Assembly: GCA_964016885.1 (NCBI GenBank)
Contig: OZ024745.1
Coordinates: forward strand, 48,608,001-48,672,000
Reading direction: 5' to 3'
DNA length: 64,000 nucleotides
DNA from: Eledone cirrhosa
Taxonomy: Eukaryota
In this document: in pieces, positions 1 through 64,000 of the stretch
How the letters are laid out: each line of letters opens with the position of its first letter
How positions within the stretch are numbered: the stretch's first letter is position 1
Notes under the pieces: model-generated
Told to the model about the DNA's origin: nothing
Seen by the model: only the letters and a program-made list of their open reading frames with translations
Database searches by the model: none
Translations under genes and position numbers: made by a program

Positions 1-2142
1 TAATTTCTCTTCTCTGACAATGTCAAACTCCATTAAACAATGAATGGAAACTGATACTCTGGTAGAATTGACTAGAGACAGTTTTTTTGCAGTTGTTTTT
101 AGCATTCCACTAACTTAACTTCTGCTTTGTTTCACATACGTATCTACATACACATAAGCTTTATTCACGTTTCTTAATTTTCACACTACACTGAAGAAAG
201 TGTATCATCTGATATTGTAGAAAGAACTTCAGTTTCATATACCTATAGAAGGATGGATCGAGCATTTAAGAGAAAAGGGGAGAAAAAGAGAAAATGAGTT
301 AGAGCCATCATTTTTATGTCCGACCTCCCATACTTGCTTGCACAGACTGGACAAAGGCCAGAGCTTATACCAGCATTGTGATGTGATGTTAAGTGATATT
401 AAGAGACTTCTGGTCCATTGCAAGGCTATTTCCCAACTGTTGCTGATACTCCTTTTCAGCTCACTAAACTGGAGCATCGTGAAATAAAAGGCCTTGCTCA
501 AGGAAACAATTCCTCACCCAGTCTGAGAATCAAACATGATTTTATTATCAAAAGCCTAACCACAACAAGACATAACGATATCAACAATAAAGTATTTGAG
601 AAAATATTTTAAATAAAAAGATGAACAGGTGAAAGATCTTTTAGGTAAAAGGTAAATGCTGTTATTTATTAAAAGATGAACAGATAGATGGGTGATTCAG
701 TATAATTCATTAAAGGTTGAAAGATGATATAAATATTATTCATTTTAAACATGCTATAATATATGTTGATAAATATTTCAGTCTCACAAGTAAAGAATAA
801 TTCAGTCAAAAGAATAAGCAAAAAGTGTTTTCTCAACTCCACTATACGTTATAACAAAATTAATCCTTTTATGATCATATTTCTCATGGAAACTATGAGT
901 TCCAAATAATTTTGAATACAATCAAGAATTTGAAGGAATTTAATACAGAGTCTGATGATTTCTTTATCAATTTCCATGCATTCTTTTGGCTATCAGTGGA
1001 CTTGGAATTGTCAAAGGAATTGAGGACAATATTGATTCTTTTGTCTTCTTCCTCTCAATACACTTTTTGTAGACATTGTTGATTTGTTTCTATTTCTGTA
1101 ACCTTAGAGTGTAAGACATTGGAGTGAGCTGCAGTTACAGAGTGCAGTTCTGAAGACAAGATTTTTTTTTTTTTTTGTGTGGGAGGTGGGGTTATATCTC
1201 AGTGCTGATTTATTGGATCATGTGAGATGGAAAGGTTTTATCATGTCACCACAAAGAAGTAGATTGAATGTAGTAGTATTCAGTAGTAATACAGAGCTGT
1301 AATATTTATAAGGATGAATAAGCTGAAGCCTAGGGTCGCTGCTGCAGGAACTAGGTACCCCACAGGAATTAAAGGCTTTACAGAAACTAGGGGTCTATCA
1401 ATTTTCTTTTATTGAAGCACTATACCTGAAAGCCCAAATAATGTAACTAATTTTCTGATAATTAGGCTGGTGCTTGGAATATAACTTAATAAAGATTCCT
1501 ACATAAAATTATGATGGAAGTAGTTTCTGATAAATAAAAACACTTTAAAACTTTATCTTATATTCTAGAACTAGAGGGTGCTTTGGGACGATTTGGTATC
1601 AAATGAGTTAATATAAAAAGAAAATAAATAAATCTAAAAACAAAATTTCCAAATTTAGAAACATTTAACTGAATAAATATAAATAGTGTTCGAAAATTCT
1701 AGATTTAATCTGTTAAGTTAATTATACGCCAGTCTTAAACAGAATAATGTTTTTAATTAGATATAGGAGTTGTAATTAGGCATGTAATTTCGACAGTCAT
1801 GACTTTCTTAAAGACATTTGCCAAGATAAAGATAAATGCTTCAAATGGGAAAATAAAATTTGGGTTACAGACTGAGTTTGTCTAGTAGTTACTACTTACT
1901 CCATGGTTCTTGCTACAACAACAACAATATCAACAATATTATTATTATAATCATTATTATTATTTATTTATATATTTATTTACTTTTTGGCATATAGATA
2001 AAAGGAAGTAAAAACACGAACTCCAAACAGAAAATAGAGAAAGGGGTCTATTAATTGTAAACATACATTACTTTATAATTCAAAAGATAGTATATATATA
2101 TGTATGCGTGTGTATTTATATGTGTGTGTGTGTTTGTATATA

Positions 2143-2192
<50 letters not shown>

Positions 2193-2873
2193 TATATGTA
2201 TGTATTCATGTGTGTCTATATATATTCACACACACAAGCAAAATAAATATACAAAATTCAGTTGCAAAAATAAAAATATAAATAAGGGTAAAAATATAGG
2301 GTAGCCATACCTACCATCACATTCTAGTGTTTTCTCCCTACTCCAGTTTCTAAGCAAAACAAGAGAGATGGCTCATTCATCCACATCATAGATTTTAGAT
2401 AGAATTTGAAGAAGAGGGTGAAGATTTTGTTTGAGATGAAAACTCTAGCTACTATTCAGTACTTTTAGTCTTTTTAATGCAGTAGATTTAACCATAGTCA
2501 ACAAATAGTGGAAACTTTACTTTCCTTTGAATTATCATTTCTTTAATTTTTTTTTTCACTGTTTGCTGACTATGGCAAAATCAATTCTATTAAAAAAAAT
2601 AATGGAATGGAAACTGATCGTCAGATAGGACTAAAGAAACAATATTTTCATTGCTGATAGTATCTTCTTGCTGTAACTTTTGGCAAAATGAGCAATGCAA
2701 AATAAAGTATTTAGCTCAAGAATACAAAGCACTGCCTGGTCCAAGAATTGAACCGACAACTTTACAATTGTGAGCTAAATACACTAATCATTAAGCCACT
2801 CAGAGTATTGAAATAAAAAAAAAACAACTATTAATAAAGTTTATAAGATAAAACATGTTTCATGTACCATGAG

Positions 2874-4017
2874 AAAAGGTGAGTTCTACTGTTACAGTTA
2901 GAGTACCTTACCTGATCTGTTAACCAAAAGGTGAGTTCTACTGTTACAGTTAGAGTACCTTACCTGATCAGTTAACCAAAAGGTGAGTTCTACTGTTACA
3001 GTTAGAGTACCTTACCTGATCAGTTAACCAAAAGGTGAGTTCTACTGTTACAGTTAGAGTACCTTACCTGATCAGTTAACCAAAAGGTGAGTTCTACTGT
3101 TACAGTTAGAGTACCTTACCTGATCTGTTAACCAAAAGGTGAGTTCTACTGTTACAGTTAGAGTACCTTACCTGATCTGTTAACCAAAAGGTGAGTTCTA
3201 CTGTTACAGTTAGAGTACCTTACCTGATCAGTTAACCAAAAGGTGAGTTCTACTGTTACAGTTAGAGTACCTTACCTGATCAGTTAACCAAAAGGTGAGT
3301 TCTACTGTTACAGTTAGAGTACCTTACCTGATCAGTTAACCAAAAGGTGAGTTCTACTGTTACAGTTAGAGTACCTTACCTGATCTGTTAACCAAAAGGT
3401 GAGTTCTACTGTTACAGTTAGAGTACCTTACCTGATCAGTTAACCAAAAGGTGAGTTCTACTGTTACAGTTAGAGTACCTTACCTGATCAGTTAACCAAA
3501 AGGTGAGTTCTACTGTTACAGTTAGAGTACCTTACCTGATCAGTTAACCAAAAGGTGAGTTCTACTGTTACAGTTAGAGTACCTTACCTGATCTGTTAAC
3601 CAAAAGGTGAGTTCTACTGTTACAGTTAGAGTACCTTACCTGATCTGTTAACCAAAAGGTGAGTTCTACTGTTACAGTTAGAGTACCTTACCTGATCAGT
3701 TAACCAAAAGGTGAGTTCTACTGTTACAGTTAGAGTACCTTACCTGATCTGTTAACCAAAAGGTGAGTTCTACTGTTACAGTTAGAGTACCTTACCTGAT
3801 CAGTTAACCAAAAGGTGAGTTCTACTGTTACAGTTAGAGTACCTTACCTGATCTGTTAACCAAAAGGTGAGTTCTACTGTTACAGTTAGAGTACCTTACC
3901 TGATCAGTTAACCAAAAGGTGAGTTCTACTGTTACAGTTAGAGTACCTTACCTGATCTGTTAACCAAAAGGTGAGTTCTACTGTTACAGTTAGAGTACCT
4001 TACCTGATCTGTTAACC
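2874..4017. repeat. Tandem array, 22 copies of a 52-bp unit
   Basis: Unit AAAAGGTGAGTTCTACTGTTACAGTTAGAGTACCTTACCTGATC(A/T)GTTAACC; 1144 bp = 22 x 52; only one variable position seen. Confidence 0.97.
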
Positions 4018-4104
4018 AAAAGAAAATGTGAGATAATCCTCCTAATAGACTTGTCAAAAAACTCTGGTGAGTTAATGTACAAACCTATGTAGAGAACAGC
4101 TTCA

Positions 4105-4282
4105 TATCGGTAGAGGGTCCGACACCATGCTTTGATGCATAGAGTTACGGCCCTTGCCATTCTGAGTTCAAATCCCGCCGAAGTTAACTTTGCCTTTCAT
4201 CCTTACGGGGTCGATAAAATAAAGTACCAGTAATACATTGGGATAATTGCTGGCCTTGTGCCAAAAGTAGAAACAATTATTA
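4105..4282 (+). mobile_element. tRNA-derived SINE (same family), slightly 5'-truncated; an older diverged copy follows at ~4297-4497
   Basis: Near-identical to the other copies; ends AGTAGAAACAATTATTA. Confidence 0.88.
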
Positions 4283-6729
4283 CATTTATAGAATATGGTC
4301 GATTAGCAGTGGACAAATGCTTTGCAGTATTTGTTCTGGCTTTTTACATTCTGAATTGAAATTCCACTATGGTAAACTTTGCCTTTCCTCCTTCTAAGGT
4401 CGATAAAATAAAGTACTAATAAAGCACTGAGGCCAATATAATCAACTTTCCCTTCTTCACCAAATTACAGGCTTTTGCCTAAAGTAGACATTATTATAAA
4501 TAAGTGAGTGGCCTACTCTAAGCATGCACCTATAGATTGGAGAGAACAGAGAAGGGGCACTTTTCTAAGGTGCTCATGGTGATTAGGATGAACTTGAATC
4601 TGTGGGGTTCCTAAATTATCCCTAGGGGCTGCTCCCCCTTATTGGAGAATTCTGTTGTTATTAATTTATTACCTGTAACTTTGTTCCCGTCCTACCCTTG
4701 CAAGCAGGGAAAAACGGACATAACATGATGATGATGATGATGATGATTTTCTGTTTACTTGTTTTATGTAAATCCCCACTGTCCCTGTTTATTTGTATTG
4801 TTCTTTGTTTTGGCCCTAGTGGCCAATAAAAAATCCTCATTACATTCACATCTTATGTATCAACAAATCATACAGCCATGTCTGTAGAACTTCACACAAG
4901 TTGGAAACACTTTTAAATAGCTCTGACAGACTATGTTCAGAAAGTATTCAACCTGAAATGAAAGGAATTCCTTATGTCTCACACATAACTTAACCCTTTT
5001 GATACCAAACTGCATGAAACCCCACAAGCCTTTATGATACAAGGATGTTTGTTTCAAAGTGTTTATATTTATATTTCAATCTCCCATTATAATTCTATGA
5101 AAAAACAGTTAGGTTATGGTCCAAATACCAGCTCAATAAATGACAAAAATAGTTATATTACTAAATCCCAACAAATTTTTGAATATTTTCAAAATTAATT
5201 GAAAATCATAGATAGTGTCTTTTACTAAAATATGGTAATAAAAAAGTTAAGTTTGTTGGTCTCATTTTTGTCCAAAGAATATGACACCAGAAAAGGAGTG
5301 TAGGACTAAGAATGAGAAAATTAGATGATTTGTCTTTCAAGGAAATTGTTCTTCTTACTATTGTGATGTATATATATTTTTAGTTTGTTTTTGTGGTTAT
5401 TGTGGAACCACTGTGGTAGTGAAGATTTATCAAACAGAAGAAGTAGGAAATCAGTGGATGAGTGTAGCAGTACCTTCTTTTAAAATTAGTTGAAGTATAT
5501 ATGCCTGGTATGAAGGTGTATTTTCTGCCATTCATATTTTAAACAGTACTATTATTATCCTATTTTCTTTCTTGAGACAGAACACTATAATCTCTGGCTT
5601 CATGCAGGAAGTATTTAAATTTTCCAGCCTATTCTTTAAACGTTTATCCATTAATGTTGTGTGGGCAATGTTGTGTGAAATAGAAAGATAATAAGAAACT
5701 TTTCCCATGATATAAAAATGCTAAATTACTAGGTCTTTTAGGGAGCTTTGATGGTCACTTGACCTGCTTTAAATACTAGCTAAATCTCCCTCAAATCATA
5801 ACTGCCATTTTAACCTTTTTGTTACCATGTGTTTCAAAAATTTGGAGAAATTTTATAAAATAAGCTAATATTTTAATATCATTAAGCTGCTGTTATTAAC
5901 ATAAAACATTCAAGCATAAAATCACAATAAGAGGTGTCCTAACATTCAATTTACCCTGTAAGATGGCAGTGGTGGTGCCTTGACAAACACCACACCATTT
6001 GCACTGTAAGGCAGTATTGCTGCTGTCATGACAAAAAGCATCTGATCCACCCAGTATTGTGGTAATGAAGGAGTCACAATAACATGCTCCCAGTATATGC
6101 TGTAAAGTAGTTGTAGCCATAGAAACCAAGCCCAAAACAGAGTGTACAAGCAAAATATGGTCACTTGACTCATCTAGCCTCCATGTGACAGCCTGGCTAA
6201 CCTATGCAAGCATGGAAAATAGATGTTAAATGTTGATCATGGGGATCACTATGAACACTTTACAACAGACAGTTTTGTATCACAAAACCAGCAGCAGCTC
6301 CAGGCAGGTTGATATCTAAAGGGTTAAAAATTGATAGATCATGCCCTACGTTCCCCTAAAAAACACAGAATAGTCATGACTGTTATGCTTTTCTTCATGA
6401 GTCTGCTCCATTTATGTTGACTTGGTACTAAACAACAACAGCAGTTACAAAATCAACAACAGCCTTTATGATTTTTTACCTCGCATTGTCATTTATTTTT
6501 TTGTCAAATGTCAGGATTTATGCAATATTTTCCTTATGTTACATCAACAACAGTAACTATCACATACTATGTTTTCTCTGTAATATTGGTTTAGCCTTCA
6601 CATTTGTAGAGCCATCTGGTTCTTATACTGATAGAATAATAATTCTTCATTCTGTTATACTCATCTGTTCAGCTTCACAAGCCAGAAACAATGATGATAA
6701 CATCCTAAACAATATTCTGTAATAATTCA

Positions 6730-7345
6730 TTTCAGATTTTGAAACACACAATCACCAATTTCTGATTTTGGAGTAATATATTTTATGGTGGCTGCCAACT
6801 CGTTTTCGAGTACGGCCACTACTTTATATCCATGTAGGAGAACCCCTACCGATGCGCTGAATGAGTGTGACGTTTTAGTCCAGCCAGCGACTTGAAAACT
6901 CTGGTACAAACACTACACTTGTGACAATTATTGATACATAGTGCTGGGCCCATGGTACCATGTGACGACAAGTGCAGAGAGATCTCCAGATATAAAGCAA
7001 TGCCTGTGCCGTGAAGATTTTATAGTGAGCAAAGGCACTGCACAAAGCCAGTCCCACTCTCTTAACCAAGATGATATTTACCATCAGGGTTGCAGGTGTT
7101 ATATCAGAGTTTTCCTTCTCCTAGAATTCTGCTTTGACAAAGGCTAAGGGGTCATCTCTCCTGGTGATTTTGGATGGCCATTGACTCTTAAGAGCTCTTT
7201 TGCCCTTTGGCAGGTTTTGATTTTAGTCCTGCAGGATGTCCAAAGTCACCCTCCTCACCAAGAAACCTTGGTGGGGTTGCCAGTTTAGTCGCCAACGACC
7301 TGACCATGAAATAGGTTGTACTGGGATACATGTTACCAGTAGCAC
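6730..7345 (-). mobile_element. Probable retroelement 5' region; related to a plus-strand segment at ~57406-57900
   Basis: Minus-strand TCCCAGTACAACC..TTCATGGTC...GACTAAACTGGC..CCCCA matches 57408-57462; GC higher than background. Family assignment uncertain. Confidence 0.45.
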
Positions 7346-7703
7346 CAACTGGTGACCTGACATGAATATATTTTATACATACATACATACATGCATATAA
7401 ATTCATGTATACACATATGTATGTACATATGTATACATATTTTTATATATATAAATATATATAAGCACCTGGTCCACCCTGTAACATGATCATGCTAGTG
7501 CCACAATAAAAAGTACCCAGCCCATGCTGTAAATGTGATTGGCATTAGGAAAGGCATCCAGCCATAGAAACCAAGCTAAAAAAGTTGTGTGAGCAAGATA
7601 TGGTCTCCAGATCTGACTTGTTTCACAACAGGACAAATCATCTAGCATATGCTAGTGTGGAATAATAGAAATTAAATGGTGATGATGTTGATATCTATCT
7701 ATC

Positions 7704-7749
<46 letters not shown>

Positions 7750-7900
7750 GGGGAGGGGGGGTGATATCTATTTATCTATCTATATATATATATGTGTGTG
7801 TGCGCGTGCGTATTCGTATATATATATATGACTATCCAGGCAAACTTGAACTGTTAAGGTATCATTCCTGGATATGTCAATATTTATAAAACAAACTTTG

Positions 7901-7961
7901 TATTTTATCTGATGAGAGTATACCAAAGTTTTGGTACCCTTGAAATATATATAATAGAATA
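7901..7961 (+). ncRNA. Minimal type I hammerhead ribozyme motif (Penelope-type)
   Basis: Stem I TATTTTAT/ATAGAATA; core CTGATGA; stem II GAG..TACCAAA-GT-TTTGGTA..CTT; GAAA; stem III T-ATAT-A; triplet AUA with predicted cleavage after 7953. Confidence 0.65.
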
Positions 7962-8163
7962 AATATGGTTTTATAAATATAGTTTCCATTTATTAATATC
8001 ATTGATATATATCATCATCATCATCATCATCATCGTTTAACGTCCATATATATATATATATATATATTAGAAAGAACATCTATGAGAATTTAAAGAAAAG
8101 ACTTACTTATATATGCCCCATTAAACCTTGCTAGCAAGGAAAATAGATGTTAAATGATGACGA

Positions 8164-8206
<43 letters not shown>

Positions 8207-8254
8207 AGTCAATATATTTCCTTTTCAATTTTCATATATGGTCTCTCTCTATTA

Positions 8255-8657
8255 TCATTCTTCAGAACATCTGTTGAATCACTGTTGTTGTCTAGATCAG
8301 GTACATGGACCCTTACACAAGCAGTTGAGAAAAACTAGATGCTTAGGGTTATACAAACATAAACTAGTGTCAACATATTACGGAAACTTGCCCAAGATAA
8401 GAACTACAATTACTCAAAGACGGTTACGATTTGCAGGACATTGCTGGAGAAGTAAGCAGGACATTATACACAAGCTACTATTGTGGGAACCAAACATGGG
8501 AGATGCAGTAGAAGAAGATCTACTCGAACCTTCATCGGTCAACTCTCAAGTGATACAAGCCTCAGTGGGGAACAGTTGACAGGAGCAATGGAAAATAATG
8601 AATTGTGGAGAGACTTTGTCAGAAATGTTCGACTGTGGTAGCAATGAAGATGATGAT
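8255..8657 (+). mobile_element. Degraded RTE-type LINE 3' fragment (different subfamily)
   Basis: RRLRFAGHCWRSKQDIIHKLLLWEP followed by (GAT)n; related scraps at ~41040-41195. Confidence 0.7.
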
Positions 8658-11600
8658 CTGTACCACTTTTTCATATACAAATGTTGTTTTTTTTGCTATT
8701 TCTATTTTCTGTCAAAGAATTACTATGTTGAATTCTTTATCAGTTTATGTATCTACAACACAATATACAATGGAATATTACTTATGTCAAGGCAGCAAGA
8801 TAAGTTGTCAATGGGGAGTGGTTAATGCCATTATGTCTGTTCATGTGACTATTCTTTTACTGGCTTCAATTACTAGACTGCGGTCATGCTGGAGCACTAC
8901 CTTGAAGGGTCGACCCCAGTACTCATTTTGTTTTTGTCAATCCTGCTACTCATTTTATCAATCTCTAGATATACACAAACAGTAAATGTTATCTATCCAT
9001 CCATCCAGCAGATATATGCGAGCATGGAAAATAAATGTTAAATGATGATGACGGTGATGATAATACAACAGGTATATGCTTACTAAATTTCACTGACAAG
9101 GTACTGGTCAACCCAGGGTTATATAGCAAAAAATACTTGTTTAAGGTGCCATGCAGGGGGAACTGAACCTGAACCCACGTGGTTGTGAAGTGAACTCCTT
9201 AACCACACAGCCATATCTCTGCCTATTATTAACCAACTTCTGGTTTCCTCATTAAAACTATATTTTGAGAGACAAACAAACGATAAACTTGACAGACAAT
9301 ATCAAAAATATTTCTACATACTAGATGAGCTGAGACAGATTGAAAAACAAGATTCATTGCATTGCAAGCTTGTCTAACACACTAGCATCGAATGAAAAAC
9401 GTTAAAAAAATGCTCCTAATAGATATTTAGATAAGGCAAGAAAGACAAAGAGGATTTAGCTATTTTCAATGCACATGCACACATATATACAGCAAGCTAA
9501 TGAAAGATTTTGTATATGATTGCTTGATTTGCTTGAAATAGCAACCAAATCTTTCTTGTATCACAATCCAACCATCTTAAAAAATATGAAGGATACATTA
9601 GATAATATAATGCTTGCTATACCCTACGCATCCCCATCACACACAAAATGATTGTAGGGCTATGGGTAAAATGTCTTTGATTATAGGTCTGCTAAATTTG
9701 AGTTGATCAAACAACGATAACAAAACAAGCAGCCACCACCACAAAAACAACAACATACACATATATCTCTAAAGCAAGGGATTCAAATTCAAGGATATGA
9801 TTCAATCAATGGAACTGCTTGCTCAGGAAATTATCGTGTAAGCAGCTAAGCATTCCAAAAATATCTACACCTTTAACGTAATTCTCAGGGAGATTCAGCA
9901 TGACATAATGTGTAACAAGGCTTGCCTCTTGAATTATAGATACATCTTAACTTTTTCCAGCTGAGTTGAAAAGCATTTTGCTTAAGGACACAATGTGTTG
10001 GCTGGTTCGGGAAACGAACTGATGACCTTACAATTCTAGCAACTAACCAAATGCCTTCACAATACTTGTGTACAAAGGGCAATATAGCATGATAGTGAAA
10101 CATGGGTGCTGAATATGCAGGATATGTAAAGGCTGGAACAAATGAGGCAAGCATGCTCTGTTGGATGTTTAATACAGTTTACATGAATGACTGAGCACAA
10201 GTGTGGTGAACATAAAGCTAGGCATCAAAGTTACTCACCATAATATGCAAAAGATAAGATTGCAATAGTATAGACATGTGATAATTATAAACAATGACAA
10301 TTCAGTGAATAAGCATCAAATAATGCAACTAGAAGGTGTCTTTTGCAGCCTTCCTTTTTCATGGTTTGGACAGATCCTTTTCAATAGTGTCTGTCTTTTA
10401 GTGAGGGTTTATATTAGGATACAGGCCTTAAAAAGGAGATGAAGAAGGACCACAGTAAGTGGAGAGATGCTGATGTATGTATGTATATATGTATGTGAGT
10501 GTGTGTAAAAATATATATGTACTGTATATCTACACACATTTATTTATAGCCAGTAATATTTAAGTCATCCCTTCTTTATTTGACAAGTTTTCAATTCTTC
10601 AGCAGAGTTCATTAAATTAGTTGTTGAAATGCTGAGAAGTAAAATTCCAAACAAAAGAGTTTATGTTAAGAGAAGAAAAATCAAACTTCAGCATAAAAAA
10701 GGAACTAAATGAGAAAATAACATCCATTCGTTATTCCTTTTAAAGTTTTCTGGGTTATCATGATCAATTAAGTTTCAGGCATTATTTTGGACCTCACACC
10801 TCACATGTACATCACAGAGAATTTCATTTGTTTGTTTGTTTGTTTGTTTTCCATTCAGATGGCAATAATTTCAATTCCTTCAAAATCTAATTAAGTAAAA
10901 TACAAGCCTCTATGTGAAATCTGGTTGTTATTATATGATTTATGAAAGATGAAAAAATTACCATATTTCTTACATCAGACCATTTTGAATTCCATTATCA
11001 TCATCTTAACACACACATTTTTCATGTAGGCATCTGTTGAGTTAAACTTCAGAATGGTTAGCAACAAAAGAAATTATGATATGTGTGAAGATTAGGGATT
11101 CTATTAAATAGTGTAAAAGTATGGTTTGCATGCGGGAGTGAAGTGGTAGCAAACAGGATTGAGGTCAGACAGGAAGTTATGTATGATAGATAAGCAATAT
11201 AGAAAGAAAGCCATAATAGTCTTCTTTTCTTACTACATCTTCCTCTTTTTTATGAGTGTAGTCATCCTCATTTTCTAAATGTTGGAAATCCTAATATTCT
11301 ATGATCATAAGTACGCCAGTCATAATTATGGCAGAAGGGTGGGGCCAGGAAAAATTGTTGAAAAAAAGGAATCCACCAGAAGAAGGGAGTAGTTATAAAA
11401 GCCAAAACTAGCTATCTTCAATTTGGTATTCCTACCCTTGCCTACAATCATGAATTTTACAAGCAGCCAGCATGGAGTTTCTCTGAAGTGTCTTTGAAGT
11501 AATGTTACTCGATACAATGCATAGCTCTGAGATCATGGAGTCACTCCAGGTGAAGCTGCTACTTCTCCACATCAAGAGATCACAGCTCTGTGAGGAGGAG

Positions 11601-12337
11601 GAGGAGGAGTAAGAGGGAGGGGGAGTATCATAAGTTGTTGAATCAAGACTATGCCTGGGATACAGACTGTTTTCCTGTTGCAAATAAAGGACTTTCTGCT
11701 AGTCTACTTTTGTTTAATTCTTTAAAGCAATTATTTACTAGTTTTAAATTATTAGTTATTAGGAACCTTTATGTCTTGATAAATATGGCTTTTATATTAG
11801 AATTTGTTGAAATACTATAAAGAAATATACAGGTACTCTTTGAAGTACAAATTATATGAGTTCTGACCACTTGCAGTTATGACTATAACTCTGTGCAAGC
11901 ATGTACACTTCCCATTGCATCCATCATGCTTTAGCAATTAAATTCAAGTACTTTTTTCATCATCCTGATTTTTCTGCAGTGTAACATGTTCTATAGACTT
12001 TGCCCTATCACTGCTCCCACTCTCTCTCATATGATTTCTATCTATCTTTCCACTATAAGAAAATGTTTAATGATAACACTATCCTATGCCTTTCTTCTTT
12101 TGCACTCTCACTAACCTATAACATGTAGGATAAAAACATTAAAGTAATTAAAAGAAACAAGCTAGTTTATTTTATATCTACCTTGACCTGCAAGACCTAC
12201 AAACATGTTCAATCTAAATTGCCTCCAAAAATGTTTGTCAACACTTGTTATAAAACACTATCTGTAAAATGAACTAATGTGTTTTATATTATCATAAATT
12301 GTTTTGTTAAGGTCCAACCCATGCAAATATGTAAAAA

Positions 12338-15300
12338 TAGTAATGCTTACAGTTCATATTAGTAATGCTTATAGTTCATATTAGTAATGCTTATAGTTCA
12401 TATTAGTAATTGTTTCTACTTTAGGCACAAGGCCAGCAATTACCAGTGCATTACTGGTACTTTATTTTATCGACCCCGTAAGGATGAAAGGCAAAGTCAA
12501 CCTCGGCGGGATTTGAACTCAGATGGTAAAGGGACGTAACTATGCTGGAAAGCATGGCGTCCGACCCTCTACCGATACTGCCAATCCACCGCCCTTAGTT
12601 CATATTAGTAATGCTTATAGTTCATATTAGTAATGCTTATAGTTCATATTAGTAATGCTTATAGTTCATATTAGTAATGCTTATAGTTCATATTAGTAAT
12701 GCTTATAGTTCATGGTAGTAATGCTTATAGTTCATATTAGTAATGCTTATAGTTCATATTAGTAATGCTTATAGTTCATATTAGTAATGCTTATAGTTCA
12801 TATTAGTAATGCTTATAGTTCATATTAGTAATGCTTATAGTTCATATTAGTAATGCTTATAGTTCATATTAGTAATGCTTTTAGTTCATGGTAGTAATGC
12901 TTATAGTTCATATTAGTAATGCTTATAGTTCATATTAGTAATGCTTTTAGTTCATGGTAGTAATGCTTATAGTTCATATTAGTAATGCTTATAGTTCATA
13001 TTAGTAATGCTTTTAGTTCATGGTAGTAATGCTTATAGTTCATATTAGTAATGCTTATAGTTCATATTAGTAATGCTTTTAGTTCATGGTAGTAATGCTT
13101 ATAGTTCATATTAGTAATGCTTATAGTTCATATTAGTAATGCTTTTAGTTCATGGTAGTAATGCTTATAGTTCATATTAGTAATGCTTATAGTTCATGGT
13201 AGTAATGCTTATAGTTCATATTAGTAATGCTTATAGTTCATGGTAGTAATGCTTATAGTTCATGGTAGTAATGCTTATAGTTCATATTAGTAATGCTTAT
13301 AGTTCATATTAATAATGCTTATAGTTCATGGTAGTAATGCTTATAGTTCATGGTAGTAATGCTTATAGTTCATGGTAGTAATGCTTATAGTTCATGGTAG
13401 TAATGCTTATAGTTCATGGTAGTAATGCTTATAGTTCATATTAGTAATGCTTTTAGTTCATATTAGTAATGCTTATAGTTCATGGTAGTAATGCTTATAG
13501 TTCATGGTTGTAATGCTTATAGTTCATATTAGTAATGCTTTTAGTTCATATTAGTAATGCTTATAGTTCATGGTAGTAATGATTATAGTTCATGGTAGTA
13601 ATGCTTATAGTTCATGGTAGTAATGCTTTTAGTTCATGATAGTAATGCTTATAGTTCATATTAGTAATGCTTATAGTTCATGGTAGTAATGCTTATAGTT
13701 CATGGTAGTAATGCTTATAGTTCATGGTAGTAATGCTTATAGTTCATGGTAGTAATGTTTATAGTTCATATTAGTAATGCTTATAGTTCATATTAGTAAT
13801 GCTTTTAGTTCATGGTAGTAATGCTTTTAGTTCATGGTAGTAATGCTTATAGTTCATGGTAGTAATGCTTATAGTTCATGGTAGTAATGCGTATAGTTCA
13901 TATTAGTAATGCTTATAGTTCATGGTAGTAATACTTATAGTTCATGGTAGTAATGCTTACAGTTCATGGTAGTAATACTTATAGTTCATGGTAGTAATGC
14001 TCATAGTTCATGGTAGTAATGCTTTTAGTTCATATTAGTAATGCTTATAGTTCATATTAGTAATGCTTATAGTTCATATTAGTAATGCTTATAGTTCATA
14101 TTAGTAATGATTATAGTTCATGGTAGTAATGCTTTTAGTTCATATTAGTAATGCTTATAGTTCATATTAGTAATGCTTATAGTTCATGGTAGTAATGCTT
14201 ATAGTTCATATTAGTAATGCTTTTAGTTCATATTAGTAATGCTTTTAGTTCATATTATAATGCTTATAGTTCATATTAGTAATGCTTATAGTTCATGGTA
14301 GTAATGCTTATAGTTCATATTAGTAATGCTTATAGTTCATGGTAGTAATGCTTTTAGTTCATATTAGTAATGCTTTAGTTCATATTAGTAATGCTTATAG
14401 TTCATGGTAGTAATGCTTATAGTTCATGGTAGTAATGCTTATAGTTCATGGTAGTAATGCTTATAGTTCATATTAGTAATGCTTTTAGTTCATATTAGTA
14501 ATGCTTATAGTTCATGGTAGTAATGCTTATAGTTCATATTAGTAATGCTTATTGTTCATGGTAGTAATGCTTATAGTTCATATTAGTAATGCTTATAGTT
14601 CATGGTAGTAATGCTTATAGTTCATATTAGTAATGCTTATAGTTCATGGTAGTAATGCTTATAGTTCATATTAATAATGCTTATAGTTCATGGTAGTAAT
14701 GCTTATAGTTCATATTAGTAATGCTTATAGTTCATGTTAGTAATACTTATAGTTCATGGTAGTAATGCTTATAGTTCATGGTAGTAATGCGTATAGTTCA
14801 TATTAGTAATGCTTATAGTTCATGGTAGTAATACTTATAGTTCATGGTAGTAATGCTTATAGTTCATGGTAGTAATACTTATAGTTCATGGTAGTAATGC
14901 TCATAGTTCATGGTAGTAATGCTTTTAGTTCATATTAGTAATGCTTATAGTTCATATTAGTAATGCTTATAGTTCATATTAGTAATGCTTATAGTTCATA
15001 TTAGTAATGCTTATAGTTCATGGTAGTAATGCTTTTAGTTCATATTAGTAATGCTTATAGTTCATATTAGTAATGCTTATAGTTCATGGTAGTAATGCTT
15101 ATAGTTCATATTAGTAATGCTTTTAGTTCATATTAGTAATGCTTTTAGTTCATATTATAATGCTTATAGTTCATATTAGTAATGCTTATAGTTCATGGTA
15201 GTAATGCTTATAGTTCATATTAGTAATGCTTATAGTTCATGGTAGTAATGCTTTTAGTTCATATTAGTAATGCTTTAGTTCATATTAGTAATGCTTATAG

Positions 15301-18300
15301 TTCATGGTAGTAATGCTTATAGTTCATGGTAGTAATGCTTATAGTTCATGGTAGTAATGCTTATAGTTCATATTAGTAATGCTTATAGTTCATATTAGTA
15401 ATGCTTATAGTTCATATTAGTAATGCTTATAGTTCATATTAGTAATGCTTATAGTTCATATTAGTAATGCTTATAGTTTATATTAGTAATGCTTATAGTT
15501 CATATTAGTAATACTTATAGTTCATATTAGTAATGCTTATAGTTTATATTAGTAATGCTTATAGTTCATGGTAGTAATGCTTTTAGTTCATGGTAGTAAT
15601 GCTTATAGTTCATATTAGTAATGCTTATAGTTCATGGTATTAATGCTTTTAGTTCATATTAGTAATGCTTATAGTTCATATTAGTAATGCTTATAGTTCA
15701 TATTAGTAATGCTTAGAGTTCATGGTAGTAATGCTTATAGTTCATATTATAATGCTTATAGTTCATATTAGTAATGCTTATAGTTCATGGTAGTAATGCT
15801 TATAGTTCATGGTAGTAATGCTTATAGTTCATATTAGTAATGCTTATAGTTCATATTAGTAATGCTTATAGTTCATATTAGTAATGCTTTTAGTTCATGG
15901 TAGTAATGCTTATAGTTCATATTAGTAATGCTTTTAGTTCATGGTAGTAATGCTTATAGTTCATGGTAGTAATGCTTATAGTTCATATTAGTAATGCTTT
16001 TAGTTCATGGTAGTAATGCTTATAGTTCATGGTAGTAATGCTTATAGTTCATATTAGTAATGCTTTTAGTTCATGGTAGTAATGCTTATAGTTCATGGTA
16101 GTAATGCTTATAGTTCATATTAGTAATGCTTATAGTTCATATTAGTAATGCTTATAGTTCATGGTAGTAATGCTTATAGTTCATATTAGTAATGCTTATA
16201 GTTCATATTAGTAATGCTTTTAGTTCATGGTAGTAATGCTTTTAGTTCATATTAGTAATGCTTTTAGTTCATGGTAGTAATGCCAATAGTTCATGGTAGT
16301 AATGCTTATAGTTCATATTAGTAATGCTTTTAGTTCATGGTAGTAATGCTTATAGTTCATGGTAGTAATGCTTATAGTTCATATTAGTAATGCTTATAGT
16401 TCATATTAGTAATGCTTATAGTTCATGGTAGTAATGCTTATAGTTCATATTAGTAATGTTTATAGTTCATATTAGTGATGCTTATAGTTCATGGTAGTAA
16501 TACTTATAGTTCATATTAGTAATGCTTATAGTTCATATTAGTAATGCTTTTAGTTCATGGTAGTAATGCTTATAGTTCATATTAGTAATGCTTATAGTTC
16601 ATGGTAATAATGCTTATAGTTCATATTAGTAATGCTTATAGTTCATATTAGTAATGCTTATAGTTCATGGTAGTAATGCTTATAGTTCATGGTAGTAATG
16701 CTTATAGTTCATGGTAATAATGCTTATAGTTCATATTAGTAATGCTTATAGTTCATATTAGTGATGCTTATAGTTCATGGTAGTAATGCTTATAGTTCAT
16801 ATTAGTAATGCTTATAGTTCATATTAATAATGCTTATAGTTCATGGTAGCAATGCTTATAGTTCATGGTAGTAATGCTTATAGTTCATGGTAGTAATGCT
16901 TATAGTTCATGGTAGTAATGCTTATAGTTCATATTAGTAATGCTTTTAGTTCATATTAGTAATGCTTATAGTTCATGGTAGTAATGCTTATAGTTCATGG
17001 TAGTAATGCTTATAGTTCATATTAGTAATGCTTTTAGTTCATATTAGTAATGCTTATAGTTCATGGTAGTAATGCTTATAGTTCATGGTAGTAATGCTTA
17101 TAGTTCATATTAGTAATGCTTATAGTTCATGGTAGTAATGCTTTTAGTTCATGATAGTAATGCTTATAGTTCATATTAGTAATGCTTATAGTTCATGGTA
17201 GTAATGCTTATAGTTCATGGTAGTAATGCTTATAGTTCATGGTAGTAATGTTTATAGTTCATATTAGTAATGCTTATAGTTCATATTAGTAATGCTTTTA
17301 GTTCATGGTAGTAATGCTTTTAGTTCATGGTAGTAATGCTTATAGTTCATGGTAGTAATGCTTATAGTTCATATTAGTAATGCTTATAGTTCATGGTAGT
17401 AATGCTTATAGTTCATATTAGTAATGCTTATAGTTCATGGTAGTAATGCTTATAGTTCATATTAATAATGCTTATAGTTCATGGTAGTAATGCTTATAGT
17501 TCATATTAGTAATGCTTATAGTTCATGTTAGTAATACTTATAGTTCATGGTAGTAATGCTTATAGTTCATGGTAGTAATGCGTATAGTTCATATTAGTAA
17601 TGCTTATAGTTCATGGTAGTAATACTTATAGTTCATGGTAGTAATGCTTATAGTTCATGGTAGTAATACTTATAGTTCATGGTAGTAATGCTCATAGTTC
17701 ATGGTAGTAATGCTTTTAGTTCATATTAGTAATGCTTATAGTTCATATTAGTAATGCTTATAGTTCATATTAGTAATGCTTATAGTTCATATTAGTAATG
17801 CTTATAGTTCATGGTAGTAATGCTTTTAGTTCATATTAGTAATGCTTATAGTTCATATTAGTAATGCTTATAGTTCATGGTAGTAATGCTTATAGTTCAT
17901 ATTAGTAATGCTTTTAGTTCATATTAGTAATGCTTTTAGTTCATATTATAATGCTTATAGTTCATATTAGTAATGCTTATAGTTCATGGTAGTAATGCTT
18001 ATAGTTCATATTAGTAATGCTTATAGTTCATGGTAGTAATGCTTTTAGTTCATATTAGTAATGCTTTAGTTCATATTAGTAATGCTTATAGTTCATGGTA
18101 GTAATGCTTATAGTTCATGGTAGTAATGCTTATAGTTCATGGTAGTAATGCTTATAGTTCATATTAGTAATGCTTATAGTTCATATTAGTAATGCTTATA
18201 GTTCATATTAGTAATGCTTATAGTTCATATTAGTAATGCTTATAGTTCATATTAGTAATGCTTATAGTTTATATTAGTAATGCTTATAGTTCATATTAGT

Positions 18301-21300
18301 AATACTTATAGTTCATATTAGTAATGCTTATAGTTTATATTAGTAATGCTTATAGTTCATGGTAGTAATGCTTTTAGTTCATGGTAGTAATGCTTATAGT
18401 TCATATTAGTAATGCTTATAGTTCATGGTATTAATGCTTTTAGTTCATATTAGTAATGCTTATAGTTCATATTAGTAATGCTTATAGTTCATATTAGTAA
18501 TGCTTAGAGTTCATGGTAGTAATGCTTATAGTTCATATTATAATGCTTATAGTTCATATTAGTAATGCTTATAGTTCATGGTAGTAATGCTTATAGTTCA
18601 TGGTAGTAATGCTTATAGTTCATATTAGTAATGCTTATAGTTCATATTAGTAATGCTTATAGTTCATATTAGTAATGCTTTTAGTTCATGGTAGTAATGC
18701 TTATAGTTCATATTAGTAATGCTTTTAGTTCATGGTAGTAATGCTTATAGTTCATGGTAGTAATGCTTATAGTTCATATTAGTAATGCTTTTAGTTCATG
18801 GTAGTAATGCTTATAGTTCATGGTAGTAATGCTTATAGTTCATATTAGTAATGCTTTTAGTTCATGGTAGTAATGCTTATAGTTCATGGTAGTAATGCTT
18901 ATAGTTCATATTAGTAATGCTTATAGTTCATATTAGTAATGCTTATAGTTCATGGTAGTAATGCTTATAGTTCATATTAGTAATGCTTATAGTTCATATT
19001 AGTAATGCTTTTAGTTCATGGTAGTAATGCTTTTAGTTCATATTAGTAATGCTTTTAGTTCATGGTAGTAATGCCAATAGTTCATGGTAGTAATGCTTAT
19101 AGTTCATATTAGTAATGCTTTTAGTTCATGGTAGTAATGCTTATAGTTCATGGTAGTAATGCTTATAGTTCATATTAGTAATGCTTATAGTTCATATTAG
19201 TAATGCTTATAGTTCATGGTAGTAATGCTTATAGTTCATATTAGTAATGTTTATAGTTCATATTAGTGATGCTTATAGTTCATGGTAGTAATACTTATAG
19301 TTCATATTAGTAATGCTTATAGTTCATATTAGTAATGCTTTTAGTTCATGGTAGTAATGCTTATAGTTCATATTAGTAATGCTTATAGTTCATGGTAATA
19401 ATGCTTATAGTTCATGGTAGTAATGCTTATAGTTCATATTAGTAATGCTTATAGTTCATATTAATAATGCTTATAGTTCATGGTAGTAATGCTTATAGTT
19501 CATGGTAGTAATGCTTATAGTTCATGGTAGTAATGCTTATAGTTCATGGTAGTAATGCTTATAGTTCATATTAGTAATGCTTTTAGTTCATATTAGTAAT
19601 GCTTATAGTTCATGGTAGTAATGCTTATAGTTCATGGTAGTAATGCTTATAGTTCATATTAGTAATGCTTTTAGTTCATATTAGTAATGCTTATAGTTCA
19701 TGGTAGTAATGCTTATAGTTCATGGTAGTAATGCTTATAGTTCATGGTAGTAATGCTTTTAGTTCATGATAGTAATGCTTATAGTTCATATTAGTAATGC
19801 TTATAGTTCATGGTAGTAATGCTTATAGTTCATGGTAGTAATGCTTATAGTTCATGGTAGTAATGTTTATAGTTCATATTAGTAATGCTTATAGTTCATA
19901 TTAGTAATGCTTTTAGTTCATGGTAGTAATGCTTTTAGTTCATGGTAGTAATGCTTATAGTTCATGGTAGTAATGCTTATAGTTCATATTAGTAATGCTT
20001 ATAGTTCATGGTAGTAATGCTTTTAGTTCATAGTAGTAATGCTTTTAGTTCATATTAGTAATGCTTTTAGTTCATATTAGTAATGCTTATAGTTCATGGT
20101 AGTAATGCTTATAGTTCATATTAGTAATGCTTTTAGTTCATATTAGTAATGCTTATAGTTCATATTAGTAATGCTTATAGTTCATATTAGTAATGCTTAT
20201 AGTTCATGGTAGTAATGCTTATAGTTCATATTAGTAATGCTTATAGTTCATGGTAGTAATGCTTATAGTTCATATTAGTAATACTTATAGTTCATGGTAG
20301 TAATACTTATAGTTCATGTTAGTAATGCTTTTAGTTCATATTAGTAATGCTTATAGTTCATGGTAGTAATGCTTATAGTTCATATTAGTAATGCTTATAG
20401 TTCATGGTAGTAATACTTATAGTTCATGTTAGTAATGCTTTTAGTTCATATTAGTAATGCTTATAGTTCATATTAGTGATGCTTATAGTTCATGGTAGTA
20501 ATACTTATAGTTCATGGTAGTAATGCTTATAGTTCATGGTAGTAATACTTATAGTTCATATTAGTAATGCTTATAGTTCATATTAGTAATGCTTATAGTT
20601 CATGGTAGTAATGCTTATAGTTCATATTAGTAATGCTTTTAGTTCATATTAGTAATGCTTATAGTTCATATTAGTAATGCTTATAGTTCATATTAGTAAT
20701 GCTTATAGTTCATGGTAGTAATGCTTATAGTTCATATTAGTAATGCGTATAGTTCATGGTAGTAATGCTTATAGTTCATATTAGTAATGCTTTTAGTTCA
20801 TATTAGTAATGCTTATAGTTCATGGTAATAATGCTTATAGTTCATGGTAGTAATGCTTATAGTTCATATTAGTAATGCTTATAGTTCATGGTAGTAATGC
20901 TTATAGTTCATATTAGTAATGCTTATAGTTCATGGTAGTAATGCTTATAGTTCATATTAATAATGCTTATAGTTCATGGTAGTAATGCTTATAGTTCATA
21001 TTAGTAATGCTTATAGTTCATGTTAGTAATACTTATAGTTCATGGTAGTAATGCTTATAGTTCATGGTAGTAATACTTATAGTTCATGGTAGTAATGCTT
21101 ATAGTTCATGGTAGTAATACTTATAGTTCATGGTAGTAATGCTCATAGTTCATGGTAGTAATGCTTTTAGTTCATATTAGTAATGCTTATAGTTCATATT
21201 AGTAATGCTTATAGTTCATGGTAGTAATGCTTATAGTTCATATTAGTAATGCTTTTAGTTCATATTAGTAATGCTTTTAGTTCATATTATAATGCTTATA

Positions 21301-22881
21301 GTTCATATTAGTAATGCTTATAGTTCATGGTAGTAATGCTTATAGTTCATATTAGTAATGCTTTTAGTTCATATTAGTAATGCTTTTAGTTCATATTATA
21401 ATGCTTATAGTTCATATTAGTAATGCTTATAGTTCATGGTAGTAATGCTTATAGTTCATATTAGTAATGCTTATAGTTCATGGTAGTAATGCTTTTAGTT
21501 CATATTAGTAATGCTTTAGTTCATATTAGTAATGCTTATAGTTCATGGTAGTAATGCTTATAGTTCATGGTAGTAATGCTTATAGTTCATGGTAGTAATG
21601 CTTATAGTTCATATTAGTAATGCTTATAGTTCATATTAGTAATGCTTATAGTTCATATTAGTAATGCTTATAGTTCATATTAGTAATGCTTATAGTTCAT
21701 ATTAGTAATGCTTATAGTTCATATTAGTAATGCTTTTAGTTCATATTAGTAATGCTTATAGTTCATATTAGTAATGCTTATAGTTCATGGTATTAATGCT
21801 TTTAGTTCATATTAGTAATGCTTATAGTTCATATTATAATGCTTATAGTTCATATTAGTAATGCTTATAGTTCATGGTAGTAATGCTTATAGTTCATGGT
21901 AGTAATGCTTATAGTTCATATTAGTAATGCTTATAGTTAATATTAGTAATGCTTATAGTTCATATTAGTAATGCTTATAGTTCATGGTAGTAATGCTTAT
22001 AGTTCATATTAGTAATGCTTATAGTTCATATTAGTAATGCTTATAGTTCATATTAGTAATGCTTTTAGTTCATATTAGTAATGCTTTTAGTTCATATTAG
22101 TAATGCTTATAGTTCATATTAGTAATGCTTTTAGTTCATATTAGTAATGCTTATAGTTCATATTAGTAATGCTTATAGTTCATATTAGTAATGCTTATAG
22201 TTCATGATAGTAATGCTTATAGTTCATATTAGTAATGCTTATAGTTCATGGTAGTAATGCTTATAGTTCATATTAGTAATGCTTATAGTTCATATTAGTA
22301 ATGCTTTTAGTTCATATTAGTAATGCTTATAGTTCATATTAGTAATGCTTATAGTTCATATTAGTAATGCTTATAGTTCATGGTAGTAATGCTTATAGTT
22401 CATATTAGTAATGCTTTTAGTTCATGGTAGTAATGCTTTTAGTTCATATTAGTAATGCTTATAGTTCATGATAGTAATGCTTATAGTTCATGGTAGTAAT
22501 GCTTATAGTTCATATTAGTAATGCTTTTAGTTCATATTAGTAATGCTTATAGTTCATATTAGTAATGCTTATAGTTCATGGTAGTAATGCTTATAGTTCA
22601 TGATAGTAATGCTTATAGTTCATGGTAGTAATGCTTATAGTTCATGGTAGTAATGCTTATAGTTCATATTAGTAATGCTTTTAGTTCATGGTAGTAATGC
22701 TTTTAGTTCATATTAGTAATGCTTATATTTCATATTAGTAATGCTTATAGTTCATGGTAGTAATGCTTATAGTTCATATTAGTAATGCTTATAGTTCATA
22801 TTAGTAATGCTTTTAGTTCATGGTAGTAATGCTTATAGTTCATATTAGTAATGCTTTTAGTTCATGATAGTAATGCTTATA
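12338..22881. repeat. 22-bp minisatellite, ~10.5 kb, roughly 470 copies, interrupted by a SINE near its left edge
   Basis: Unit AGTAATGCTT(A/T)TAGTTCAT(ATT/GGT), with rare variants and a few 21-bp units. Confidence 0.98.
12408..12595 (-). mobile_element. tRNA-derived SINE, full length, inserted in the minisatellite
   Basis: Minus strand: A-box-like TGGCAGTATCGG, B-box-like GAGTTCAAATCCC, central GCCTTTCATCCTTACGGGGTCGATAAAATAAAGTACC (resembles the Meta/MESC SINE domain, from memory). Flanked by a duplication of TAGTTCATATTAGTAAT. Confidence 0.9.
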
Positions 22882-23305
22882 TAAATACCCAGCCTCAGGT
22901 ACGTCTTTAAGTTATGTTCATATCAACTGATAACAGTTATTTTGGAAGGGAATCCAATTGTAAACCATGAAGTACTTTATACTAAAATATGGAAGAATAA
23001 TTTAGAATCTCCAAGTCTAAATTGTCAATATAGCAAAAATGAAAGTACAAATTTAACCACTAACATAACAAAACACAAAATTCCAATGCCAAAACCTATC
23101 CAGGGTTGTTACTATTCCCAAACACACTACCTACTACATTCTATGTTTAATTAATCTTAATCTAATTCTGATAGGGAAGGGTTATCTTCCTTGCATTTCT
23201 TGACCAGTGTTAGTTATTAAGATAATATGGTCTGTTCCTCTTAATATGGGTGTAATTTTAATAAATTAAAATTTCTTGGTGCACAATATTATTTACTAAT
23301 TATTA

Positions 23306-23502
23306 AGGCGTTGGATTGGCAGTATTGGTAGCGGGTCGGACGCCATGCTTTGATGACACATAGAGTTACGGCCCTTACCATTCTGAGTTCAAATCCCACC
23401 GAGGTTAACTTTGCTTTTCATCCTTACGGGGTCGATAAAATAAAGTACCAGTAATGCACTGGTATAATTGCTGGCCTTGTGACAAAAGTAGAAACAATTA
23501 TT
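23306..23502 (+). mobile_element. tRNA-derived SINE with TSD
   Basis: Full family sequence; TTATTTACTAATTATT on both sides. Confidence 0.9.
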
Positions 23503-24334
23503 TACTAATTATTCTTAACAATAGTGTGAGTCAGTGGCTACAGTAGATATCCAGATAGGCAGTGGACATTAAGGCATAGAAATTGTGATTTATATAAAAT
23601 CTATTCAAGAAACAATATAAAAGTGAACTAAGAATATAGACATAATTGTTTCTACTTTATACTGTATATTATTATTCCAGCTCCCTCATGCATGAACCTG
23701 AACAGCTTTCACAAGCCATCTATATCTAGCTTCCTCGCCCCATCAGAGAACAATATATATATAGGACCTTCAGTTCACAAAATATACAACTCCCTTATCT
23801 ACTCTCTAATGACAAGCCAGAAAAAGATACCAGTAAATTCACATCAAACTAGTTAACATACACACCACCACTATAGCTGCTACCACTGCTACCCCTATCA
23901 CTGCCACCACTACACAAGAGAAAGGGAAATAGGAGAGAGAATAAAGAAGGAAAAGAGAAGGGGGAAGGGAGGAAGGAAAGATCTAGTCAACAAAGCATGA
24001 ATTTCAAGGAGCTGGTAATAGAGACATCCAAAAGAAGGCAATATTTCATTTCAAACATTCTCCATAATTTTCTATGAAGTTCTTAGGGAAAAAAATGACA
24101 CTAAAAAACTTCCATTTGATGTTATTTGCTAAGTTTGGACTTAAATGAAGCAAAAATTTTACCTTTGTCTTTTTATTTATTTATTTATTTATTTATTTAT
24201 ATTCTGTTCCAATTACACAACTCTGTTACAAGTCTCTACCAGCCACACCCATGATATAATTCAAATTGACCTGCCATATTTTAGTACCTATTATAAATAG
24301 CTCTTCTTAATGTGTCTAATGGAATATAACGAAT

Positions 24335-24604
24335 ATCATCATCATCATCATCGTCATTGTTTTTATGTCTGCTTGTTTATACTTGCATGGGTTAGATGAG
24401 TCCTCTCTAGTAGTAGATCTCTCCATTTGTTTTTTTTCTTTTGTCATCTGCCTTGAGAGACACCGTTTCTTAAGATAAGCTTTCACCATCTCATCTCTTA
24501 TTTTTCTTAGTCTTCCTCTTTCATGACCTCCTTCCACTATGACTTCTTTACTTAATGGTCATTCTCTTTACATGTCCATACCGGCATAACCTCCTCTCCT
24601 TCTT
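24335..24604 (-). mobile_element. Degraded RTE 3' fragment
   Basis: Minus strand ERRLCRYGHVKRM...GRLRK plus AACCCATGCAAG...(ATG)n tail. Confidence 0.7.
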
Positions 24605-24614
24605 GCTAGATTTA

Positions 24615-25088
24615 ATTTTCGAGGTCATAAAGCATGGCTTGGACGCTGTGAGCTTCCCTTCCCAGCTCGAGCCAGTGGGGCTGGACCGAAGGGACGGCAA
24701 AAGGCCAGATAGCATGACCATCTTCCCGTTCTGCGGTGGCAAACCCCTCGTCTGGGATGCTACTTGCACCGACACTTTCTGCAGCCGCAACCTGGTGCAG
24801 TCTGCCACTAACCCAGGTTCTGCTGCACGTCGGGCTGAGGAGGCCAAACTCCTCAAATACCGTTCACTCTCCAACAGGTTTGCAGTTGTACCCCTGGCAG
24901 TGGAGACTTCTGGTGTCCTTGGCCCCAGGGTTACCTCCTTACTCACCACCATAGGTGCTGAGCTGGCCAGCCCAGGTGTGAATCTCGCAAGTTGGAGTGG
25001 CTTTTCCAGCGCGTCTCCCTTGCCGTCCTCCATGGGAACGCCTTCTCCATCCTGTCCGCCAGGGCTGTTGGGGAGCCCCATCACATAA
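24615..25088 (+). mobile_element. CRE-like non-LTR retrotransposon fragment (restriction-like endonuclease domain)
   Basis: LEPVGLDRRDGKRPDSMTIFPFCGGKPLVWDATCTDT...AARRAEEAKLLKY...VPLAVETSGVLG: PD..D/K-KY RLE signature typical of CRE-clade elements. Confidence 0.8.
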
Positions 25089-25414
25089 CATTCCATATTT
25101 AGGTATCCAGATCAATGAATTTTATCATATATTTCGGCTGTTATACAAGCCCATGGTTAAAAACATTCCAGTCATGGCCATGCCATCAGATTTATTTCTT
25201 GACAACATTGTCCGATGTGTTTCTTTTTATTGTGATTTTAGAGAAATTTGGCTGCTATTTCATTCATCTAGTGCCCAGTTATTTTTTTTGGGGGGGGGGG
25301 GGGGGGGGGCAGACAATTATTTCTAGTCAGTTTTTCTTGTTACTTTAAATAACAAAATTTGATATTTATTTCTAACATTAAATACACATTCACCATCACC
25401 ACCAACAGTTTTGT

Positions 25415-25815
25415 TAGACATGACCTGGTGGTCTTTGACAAGGGAAAAGATCTTGCTTGATTATAGATGTAGCTTGTCTCTTTGACACAAGAGTGCAAGA
25501 AATGAAGGAGAAAATTAACCAATACCAGGATCTAAAGTGGGAACTGAAAAGGATTTGGGACTGTTATGAGATCAAGGTTGTCCCTATTGTCAGAGGAGCA
25601 CTAGTTACTGTCTCGAGGAGTTCCCAAGGCTGGTTAAAGACTATCAGCCCAGCCATCTTTATTGGAACACTTCAAAAGGCATGCCTACTGGGAACAGCAA
25701 GCACCCTCCGATACGTCCCGAATGTCTGAGGCTGCGGGTAGTGGCTTGATATTCATTTCAACAAACTTTCCAGTTAAATAACATCAATGACTGAGACTCA
25801 AAGAACAATAATAAC
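25415..25815 (+). mobile_element. R4/Dong-like non-LTR retrotransposon 3' fragment (RLE)
   Basis: DLVVFDK...IIDVAC.FD...EK..QYQDLKWELKRIW...VVPIVRGAL...LQKACLLGTA..LR followed by AAT-rich tail. Confidence 0.7.
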
Positions 25816-26849
25816 ATATGATAATGATGATGATTAGAAGCAGCATTCACAGAAGTAACCAAGTTATGCTAATTTCTGTTCCTATTTATAAAATATTTAC
25901 TATATAATATGTCTCAGTATCCCTTCAATATATTTCACATTTACCCCCAAACCAGCCCCACCAAAAAAAAAAAAAATAGAGGATACAAACAATAATCCAT
26001 AGTGCCATTGTGGCATCAGCAATCGCTGTGAAAATCAAAACAGCTGTGAAAACTCTTCAGTGTCTGACTCTAAGATAAAAAAATCTGGTAAGGATTTTTG
26101 TTATAGCCAAGAAAAAAACAAAAATAAAACAATAATATCAACAATAATAATGACAATGATGATGATAATAATAATAAGGATATGATGTTGCCATCCCACA
26201 TTAGTTTAGTAATATCATATTTCATATTTTTAGAAATGATTTATGTTGTTTTTTCCCCTCTCAGTGTTTATTGTTCTTTAATATCATTTTGAAAGCATAG
26301 TTCCTTCTGTAGATATATTTCAGATGTCAACAATAACTAGTTGAGATGTCATTGGAAAATAAAGCAGTAAAATGGTATTATTCAATTGGAACTGATAAGC
26401 TTTAACCCTTAATATTCTTTAGTCTACTAATTAACAATGTGATGTTACATAAAATAAATAACAGATTATATTATGTTTTTACAATTAAAAGATACAAAGA
26501 AAAAAAACTAGACAAACTTGGTTAGACATCATATCTTAACTATGCCCTGTAGACAAAATGGCAAGTGTTGTTATGAAGAAGAGTAAGTGATATTCACTCC
26601 ATCAGCCATTCTGCTACACAGGGTTGCTTCCTCTAGCACAATGCTCTTACCCCAGTAATGCTGTTATAAAATAACTTGATTAGCAAAAGCTATCTTGTAT
26701 AAATGTATGTTGTAATTACTGCTATATAGGGTTTGATTGAATCTTTTTAAGGTCCTGGCCTAGTGGTAAGGGTGCTGGACTTACGATTATAATGTTGTGG
26801 GGTCAATTCCTGCAAAATTCATCATAAAAACGATGATGAGGAGGATAAA

Positions 26850-27238
26850 CGAGAGCAATCCCAAAAGTAAGGTCTCCTTCTGATATTGCAACTTTTCCAT
26901 TAAAATCCTGTGGATGGTGCTTCAGGAAGCCTCAGGAACCAAAATGCAGAGAGCATCCAGAGTGATCTGCCGATCTTTATGCATGTTTTCCTTGGAAGGA
27001 GACCTTACTTTTGGGATTGCCCTCTATATAATAACTGCACGAAATTCGCACTTGGCGGTAGCGTTCAATGGGAGCTTCATTCTCAACGGCTGCCAAGCCA
27101 AGATTGAGCATCCCAGCAAAGTGCACGCATGCTTGTTTGGGAGTGAAGGAAGCACCAATCACAACAGTGTTGCCAACAGCCGTACGAACAGTTTCTCTGC
27201 GTCCCCATCGCTTTGGAGACCTTACTTTTGGGATTACC

Positions 27239-27242
<4 letters not shown>
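26850..27242. mobile_element. Mariner-type MITE composite with one left and two right TIRs
   Basis: GAGAGCAATCCCAAAAGTAAGGTCTCCTTC (26851-26880) is inverted at 26995-27024 and again at 27215-27241, each followed by TA repeats. Confidence 0.82.
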
Positions 27243-27300
<58 letters not shown>

Positions 27301-28443
27301 CTACTACTACTACTACTAAAACTCTGTGATTGTGTGCTTGTCTGTAATTTAATACAGCCAAAATGGCACATAATGGGAAAATACTTTGAAAGAAAGTTGC
27401 CTCTGAAATGGGAATACAAATGGAATAATTATTGTCCATAATAACTTGCTAGTTATTGGTGTCTTGTGGTTAGAGTGTTGAGCTCATGATCTTAAGGTTG
27501 TGGATTAAATTTTCTGACCAGACAACATGTTGTATCTTTAAGCAAGATATTTTATTTCACTCAGCAGACCAGTAGCAGCTGCAGGTTAACCCTGAGCAAG
27601 TTTGGTGTCCCATCCAGAAATGAAGTGTTGCACTCACAGTTGCTTAATGTCAACAAACCCAACTTGTCTGATGAACCTCTAGGCTTGGGATCGACTAGAA
27701 AATACCTTGCTATATATAGGCTGTAGATTATCTGTGAACATCCAGTGTAGAATAACTACACCTTTTCCATGTGTGTCATAGAAGGTGATGAAAAGTGTTT
27801 ATGCAGGGAAATTGACCATAAAGCTATGCATAAAAAAAGACTGCATGGTAAGTTTGATGCTGGTTATGGGGCTCAAAAGGTTAACCCCTGCTTCAGCAGG
27901 GATAATGACTTTTAAAATGGTTGTTGCATATATAGACTATTGTTGAGAATAACAAGTTATATATATAGATTATAGACTTCTATTTATTAAAAGCTAAAAT
28001 TGATTTTTAAAAAATTATTTCCGGTTGTTTAGAGCAAATTATTTAACAGAAAGAAAAAAAAAAAACAAAGAAAAACAAAGAAATATTTATTCTATCATGT
28101 AATTAAAATATAATGAGGCATTTTGATGTAAATTAAGTCTATCTGAAGGAGGAGCAATGCATGGAGGAAAATCTCCCAAAATAAGAAAATAAGCTAAGAA
28201 ATAGTTTAGAAGGAACTAAATACTATCAAAACAGGTGCCTTCCTGCTTCTACCAGAAGTTAGTACACCAGATGTTATTCACCCTTACCATTTTGAACTGG
28301 ACTAATGAGACTGACAATTGAGATGAAATACTTCAGTTCACTTATTTTTACAACAACAATATAATGCAGCTCCCTTTATTTTTTTAATCATATCTTTTTA
28401 CATATCTGTGTAAGGGTGTTTCTTTATATATAAATGCACTTAA

Positions 28444-28511
<68 letters not shown>

Positions 28512-28639
28512 TTATATATACACATATAATACAGAAGACCCGCCTTGCCTAAGTACAAAGCGAAACCTACAGTCAGTAGGCACCTCTAACAAAAATACAC
28601 CCCCGTCCCACTACCCCCACCCCATTTACACCACCCCTT

Positions 28640-28939
28640 TCAATGTGAAGTTATGTTGGTACCACAACATCCAGTCCGAAACAAATGAGGTCGTGTAGGT
28701 GTCACAACAAAAAAACACACAGTCCATGCTGCAATGTGGCCATGTAGGTAACACGGTAAAAACCTCCCAGTCCACACTGTAAACGTGGTTGGTGTTAGGA
28801 AGGGCATCCAGCCGTAGAAAACCTGCCAGACAGTCCTATACGAGCAAGACAACCAATCTTGCCTCAAGTGGGAAAACTCCCATCCAAACCCATGCAAGCG
28901 TGGAAGATGGACGTTAAACGATGATGATGATGATGATGA
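28640..28939 (+). mobile_element. RTE 3'-UTR-derived short element (relatives at ~5960-6240 +, 7470-7690 +, 47144-47410 -, 50532-50706 -)
   Basis: Shares GTTGGTGTTAGGAAGGGCATCCAGC.GTAGAAA and AACCCATGC.AGCGTGGAAGA.GGACGT.AAACG(ATG)n with the LINE 3' end at 31840-32015. Confidence 0.8.
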
Positions 28940-29075
28940 CATATATATACACATATATATACATATATAAAATAGCTGACTGAATATGCATGTGTTTTTT
29001 CTCAAAAAAAAAAAATTCTGTCCCTTCCTCTTCTCACTATCCATCTTTCTATTTCATATTTTATTTCTTATTCTA

Positions 29076-29111
29076 TCTTCTGATGAAGGACTAGTGTCCA
29101 AAATATAAAGA
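29076..29111 (+). ncRNA. Decayed minimal hammerhead motif
   Basis: TCTT-CTGATGA-A-GGAC(TAGT)GTCC-AAAATATA-AAGA; reverting CpG-type changes gives ...GTCCGAAACGTAAAGA. Confidence 0.5.
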
Positions 29112-29231
29112 CTCTTTTCCTATTAAATCTAGTATTAAACTAATATATTTCTTCAAACGGACGTAAAATGATGATGATGATGATGTGTCATTTGCTTTGT
29201 TATTTCTGTTTACTTTTTACATATATATATA

Positions 29232-29391
29232 TAGATGTAGTTCCATAACAGTTAGTTCACCATTACCGAGAACAATTGTTTCACCTCATTCGGATCATCA
29301 ATTCTTAGACCAGTCTGAGAGCTGATGATCCAAATAAGGTGAAACAGTTGTTCTCGGTAATGGTGAACTAACTTTTGTAGAACTACTTCTA
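29232..29391. repeat. Imperfect palindrome, 79-bp arms and 2-nt spacer, each arm with a hammerhead-like core (probable Penelope terminal-repeat relic)
   Basis: Symmetric about 29311/29312 with about 10 mismatches, mostly transitions; CTGATGA-TCCAAATAAGGT-GAAAC-AGTT-GTT at 29322-29352. Confidence 0.85.
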
Positions 29392-29553
29392 CCAAACTTG
29401 TCCCATGGACTGAGTGCTCTACTACTACGGATATAACCCACTAGTGTTCTACTATTATATATATATATATAAATAAATATAAATATACATACATGTACAG
29501 ATGGACACACAAGGATTCATACATATACGCACTTATATATAAATATAATATAA

Positions 29554-32015
29554 TGGGAGTTCCTAAAAAATAATTTACTAGAGGCGACGGATGAGGTCTG
29601 TGGCTGGAGTAAGACCTCAAGCAGGAGGAGAGTGACTTGGTGGTGGAACAATAAGGTAGATGAAGCAGTTAAGGCCAAGAGACAGGCATGGAAAGAATGG
29701 AAGAACGGGGGGAGCAGGGTACATTACATAGAGACCAAGAGGGAAGCTAGGCGACAAGTATACTTAGCTAGGAGGGAAGCAGAGGATAGAAAATTCAAGC
29801 ATGTTTTACAACGTGAGGACCAGAAACAGGAGGTATTCAAGATTGCAAGGCAGTGTGTCAGAGATAGTTGTGATGTCATTGGAGAGAAGTGTATCCGGAA
29901 TGATAAAGGTGAGCTTGCCCTCACAAGTGCTGAGAAGAAAGATGCATGGAAGAGTCATTATGATAGATTACTAAATGAGGAGAATGCATGGGAAGAAGAG
30001 ACCCTACCCCAAGTAGACCCTATAGAGGGACCAGCAGTACAAGTCAGCAGCAGCGTAGTAAGTAAGGCAATCAAAGATATGAAGATGGGGAAGGCAACCG
30101 GTCCATCGGGTATAGCTGCCGAGATGCTGAAGGCATCTGGGTCTGTAGGTCACACTATAACCACACGTATCGTTAACCAGGTAATACTAGAAGGGGCCAT
30201 ACCAAAAGATTGGTGCAGTAGCATCATTGTCAACTGCTACAAAGGTAAAGGCGATGCACTAGATAGAGGAAACTATAGAGGTATAAAGTTGATGGACCAG
30301 GTCATGAAAGTAACAGAAAGAGTTATAGCACAGCTGATTAGGGACCGGGTGAATATAGACGAGATGCAATTTGGGTTTGTACCAGGAAGAAGCACCACTG
30401 ATGCCCTCTTCCTTGTGAGGCAATTACAGGAAAAGTACCTAGCTAAAAGTAAGCCACTCTACTTGGCATTTGTCGACCTTGAGAAAGCCTTTGACAGAGT
30501 TCCACGTGCTGTAATCTGGTGGGCTCTTAGAAAACTAGGAGTAGATGAATGGCTTGTGAAAGCGGTACAAGCCATGTATAGGGGAGCAGTCAGCAAAGTT
30601 AGGATTAGCAATGAGTATAGCGAGGAATTTAGCGTACAGGTTGGGGTCCACCAGGGCTCTGTTCTTAGCCCTCTCCTGTTCATCATAGTCCTGCAGGCAA
30701 TAACGGAGGAGTTTAAGACCGGATGCCCATGGGAACTCCTGTATGCTGATGACCTCGCACTCATAGCTGAATCTATGGTAGAACTAGAGAATAAATTCCA
30801 AACCTGGAAGCAGGGACTAGAGAGAAAGGGTCTCAAAGTCAACATGACCAAGACTAAGGTCCTTGTAAGTAGACGAGAAAACAGAACCCAGATCCCCTCG
30901 GGGAAATGGCCTTACTCAGTATGAAGGAAAGGTGTAGGTAGGAACTCCATTCTCTGCCCCAAATGCAAACAATGGGTACACAAGAGATGTAACGGGATCT
31001 CAGGAAGCTTAATTAAGAATGTAGGATTCACATGCAGCAGCTGTGCGGAAACAGCAATCAGCAAACAGCCACAGGAAACAAGTACCACCAATCTCTGGGA
31101 GGGCCCTGTAGAAACAGTAGACAGCTTCTGCTACCTAGGTGACCGAATTAGCAACGGAGGTGGGTGTTCAGAAAGTACAATAACTAGGGTAAGAACGGGA
31201 TGGAAGAAGTTTAGGGAACTACTACCACTGCTAGCTGCAAAAGGCTTCTCCCTCAGAATGAAAGGCAGACTGTATGATGCGTGTATCCGAACAGCGATGT
31301 TGCATGGTAGTGAGACCTGGGCGCTGAAGGTGGAAGACTTACGTAGATTAGAGAGAAACGAAGCCTGCATGCTCTGATGGATGTGTAACAGTAATATACG
31401 TGAACGACAAAGCATAAATGAATTGAGAGAGAGACTGAGCACAAGAGGAATCAAATGCTGTGTGCAGGAGAGGCGGTTGCGCTGGTATGGACATGTGATG
31501 CGTATGAAGGATGACAGCTGCATAAAAAGGTGCAGAGCACTAGAAGTTGATGGAAACCGCGGAGTGGGGAGACCCAAGATGACCTGGGATGAGGTGATAA
31601 AAGCCGACCTTACCCAATTACACCTCTCAAAGACAATGACACACGACCGTGACTTCTGGCGTCACGCAGTAATACAGGGTACCCGACCTCCCATGGGTAC
31701 ATGCTGAAGCATATAAACAATATGCCCCCACACCCCCCACCGCAAGGTGGTCGTGGAGGTGCCACGGCAAAAAAGCACCCAGCCCACACTGTAAAGTGGA
31801 CGTGTAGGCGCCACGAAAAAGCACCCAGCACTCACTGTAAATGAGGTTGGTGTTAGGAAGGGCATCCAGCTGTAGAAATCAAGCCAGATCAGTTCCTGTA
31901 TGAGCAAGGCATGGTCAGCCGACCAGACACTGCCCACAACAGGACAACCCGTCTAACCCATGCTAGCGTGGAAGAACGGACGTAAAACGGTGATGATGAT
32001 GATGATGATGATGAT
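29554..32015 (+). mobile_element. RTE-clade LINE, 5'-truncated, RT pseudogene with 3' UTR and (GAT)n tail
   Basis: One frame from 29554 to 31707 with two stops (30922-24, 31375-77). Motifs NYRGIKL, QFGF..GRSTTDA, FVDLEKAFDRV, GVHQGSVLSPLLF, LYADDL, FCYLG, LHGSETW, RRLRWYGHV, GRPKMTW. No endonuclease domain present. Confidence 0.95.
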
Positions 32016-33720
32016 AGTGGCAACATGACTGTGTGATTCAGGAAATTGCTTTGCAGTCATGAGGTTCTAGATTAATTTCCAATGCATGGCATGTTAGACA
32101 TCTTTTACTATAACTGCAAGTTAAATAATACCTTGAAAGTAGAATTTGGTAGACAGAGACAGTTCAGAAATCCATTGTGTGTATGTGTGTGTGTATTTAT
32201 ATATAATTATCACTGCTCTGCCATCTTTGCAATATATTTATTCTTCTTCCTACTTCACCCAATCCTATCCATTCCTACTCCCACCCATAGGGTAGAGAGG
32301 ACTCGTCAGTCAAATCAATGACCAGCAACCGTCCTAGTGTGGTTTGTATTAGGAAGAGACCTTAGTCACAGAAACTATGGTTTAACACCACCAACTGGCT
32401 CTTTGGCACCTTTAGTAGAATTCACTCTGTTGCAAGCATTCAGATCAGGTCTTCAGTTTGAGAATATCCCCTTTCCTCTTCTACAAGTCACAGAAGCCCT
32501 GAAAAAGGTCCTGACAACTATTGTTACTTCCCTGACTAAACAATAATTTTTTTCTTCCTTGTTTTATAAATTCACTTCAAAACAATTGGTTTGGCAGCAG
32601 TATCAGCTAAATTAGTGATTATCTCTTCTTTTAATTCTTTAACCTGTTTATAACCATATTTAAAAGGAAATCCATTTTGAAAATAATTAAGAATTTGGAG
32701 GAATTCAGTGATCTAGCTAATATTTTTATATTATGAAGTTGCTGTTTGTACCATGAAATATTCTTACATAAAATGAAACTTTATTGGTTGATCTAGTTAT
32801 ATGATCAACAGAACAGCCAGCTCATGAAACTAGTATACGAGTAGCTGACCATTTCACAGATGTGTGTACCTTTAATGTAATTTTCCAAGGGAGATTCAGT
32901 ATGACACAGTCTGTGACAATGTCGGCCCTTTTAATTACAGGTACAATTCATCCAATGGGCTTCCAAACAGGTTCAGCCTACTCAATTTCACTCACACAAT
33001 TTGGGTCGAGCTGAGGCTATGGTAAATGACACTCACCCAAGATGCTATGCAGTAGGATTGAACCTGGGACCCATTGATTGTGAAGCAAACTTCTTAAAAA
33101 TTCACTCATGCTGGGAGGTTTTGATATAAATATGAACACTATAAAATGGGCAGGTTTTGTATAACAGAGCCAGAGGTGGTTTCGAGCAGGCTGGTATCAA
33201 AAAGTTAAATGCACTTATCCTAGTTTTAAATTTACTATAAACCTACACAAAAACAGCCTTCAAAGTTTTCAGATAATCTTTAATTATGGAGAGGAGTTTT
33301 CTCTTCTCTGTTCAGTTGTAGATCTTGGATAGCTCAAAGAAAGTTTTAACCCACATCCCAAACAGTTTAACTTCAGATCTTCTTATTATATAATCATGCT
33401 ACTTGAACTTCAAAGATAGTCAAAATTAAGTTTGTGAGTTAGAATTATCACTTTATATCTATTTTTCTATGGGGTAGGGGGGAGTTGAGCCACTAAGAGT
33501 ACAAAACTACCTCCTAGACAGGTCACCAGTTCACCCTAGAACTCACCCTTAGCTGCTGCCAGTACTAATTTTAAGCTGAATGAACTGGAGCAACATGAAA
33601 TGAAGTGCTTTATTGAAGGACGTAACACATTACACACCGCCTTATGATCATGAGACAACATCAAAAACCACAAGGTCACGTGCTGTCACAAGCTAGAAAT
33701 GTATTATTTTCAACTTTTAA

Positions 33721-33960
33721 CCCTTTTGATATCAACTTACTTGTGACTGCCTTATTTCATTGAAAAAAAACCATGTTCATATTTAAATTTAATTTTATGT
33801 AAATTTAATTTTATGTAAGAACTCTTTTGTTACATATATTCTAAATACAGTTTTAATGAAAAAGTTATTTTATTAACAGCCTCCAAATTCTTATTATTTA
33901 CAAAATTAATTGAAATACATTCATTGTATTAATTTCATGAGAAGTATGGTAATGACAGGG
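33721..33960. mobile_element. piggyBac-type MITE, second family (relatives at ~4990-5250, 5811-6327, 32640-33208, 41630-41835, 45457-45815)
   Basis: TTAA-CCCTTTTGATA...TAATGACAGGG-TTAA; shared internal AAAATTAATTGAAA...ATGGTAAT block. Confidence 0.7.
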
Positions 33961-34001
33961 TTAACATTCATAACACTTACCTTTGTATTGTTTCGTTGAA
34001 G

Positions 34002-34124
34002 GTGGTCTTTGTGATGACTGGAGACTGTGGTGATGTCAGTCATCAAGGCTACAGAGTATATGAAGAAATTGCCTCAACTAGCTCAGGCCAAGTATTTTTG
34101 CTAAAGAAATCCCAAGTAAACCAG
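34002..34124 (+). CDS. HMCN1: Hemicentin internal exon (C-terminal part of VWA domain), 123 bp, phase 0-0
   Basis: Acceptor ttgtttcgttgaAG, donor GTatgt. Translates [41 protein letters not shown], closely matching the hemicentin VWA segment VVFVLTGDC...[16 protein letters not shown]. Symbol denotes family (HMCN1/2 co-ortholog). Confidence 0.93.
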
Positions 34125-34503
34125 GTATGTAAATAAATTTTAATTTTGGTTCTAAATATTTCAATGTACTGAGTATTGCATGTCATTCACTCTATCTTTC
34201 TTTCTCCTCCACACACATACACTGTCTCTCTCTTTCACATACACACATATACACACACCATCTCTCTTTCATACACATACTTACTCCCTCACACACACAC
34301 TTCGTCTTTCTCTCTCTCTCTCTCTCTCACATACTCTCCCTCTTTTCTATTTGACTGTATGTCTCTCTTCCCATCCTCAGTGCAGGAGAACAATCCTTCT
34401 TTTACTTAGTAAAAAAACAAAAATAAAATAAATAATAAAATATTAGAACTGGGAAAACATTACTTTTAATTTTGCTAGCAATAAACAAATAAAATACCAA
34501 TAT

Positions 34504-35260
34504 TGGTTTCTAATTTAGGCACAAGGTCAGCAATTATATCAGCCCCAGTACTGGAAAGGAAAAGTTGTCTTAAGTAGGATTTGGACTCAGAACATAAATT
34601 ACTAGAACAAATACTGTATAGCATTTGTCTGGAGCTCTAATAATTGTTTCTACTTTTGGCACAAGGCCAGCAATTATCCCAGTGTATTACTGGTACTAAT
34701 GCTGCCAATCCAACAGCCTAATCATAAAAATAGTAATAATAATAATAATAACAACAACAACAACAACAATGGTTTCTGATTTAGGCACAAGGCCAGCATT
34801 TTGGGGGCAGGGGAAAGTCGATTAAATCGACCCCACTACATTACTAATACTTTATTTTATTGACCTCATTAAGATGAAAGGCAAAGCTAACCTCAACAAG
34901 ATTTGAACTCAACATAAAAAGATGTAATTATATATGCCATAAAGCATGTTGTTCAACGCTCTACTAATACAACAATAATGGCTTAAGATTTAGGCACAAA
35001 GACAACAATTTAAGAGAAGAGGAAAGTTGATTACATCAACTTCAGTAATTGTCTGGAACTTTATTTTATCAACTCCAGAAAAGTAAAAGGCAAAGTTGAC
35101 ATCTGCAGGATTTGAACAGAAAGCACAAAGAAACAGTACAAATGTTGTAAAGCATTGTCTTTGAGGTCCTAACAATTCTGCCAAATTCGTTACCCTTAAT
35201 AATTATTTCTAACATTGATACAAGGCCAGTCATTTGGGGGAGCGGAGGTGAGGGCAATTA
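34504..35260 (-). mobile_element. Cluster of diverged or partial SINE copies, all minus strand
   Basis: Repeated TTTAGGCACAAGGCCAGCA...GATGAAAGGCAAAG...GATTTGAACTC blocks. Confidence 0.75.
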
Positions 35261-35487
35261 TAATGACCTAGTGTTTTACTGGTTTCAGTCATTACACTGT
35301 AACCATGCTGGGGTGGTCTCTTGATTTAGTCTATCATATTAACCCCAATAATTATTTTATTGATCCCTTTTTTTTTGCTATGGTACATAAACACAGACAC
35401 AAATGATAATGTGTGTACATGCATACACACACATATATATACATATTTATATAGAAGTCGGCTATATATATATATACACACACACAT

Positions 35488-35689
35488 ATCATCATCATCA
35501 TCATCAGCATCACCGTTTTACATCCGTTCTTCCACGCTAGCATGGGTTAGATGGGTTGTCCTGTTGTAGGCAGTGTCCGGTCGGCTGACCTTGTCTTGCT
35601 TATACGGGAACTGATTCTGGCTTGATTTCTACAGCTGGATGCCCTTCCAGCTGTAGAAATCAAGCCAGAATCAGTTCCCGTATGAGCAA
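35488..35689 (-). mobile_element. RTE 3'-end fragment ending in a fold-back palindrome (35596-35689; 44-bp arms, 6-nt loop)
   Basis: 35488-35648 is the reverse complement of ~31856-32015; the sequence then inverts, with one mismatch between arms. Confidence 0.93.
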
Positions 35690-35778
35690 CATATATACAC
35701 ATATATACATATATATATATACACACACATATATATATACACATATATATATATACACACACATATATATAAATATAT

Positions 35779-35843
<65 letters not shown>

Positions 35844-37883
35844 TATATATATACATAGAGTCGACTTCTTCAGTTTCTCTACCAAATTTCTCTTATATGG
35901 ATTTGGTCAACCTGAAGTTATAGCAAAAGACACTTGCTCAAGATGCTGCACAGCAAAACTGAACCCAGAACTATATGCGGATGAAACAAACTGCTTAACC
36001 ACATGGCCATGCCTGTACCTTTGTTAAAATAATAATGATAATGATTATAAAAATAATCATTTTACGTCTACTTTCCATGCTGGCAAGCATTCGTTGGGTT
36101 GTCACAGTCGAAAATTAGACTGATCGAGGAACCATATTCTTCTTATATATTCCATATTTGGCATGGTTTGTACGAATGGATACTCTTCCTAATGCCAACC
36201 ACTTTACTGAGTGTAGTGAATGTTTTAATCATGGCACCACTACTACTATTTTACAGAGTGTACTGGGTACATTTTTCATAGGACCAGCACTACAACTTTA
36301 CTGATTGTACTGGGTGTATATGATACCAGCACTAACTAATTTACAGAGTTTTCCTAGGGGTATTTTATCATGGTGACAACACTAGAGAAGTTGTCATATT
36401 TTCAGCCAAACTGAAGTCCTCTCTACTTTATATTGTCTCTGTTTTATTGCCAATCACCTTATTTATTTATATTAAATTAATTCTTCTGTATGCCTTGTTT
36501 TGGTCCCCAAGATATTAGAACCGAAAAAACAGAAGGAAATTTATGCTAAAGGATGTATGTAGTTGATGGATGAGAATGTTGTATGAGGTAGACCGGTAGG
36601 TTGTACATATCTTTCCAAACCATAACAAAAGGGGAAGAAGTATAAAAAACAAATATTCAAGCATCTTTGCAATAGTTTTAAAGATTCTTAAGTGGGTTGT
36701 TTGACATATTTTGTTTTGGTATATTTTGATGTTTTGTTTTTTTATCACATTTCATTGATATATATCTGACTGAAGTATATGACACAACAAGCTTTTCCAT
36801 CCAATCCGATAAAGAATTTATCTTGATTTAGCTTAATTTAGTCAACTTGCTATGCATTCTATTTCCGCTCATTCTCACTTCCACACATGTACTTATACAT
36901 ATGTGTGTACTTAAACACACAGTTACACAAATACTCATTCTCTTTCAAATATGTACACCTCCCACACATTCTCTCTTTCTCTTTTTCACACATGCTCATA
37001 TAGATGCACATATATGTATGCAAGCACACACACACAAATACATATTTACCTACTCATATATTCTCTCTCTTTCAAATACATACACCTCCTACACATTCTC
37101 TCATTCAAAAACATACATACACACACCCTCTCTCACTATCGCTTTCAAACACATACACCATCTCAATCTCTCTCTTTCAAACACATACACATACACTATC
37201 TCACACACACTCTCCCTCTCTCTCAAATGCACACAATCTATCTCTCTCAAATACGTACACACATATCCATATACTCACTCTCTCTTTCCCAAACATGTAC
37301 ACACACACTCTCCTCCCCACTCTCTTTCAATCAAATAAATTGTTTAAAGAAAACTAATGTCTAAAAATATAAAAGTTATCTACCTCAACCCCGACCATAA
37401 ACATAATGTCTAGACATTAAATACACAAGTTTCTTCACTACTTATAAAAACAATGTTACCAAGCAAAATGCTGAGCATCCAGAAGAGCATTTCGTGTTAT
37501 AACCCAGCTAGATGGAAAGGAAGGGCCAGGTGTCCTGCGCCACAATTTTAAAGGGAGTCTACCCACCTCAAATTCTAGTTCTTTTATTCTGTTCTGTTAC
37601 TTGTACACTCTAAAGTCTGTCGGAAACCCTGAGACTCATCAGGCCAGTGCATATCTTGGTTTCCTTGGCGTGAAGTGATTGAGAGTACAAGATGTCCCCT
37701 GGACAGGATGCCAGTCCATGGCAGGGTTAAAATCCCAGGTACTGCTGGTACTCATTTTAGCTGAATATACTGGAGCAACATGAAAGCTGCTCAAGAATAT
37801 TGTAAAAAAAACCTGGCTTTTTTACATCAGGCACAAGGACAAATTTATACATATATATGTATAGTAATAATAATAATAATAAT

Positions 37884-38097
37884 CCCTGGCTTAGCAGTGC
37901 TACCGAGGAGCTTTGCCAGTTCGGGATAAACTCTACAGGAATGGAAGTGCCGTCAGCCGGGCATGTCCAAGATGTGCGCAGGACGACGAAACCGTCCTGC
38001 ATGCACTCGTCCAGTGTCCGAGCATTGCTGACTTGTGGGTTTATGTCGAACACCTGCTGTCGCATGTAGAACGGATCCGGCTATCAGCTGAAGACTA
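37884..38097 (+). mobile_element. Tx1/L1-clade LINE fragment (C-terminal CCHC, zf-RVT)
   Basis: LPVRDKLYR...CPRCAQDDETVLHALVQCPSIADLW; inserted after (AAT)n. Confidence 0.72.
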
Positions 38098-38175
38098 AAT
38101 CCAAAGAGGGGTTGATAAGGATAAATATATATCAAATATATAAGAACCATAGAGCAAATATTTAATAAATACATA

Positions 38176-38206
<31 letters not shown>

Positions 38207-38406
38207 TTGTTATTTGTTACTAATATAGTTAGACATCTCAATGAAAAGATAAAATAAAACATTTAAACATATTTAACTTAAGTCAAAATCTCGTTTGGTG
38301 GGATAAAAGCTAGATAGCCTAAAATAAGTCAGTTTCAGTTATTTAATGTCCTCAACTACAGTTATTCTTTGGAAGTGGAAAATACATTATTATAACTATA
38401 TATATT

Positions 38407-38678
38407 CGTTTCTGATTTAGGCACAAGGACAAACATTTTTGGGGAAAGAAAGGTTGATTAAATCAATCCCGTGGCTGTATCAATAGTGTCAGACAAAATG
38501 CTTTGCAGCATAGAGTTATGTCACTTCATGTTCTAATTCCAAATCCTGCTGAAGTTAGCTTTGCCTTTCATCCTTATGGGATCGATAAAATATAGTACCA
38601 GTAATGCACTGGTATCGATTTAATCAACTTTCCCCTCCCCTAAATTTTTGGCTTTGAGCTTAAATCATAAACCATTAT
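38407..38678. mobile_element. Diverged head-to-head SINE pair (short minus-strand 3' end plus longer plus-strand copy)
   Basis: GTTTCTGATTTAGGCACAAGG...GTTGATTAAATC on the left is an imperfect reverse complement of GATTTAATCAAC...CTTAAATCATAAAC on the right. Confidence 0.65.
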
Positions 38679-39559
38679 ATTTATCATCAACAGTAAAATC
38701 TTTAACCGGTTTTCTACGTTTCTTTGCTATTCATAATTTCTTACTGTAAATAAACATAATGTAATCTTTGACTTAATAGTAGAACACTATGGTCGTCACA
38801 TGTCTTGGTATACACATTTTTTGATGGAATATTATTCCTAAACATTTAATCATAGTTTATATTTGTTAATTAGTCATTTCTCCTTGTTTATTCTTTGTTG
38901 TTCTGTTATTCATCTGCAAATTGATATATTAGAAAAATTCTTAAATTGGGAAAATATCTCCCGGAACATTTTTCTACATTTTTCCACTCAGTGGAATCTT
39001 TCTTATATTTATGTCTTTGATTTGTTGCCAAAAATCTAAAGCAAAATAGATTAAATTACCTTCACCGAAAGACTAGAAACTGCGACCTGTTGCCGCGGAC
39101 CCAATGCACAAAACACATAGAAGAAACAATTCCTTAGATAACAAAGTTCTTGTCATTGTTGGTGGCTCACCCTACCGAGGCATCAGGTAATGCTGTGTGT
39201 ATGTGTGGGTGTGGGGGGTGCTTGGTTGTTTCGGCACCTTAGCCTCACTATCATTCGGTTTTACTGAGGTATCAGAGGATGCTATCACCTGCAGTAACGC
39301 TGCTAGTGTGTTGGTTTGCCTCAAAAAGTATTAGAGGGAGGCTCCAGCACTCCTTGTGGTATGTGCCCGATTGACACAGTTAGTGTTGACATAATATTTT
39401 CTTTCGTTTTGATTCTATGTTTTCATGTGAAATATTTATGTCATTAAGTAATAGAGATATATGAGTGTGTAGGTGTTGAATTTTGACAGCTATGTCATTT
39501 TGTGTTTGTAATTTCAAGCTATCTATAGTGTCAGCATATTTGTTTGGGAAAAAATCTGA

Positions 39560-40160
39560 ACTTTTCTAAAGAGAAAAACACAAAAATTTCCTAAAATATG
39601 TACCAAACTTGATTCGGGGTGAGCTACAATTATTGTTTCATTCGATGTGTTTAGTTTATATACTATTATGCCACACTATTGTGGAATAGATGTTAGTTTG
39701 AATTACTGAACCATATAGGAACAAATTTTATTATCAAATGTCTTACGTTTATTCTACAAAAAAATTGTTTTATGTTCAATGAAGTGACAGTAGCAATAAT
39801 ATATGTAAATCCAGTTATGGGTTACCACGGAAAGAAAACTTATGAAGAGACACTAAAGGTATTTTATTCATACTTCAAAGAAAATTGGAAAAGGTTTCTT
39901 GGTGGCTGTTTTATCTTATGGAACAAAATAGAAGATAAACTAGAAGAATTGAAATATATTATAAACATCATAGACACCAATATTCAATTCCCAATGAAAT
40001 TTAACAAGAAACAACTCCCCTTTTTAGATATCTTGATAAAAATAATAGCTGGGTGGTTTGAAACAGATATCTATTATAAACTCACAGACTAAAAATAATA
40101 CTTACTATTCACATCCTGTCATCCAAACCATACAAGAACACATATTCCTTTTACTTTAAC
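39560..40160 (+). pseudogene. Penelope-like element RT remnant
   Basis: IVSFDVFSLYTIMPH, WKRFLGGCFILW (decayed R(Y/F).DD), NIQF....QLPFLDILI, FETDIYYK.TD...YLLFTSCHP: PLE RT/thumb signatures with stops and frameshifts. Confidence 0.8.
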
Positions 40161-40996
40161 GAAGCTGACCCATGCCAGACATCACGTCAATTATCTGAAG
40201 TCTTGGAACATCAAAAACAACCATACTCAATCACTTGGATATAGTAAGGAAGGTTTCAAAGCTGGGCCAATGGGTGCCCCACAACCTGACAGACTAAAAT
40301 TGTGAATGTTAGGTTGCAATTAGGACTTCTCTGCTCTCCTACCATTGCAATGGTTATTTTCCATTGTCACTGGTGATGAAAATGGTGTCTCTACATTAAT
40401 GTCAATTGCAAGCAATGATGGCTTGATAAAGAGAGTGCACCACAACAGCCATCCTTGCAACGCCCTACTGAGTGTCTGGTAGGACTGGAAAGGTGTCGTC
40501 TCCTATGAGCTTCTCCCACTGTACACCACCATAACTTCTGACATCTATTGCCAACAACTTGACAGATTAGGGGTGAAAATCACACAGGTGCACTCAAACC
40601 ATGGTCCAGTTTGATTTTTTCATGATAACGCTTGGCTGCATACATCAAGGATGACTTGTGAGAAGCTGCTGGTGCTAGGTTGGGAGGTCCTGTGCCACCC
40701 GCCATATTCACCTGACCATGCACCTACAAACTATCAACTTTTTCTCTCAATGAACAATTCAATGCAGTCAAATACCTTCACCAATGATGACCAGCTAAAT
40801 CAATGGCTGACAGAGTTCTTTGTATTGAAGCCAGGAGAATTCTGCATGGATGGAATCATGAGCCTTCTTAAACGATGGCAGACGGTAATCACAAATGAAG
40901 GCGATTATTTTGACTTGTAAAATTCTTCGAATCTTAAAAAACACTAAAGTCAATAAAAATGTGAATGACGGTGAGAACTTTCTGTCCAACCTAATA
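40161..40996 (+). pseudogene. Mariner transposase pseudogene with right TIR
   Basis: SKLGQWVPHNL, IVTGDE, HDNA..H, LGWEVLCHPPYSPDHAPTNYQLF; right end AACTTTCTGTCCAACCTAATA followed by TA. Left TIR not seen. Confidence 0.9.
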
Positions 40997-41000
40997 TAAC

Positions 41001-41042
<42 letters not shown>

Positions 41043-42927
41043 TAAGGCGGGTAAAATTCCCGAGATCCATGGACGAGTTCTCTCCAGCGGTCTCTGTCCC
41101 TCATTATCACTGCCATGTCCTGCATCTCCAACAGACCAGTGTCTGTCCTTAGGGCATCAGCACTAGAAGAGGAAGACCAAGGTTAACGTATGTTGATATA
41201 TATATATATATATATATATATGAGTGTGTGTGTGTTTCAAATTATTTTCTCTTTTTTTTTTTAATTGCTTCATCTGAAATCCTGAAATCATATACATAAT
41301 TTGTGCTACCTCATAAAAAAAAACATTACACACTAGCAGCTGTTAGCCAAACTGCATGGAATTCTGAGTGGCATGATTGATGCCAATTGTAATGGCAAGG
41401 AAAAAGGAAGTATTTATATCAAATGTGTAGAAATGCCTTCACAGCTGATTTTAAATCAATGTTGTTCATTTAATAAAAAGCAAAAAATAAAAAAAGTCTT
41501 ATAGAGGAAAGATGCTAGACATGTAAAAGGTAATCCATTTAACTTCTAATGTTACATTTGAGATATACATATATTATTTATATTCTCAGTTAGAAAAAAA
41601 CATTTTGACACATCATATCTTATTTTCCCCGCCTAAAACCAGCCTGATTCTATGATGACAAAACTGCTTATTTTAATGTATTTATATTTGTCTAAAATCT
41701 TTCCAACATAATTTTAGGTAAAATCTTTGTAACACTATATTCTAAATACATTATGTTCTTAATAATGAGAAAGTTTGTGTTTCTAAATCCCTTTTATTTA
41801 AAAAAAATCATAAGCTGTGTCTTTCATTAGAAATATGGTAATGAAATAGTTTAATATGATGTATTCCATAGAAGAAACCATCTGCAATATCCAAAAGCTA
41901 ATTCTTATTTAAATATATGTAATTGAAATTATTTCTCACACTTTGTTTAATTAAATACAAATAAAATTCTTAAGAAATTATTAACTACATTTTTTATCAC
42001 TCCTTTAGGGGGGAGGAGGAGGGGGGGGGGGGGCTTTCATTTCCTAACCCTGATTGCATGGCCTATATTCGTTAGTAGTAGATCATAAATACAGCCTAGA
42101 ATCAAATGTGGTGTCTGAATGACAAATAAATATAAAAATTTCCAGTACACAGCTGATGAGAAGTCTGTTTTTAGAGTAGTATAAGGATATCAAAAACATA
42201 AGTTTATTATACATATGTAAACATTTTTAGTCCTGCTGTTAAGATTATTTTAGGTTAAAACATAAGTTAATGGGAGCATTAATTAGGAAGTAGACTATCA
42301 TGATTTTCATTCTGGTTACTTCATTAGCTGTGTGGTATAATTTATAATTATTATTGATTAGTGTTTATCAAAAATTAAGTGTAACACCAGAACCAATCAA
42401 GTTAGGATCCAAACTCTCAAACTGTAATGAACTTTATTGCAAAGAGGGATGCAATAATACAAAATATTGAACCCTTTGATAACCTGCCCAAAATTGTCTC
42501 TAAAACCACTTATTTTAAAATATCCATATTTAAACTAAAATTTCCCATCATAATTTTATCTCAGAATATTTTGTTATGCTCTAACAACAGAGTTAGACAT
42601 TCTTCTGTTTTATTATTTTAAAAATTAATTAGAAAATATAAGCAGTATTTTGCAAGAGAAATAGTATAATTTTTTGAGGGAAGGGTAGGACTTATTTGGA
42701 AAAAGACATTATAATGTAGTATATTAATTAATTCTGTTCAGTTTTCATAAAAAATAGTTTAGAGGTAGATCTGTTGCCAATTTTCGGTTTCAAATTGGTT
42801 CTTAAGTTTAATATATAGTTTATTTTGAAAATCTGAGAAGCTGATCCATTCATAAAAAGACAAATAACTAATGCAAGCATGGAAAATAGATGTTAAATGG
42901 TAATCATTATGATGATTGTATCATGAT

Positions 42928-43128
42928 GAGGGTGGTGGATTGGCAGTATCATTTGAGCTTCAGACACCATGATTTGCAGCATATAGTTATGGCCCATTAT
43001 GTTCCAAGTTCAAACCCTGCCAAGGTTAGCTTTGCCTTTCATCGTTACAGGGTCAATAAAATAAAGTACTGGTAGCACTGGGGTCGGTTTAATCAACTTT
43101 CCTCTCCCCACTATTTGTTGGCTTTGTG
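42928..43128 (+). mobile_element. Diverged tRNA-derived SINE
   Basis: GGTGGATTGGCAGTATC head, AAGTTCAAACCC B-box-like motif, GCCTTTCATC...AATAAAATAAAGTAC core. Confidence 0.75.
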
Positions 43129-43453
43129 ATGATTGTATCAGTAAAAGCTGTTCTTATGAAGCAATGACAACCCTCAGGTATAAACAGATTCATAAAATAT
43201 ATTTTTATGCTATAGAGACTGAAAGTTACAAAAATATGTTTATAAATTACATGATATTAGTCAAAAAAACTTTATCTAATCATATTTATTTAAGAGGCTT
43301 GAATTTATTTATTCATATGTTTTTTGTAAAATTCATTGGCAATTTATAGACAAAATGGATGTTATATTAAATGTAATATTTTAGTCATAAATTTACTTCA
43401 CTGGCTATGGTACTGCCTGTGGCATATAAAACACACAATCACACACACACACA

Positions 43454-43493
<40 letters not shown>

Positions 43494-43677
43494 GCATGAC
43501 TATATGTATGTTTATTATGCATAAACATATTGTATATGGGTCCATACATTCATTAATTCTGAACCACGCCTTGATAGTGTTATTGCTAATATATATATAT
43601 CATCATCATCATCTAATGTCTGGGAAAACAAGCGTTAAACAATTATAATGATGTGCGTGTGTGCATGTGTGTGTGTG

Positions 43678-43709
<32 letters not shown>

Positions 43710-44074
43710 TTGGATGGTTTAACTAATGGGTAGATCTTATCATTCCAATTAGCAGACCGTGATGTAATAAGCAAAAACACTCAACTTTATGCATATCATC
43801 CACCATAGATGTAGTATCTCGTGGATGGCACCTAAATGGAGTTAAATACTTCAATGAAAAAAGGTTGGATTCTAATATATTCCTTTAATATTGCATCAAT
43901 ACACAATATGTATTTCTGTAACTGGCTGAAGTCATCAGATCAGGATGCAAGACAATCAGCAACAGCATCAGGTGTAATGAACACAAAAGATTTTTAAAGA
44001 TTTAAATGATTTAGTTCAGTAATCCCTACTGGGTTATGGCAGCTGGACCAACGATGCTATTGTCACAGTGAAGG

Positions 44075-44410
44075 TGCATAGCTTAGAGATTAGAGCATTG
44101 GGCTTGCAATTATGAGGTTGTGAGTTAGATTCTCAGACAGAGTGATGCATTGTGTCCTTGAGCAAGACACTCTATATATCATGTGAATCCCAGTTGACTC
44201 AGCTGTAGAAATGAGTTGTGACATCACTGGTGCCAAGCTGTATCAGCCTTAGCCTTTCCCTTAGACAACATTGGTGGCATGGAGAGGGGAGACGGTATGC
44301 ATGGGTGACTGCTGGTCTTCCACAAACAACCTTGCCCAGACTTGTGCCTTGAAGAACTTTGTAGGTGCAAATCCCATGGTCATTCATAACTGAAGAGGGT
44401 CTTTACCCAT
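44075..44410 (+). mobile_element. Second tRNA-derived SINE family (related pieces at ~430-565, 2700-2800, 26755-26812, 27455-27700)
   Basis: Degenerate tRNA head followed by TGTGTCCTTGAGCAAGACACT, a motif typical of CORE/V-type SINE bodies. Confidence 0.6.
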
Positions 44411-45095
44411 TACCTTTTATGTATGTATGTATATGTGTGTGTGTGTATATGTATGTATGTATGTATATGTGTGTGTGCATATGTGAGATCAGTGGCCCCA
44501 CTTCTGTACAAATTTAGTCAGTGAAAACCTGTCCAACACTTGTTAGCAGGGAAAATAGACGTTAAATGATGATGATATATATATACACACACACACACTA
44601 CACACACTATGTTTATTGCCCTGTATAACATTGTCTTCCCTACAGGCATAAAATATATTTTAGACATTTTTTCTTGCAAACAGAAATCATGTTGTTTTGA
44701 AGATCACATGATCTCATTAACTTCTGTTTTAACACAAAAGAAACTTCACAGCATGACTAATTTTTCATACTTGGAATGGATGACTTTTTTTTTTCATTCT
44801 TCAATGCAGTGTGTTGTAATGCAGAATTAAGTTCTCTGCTGGAACATAGTGTTATGAACAATGATTAGATTGAATGTATTATAGAGATAGCTAAACCTTC
44901 ATCTTCCCAACTCCATATATTCTGAAAACATTTGGCCACAAACAGTGAACACCTGCAGCTCTTTCACTGAACTTACTTAACAGAAGGATGTTATAGTATA
45001 AAACCTTACATGGGTACGTGTGAAGACCAAAACATTAGCATTACTTGTTAACAACACAGTTGGCCATAATTGCTGAATAGGCAATGTTAAGTGTG

Positions 45096-45435
45096 ACAGG
45101 AAAGATCAAATAATAATTGTTTCTACTTTTGGCACAAGGCCAGCAATTACCCAGTGTATTACTGGTACTTTATTTTATCGACCCCTGTAAGGATGAAAGG
45201 CAAAGTTAACCTCGGCGGGATTTGAACTCAGAATGGCAAGGGCTGTAACTCTATGCGTCAAAGCATGGCATCGATGCATAGAGTTACGACCCTTGCCATT
45301 CTGAGTTCAAATCCCGCCGAGGTTAACTTTGCCTTTCATCCTTACGGGGTCGATAAAATAAAGTACCAGTAATACACTGGGTAATTGCTGGCCTTGTGCC
45401 AAAAGTAGAAACAATTATTATTTGATCTTTCCTGT
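45096..45435. repeat. Long palindrome: SINE fold-back with ~163-bp arms and 13-nt loop
   Basis: 45096-45259 is the reverse complement of 45273-45435 with about 4 differences. Arms include 15 bp of non-SINE flank (ACAGGAAAGATCAAA). Confidence 0.96.
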
Positions 45436-46012
45436 TAATGTACAGAAACATTATGTTAACCCTTTTGATAACAAAACAGCTAAAATTCACCTCTGGTTCT
45501 ATGAAACAAAACTTGCCATTTTAAAGGGTTCCTATTTAACCCTTTTTATACCAATCTAGCCAAAATTGGCTCTGGTTCTACAAAACAAAGCCAACTGTTT
45601 TAAAGGGTTCCTATATAAATAAACGTTTTCCAACATAATTTTATATAAACCATTTGTTAAATTATCATCTTAGTAATAAAATAATTAATAATTTTAGTAA
45701 ATCACTTGAAATTCTTCATTAACCCTTTTGATATTAACCCAGTAAAATTGGTTCTGGTTCTATGAAACAAAACCAACCATTTTAAAGGGTTCTTATTTAA
45801 ATTAAAATCTTCCCATGAGGAAGTAAGAATGAGATATAGAAGAAAAAAATCAGCCTCAGCACTGGACTGGTACTTTTTTTTATCAACCTGAAAAGTTGAC
45901 CTCAATAGGATTTAAATTCAGAAAGCAGATAAAACTTGAATAAATACCACAAAGCATTCTATCCAACATGCTAGCAACTTTACCAATTCACTGTTTGTAG
46001 TGAAATTACAGG

Positions 46013-46366
46013 TACTCTCAGGTCTTGAATAATCAGCCCCTCCCTCTCCCCACTCACTTATGAATTTTTCAGATGTTTTCCAAATCCCCCGCTTTTATTC
46101 CACTGTCAACCCACTTATTAAATTTTGCTAATCTATCTCTGGTGAAATTTTATTGTATGTGATTCATATTGATACAGCAGCTGGAGAATCTAATAATTTA
46201 TTTTATTATACATTAAAAAAACATTATATATGACAAAAAAAGAACATTGCTAGAAATCCCATATTTACTACAAACATACACTATACAATTATCCCCCCAG
46301 GGCTTATAAGAATTTAAGCAAATATTCACTCCACCCCACCTCCCTATTACTGGGGACCTGAAAGTA
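46013..46366. mobile_element. TA-flanked MITE; a ~57-bp internally deleted relative lies at 62773-62829
   Basis: TACTCTCAGGTCTTGAATAA ... TATTACTGGGGACCTGAAAGTA imperfect TIRs in both copies. Confidence 0.65.
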
Positions 46367-46856
46367 TGTTATCAGAGATGATAGGCTTTATATGCAGCAG
46401 ATACACAGGAGTAATAAGTATTAAGAGTACATGTGAAGAAATGGAATAAAATGTAGCATGAAAGACTCTACTGGTAAAAGTATATGGAAGATAATATAAA
46501 GAAATACAGGATACCCAAGGTGGATAAAAACCTGTGGAAGGTGTAGATCCAGGAAGATATGGGTAGCGGTAATGAAGACTGACTTAATGAAGTTGAACCT
46601 TACAACAAAGGTGGCAAAAAACCATGATAATTGGGAATATGTGATACAGGAGATGACTCACACATCAGTACAAATAAGGCACATTATATGCTCCTAATTA
46701 ATCCCCATTTCTTCCTTTAGTATTCTCTCTATACTATTCCCACTTCACCATCTCAGCTACTAACCTCTATTGTATTCACTGCCCTACTACTATGTAATGA
46801 GGTGTAGTATTTGGTCTATATCTGATCCCTCCATTCATTATTACTATTCTTATCAT

Positions 46857-46990
46857 CCCTTTACGATCTGAGTTCAAATCCCGCCGAGGTTGACTTTGCC
46901 TTTCATCCTTACGGGGTCGATAAAATAAAGTACCAGTAATGCACTGGGTAATTGCTGGCCTTGTGCCTAAAGTAGAAACAATTATTATTA
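46857..46990 (+). mobile_element. 5'-truncated SINE with TSD
   Basis: Family 3' two-thirds; TATTCTTATCATC duplicated on both flanks. Confidence 0.85.
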
Positions 46991-47499
46991 TTCTTATCAT
47001 CACTATTTCTGTACTTCTTCCAACCATTACTTATCTATTTTTTTACCTGTCACTCACCTTCATCATGTTGCCACCAGGGAGGAAAGGGGCATGATAAAAA
47101 AGAGAAAGCAGGCTACAATGAGAAAGATATATACATATATATATCATCATCATCATCATCGTTTAACGTCTATCTTCCACGCTAGCATGGGTTCAGATGG
47201 GAATTGCCCCACTTGAGGCAAGATTGGTCGTCTGGCTCGTATAGGACTGTCTGCCCTTCCTAACATCAACCATGTTTACAGTGTGGACTGGGAGGTTTTT
47301 ACCGTGTTACCTACACGGCCACATTACAGCGTGAACTGTGTGTTTTTTTTGTCGTGACACCTACACGACCTCTTTTATTTAGGACTGGATTTTGTGATAC
47401 CAACATAACTTTACAGAGAAGGGGGGGGGGTTGATGGGGGTGGAGGTGGAGTAAGGGTAGTGGGATGGGGGTGTATATTTGGTATATATGGTATGTATG

Positions 47500-47541
<42 letters not shown>

Positions 47542-47999
47542 TACAAAGTAAAAGAATGAAAGAGAGAAAGTGTTTTATTATTGTTTTCAAGCAATACAAG
47601 TGGGAAAACATTATCTTCAGTTGAATATGTCAAACATAGCAATAGAGAAGTGATGTTAGACAATGTTTTTTTTTTATGACCTTGTTTTTTATTTGCATTC
47701 ATGTTTATTTTAGAATGTAATTTGTTTTAGATAAATACTGCTTTTATATATTCTTATCTTTGTCATAATCATTGTCATCTTCTTCTGTGGATTGATAGAA
47801 TCATTAGAGTGTTGGGAAAAATACCTTATGGTATTTAGTTATGGCTTTTTACATTCAGAGTTCAAATCATGTTGAGGTCAACTTTACCTTTCATATTTCC
47901 AGGGTCGTTAAAATAAAGTACCAGTAGAGTCAATGTAGTTGACTTATCCCTCCTTCCCAAATGGAAGGCCTTGTGCCTAGATTAGATACCATTATTGTG

Positions 48000-48192
48000 A
48001 GGGTGGTGAATTGGCAGTATCAGTAGAGGGTTGGACGCCATGCCTTTCTAGCATAGTTACGTCCCTTTACGGTTTGAGTTCAAATCCTGTCGAGGTTAAC
48101 TTTGCCTTTCATCCTTACGGGGTCGATAAAATAAAGTACCAGTAATGTACTGGGTAATTGCTGGCCTTGTGCCAAAAGTAGAAACAATTATT
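48000..48192 (+). mobile_element. tRNA-derived SINE, inserted at the tail of an older copy (~47785-47995)
   Basis: Full family sequence; ATTATTGTGA on both sides. Confidence 0.88.
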
Positions 48193-48581
48193 GTGATACC
48201 ACATTATTTGTTGTATAAGACACTTTTTTTACTCCCAAATTTCAAGTCAAATTTTGCTAGCATCCTATACATCAAATAAAAATCTCAAATACTACGAGAA
48301 CTATTTTCCCCTTAACGTTTTCTTCCAAAATAAGAGTGTGTGCTTATGAGAATTAGTTCTTGATGGTAAATATAGATTACCAGACACAATTTTATCATCA
48401 TTTAACAACTGGTTTCCCAGCCAGCAAGGATTGAATCAGTATTCAAATAGAGCTACTGATCTTTCAGATAGTCCGAGAGCCTGTATCTTGCTTACTTATG
48501 TTTCTGCGCTGTACTGGGTGCTCGGGTGTGCCAGTGGCCTGCATCTCACTTACAAAACATGACAACAATAATGATAATAAT

Positions 48582-48769
48582 GTGTTTCTACTTTTGGCAC
48601 AAGGCCAGCAATTACCCAGTGTATTACTGGTACTTTATTTTATCGACCCCATAAGGATGAAAGGCAAACTTAACCTCGACGGGATTTGAACTCAGAATGG
48701 CAAGGGCTGTAACTCTATGCGTCAAAGCATGGCATCCGCCCTCTACCGATACTGCCAATCCACCGCCCT
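48582..48769 (-). mobile_element. tRNA-derived SINE
   Basis: Reverse complement of the family sequence, ending 185 bp upstream of a hemicentin exon. Confidence 0.88.
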
Positions 48770-48954
48770 TTGTGATGATAATGATGATTATAAGAACAAC
48801 AACAATAATGGTGATAAGAAACGACAATGAAGGTAACGGTGATGATGATGATCATAATCATAGTGATGATGACAATTATGATCATGATGATGATCTTGAA
48901 GATGTTAGTCTTTCTTCTTTTTTAGTCTGTACCTTACTTGCTTTTCCCCTCCAG

Positions 48955-49126
48955 GTGCTAAACTTTGTCCGTGTTGCAGTACAAAGCAGGAAAGTGAATT
49001 TGATGTCTATTGATTACCCTGAAGGGAGGACAAGTGTGTTCAAGTTGCCAATTGATCCAAGTCTAAAGTCAATTACAATTTCTGTCAGTGGAAATCAACC
49101 AAAAATTTACTTAAAAAATCCTAATG
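48955..49126 (+). CDS. HMCN1: Hemicentin internal exon, 172 bp, phase 0-1
   Basis: Polypyrimidine tract cttttcccctccAG, donor GTtagt. Translates VLNFVRVAVQSRKVNLMSIDYPEGRTSVFKLPIDPSLKSITISVSGNQPKIYLKNPN(G), matching hemicentin 'AVQ..KV.L.S.D...P.DPSLK..T.S.SG..P'. In frame with previous exon. Confidence 0.93.
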
Positions 49127-49370
49127 GTTAGTAAATTACTTTATCATAATAGTTATGGCTGTTGTTGTTCCTTTCTTTGTTATTTATGTGGTTGTTGTTG
49201 TTTAGCCCTAAGTCATCTCTGATCAAAGAAACCAACTTTCCAGTAATGACCAGGCTATCTTCCTATAATTATTTATGTGTTTGTCCATCAGTAATCAATG
49301 AAGACTGTGCATAATCAATTTGGTTTTATGTGTCTGTGGATAGTTGGTGAATCTGATTCCAGTATTGAAA

Positions 49371-49556
49371 TAATTGTTTCTACTTTTGGCACTAGGCCAG
49401 CAATTATCCCAGTACATTACTGGTACTTTATTTTATCGACCCCGTAAGGATGAAAGGCAAAGTTAACCTCGGCGAGATTTGAACTCAGAATGGCAAGGGC
49501 CGTAACTCTATGCGTCAAAGCATGGCATCCGACCCTCTTCCGATACTGCCAATCCA
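49371..49556 (-). mobile_element. tRNA-derived SINE
   Basis: Reverse complement of the family sequence in the short 809-bp intron. Confidence 0.88.
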
Positions 49557-49935
49557 AATGGCCATATGTGATCTGTGGCAATATTTGAAGTGTGGTGTGT
49601 GTGTATCACTGCCATAGTCTGTGGAGCTCACAGTTGATTTTCACTGTCTGAATGCATCTGCACAATCCTCCTCTCACATTATTTGCATTTAAATTTGCCC
49701 TCTTTCTTCCTGTTTGTTATGACAAATATTTATGTAAAAAAAAAAGACATTAATTGTGAATATTTCTGATCAATGATTGACCCCCTGACAAAAAAAAAAG
49801 ACAAATGAAATTATGTATTCCTTCTCTGAGATTAACTGGTTTGATGAGCCAAATATGCTTCTAACAATTAATTCTTTAATGTCCAAATATCAGAAGAATC
49901 CTAAATTATTAATTGTAAGATATTTCTATTTACAG

Positions 49936-50160
49936 GTGAAAGACCTTCTAAAGATACAGGACTAAAAGAGTTACTTAATCTTCGAAATATTCAAATTCAT
50001 AGTGTGGAAGACCCCAAAGCTGGAATGTGGTCATTAAAAGTTTCTAGTTCAAGTCCACATACTATCCGTCTAACAGGTCTCAGTTCAGTTGGATTTACTG
50101 CTGGATTTTCAAGAAAACCTGTCTCTGATTTTTCTGAGACAGAATTTAGGCCCGTAGAAG
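49936..50160 (+). CDS. HMCN1: Hemicentin internal exon, 225 bp, phase 1-1
   Basis: Acceptor tttctatttacAG, donor GTaagt. Translates (G)ERPSKDTGLKELLNLRNIQIHSVEDPKAGMWSLKVSSSSPHTIRLTGLSSVGFTAGFSRKPVSDFSETEFRPVE(G), matching hemicentin 'GL.ELLN...AGMW..K.SS...H..R.TGLS..F.AGFSRKP..DF'. Missing from the ORF track. Confidence 0.93.
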
Positions 50161-50728
50161 GTAAGTTTAAAAGCTAATTTCATAAAAAAATATTGGTCAA
50201 ATAAAATAGAAACTTCATTTATATTTATTTTTCTTTATTACTATCTCTTCACACCACTCATACTGTTATCTATTCAACATCCTATCAACTAACCAGAAGC
50301 AAAACATAGCTATCACTCTCTCCTCCATTCCTTGCCATTCTGTTAGACTGTTTCCCCATCATACTCTCTCCTCTTTGGTCATCACACAACTTTTATTTAC
50401 ATTCTTGGCCATATTTGTCATTAAAGACAAGAGAATCTAAATGGAATGGAGAGGATTCTCTAATATTGCAGAGGACAAGGAAACCTCCCTTCCTTCTCTC
50501 TCTTATCTAATTTACATTTATGCATCATTAATATCATCATCATCATCATCTTCGTTTAACGTCCATCTTCCACGCTAGCATGGGCTAGACGGGAGTTGTC
50601 CCACTTGAGGCAAGGTAGGTCGGGTGACCGTATCTCGCTCATATAGGACTATCTGGCAGGTTTTCTACGGCTGGATGCCCTTCCTAACACCAACCACATT
50701 TACAGTGTATATATACATATATATACAC

Positions 50729-50766
<38 letters not shown>

Positions 50767-51699
50767 GTATATATATCATCATCATCACTGTTTAACATCC
50801 ATTTTCCATGTTTGCATGGGTCATATATATAGATAGATATATAAAATTATAAGTTTCAAAAACAGACAGATAAAATTTACCTTTTCTTCTTGGTCTAGAA
50901 GAGAAATTAACTAAATAAATAATCAATTTAACAGAGCTAAGTTTAAAATGTAAGTTTGAAGAAAAAATAGATGAATATATACTGATATTCCTCTAGCCTC
51001 GACTGCTGGCAGTTTCACTTATGCTATGTGGAAAATGTGCAAGATCGCTGCACATGCACATCATCCATCAGGCGTCAAGCTTATCAAGGGACTCCCTCAG
51101 TTAGGACTATTTTTTCCAAAGTGATCGTCGTCAATAAGTTCAATAAGGAGTGAAGTTATCACGTGCCTAACGGTCATGATAGAAGTGTTGTGAGGGGTAG
51201 ACTGGTAGCTAGTAAGTTCATTGCTCGAAGAAGCAGTTAGTTACAGTCTAATTTTTACTCAACCGTAAGGGAGTTAGAACAAAGTCAGAGGAAACACATA
51301 TATATATTTAAACATAAGCTTAGATACATATATGAGTGTAGCCCGCCTTCAACAATGTGGCTAAATGAATGAATTAAATAAATAATCATTAATCAGAGCT
51401 ACATAAAATTATAAGTTTGAAGAAAAGACAGATAAAATTTATCTAATTTTTCTTCTTAGTCCAGAGAAATTAACTAAATAAATAATCTTAGTTATTTATG
51501 TATATATATATATGTATTAAAAAAAAAAATAATGTGTATATATATATATGTGTGTGTATGTGTGTGTGGGGTGTGGTGTGTGTGTGTATCACTGCCATAG
51601 TCTTTTATAGTTATGTTGGCATACATATTATCAAACTATTATTTATGGGTTTCTTTCCATTATTCCTTCTTTCATACAAAATATACATTGCTATTTAAA

Positions 51700-51868
51700 G
51701 ATGATGATGTTGAGGGCTGTTGTTGCTGTTGTGGTGGTGGTGGTGGTGGTGGTGGTGAAAGTTGTTGTTGTGGTGGGGGGGGGGGTGAAGGTTATGGGGG
51801 GGTGAAGGTTATGGTGGTGGTGGTGATGGTGAGAGCTGTTATTATTGTTGTTGTGGTGGTGGTGGTGG

Positions 51869-51954
<86 letters not shown>

Positions 51955-52163
51955 CCAGCTTGAAATGTAATAAGGTGACATCATTAATGTTAATAACAGA
52001 TTTGTTGCAGCATTGTTTTCATTGGTGACATCTTCCTCTTCATCATCATTACCCTTACCATCATTGTCAACACCATCATCATCAACACCCTTACCATCAT
52101 TGTCAACACCATCATCATCAACACCCTTACCATCATTGTCAACATCATCATCATCATCATCAT
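51700..52163. repeat. Compound trinucleotide microsatellite region ((GGT)n, (GAT)n, 39-bp CAT-rich repeat)
   Basis: Visible directly; source of the poly-His and poly-Met ORFs. Confidence 0.9.
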
Positions 52164-53043
52164 CTGTGAAATTATTTTACTGGGTCTATTATGATGTATT
52201 CTCTTTATTTTATTATATTTGATTTCAACTTGTAACATTCTCTGTTCATACACTTCCGTCAAGATCTCAATCTAGAAGTGAATAGCTGGAATATTTTTCT
52301 ATGAGCTTTATCTTCTCCAAATAACACTTTGTCAATGAATAGAAGTAGAAACATATGTAAATTTCCCTTTTTTCCTCCAACAACCACCAAAATATAATCT
52401 ATGAATGACAGCTTGTTCCAATTCACATGCTATTGTTCAACCATTTCATAGTCAACAAACAGACTAAGTTCCTTTACTTTTGATATTTATTATCTTATTT
52501 TTAGAGCAAACCAAAACATCTATTCTACCACCTCTCCAAAAAGTGTAAAAAGATAGATGAAATTATCAGACATAAAACAAAAACATCCCAGCCACAAAAC
52601 AGAAATTAACATACCATAACTTATGTGAATGTTGTTATTTTCGTTCGTTCCTCAATCAAAGACACCAGACAGTCTACCCTTCTTAAAATAGTCTCCAAAA
52701 ATCTTCCCACATATACAAGGAAGAAAAATAATTCAAGTGACCAATAAAAATAACTTTTTTGTTTACAAGGGGACAACTGAACATTCACTATTCCTTGAGC
52801 CCAACTTATCTTACTTCTAATTATGTTTATTGTTTTAAATATATGGATTGTTTTACGGTCCTTATTTGTTATTATACTTCAAAATGTGGGAAAAGTGTAA
52901 AAATTATAATTCGAAAAAAGAAATTATTTTCACTAATTATTAAATCCCCACCACAGTTTGAAAAAGATGAGTAAATAAAATTGATATATAAATATTACAA
53001 AATCAAAGACACCAAATTGGCAGTCATTAGAAGATCGGATTAA

Positions 53044-53261
53044 CCCTTTAGCATTTACATTACTCTATATTCCCTATTGTATATTTGCAGTAAAGGCTTT
53101 ATCTCACATAATTATCTCACATAATATCGACAAATGAGATATTGATATCGTTTAATTTGAGAACAATACTTAATGTTGGATGAGCAACCGATAATGGGCA
53201 GTTTGAACAGAAAGAGATGAGAGAATTCTGACTGGATATGGCTGGTTTAAATGCTAAAGGG
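53044..53261. mobile_element. piggyBac-type MITE
   Basis: TTAA on both sides; perfect 14-bp TIR CCCTTTAGCATTTA. Confidence 0.88.
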
Positions 53262-53679
53262 TTAAATGCTCAAGGAGGTGGTCCAACCAAGGCAACACTT
53301 TTATGGGATGGCACTTTAAGAAGGAGTCACTGTGCAATATGTTGTATTGTTTTTTTGTTTTTGGAAGAGAAAAGGTGGGGGGCAAATTCAAGAGGTGCCG
53401 TAGGTGGTACACACTCTAGCTATACTACAAACCTTACCAGTGGGGACAGATAGGGATAAAATCGGTTGTTGAGGCTTCATTCAACAGTGGGTAGTAAAAA
53501 ATATACCAAATCATTAAAGGCTCACTTCAAGTTTTGGTTAACCATGGAAAAGTGAAGTAGAAAATGAAATCATATTTAACACAATATATGAAATAAATAT
53601 TAGTATGTATAAACATATATAGCCTGTATTCAATACATGTGTGGAAGTGACGTCCGAACAAGTATCTTCCAGCACCAAC

Positions 53680-54060
53680 TAACTTACCCTCTGCCTATGG
53701 GTCCTGGCTGACAGGAAGTATGATGCATTGCTCCCCGGGGACAGCTGAAACAGCCACTTCACCTCTTGGAGCTTCAACCTGCAGGTGGCCAACTCCATTC
53801 CAATAGCAGTGTGTAGGGATATGATCCAGAGGACAAGAACATCAGAAGTCTCCACTGCTACAGGCTCTACCCCAAACCTATCCAAGAGCAGCTGATACTT
53901 GGACAGTTTTCCCCCTTTGGCTTGGCAAGCAGCAGAGCCTGGGCTGGTGACTGAATGCAGCAGAGCCTGGGCTGGTGACTGAATGCAGCAGAGCCTGGGC
54001 TGGTGACTGAATGCACCAGGTTGCCACTTGAGTAGGTGTCACAGCATGTAGCATCTCAGA
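53680..54060 (-). mobile_element. Second, more degraded CRE-like RLE fragment containing a 3 x 28-bp tandem duplication (53929-54015)
   Basis: Minus strand RFGVEPVAVETSDVL; homologous to 24750-25060; unit GCAGCAGAGCCTGGGCTGGTGACTGAAT. Confidence 0.72.
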
Positions 54061-54127
54061 TAAGTTTACACAGTCATAAATTAATTAAATAATTTAATTT
54101 AAATCCTTGTTAAACCTTATTATTTTA

Positions 54128-54198
<71 letters not shown>

Positions 54199-54509
54199 GT
54201 AAGTAAGTAAGTAAAATTAGTTTGATTAAAATAACAGGAGGCTGGATTGGTGTTCCTTTAAAGTTTTATTGCTGCAAAAACACTATATATATTTCAATGG
54301 CCTGGTTATGTAAGATCTGGCGACAACATCAGGTGCGTATTGCATACTTAGTTAATCAATAAAGGAATTGAGGCAAACACAAACAGAGAAAATATTTGAT
54401 TCGGAGATGGCCTGTGAAATAGGTGTTATCTCCAAATAGTCTGGTATAATTAATTGAATGAGCCTAAATACATTACTGAAATTTTATTGTACTTATCATA
54501 GGAATATCA

Positions 54510-54720
54510 ATTACTAGCATTGGCACAAGGACAGCAATTTGGAGGAAGGGCAAAGTTGATTATATTAACCCCAATACTTGACTGGTATTTATTTTATCAA
54601 CCCCAGGATGATGAAAGGCAAAGTTGATCTTGGTAGGATTTGAACCTAGAGTGTAAAAAGCCAGTACAAATACTACAAAGCATTTGTCCGGTGCTCAACT
54701 GACTCTGCCAATTCGCCACC
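54510..54720 (-). mobile_element. Older diverged SINE
   Basis: GGCACAAGG...GATGAAAGGCAAAG...GGATTTGAACC...CTGCCAATTCGCC. Confidence 0.7.
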
Positions 54721-57700
54721 ATTTTTATCATATGAATATCAAATGCAAAGTCTAAAATGGCATTATTTGAATTCATCACTGTGAACGACATATTTTTAAA
54801 TGGTTTAGTCAGATGAGGAAGGACAATGTGCAAGACCTTTTTGCCTTTCTAGGAATGGCAAGAAGAAAGGAGGAATTTCTCCTCAAACAGGTTACCTTTC
54901 TTGAATCTTTGCAACAAAATAAACTTCATTAAAGGTACCTTAGGCAAGACAGTGATATTAGCATCAAACAATTGCTCTGGCCATTGCTATTTCATTATCA
55001 TGTGTGTGGGAGTGTTTATGTTTGTGTGTGTATGTGTATCCATGTTTGTATTTGTGAGTGTTTAGATTAGTAACATTATGTAATTTGATTTATGATAAAG
55101 TATTCAAGTTTTTCATATCATGTGAAGTTAATAAAAGTTGCGAAAATATATTATTCCCTGAATGTTATCAGCCTTTATTACCAGCTGAAAGAGCAATTAT
55201 ACATTATTATTTCATAGCTATTATCACATAGAAGTTATTAGCTACAACTGTAAAGATAAATGATATAAGTGTGTACTTGGGCTGGCTACATTACTCCACT
55301 TATCTTAATCTACTGAACAGAAGAAAAAGAAACCCATGTGGAATAGAACAATTGGCACAAGGGAAAACATTGAACCATAAAAACATCTACCCCAGGAAAA
55401 AAAGCCTATGTCAAACTGGGGAATTAAGTCAGCCAAACTGTGAATGTAGTTGCTATTTTTTTTTTCAACTTCCTAATGTTTAAAGTAATAGGACTATATT
55501 CTCTAAATTCTAACCCTTAGAGGAAAATGCCTAACACACAGGAAGTAGTTTTAACTATTTTTTTAACCAAACCCAGCATGCCAAACTTAAAGGCAGAACA
55601 ATAACTTAGTTGATGAGTATTCATTATGACTATATGAGCAACAGATTGTTCGACAGCTTAAAGTTCTAAGTTTAGAACTTACCACAATCAAATTAGCATT
55701 TTACCCCATAGAATGAATTATATTAATACACTATAGTTTGTGATATATATATTGTTGAAACTTGGACCATCCCAGATGTTGAATGTGTGGGTTATGTCAA
55801 AGTATTCATTAGCTACTTCTATACCTTAAGTGTATTCACTTACAGCATGAGTTCTCAACTTTTAACCTTACTTTCCCAGTAAATTTACTCCCACCTTTTT
55901 ATTCACTAATTTTAGTTTATATTTCTTTCATAATACAGCAACCAACGAAAAGAAAAACTTTTAATATTCTGTTTTTAACATTATTATTTTAGGTTCAAAT
56001 TACCACAAAAGCACAAAACAACATTATTTCACTTACTTATGAACAACTAATGATGATAGATACCAGTACTAGGACCAAATACAGTCAATCAATGTGAACA
56101 CATCGATTGATTAGACTAATCGATTGATTAGACTAATCAATGTGAACACATCGATTAATTAGACTAATACAGATTAACAAGTTCAAAATGGCAGAAAGAA
56201 AACTAATTAGTATTTTAATGAACAAAATAGACATACTTTCTCCAGCAGCCATCTGGTGAATTCAGTGACAGACCCAGATTTTGTTGCCAAACTAGCTGAA
56301 GATCACAAGCTGTCGGAGTATCAGGGAAGGAATAGGGAGCTTTAATCTTTCATCAACTGGTTACCATGTACTGTTACCTTTGGTCACTACATACACACTT
56401 CAGATATTTTAAAATTATAGTTGAAAAAATATATGCAAATCCAAAATCAGAAAATTTACAAATCTATCAACAGGTGATAAATTTACCTCAAGTTGAAAAC
56501 CTCTGACATAGGTAACAGGAACTATCTGACAAACAAAACATACACTGTTACTCTCTATATACACGGCTATCTCCTCAACTGTTTTCACTATTTAGTTATT
56601 TCTCCAAATTCACAGCCACCAAATATATTATTTGCTTACTGAAAACAAAGTAACTTGTCACATCGACAATTCTAACTAGCATCCTAAAACTATAATTATC
56701 ACATTTTCACAGATTAATATATTATTTGTTTTTTCTCAAACATGGATACCATTGTGTACAATATCCAGTCAACACTCTCGTTTCTATTTCTCTCATCATT
56801 CATCTCCCTGCCCACACCAACCACTTTCTCCAATATTTCCTTTTCTGAGCATCAACTCTCTACTATTTTCTCCCAGCCTACAATTTTTCCTGTATGTTGA
56901 TTTATATATGTTCAAACCACATTGATATCAATAGTCTCAGAAAAGTCTCAAAATTTACAGGCTCTGTCCTTTCCTACTGACTAAACTATAGGAAAAAGAA
57001 TTATAAAACTTTTTTTATTGTTCATTAAAAAAACATTTTTTTTTAAATTAAAAAACTAAGAATATAAAATTAATTGTGTTTAGTTAAATTATAAAATTTG
57101 GAAAAATATTTAAAAGAATATTTATTTAATAAAAAAAAAATTGTAGTACTACTGATGGAGGGTCATACTGCCAATCATATTCCTCAGGTAAGAAGTCAGG
57201 AAAAACATACAGAAAACATGGAAGAGGCACTATGAGTAAATAAAGTTACAGGCAATGATGAATTAACTTTGATGAACCAATGAATTAAATAGTTTAACAA
57301 TCAACTGATGGATGAATTAAATAGCTGATTGATTTATAAAACAGTAGACGTCCATTTTATACATTTCAAATTTTCGAAATATATTAACAATATCATAATG
57401 ACATGTATCCCAGCACAACCAGCTTCATGGTCGAGTGGTCGGTGACTAAACTGGCTTCCCCACCAGACTCTGGTCTGGTGGGGAGAATAAGTAGCACCCC
57501 AACAGTACAAAAAACAAGAACTGTTAAAAGGGTGGATGAACTCACAATTGGCCAAGTATGGTGAGTATGGCTACACCCCTGACATGACCCAAACCTGACA
57601 GAATGCAGTGGAGGTCAACCAGGGAGAGGTTCCTCCAACAGGAATGAGAAGGCTCTGGATCGGATTGGAATGACAAAAAGGAAAATAAAAACAGTGAAGG

Positions 57701-58164
57701 AAATGGTGAGGGGGAAACCTCTACCCCTTTACTGGATGGAATATCTCAGATGGGCTCTATAGACATATTGAGAAAAACATCTTATGGAGTTCCTCAGGCA
57801 TGATACCCTTGTCTCAATTGAGAAGAATCAAACAGCAGTGAGGGACCTGAGGATATAAGAGGTCTCAATGGTGACTGGTACAAAAAGGAAGTGAAAGGCT
57901 GAGGTAAAATACAACTAGTGTATGTGGTTTTGATTGTCAATATGAACCTTCCAATCTACAACCATATTTGTTTGAACAGGATTTTATACAAAAACTGTTG
58001 GCTACACCATGTAATTTGATATTTCCCTAATATATTTGGACTAATATCTCATGTAAATAAACATTTGCAGGAAATCATCTACTGAAACTTAAAACAGGTA
58101 GGTAATTCCCCAAAAGATGTGCTATTCATGTTATATTTTATAAAACAAATTTTATATTCCCTAG

Positions 58165-58349
58165 GAATTGAAACAAACTTGTACATCAAAGCCAGCAACA
58201 TCACACATCCTGGTCAATTAGAAAAGGTAGAATTTCTTAACCTAAAAGGTTTTGCCATTGGAAGCTATGCTCCTTATCAGAATTCAAGTTATACAAACAT
58301 TTACCAAGTTGATAATGTCATGCCACCTACAGAATATTTCTATATACAG
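58165..58349 (+). CDS. HMCN1: Hemicentin internal exon, 185 bp, phase 1-0
   Basis: Acceptor ttatattccctAG, donor GTcagt. Translates (G)IETNLYIKASNITHPGQLEKVEFLNLKGFAIGSYAPYQNSSYTNIYQVDNVMPPTEYFYIQ. Phase-compatible; aligns to the next hemicentin segment (GI.T...PP.E.F...). Confidence 0.85.
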
Positions 58350-58357
58350 GTCAGTAA

Positions 58358-58462
<105 letters not shown>

Positions 58463-60198
58463 AGTTGAAAATATAATTGGAGTCTTCCAGAAGATTTGAT
58501 AGTAACTTTACCGGTTTCATGTTTTAATGATTTTCAAAAGTTAAATGCGATAGAGAGATATGTGGCTATGTGTCTCATATCTGATGATGTAAGAAATTTC
58601 TTTCCATTTCATGCAAAAAAACTAAGCAGCCCAGATTGCAATCTGTTTAAACAACAATTGGATTGATTGTGGAAGATCATGTGATTAGGTATAGAATTGT
58701 GTAATTTTTTGTGCCAAAAACTGATGATCACTTAAGTGATTAGATATAGAATTTTACTTGTAGATTTTACACCAAAAATTGAGATTTACACCAAAAATTG
58801 AGATAATCAACTCACAAACACACAAATTCTTTCAAAATATTGGAAGTAGTAGAAGTAACACATTTTTCAGGATATATGTATAAAATGCACTCCTATTTAG
58901 AAGAAAACAGTTTGGGGAAAGAATTAGTAATATTTGAAGGATTTTATTGAAGAAAAAAAACTGGTATTAAAGAAAGAATATTGTCCCAGATACAAAGGAG
59001 CTAAATCATAAAAATAAAAATATTCTTAGCCCACAAAAAAGTTTATTTAGTTAACTACAAAATCTTTGTTGTTTTTGTTATTGCCTGGAAAGGAATCTGA
59101 AATTAGCTTCTTGCTGCTCTTTCATTTTCAAAGAGAATATCATCCACAATACCATTCATTGTGTTACTGATGCCACATTTTAAAAATGCTTTTATCGTTT
59201 TATCACGAATTCTTCACCCACGTGCACACCTGAGCAAACATCAGATTTTTCCTGCACCTTTAGGCGGTCGTAGTAAAGTCTACAGTATCTAGTTGTTCTG
59301 TTCTTCTCTCATAAAAGTTTCAAAGGGCTTATTAATAGAAACATTAAGATATTGCTATTGACTTTTTATACCGCCATGTATGACAGCTTATTGTATCTTT
59401 AGTTCATCAACGTTTTCCTTTATTGTTTTTTTTCTGCCTCGTAAGCACTAGAGGGTTTCATGACAAGTAGAGAAACTATTTTTTCAAACCAAAGTTGTAT
59501 TTCATATTTTCCTCTATCTATCCTTTATCATAAACGTAAACACCTTTGGGGGAATTTTCTATTTTTTCTATCTGTACATGATAATATTACTGCATAATGC
59601 ACTTTTTCGTATTCATTAGTCATAGCAATAATAGTTTTTGTACCTTTTATATCAATAATGTTATTGCTTGGAACATCAAAGGTTAAACGTGTTTCAGCTA
59701 TGTTCGCTATTTAAGACACTTCTTTAATCCTATAATATACTTCAGAAAAGCACTGGACATTCTTTAAACAATTTTGTTTTATTTCTTATTACCAGGCTTT
59801 TGTGTTTCATGAAGCGATAGTACTATGTATTACCTGTAAAATATTTCAAATTATCACCGGCAATTTTCTTTACTTTAAAAATGATTATATTTGTAGAAAC
59901 AGAAATCTCTCCCCTTCTCTCATCTCCAACTCAATCATCAAAATTTATTTTTACGATTTTGCCATTTTGCTTCTTTCTTTTTTCTTCAGAAATTCCGTTT
60001 TCAATTACCATTTTTAATTTTTCTTCTTGGTTCAGCCAAGAATAAATTATCTCCAATTAGTAGAGGGCCAAAATAACTTCCAGCTGCTCTATTTCCAGGA
60101 TATTTTGTATAATTCATCACATTCAATTTGAATGAGACGGAATATGATGAAAAACGAAGAAAAACATAGTACCTCGCTTCTTTTATTTACGTAGATAT

Positions 60199-60387
60199 AA
60201 CTGTTTCTACTTTTGGCACAAGGCCAGCAATTACCCAGTGCATTACTGGTACTTTATTTTATCGACCCCGTAAGGATGAAAGGCAAAGTTAACCTCGGCG
60301 GGATTTGAACTCAGTTCATAAAGGGACGTAACTCCATGCTTCAAAGCATGGTGTCCGACTATCTACCGATACTGCCAATCCACCGCA
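60199..60387 (-). mobile_element. tRNA-derived SINE
   Basis: Reverse complement of the family sequence. Confidence 0.88.
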
Positions 60388-60699
60388 ACGTCAGTTATTT
60401 TGAGTCGCATTGAAAAGCGATTATCGTACATTTACAAATACTTGCACCTATATCTCTTCCTATAATTTGATCGTATTTTTTAATTTTTGCGAATTAAGGA
60501 GTAATGTAAATAATCATGTATTTAGAAGAAAAATATCAATATTGGTATGGGTTAGATATTAAAAAACTATGAATACCTATTTAAGCATACAGCTATACTT
60601 ATACATGGCTTGTGTATATTATACATATACTTAACACACTGCAGTCGAATTGATCGACCCCGCCCCCGAAGTTGTTGGCCTTGTGCCTAAATCAGAAAC

Positions 60700-62272
60700 T
60701 CAGATAAGGACCCAATACAATTTTAAAGACATTACGCCAACAAAATTATTTTTTTAATGGAAGCAACCCCGCCCTCCACTCTCGAAAAAGAGTTTCAAAA
60801 TATTTTGCCTGTGCAAATATCAAAACAGCGACAACAATAACGACACCGCAACTACAGAAACAACCAACAAAGCTGCCAACAACAAAAATGAAAAAGCAAC
60901 TAGCCAAGCAATTAGCCAACCAACAAGCTAGTTAAGTACTGGGTTAACCAGCCAGCCATCAACGACGTGGCTTCGAGGAAAACGGAAGCCGTGACCAATA
61001 ACATAAAAAGCACACCCACTTATTTCGCAGTGGTAGCCAAACAAAGTTGAAAAAATAATTATCCAAGAACAATGAAAAGAGGCAAGGAAGATTGTAGAAA
61101 AGAGAAGTTACAGGGTGAGCCTCAAACCAGCTTCGTTATACGGTAACATACAACATGCTTAAATCACGCCGGATGGAGTTAGACAAAGCCCAAATGCAAA
61201 AAGCTTTGGCTGATATGTGGGCCCGCAAAACACATCACTCGAGGCAAATGATTTGGTCGGTAGATGTTTTATTTGCCACCCACCTGGAAACAAAATCTCA
61301 CTCGCTAGTTCCTCCTAGAATTGACGAACTCACACTCATGCCGTCCTACTATCAAGCTAAAGTGTTGAGTCAAATGCCAACGCACACCCACCACCACTAC
61401 GTACACAAATAACAGCAACAACACCAACCCCACCGCCACAACCAGCATCAACACCGCAATAGACAAAAACAGCAACAACAAACGCAAACCCAACAACCTC
61501 CACAGATTACACAGCAATAAACATAAACAGAAAATTAATACAGCACAACACGCAAACATGCGCCATCCTGAACAGATCCATCCATGACAGCCCTCACCTC
61601 ATGCGATACATCATAGAGAAGATGGCTAAGGAACATAACAGGAGTGGGGACCTGGTCAACTTAAATCAATCGAAAGCTTTCGATATGGACGACAATTGCT
61701 ACCTGGCGGCAGTCCTCAAGGCTTCGGATCCGTTTTCAGAGGATGGATCACTGCGACATCTGCTCTGTGGTCGCTCTGTCAAGTTTGTCCCCTCCCATCT
61801 CTTTTGTATGTATATCGCGTTCGTCAGCTACTACCGCTTGACCGTCGTGCTTTGTCCTAGTCCGCGTCTTACTGCACTGAAGCATTTACTCTTTCGCTTT
61901 TTGTGTAAGGGACAGGTTCCACTGGCCAGGCAGTTCATTTGTTGTCAACACCCGCTGCGTGGAGGACAGGTCATGCCGAAGCTGATGATGTGCAAACAGG
62001 TGCTGAGGTTACATTTCCAACATTTCTTTCACGGTGAACAGGTGTGATCGCTGTTCTCTAGGTTGACCGTGGGTTTTTTTGTGGGCGGTGTCCACGTGTG
62101 ATCCTCGGACGCCCCCCTTAGAGTATTTTTTTTTTTATCTTTACATGTTTTCCTTGTTTTTGTTAAACATTTTACACATCAAAACCCACTGCATCATCCT
62201 GTGTGGTCATGTACCTTGCCTACTGTTTTCCTAATATGGGCCCTGCGTGGCTAATAAAGAAATCATTATTAT
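60700..62272 (+). mobile_element. Heavily deleted Tx1/L1-like LINE remnant
   Basis: IHDSPHLMRYII...LVNLNQSKAFD (RT domain 3-like), LFRFLCKGQVPL..R...CQHPLRGG..MP, AATAAA near end; upstream part ORF1-like and low complexity. Boundaries approximate. Confidence 0.6.
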
Positions 62273-63157
62273 GATTGTATTCATCTTTCGGTGTACAGAG
62301 CGCTGGCAGAGTTTGGCATCAAATTGTTGAGTAAAATAAACAAATCTCACACACCAATAAATACATAAAATACATAGTAGGTAGCTTCTGTCACTTAAGT
62401 AACCAATTAGTATTGAATGATTCAGGTACTAAACCATTTACCTGGCAAGCCTGGGCCTGGGGAAGACCTAGATTCCTGGAGCTGCCTGTTTTCTGGATCA
62501 ATGTTTAATTATACACTAAAAAATTATCATATTGAAACTTCAGCACCCCTTGTTGTGGCGTATAATTAAGTGTACGACTCATCTTGCCCCCCCCCCCCCT
62601 TATTCTTTTTGTTGTTTTTCCTCTTATTTTTATATCTTAATATACACCATTTGCTTCTTGAATAAATAATTTTTGTTGTTTTTTTTTCACGACTAAATCA
62701 ACTAATTTTACATAATATATACACTAGGTGTAGCAACCAGGTATTAAAATGATATTTTCATCATTTTCAATGTACTCTCAGGGCTTGAATAATGTACACC
62801 CCCGCCCTATTATTTGGGACCCGAGAATATATAAACAAAAAATGATGAATAAAGATACTAATTTTTCAGTTTCTTTTATTTCATGACCGTCATCATATAT
62901 GTAGCTTATTTAAAGGACATCAATTAGAATGTAAAATATACACTGAAACTCAAGAATGAAACGGTATTTAAAAGATACGATTGAAGACTGTTCTGAAGCT
63001 GACTCTGTTTGATTTTTATTAATCCACTTAAAATTCTAAGTAACTTTATTTTCTTCGCCTTACTGAACGCTAAATGTTCCTTTTACGGTTTTGCGCTAGC
63101 AAGTTACTTTTCTGTTGGTATTTTTTGGCATGGCATTAAATGTAAGCGATGATAAAT

Positions 63158-63346
63158 AATTGTTTCTACTTTAGGCACAAGGCCAGCAATCACCCAGTGC
63201 ATTACTGGTACTTTATTTTATCGACCCAGTAAGGATGAGAGGCAAAGTCAACCTCGGCGGGATTTGAACTCAGATCGTAAAGGGACGTAACTATGCTGGA
63301 AAGCATGGCGTCCGACCCTCTACCGAGACTGCCAATCCACCGCCCT
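63158..63346 (-). mobile_element. tRNA-derived SINE with 18-bp TSD
   Basis: TAAGCGATGATAAATAAT on both sides; full family sequence. Confidence 0.92.
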
Positions 63347-63512
63347 AAGCGATGATAAATAATCTCATGAATATAGAGATAAGCAGGTGTTACACATCTG
63401 GTGTTCGACACATACGCAGTACTGGATGGGCGAAGTAAACTGCGGCCTAGGGTCTTATACTCCAGTGGGGAATGCACCCTTTTTAAATATATCTATATAT
63501 AAACTTTATGAT

Positions 63513-63960
63513 TTACGAAGCGCCGTGAGAATTTGAAATATGAAAATGTAGACGTCGAAAACGCAGAAAATTCATCAGATTGATCAAAGAGAGAATTGAA
63601 GGTATTTCTCGAACGCATATTCTCTGCTTCAGTCTCTTCTCATCTATACCATCAACTAACAAACCTAGCTCCCTCAACTGTTGTAGAGCTTCATCAATCT
63701 CCCTGTTGGAACTAGTCCATGTTAGAAAGGAAAGGATGTTGCCCTCCAAAGGGGAGAAAGCATGGATGGGAGAAAGAAAACCGAAGAAACAGAGACAAGC
63801 ATTTACACAGGCCTAGCCGCTAAAACCGTTTGGAAAAACAGCTTGGTAATGAGACTCTGGAGAGAGTCTAACATTGACCATTCATTCGAGTTTACTGAAG
63901 ATAAGATAGTCATAGCACTGGGCGAGGGAGGAGAGGGGCGAACAACCCCTCCGTGTCAAA
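63513..63960 (-). pseudogene. Possible very degraded I-group LINE RT fragment
   Basis: Minus-strand scraps KLE*MVNVRL and LMNFLRFRRLHFHISNSH resemble 'KLLERMVN.RL' and 'NFL..R...V.I.N..S'. Confidence 0.35.
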
Positions 63961-64000
63961 TTCGCTGAATTTGGCATTGATTAGCCTTCTTTAAGTTCGG

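Follow-up and report, generated by a model that had tools for sequence, protein, structure and literature searches.

A 94-nt hairpin at positions 35596-35689 of the window (the whole 64,000-nucleotide stretch of Eledone cirrhosa DNA analysed here) was probably formed by snap-back of the end of a first-strand LINE cDNA during insertion, and comparable fold-backs recur among the LINE and SINE copies of this genome. The hairpin consists of two arms of 44 bp each (35596-35639 and 35646-35689), separated by a 6-nt loop, TGCCCT (35640-35645), and differing by a single mismatch (35601 T versus 35684 G), as the initial annotation had described. Folded as DNA, it reached -57.6 kcal/mol (z -13.5), a value equalled by none of 200 shuffled sequences.

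The tail-bearing arm belongs to a 5'-truncated LINE 3' fragment (3' UTR and tail, 35487-35648) on the minus strand, the plus strand reading as first-strand cDNA. The tail of the element, recognised from its sequence at 35490-35512 on the minus strand, is a (GAT)n repeat, that is (CAT)n on the plus strand. A longer copy on the plus strand (29554-32016), 5'-truncated and interrupted by stop codons, served as reference: it comprises a reverse transcriptase (RVT_1, E 3.9e-33), a PHD-like finger (PHD, E 5.8e-06), a 3' UTR and a tail, and its end (31856-32016) displayed 93.8% identity with the fragment over 162 bp. A reverse transcriptase-coding body, a tandem-repeat tail and varying 5' truncation identify the element as a non-LTR retrotransposon. 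By resemblance, it may be a member of the RTE clade; a cluster search for a clade name returned only RVT_1 clusters. The repeats of the window presumably resemble those of octopuses. A short element was also observed (L004-L033 and the window) that carries the central 3'-UTR block of the LINE followed by another, shorter 3' end, and in the same loci nearly all copies of the LINE 3' end and of this block-sharing element were found in (TA)n runs.

Ordinary copies of the LINE read TAACACCAAC after GGATGCCCTTCC, unlike the hairpin locus. Because they diverge after this point, the LINE fragment was truncated there and the TCC at 35646-35648 is a 3-nt overlap: it represents the last templated bases on the plus strand and pairs with GGA at 35637-35639. 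On the basis of this continuation in ordinary copies, TCC could be assigned to the templated strand as well as to the copied arm, in line with the claim made at first reading. At the mismatch, base C was present in nearly all family contigs of the read data; T at 35601 is therefore private to the tail-bearing arm (the putative copy-back template, plus strand), and since the copied-back arm, an inverted duplication on the plus strand (35646-35689), keeps the family base, the C>T change affected the template arm and postdates copying. Two features expected of a snap-back were present: reverse-complemented element sequence is joined to the 5' truncation point of the tail-bearing insert, and the loop runs on from the first-strand, tail-bearing arm of the plus strand.

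The following course of events is suggested. Reverse transcription from the tail would have halted after about 160 nt, as the truncation indicates, and the terminal TCC would have paired with the GGA six bases back, in line with the geometry; an enzyme would be needed to hold this pairing. A polymerase would then have copied 41 nt back along the cDNA, giving the product now present, before the end presumably became attached to the upstream strand of the target and the opposite strand was completed. One C>T change, apparent against the family reads, would later have occurred in the template arm. Parts of the earlier interpretation need amendment. The truncated end alone, as naked DNA, does not adopt the built-in GGA/TCC mini-hairpin that had been postulated, and the term 'second-strand synthesis' is inappropriate, the copied strand being a continuation of the first strand and not a productive second strand.

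An anchored search, in which an anchor had to be followed by its own reverse complement within 60 nt, was performed in both orientations. Head-to-head versus tail-to-tail pairs numbered 13:5 and 40:10 for two anchors in the LINE 3' end, which are also present in short elements of the genome, and 235:6 for the tRNA-type SINE of a second palindrome located at 45 kb in the window. The pooled ratio, 288 to 21, is partly confounded by 5' truncation being commoner than 3' truncation. Two further pairs came from a fourth anchor, placed where the LINE ORF ends and counted in head-to-head orientation only. In total, 105 loci were inspected and classified by eye: 53 LINE-end loci, both ORF-end loci and the first 50 of the 235 SINE loci (all on contigs C1 and C2). 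Terminal fold-backs accounted for 55 of them, the remaining 50 not being terminal, and the loop ran on from the tail-bearing strand in 50 of these 55, lying on the wrong arm in the other five. The LINE-end loci were distributed among 23 terminal fold-backs with a continuing loop, one terminal with a flipped loop, nine internal round trips and 20 two-copy, complex or ambiguous arrangements; the two ORF-end loci were both terminal with a continuing loop, and the SINE loci comprised 25 terminal continuing, four terminal flipped and 21 whole-length, two-copy or complex cases. The bias in loop orientation was thus marked both for LINE-end terminal cases (25/26, p 8e-7) and for SINE terminal cases (25/29, p 1e-4), whereas internal round-trip inversions were unbiased (four continuing versus five flipped).

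This polarity bears directly on an unlikely alternative, namely a later DNA accident in an already inserted copy, where a break or stalled fork would leave a resected 3' end that self-anneals and is filled in by a host polymerase, the upstream part of the element being lost on rejoining. Such an accident should affect both sides equally, in contrast with the raw 288:21 and with the terminal cases for the two controlled LINE anchors, 24 of which were head-side versus one to four tail-side. Among the 15 tail-to-tail LINE-end loci, one clear terminal fold-back (L050) and up to three more possible ones were found, and these tail-side cases show that a DNA-level route also exists. The unbiased internal inversions (9/53) point in the same direction as L050, long local palindromes are common (five with arms of at least 25 bp in 80 kb), small inverted duplications with microhomology form a common class of human structural variants in the accessible part of one report (PMC12350158), and self-annealing is described at L1-induced breaks in that of another (bioRxiv 2024.12.14.628481). 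A DNA accident, however, would leave no target-site duplication around the whole structure, and such duplications were present in 9 of 22 SINE cases.

These 9 duplications, of at least 10 nt, were found around the SINE and its fold-back among 22 tail-marked loci, compared with 0.6% of mismatched flank pairs, and eight of them are not simple repeats. As the duplication encloses element and fold-back together, the fold-backs concerned date to insertion. For the LINE, 7 of 21 loci displayed a duplication versus 12% in the control, a weak result as all were simple repeats. At the hairpin itself, the tail-side (35462-35489) and head-side (35690-35860) flanks are both (TA)/(CA) microsatellites; they share an 11-nt low-complexity match, possibly a slipped target-site duplication on the tail side, which is uninformative in such a context.

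Junctions were scored for 21 of 23 LINE loci (leaving out L062, with a loop of 3, and L076, for which no matching subfamily was available) and for 21 of 25 SINE loci (leaving out L111, L116, L141 and L159). Loops measured 6-16 nt in the LINE set and 8-18 nt in 19 of the 21 SINE cases. Microhomology of at least 2 nt was observed in 14/21 LINE junctions (null expectation 19.5%, reached in 0/2000 simulations) and in 10/21 SINE junctions (null 12.9%, 0/2000 simulations). At the level of at least 3 nt, the LINE count was 7/21 (null 7.5%, 1/2000 simulations) and the SINE count, 2/21, was not significant, 385 of 2000 simulations being as high. A general trinucleotide rule was consequently rejected, enrichment of 3-nt microhomology being restricted to the LINE set. 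A loop on the tail strand, its short length, pairing over 1-3 nt and an enclosing duplication are all predicted by intramolecular priming from a cDNA end, so that a snap-back is favoured. Taken with the polarity, these observations support the proposal of the initial annotation that self-primed fold-back is a recurring feature of retrotransposition in this genome.

The loop also separates a snap-back from twin priming with overlap, in which a second cDNA would be primed off the upstream target strand and then joined to the first. This possibility appears quite improbable for the hairpin: it predicts a flipped, longer spacer and an inverted segment usually extending upstream, whereas the inverted arm here lies wholly within the tail-bearing fragment, ending 6 nt plus the overlap short, and the flank does not match the RNA at the position where a second cDNA would have been primed. 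L1 5' inversions do include overlapping cDNAs, with a median of 12 bp, in the accessible text of PMC12016303, and the five terminal cases with a flipped loop match the geometry of twin priming. According to the corresponding text of PMC4245944, one assay yielded such inversions almost exclusively with human L1.

Independent insertion of two copies by chance, head to head, is still less probable. The family is very abundant and pairs of this kind occur among the 20 of 53 LINE-end loci left unclassed; here the second arm has no tail, gives way to flank after 44 bp and overlaps the first by 3 nt. For the SINE, chance would yield 156 anchor pairs before any demand for truncation, and about 4 of 60 ordinary copies (~7%) end in the searched window.

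An artefact of assembly or of chimeric reads seems the least credible origin. The unique flanks of the hairpin were found in read runs X1-X3, which represent one sample, possibly the source of the assembly. Read contigs fall into 31-mers within the repeat, and none of the contigs and reads listed spans the hairpin junction, the flanks of which are simple repeats; RAD-seq runs X21 and X22 yielded other copies of the family. Against such an origin, the arms are not identical, the copied arm having the family base at their single difference, and across 35 loci arm differences amounted to 25/872 and 35/1113 bases, that is about 3%. Chimeras would furthermore not produce the polarity, the loop rule or the target-site duplications. 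In libraries of 60-94 copies, the arms were much closer to each other than to median copies, yet not closer than to the best other copy, which makes the comparison with the best copy non-discriminating.

The turn itself was less particular than had been supposed. The 27-mer that adjoins it and ends there is present in 49,685 exact copies in the 3.0-Gb genome, and only two long fold-backs turn at GGA/TCC; a special built-in turn, as proposed, is not supported. The exact hairpin junction occurs three times genome-wide, two of these occurrences being long fold-backs; the second (L043, on contig C19) has other flanks and other variants and represents an independent event. The GGA/TCC turn is a mild hot spot and no frequent built-in feature. 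Another turn, TAA...TTA, was used at 7 of 40 loci. An amplified subfamily already bearing the hairpin was considered and rejected, given that turns, arm lengths and flanks vary among loci and that the exact junction was found three times only. At L001 (1500-1540), the same GGA/TCC turn is followed by 5 nt resembling a short copy-back, after which upstream element sequence resumes; alternatively, these 5 nt could reflect a deletion combined with one extra base. Internal inversions in L034, L035 and L038 mark a further hot spot: they share a turn next to a CAGCTG palindrome, the loop measures 4 nt, microhomology is absent, and the loop is flipped in two of the three. L042 (1400-1620) contains an element fragment that lacks a tail, with an untemplated loop of 3 nt and flanking direct repeats of about 25 nt, within other coding-like sequence.

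Three long local palindromes were listed in the window, the hairpin among them. The second fold-back (45096-45435, no strand assigned) is a tRNA-type SINE mirrored over its full length plus 16 nt past its tail, with a loop that continues the left arm. The 3-nt microhomology attributed to this palindrome stands only if the locus is allowed to depart from ordinary copies by a 1-nt deletion and a C>T substitution. An older palindrome at 29232-29391 (arms of 69 bp with 7 mismatches, 22-nt loop) lies upstream of the long LINE copy, beginning beside a TA run. Elsewhere in the genome, L102 (4391-4531) displayed an internal round-trip inversion (arms of 59 bp) within part of the coding region of another LINE. 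Near-perfect palindromes with arms of 152 and 184 bp lie between TA runs in L102 (5689-6008, including a tRNA-like box) and L164 (2673-3050), respectively; both are possibly MITE-like or whole-element fold-backs.

With regard to the polymerase responsible, we slightly prefer the reverse transcriptase of the element to a repair polymerase of the host, for instance Pol theta. Long arms, some of which run through the tail into target DNA (L064 and the 45-kb case), together with hop-back cases, favour a processive, displacing reverse transcriptase. L1 ORF2p extends short hairpins, with longer duplexes than those considered here, in the accessible part of PMC10830420. A host polymerase would account equally well for microhomology of 1-3 nt, and minimal pairing suits Pol theta as far as the available text of PMC4912351 describes it. 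In the snap-back reaction of the latter enzyme, templated in cis, a single-stranded 3' end is likewise self-extended from minimal pairing; the insertions of that assay had a median of 7 bp, versus arms of 14-160 bp here in a search that detects long arms only.

The closest known parallel is provided by snap-back 5' junctions, named and described as a low-frequency class among insertions made with R2 protein (PRINT) in the accessible portions of PMC11371274 and PMC11331408. In the R2 system, the 5' junction forms only after the 3' end of the cDNA has started synthesis on the cDNA itself, and the same order of events is probable here. The R2 events are engineered insertions in cultured human cells, whereas natural fixed copies of another LINE type and of a SINE are involved here, and loop and microhomology rules could be measured in these natural copies. 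The mechanism class is already known from R2; a literature search outside most subscription journals retrieved no report of folded-back cDNA in natural copies of RTE-type LINEs or of SINEs. As far as the accessible text of PMC12016303 and PMC4245944 goes, L1 twin priming similarly leaves inverted element sequence at the 5' end within a target-site duplication, and differs in that the inverted part is largely drawn from upstream, with limited overlap or a small gap, where the present fold-backs purely duplicate sequence from downstream. Inverted duplications at L1 insertion sites, a rare class (0.3% of insertions) in the available text of PMC10191854 and bioRxiv 2024.12.14.628481, share small-hairpin self-annealing, microhomology of about 2 bp and a retrotransposition break; they copy target DNA, whereas the cDNA of the element itself is duplicated here. 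Completion of LINE 5' ends is still poorly resolved, and this genome offers a natural record of snap-back junctions whose simple rules (6-18 nt loop, 1-3 nt pairing, recurrent turns, enclosing duplication) can be matched to in vitro assays of reverse transcriptase or Pol theta.

The frequency of these events could be approximated from the 175,352 SINE anchors and the proportion of ordinary copies truncated in the searched window. About 118 terminal SINE fold-backs (235 x 25/50) would correspond to roughly 1% of such truncations, and the same estimate for the first LINE anchor gave about 0.15%; both are rough lower bounds because short copy-backs miss the anchor. For one SINE anchor by itself, the estimate for the genome is thus a hundred such hairpins or more.

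The hairpin appears to lie inside an intron of a predicted hemicentin-like gene, judging by exon models derived from sequence. The upstream exon (34002-34124, plus strand) has AG/GT ends and a VWA_4 match below the cut-off (E 0.0011); the next predicted exon (48955-49126, plus strand), in frame and with AG/GT ends, matched GBD_Hemicentin (E 4.9e-10). The intervening predicted intron (34125-48954) contains both the hairpin and the 45-kb palindrome, in agreement with their earlier placement in the same intron. A PDB search with the upstream exon returned no match, nor did Pfam for the 13 of 93 other candidate exon ORFs that were run. On the predicted pre-mRNA strand, the 94 nt, about the size of a microRNA precursor, would form a fully paired stem with a G-U pair at the mismatch (-84.3 kcal/mol). 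An Rfam search over 34000-37500 gave 23 matches, all below the gathering score, with no known microRNA family reached, and inverted copies of the same repeats are already abundant in the window. Intronic inverted element sequence can yield hairpin RNA, as in LINE-2-type microRNAs according to the accessible text of PMC6433296; compared with the transposon-derived microRNA hairpins of that source, the present stem is fully paired over 44 bp. The hairpin is most likely a neutral by-product rather than a functional RNA gene. It is a speculative and rather doubtful prospect that the LINE machinery habitually snaps back at about 0.1-1% of truncated insertions, seeding perfect hairpins of 15-160 bp in numbers between hundreds and thousands; a subset of them, the intronic one at 35596-35689 included, would be processed to small RNAs against more than 50,000 parent copies or be substrates of RNA editing. 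Taken by itself, the locus is a neutral curiosity; it would gain in importance if such hairpins were processed into small RNAs or edited.

Other repeats were noted in the window. The open frames 24543-25111, 25439-25726 and 40615-40917 presumably correspond to fragments of other transposons, Pfam giving no match for those that were run. Finally, a 10-kb stretch (12000-22000) is GC-poor (0.26-0.29), shows a pronounced skew of both GC and AT, and is probably a satellite or minisatellite.

What the first reader, a model, noticed from the sequence alone, without database searches (positions are those of the whole stretch)
45096..45435. SINE fold-back palindrome with an inverted copy of the target flank: candidate snap-back retrotransposition product
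Seen: the arms are nearly identical and extend 15 bp past the SINE tail into unique flank (ACAGGAAAGATCAAA / TTTGATCTTTCCTGT), so two independent head-to-head insertions do not explain it. The turn occurs where intact copies read CTATGCGTC-AAAGCATGGCATCC-GAC (see 49508-49533), giving a 3-bp GTC/GAC self-complementarity. Known: in target-primed reverse transcription the cDNA grows from the genomic nick, tail first, which is the + strand here. Inference: the cDNA 3' end folded back and was extended on itself through the tail and into the target overhang. The copied flank is similar in length to this family's TSDs in this window (10-18 bp), i.e. an inverted TSD. This differs from L1 twin priming, which inverts without duplicating. 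The product is a ~163-bp near-perfect dsRNA in hemicentin pre-mRNA.
Basis: partly seen in the sequence, partly recalled or inferred. Interest (0 to 1): 0.8.

Follow-up and report, generated by a model that had tools for sequence, protein, structure and literature searches.

The report
Jumping-gene snap-back hairpin in hemicentin intron
A short jumping gene (SINE) in a hemicentin intron forms a 340-base mirror-image duplication, one of dozens of the same build in this genome, likely made during insertion when its freshly reverse-transcribed DNA folded back and was copied through its own tail into the neighbouring host DNA.

Summary
The palindrome is real: arms 45096-45259 and 45273-45435 are 97.6% alike around a 13-nt loop, in a 14.8-kb hemicentin intron. 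A related species has the site without the SINE. It is one of a genome-wide class. Fold-backs recur at independent loci at three micro-hairpins of the element, with the tail outward (11 vs 0; 26 vs 2; at least 30 vs 0). An ordinary direct target-site duplication (TSD) follows the inverted copy in 19 of 39 cases (intact copies 84 of 169; chance about 1%). This dates the fold-back to the insertion, so cDNA snap-back is supported. The 'inverted TSD' part is not: in 13 loci the copied flank is 16-186 nt long, and a separate direct TSD often follows. Copying therefore runs into unwound or resected flank. Snap-back junctions are known from engineered R2 insertions, and inverted duplications from L1-made breaks. 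A fixed germ-line class in a natural SINE, with hairpin-set turn points, was not found in my searches. Palindromes are common genome-wide, so this locus is not special, and no function is shown.

The parts
45096..45110 (+). unique target flank, the template of the inverted copy
   Evidence: orthologous, diverged and SINE-free in organism B
45111..45117 (+). TAATAAT: target end and SINE tail, the inferred priming point
   Evidence: 66 of 84 TSDs of 10 nt or more end in TAAT
45118..45275 (-). primary SINE copy, lacking about 28 nt of its 5' end (the + strand is the inferred cDNA)
45257..45275 (+). turn: 3-bp GTC/GAC micro-hairpin (now GAT, CpG decay) around the loop 45260-45272
   Evidence: intact copy 49508-49533; same turn at 12 other loci
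45273..45420 (+). snap-back copy of the SINE, sense orientation, through the tail
45421..45435 (-). inverted copy of the target flank 45096-45110
   Evidence: 15 of 15 complementary
45436..45439 (+). direct remnant TAAT, likely a short or trimmed TSD; no microhomology at the join
   Evidence: same position as the 10-19-nt direct TSDs of L080, L132, L271, L273, L287
45441..45450 (+). right flank, reached directly from the left flank in organism B
   Evidence: last 10 letters of the loose end at 45099 match 9 of 10, compared by eye
34125..48954 (+). hemicentin intron (14.8 kb) that holds the palindrome
   Evidence: GT and AG ends, phase 0, flanking exons in frame
49369..49545 (-). intact reference copy of the same SINE subfamily

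Best explanation
The locus is a single SINE insertion whose new cDNA likely folded back on a 3-bp self-match and was extended on itself through the tail and 15 nt into host flank before being joined to the far side of the break. Shown: the palindrome; its intronic place; the empty site in a relative; recurrence at three micro-hairpins at independent loci; tail-outward polarity; a direct TSD right behind the inverted copy as often as behind ordinary copies. Inferred: (1) target-primed reverse transcription from the + strand end at TAAT; (2) the cDNA stops about 28 nt short of the 5' end and its 3' end pairs intramolecularly; (3) DNA-templated synthesis runs back for a variable distance (8-267 nt among the loci measured), entering flank by strand displacement or over a resected end, so it is not bounded by the TSD overhang; (4) the hairpin opens and the new 3' end is joined to the other break end, by 0-4 nt microhomology or bluntly, here with only 4 nt of direct duplication. 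The polymerase (the LINE's RT or a host enzyme such as Pol theta or Pol delta) is not determined. The product is most likely a neutral scar that would form a long hairpin in the pre-mRNA.
For: Hairpin 1 (this locus): 11 matches in cDNA polarity, 0 in the opposite polarity, against 171,922 intact junctions, all with up to 2 mismatches. Hairpin 2: among the 43 loci, 26 end at the inverted copy ('terminal'), 15 return to the element, 1 is a paralogous duplicate and 1 is no hairpin. Among the 12 opposite-polarity loci, 2 are terminal and 10 return (classes set by script and corrected by eye; Fisher p=0.007). Hairpin 3: 30 of 32 analysed loci carry it, opposite polarity 0. An exact direct TSD of 10 nt or more directly follows the inverted copy in 19 of 39 terminal loci (shuffled 1.2%) and in 13 of 32 hairpin-3-set loci; intact copies 84 of 169 (shuffled 2.4%). 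Flank is copied in 13 loci: window 22, L080 33, L132 21, L053 about 16, and 9 of 32 at 16-186 nt. L273 has 186 nt plus a 13-nt direct TSD. In 16 loci the arms carry 57 arm-specific against 11 shared substitutions, 3 of them rare, so duplication dates to about the insertion. Empty site in organism B.
Against: Opposite-polarity events exist: 2 tail-less terminal ones (L094, L098) and one more (L092). Return-type switches are symmetric (15 vs 10), so replication-type template switching also acts on these hairpins. In 1 Mb of evenly spaced sample, palindromes with arms of 25 nt or more numbered 2 in 21.5 kb of SINE and 67 elsewhere (11 from one tandem array), so the SINE is not clearly enriched. 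At this locus the direct TSD is only 4 nt, the weakest case, and the ortholog differs by small indels there. The polarity controls are not equally sensitive (hairpin 3: BLAST vs exact pattern). With only 2 changes per arm, the timing test has little power for this locus alone. No read was seen across the loop or the right junction.
Confidence: 0.8

Rival explanations
1. Post-insertion template switch during replication or repair (four-point type 3-2-1-4): an ordinary SINE insertion was later converted into a palindrome, with loss of its head and most of one TSD copy.
For: Formally gives the same sequence (PMC5453318, passages). Symmetric return-type events, some with inverted loops, show such switching in this SINE. 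Palindromes are dense genome-wide. The direct TSD here is only 4 nt.
Against: Terminal events are strongly polar. The rejoin point sits at the start of a direct TSD as often as in ordinary insertions. Few substitutions are shared between arms. Return-type switches measured here are about 10-30 nt, not 163.
Confidence: 0.11
2. Two RNA-templated events: two head-to-head insertions at one site, or twin priming with overlap from both break ends.
For: This SINE inserts in clusters, and L223 looks like two head-to-head insertions. A few terminal events have the loop inverted (L112), which fits annealing of two strands.
Against: An RNA template cannot supply the inverted genomic flank (15 of 15 here; up to 186 nt in L273). 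Only 1.8% of 3570 subfamily pairs are as close as 3 differences in 137 positions, and the arms differ at 2.
Confidence: 0.04
3. Library or assembly artefact (fold-back chimeric read).
For: No read or contig was seen across the loop or the right junction; the contigs on the left junction may come from the assembly's source sample.
Against: The arms differ at 4 sites, 2 of 3 substitutions at CpG, as expected of germ-line decay. Both flanks are adjacent in organism B. Dozens of loci show the same build with TSDs.
Confidence: 0.03
4. A palindromic master element of a SINE subfamily that retrotransposes as such.
For: One fold-back did spread to about 250 places, but as a passenger in another repeat (24 of 25 fetched share both flanks).
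Against: Extension lengths differ between loci (8-169 nt), flanks are distinct except L128/L129 and the repeat targets L004/L083 and L043/L086, and the copied flank is each locus's own.
Confidence: 0.02

Closest known systems
'Snap-back' 5' junctions of R2-mediated PRINT insertions (PMC11371274 and PMC11331408; passages and figure legends read)
   Same: The cDNA 3' end primes DNA synthesis on the cDNA or on nearby target DNA before the 5' junction forms; antisense element sequence joins the target.
   Different: Engineered avian R2 in cultured human cells at rDNA, read from short junction reads. Here: a natural SINE, fixed in the germ line, 10-20-nt TSDs, turn points set by three micro-hairpins, and continuous copying through the tail into up to 186 nt of flank.
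L1-induced inverted duplications and foldbacks by remodelling of break ends (bioRxiv 10.1101/2024.12.14.628481; passages read)
   Same: A self-annealed 3' end on about 2 bp of homology primes synthesis; a TSD-like duplication is kept between the primary and reciprocal ends.
   Different: There the inverted duplications shown are of genomic DNA on the reciprocal end, somatic and rare. Here the turn lies inside the cDNA (primary end) and both element and flank are duplicated.
Local foldback inverted duplications at yeast double-strand breaks (PMC11724301; abstract and outline read)
   Same: Microhomology fold-back, synthesis, then end joining of the other side.
   Different: Mostly 5-34 bp, no retroelement; Pol delta shown there, enzyme unknown here.
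L1 twin priming (recalled; cited in PMC11371274's reference list)
   Same: Inverted element sequence at the 5' side inside a TSD.
   Different: RNA-templated, inverts without duplicating, and cannot copy host flank.
Inverted 5'-truncated copies of Penelope-like elements (PMC8557442; passages read)
   Same: Retroelement insertions with an adjacent inverted truncated copy.
   Different: A regular feature of another class with a 30-40-bp one-sided tail; here a roughly 1% outcome in a SINE with TSDs.
Short template-switch mutations, four-point model (PMC5453318; passages read)
   Same: Creates inverted repeats from little or no homology; likely explains the return-type events.
   Different: Not tied to element polarity or TSD boundaries.

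Membership tests
cDNA snap-back junction (as defined for R2/PRINT) | element-antisense (reverse-complement) sequence from the cDNA or nearby target, fused at the 5' junction | tested here: met
cDNA snap-back junction (as defined for R2/PRINT) | formed before 5' junction closure, in one insertion event | tested here: met
   class level: direct TSD behind the inverted copy in 19 of 39 and 13 of 32; at this locus only 4 nt
cDNA snap-back junction (as defined for R2/PRINT) | polarity of the first-strand cDNA (tail outward) | tested here: met
   11 vs 0; 26 vs 2; 30 of 32 vs 0
cDNA snap-back junction (as defined for R2/PRINT) | dependence on the retroelement protein, seen de novo | not testable with these tools
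   needs a retrotransposition assay
   16-186 nt, 5 of 13 above 27 nt; direct TSD follows in L080, L132, L273, L275, L281, L287
L1-type twin priming | inversion without duplication, no host flank copied | tested here: not met
   148 nt of element and 15 nt of flank duplicated
tRNA-derived SINE | short, high copy, TSD, simple-repeat tail | tested here: met
   about 190 nt; 171,922 matches; TSD median 16; ATT tail
tRNA-derived SINE | Pol III A and B boxes, tRNA-like head | tested here: inconclusive
   A- and B-box-like motifs seen by eye against recalled consensus; ARAGORN finds no tRNA
tRNA-derived SINE | 3' end shared with a partner LINE | tested here: inconclusive
   no LINE with this tail in the loci held; named octopus or Ceph-SINE family not tested
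post-insertion template-switch mutation | no strand polarity, switch points independent of TSD | tested here: not met
   not met for the terminal class, met for the return class
functional dsRNA (editing or small-RNA substrate) | A-to-G clusters or 21-23-nt reads | not testable with these tools
   no RNA run to lay

The most novel reading that the evidence does not exclude
SINE insertion in this lineage routinely (about 1 in 100 copies, of order a thousand loci) writes near-perfect 100-500-bp hairpins that take in up to about 200 nt of unique host DNA, made by the LINE's own RT displacing the flank duplex. This would be a retrotransposition-driven source of locus-specific dsRNA in introns (editing substrates, new small-RNA hairpins), and a fossil record of how 5' junctions are closed in vivo.
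Probability: 0.2. Interest if true: 0.75.

Novelty: new variant of a known kind. Interest (0 to 1): 0.5.

Why it matters
How the cDNA end is joined and the second strand made in non-LTR retrotransposition is still open. This genome holds many fixed snap-back products with readable turn points, run lengths and TSDs, so questions such as overhang versus resection, microhomology use and run length can be counted on natural germ-line events. Copying of host flank shows the snap-back is DNA-templated and can pass beyond the target overhang. For hemicentin itself nothing functional is shown: the hairpin lies about 11 kb from the upstream exon and 3.5 kb from the downstream one, among other inverted SINE copies.

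Tried and rejected
(1) 'Inverted TSD' as a rule: rejected. (2) RT stop at a modified tRNA base (G26, recalled) as the cause of the turn: dropped, since turns occur at several hairpins along the element (about positions 29, 38 and 90-95) and by a 5'-end turn in L269. (3) The 258 matches as independent events: rejected, 24 of 25 fetched are one event carried in another repeat; L216 of the random sample is one of them. (4) L269 as an opposite-polarity event: it is a cDNA-polarity fold-back. (5) The short inverted flank in L043: native to its repeat target, not templated. (6) One search's three hits: L091 is not SINE, L092 is a tail-less opposite-polarity event, L093 is complex; they are not in the Fisher table (with them 26 vs 3 and 15 vs 11, not recomputed). 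(7) Rows dropped: L111 (no hairpin), L129 (paralog of L128), L290 (tail not found), L225 (absent from the hit table). The extension walker stops early at mismatches in L029, L288, L294 and L295 and missed TSDs with one mismatch (L087, L128), so TSD counts are lower bounds. (8) Expression: no RNA holder listed. X5 and X21 gave no cover; X6 and X7 no unique-flank cover. (9) Partner LINE: none found; R4/Dong-like elements end in AAT in sense, the reverse of this tail. (10) Rfam on 8 loci gave only sub-threshold hairpin matches and no hammerhead family. (11) Homolog search with one exon found nothing. (12) Earlier scan findings: none. (13) 10.1101/2024.08.27.596794 holds none of six fold-back terms; PMC1716264 is not held.

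Full report
Observation. The window is G000:C5:48608001-48672000 of a 3.0-Gb genome; an octopus-like origin is my recall from the repeat's look and the genome's shape and was not tested. Arms 45096-45259 and 45273-45435 align at 97.6% over 164 columns with 3 substitutions and one 1-nt indel. Two of the three substitutions are at CpG, which argues against a read chimera. Both arms include 15 nt of unique flank, and a direct TAAT follows at 45436-45439. The element is a SINE of about 190 nt with an ATT tail; 171,922 places match its intact head junction. Exons at 34002-34124, 48955-49126 and from about 49936 match Pfam VWA_4 (below cut-off) and GBD_Hemicentin on +, with in-frame splice ends, so the palindrome lies in a 14.8-kb intron. 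The 340 nt fold at -300.5 kcal/mol as RNA, which is trivial for such a repeat.

Empty site. A contig of run X4 (organism B) follows 44800-45099 with 16 differences and then leaves the window. Its 30 loose letters hold a diverged version of the flank ending in ATCAAATAA and reach, six letters later, a 9-of-10 match to 45441-45450 (compared by eye). So the two flanks are neighbours without a SINE there, and the 15 nt are host DNA. Small indels prevent reading the exact TSD. Contigs of X1 and X2 match the left junction without differences but may be the assembly's source. No read was seen across the loop or the right junction.

Recurrence and polarity. The same turn (GTC/GAC) was found 11 times with up to 2 mismatches, plus this locus and L004. 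The same hairpin read in the opposite polarity gave 0. A pattern not tied to one hairpin gave 43 loci, 35 of them with the 10-nt gap of an ATGC/GCAT hairpin; the matched opposite pattern gave 12. All 55 were read. Of the 43, 26 are terminal (the inverted copy joins flank), 15 return to the element's head after about 10-30 nt, one is a paralog and one no hairpin. Of the 12, 2 are terminal and 10 return (script classes corrected by eye for L090, L110, L121, L123 and re-oriented for L040, L080, L119). Terminal events are polar (p=3e-6), return events are not (p=0.42), Fisher p=0.007. A third hairpin (GC/GC near position 90) gave 40 of 40 scored candidates that span the turn. I fetched 33 and analysed 32, of which 30 carry that loop; the opposite pattern gave 0 (an exact pattern, so less sensitive).

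Coupling to insertion. Intact copies have an exact TSD of 10 nt or more in 84 of 169 cases, median 16, 66 of 84 ending in TAAT. Terminal fold-backs have it directly behind the inverted copy in 19 of 39 (shuffled 1.2%), mostly with 0-4 nt of overlap, and 13 of 32 in the third set. A later replication switch would have to rejoin exactly at the TSD start each time. In 16 loci the arms carry 57 arm-specific and 11 shared substitutions (3 rare with the neighbour set, 5 with that, which used a partly different locus list). This locus has 0 shared and 2 arm-specific ones in positions 50-186.

Copying of flank. Thirteen loci copy 16 nt or more beyond the element's end (tail repeat included): window 22, L080 33, L132 21, L053 about 16, and 16, 16, 17, 20, 23, 47, 64, 66, 186 in the third set, three of which (L280, L281, L283) are simple repeats. 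Five exceed the longest non-tandem TSD seen (27 nt). A direct TSD of 10-17 nt follows in L080, L132, L273, L275, L281 and L287. In L273 a target-specific AAC end appears in the primer side, the inverted copy and the TSD. The copy is therefore DNA-templated and not limited to the overhang. Here the 19-nt target end does fall in the TSD range, so 'ran off at the second nick, far end trimmed to 4 nt' remains possible for this locus, as does 'short TSD plus 15 nt of displaced flank'. The empty site cannot tell them apart.

Background. In 1 Mb of evenly spaced stretches (100 of the 120 planned) there were 81 good SINE copies and 69 palindromes with arms of 25 nt or more: 2 in SINE (L223, likely two insertions; L225, arms 10% apart) and 67 elsewhere, 11 from one tandem array. 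In 749 kb of earlier loci, 38 non-SINE and 4 SINE palindromes lay off the targeted centres, one of the 4 being this locus. The other three and L053 (1 of 30 copies fetched as intact) are all tail-outward. So palindromes as such are common here. Many belong to recurrent TA-flanked families with a fixed outer end and a variable turn; they look like Penelope-like insertions (PMC8557442), but this was not tested and Rfam gave no hammerhead match. From about 5 unselected events in about 540 copies, and 81 copies per Mb, I estimate roughly 1% of copies and of order a thousand loci; this is rough.

What is known. Snap-back is a named 5' junction class of engineered R2 insertions, priming on the cDNA or less often on nearby rDNA (PMC11371274; PMC11331408; passages and legends only, figures and supplements not seen). 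Inverted duplications primed on 2-bp hairpins with a kept TSD-like duplication are described at L1-made breaks (10.1101/2024.12.14.628481, passages) and at yeast breaks (PMC11724301, abstract). Template-switch mutation is the formal rival (PMC5453318, passages). PMC2912911 (abstract and headings) has a heading that 5' inversion is rare for Alu and SVA. PMC4245944, PMC13282606 and PMC5786205 were searched by passage and added no description of this structure. Searches listed no paper on natural SINE snap-backs with copied host flank. Subscription papers on 5' extra nucleotides of LINEs (seen only as references; one not held) and unread supplements may describe it.

Verdict. A real, insertion-coupled snap-back product (0.8), a new variant of a known kind. 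Interest 0.5.

Noticed in passing
window 29232-29391 and 35596-35689; L081:1011, L082:122, L054:1082, L119:2876, L229:5032 and many more: Abundant fold-back palindromes, about 1 per 17-20 kb, many in recurrent families with a fixed TA-flanked outer end and a variable turn; several carry hammerhead-like cores by eye. Possibly Penelope-like elements folding back at a ribozyme stem.
   Followed up: partly
L244-L268, L216: One SINE snap-back insertion with its TSD has been amplified to about 250 places as a passenger inside another repeat.
   Followed up: yes
L004, L083, L271: Three fold-backs with three different turn points share one target sequence inside a repeat; L004 and L083 then re-prime a second cDNA at the same TSD, giving three TSD copies.
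   Followed up: partly
L078, L082, L085, L090, L095-L103, L123-L131: Short fold-back-and-return switches at the ATGC/GCAT hairpin in both polarities, some with inverted loop: candidate template-switch mutations at a defined hotspot in a 10^5-copy family.
   Followed up: partly
L094, L098, L092: Tail-less, head-only SINE fold-backs in sense polarity without TSD; possibly second-strand snap-back or later repair.
   Followed up: no
L053:about 1150-1750: Full-length SINE palindrome with the TSD copied once directly in the middle and once inverted at the end; both arms share a rare variant.
   Followed up: partly
L135:4391-4531; L125:803-948; L003:2154-2213: Fold-backs in what look like RTE LINE coding and 3'-end fragments (label recalled); the latter two are tail-inward.
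   Followed up: no
window 45456-45813: Three diverged copies of an about 80-nt unit right of the palindrome; a high-copy repeat by read depth.
   Followed up: no
window 13000-22500: Long stretch with GC skew about +0.3 and AT skew about -0.2, likely a minisatellite array.
   Followed up: no
window 29553-30921 (+) and 24542-25085 (+): Open frames of 456 aa with a YADD reverse-transcriptase motif and of 181 aa with motifs of a restriction-like endonuclease LINE: retroelement fragments.
   Followed up: no
L010-L014, L017-L019 (G000:C1:143.3-143.8 Mb): Eight near-identical units spaced about 50-60 kb apart: a large tandem segmental array.
   Followed up: no
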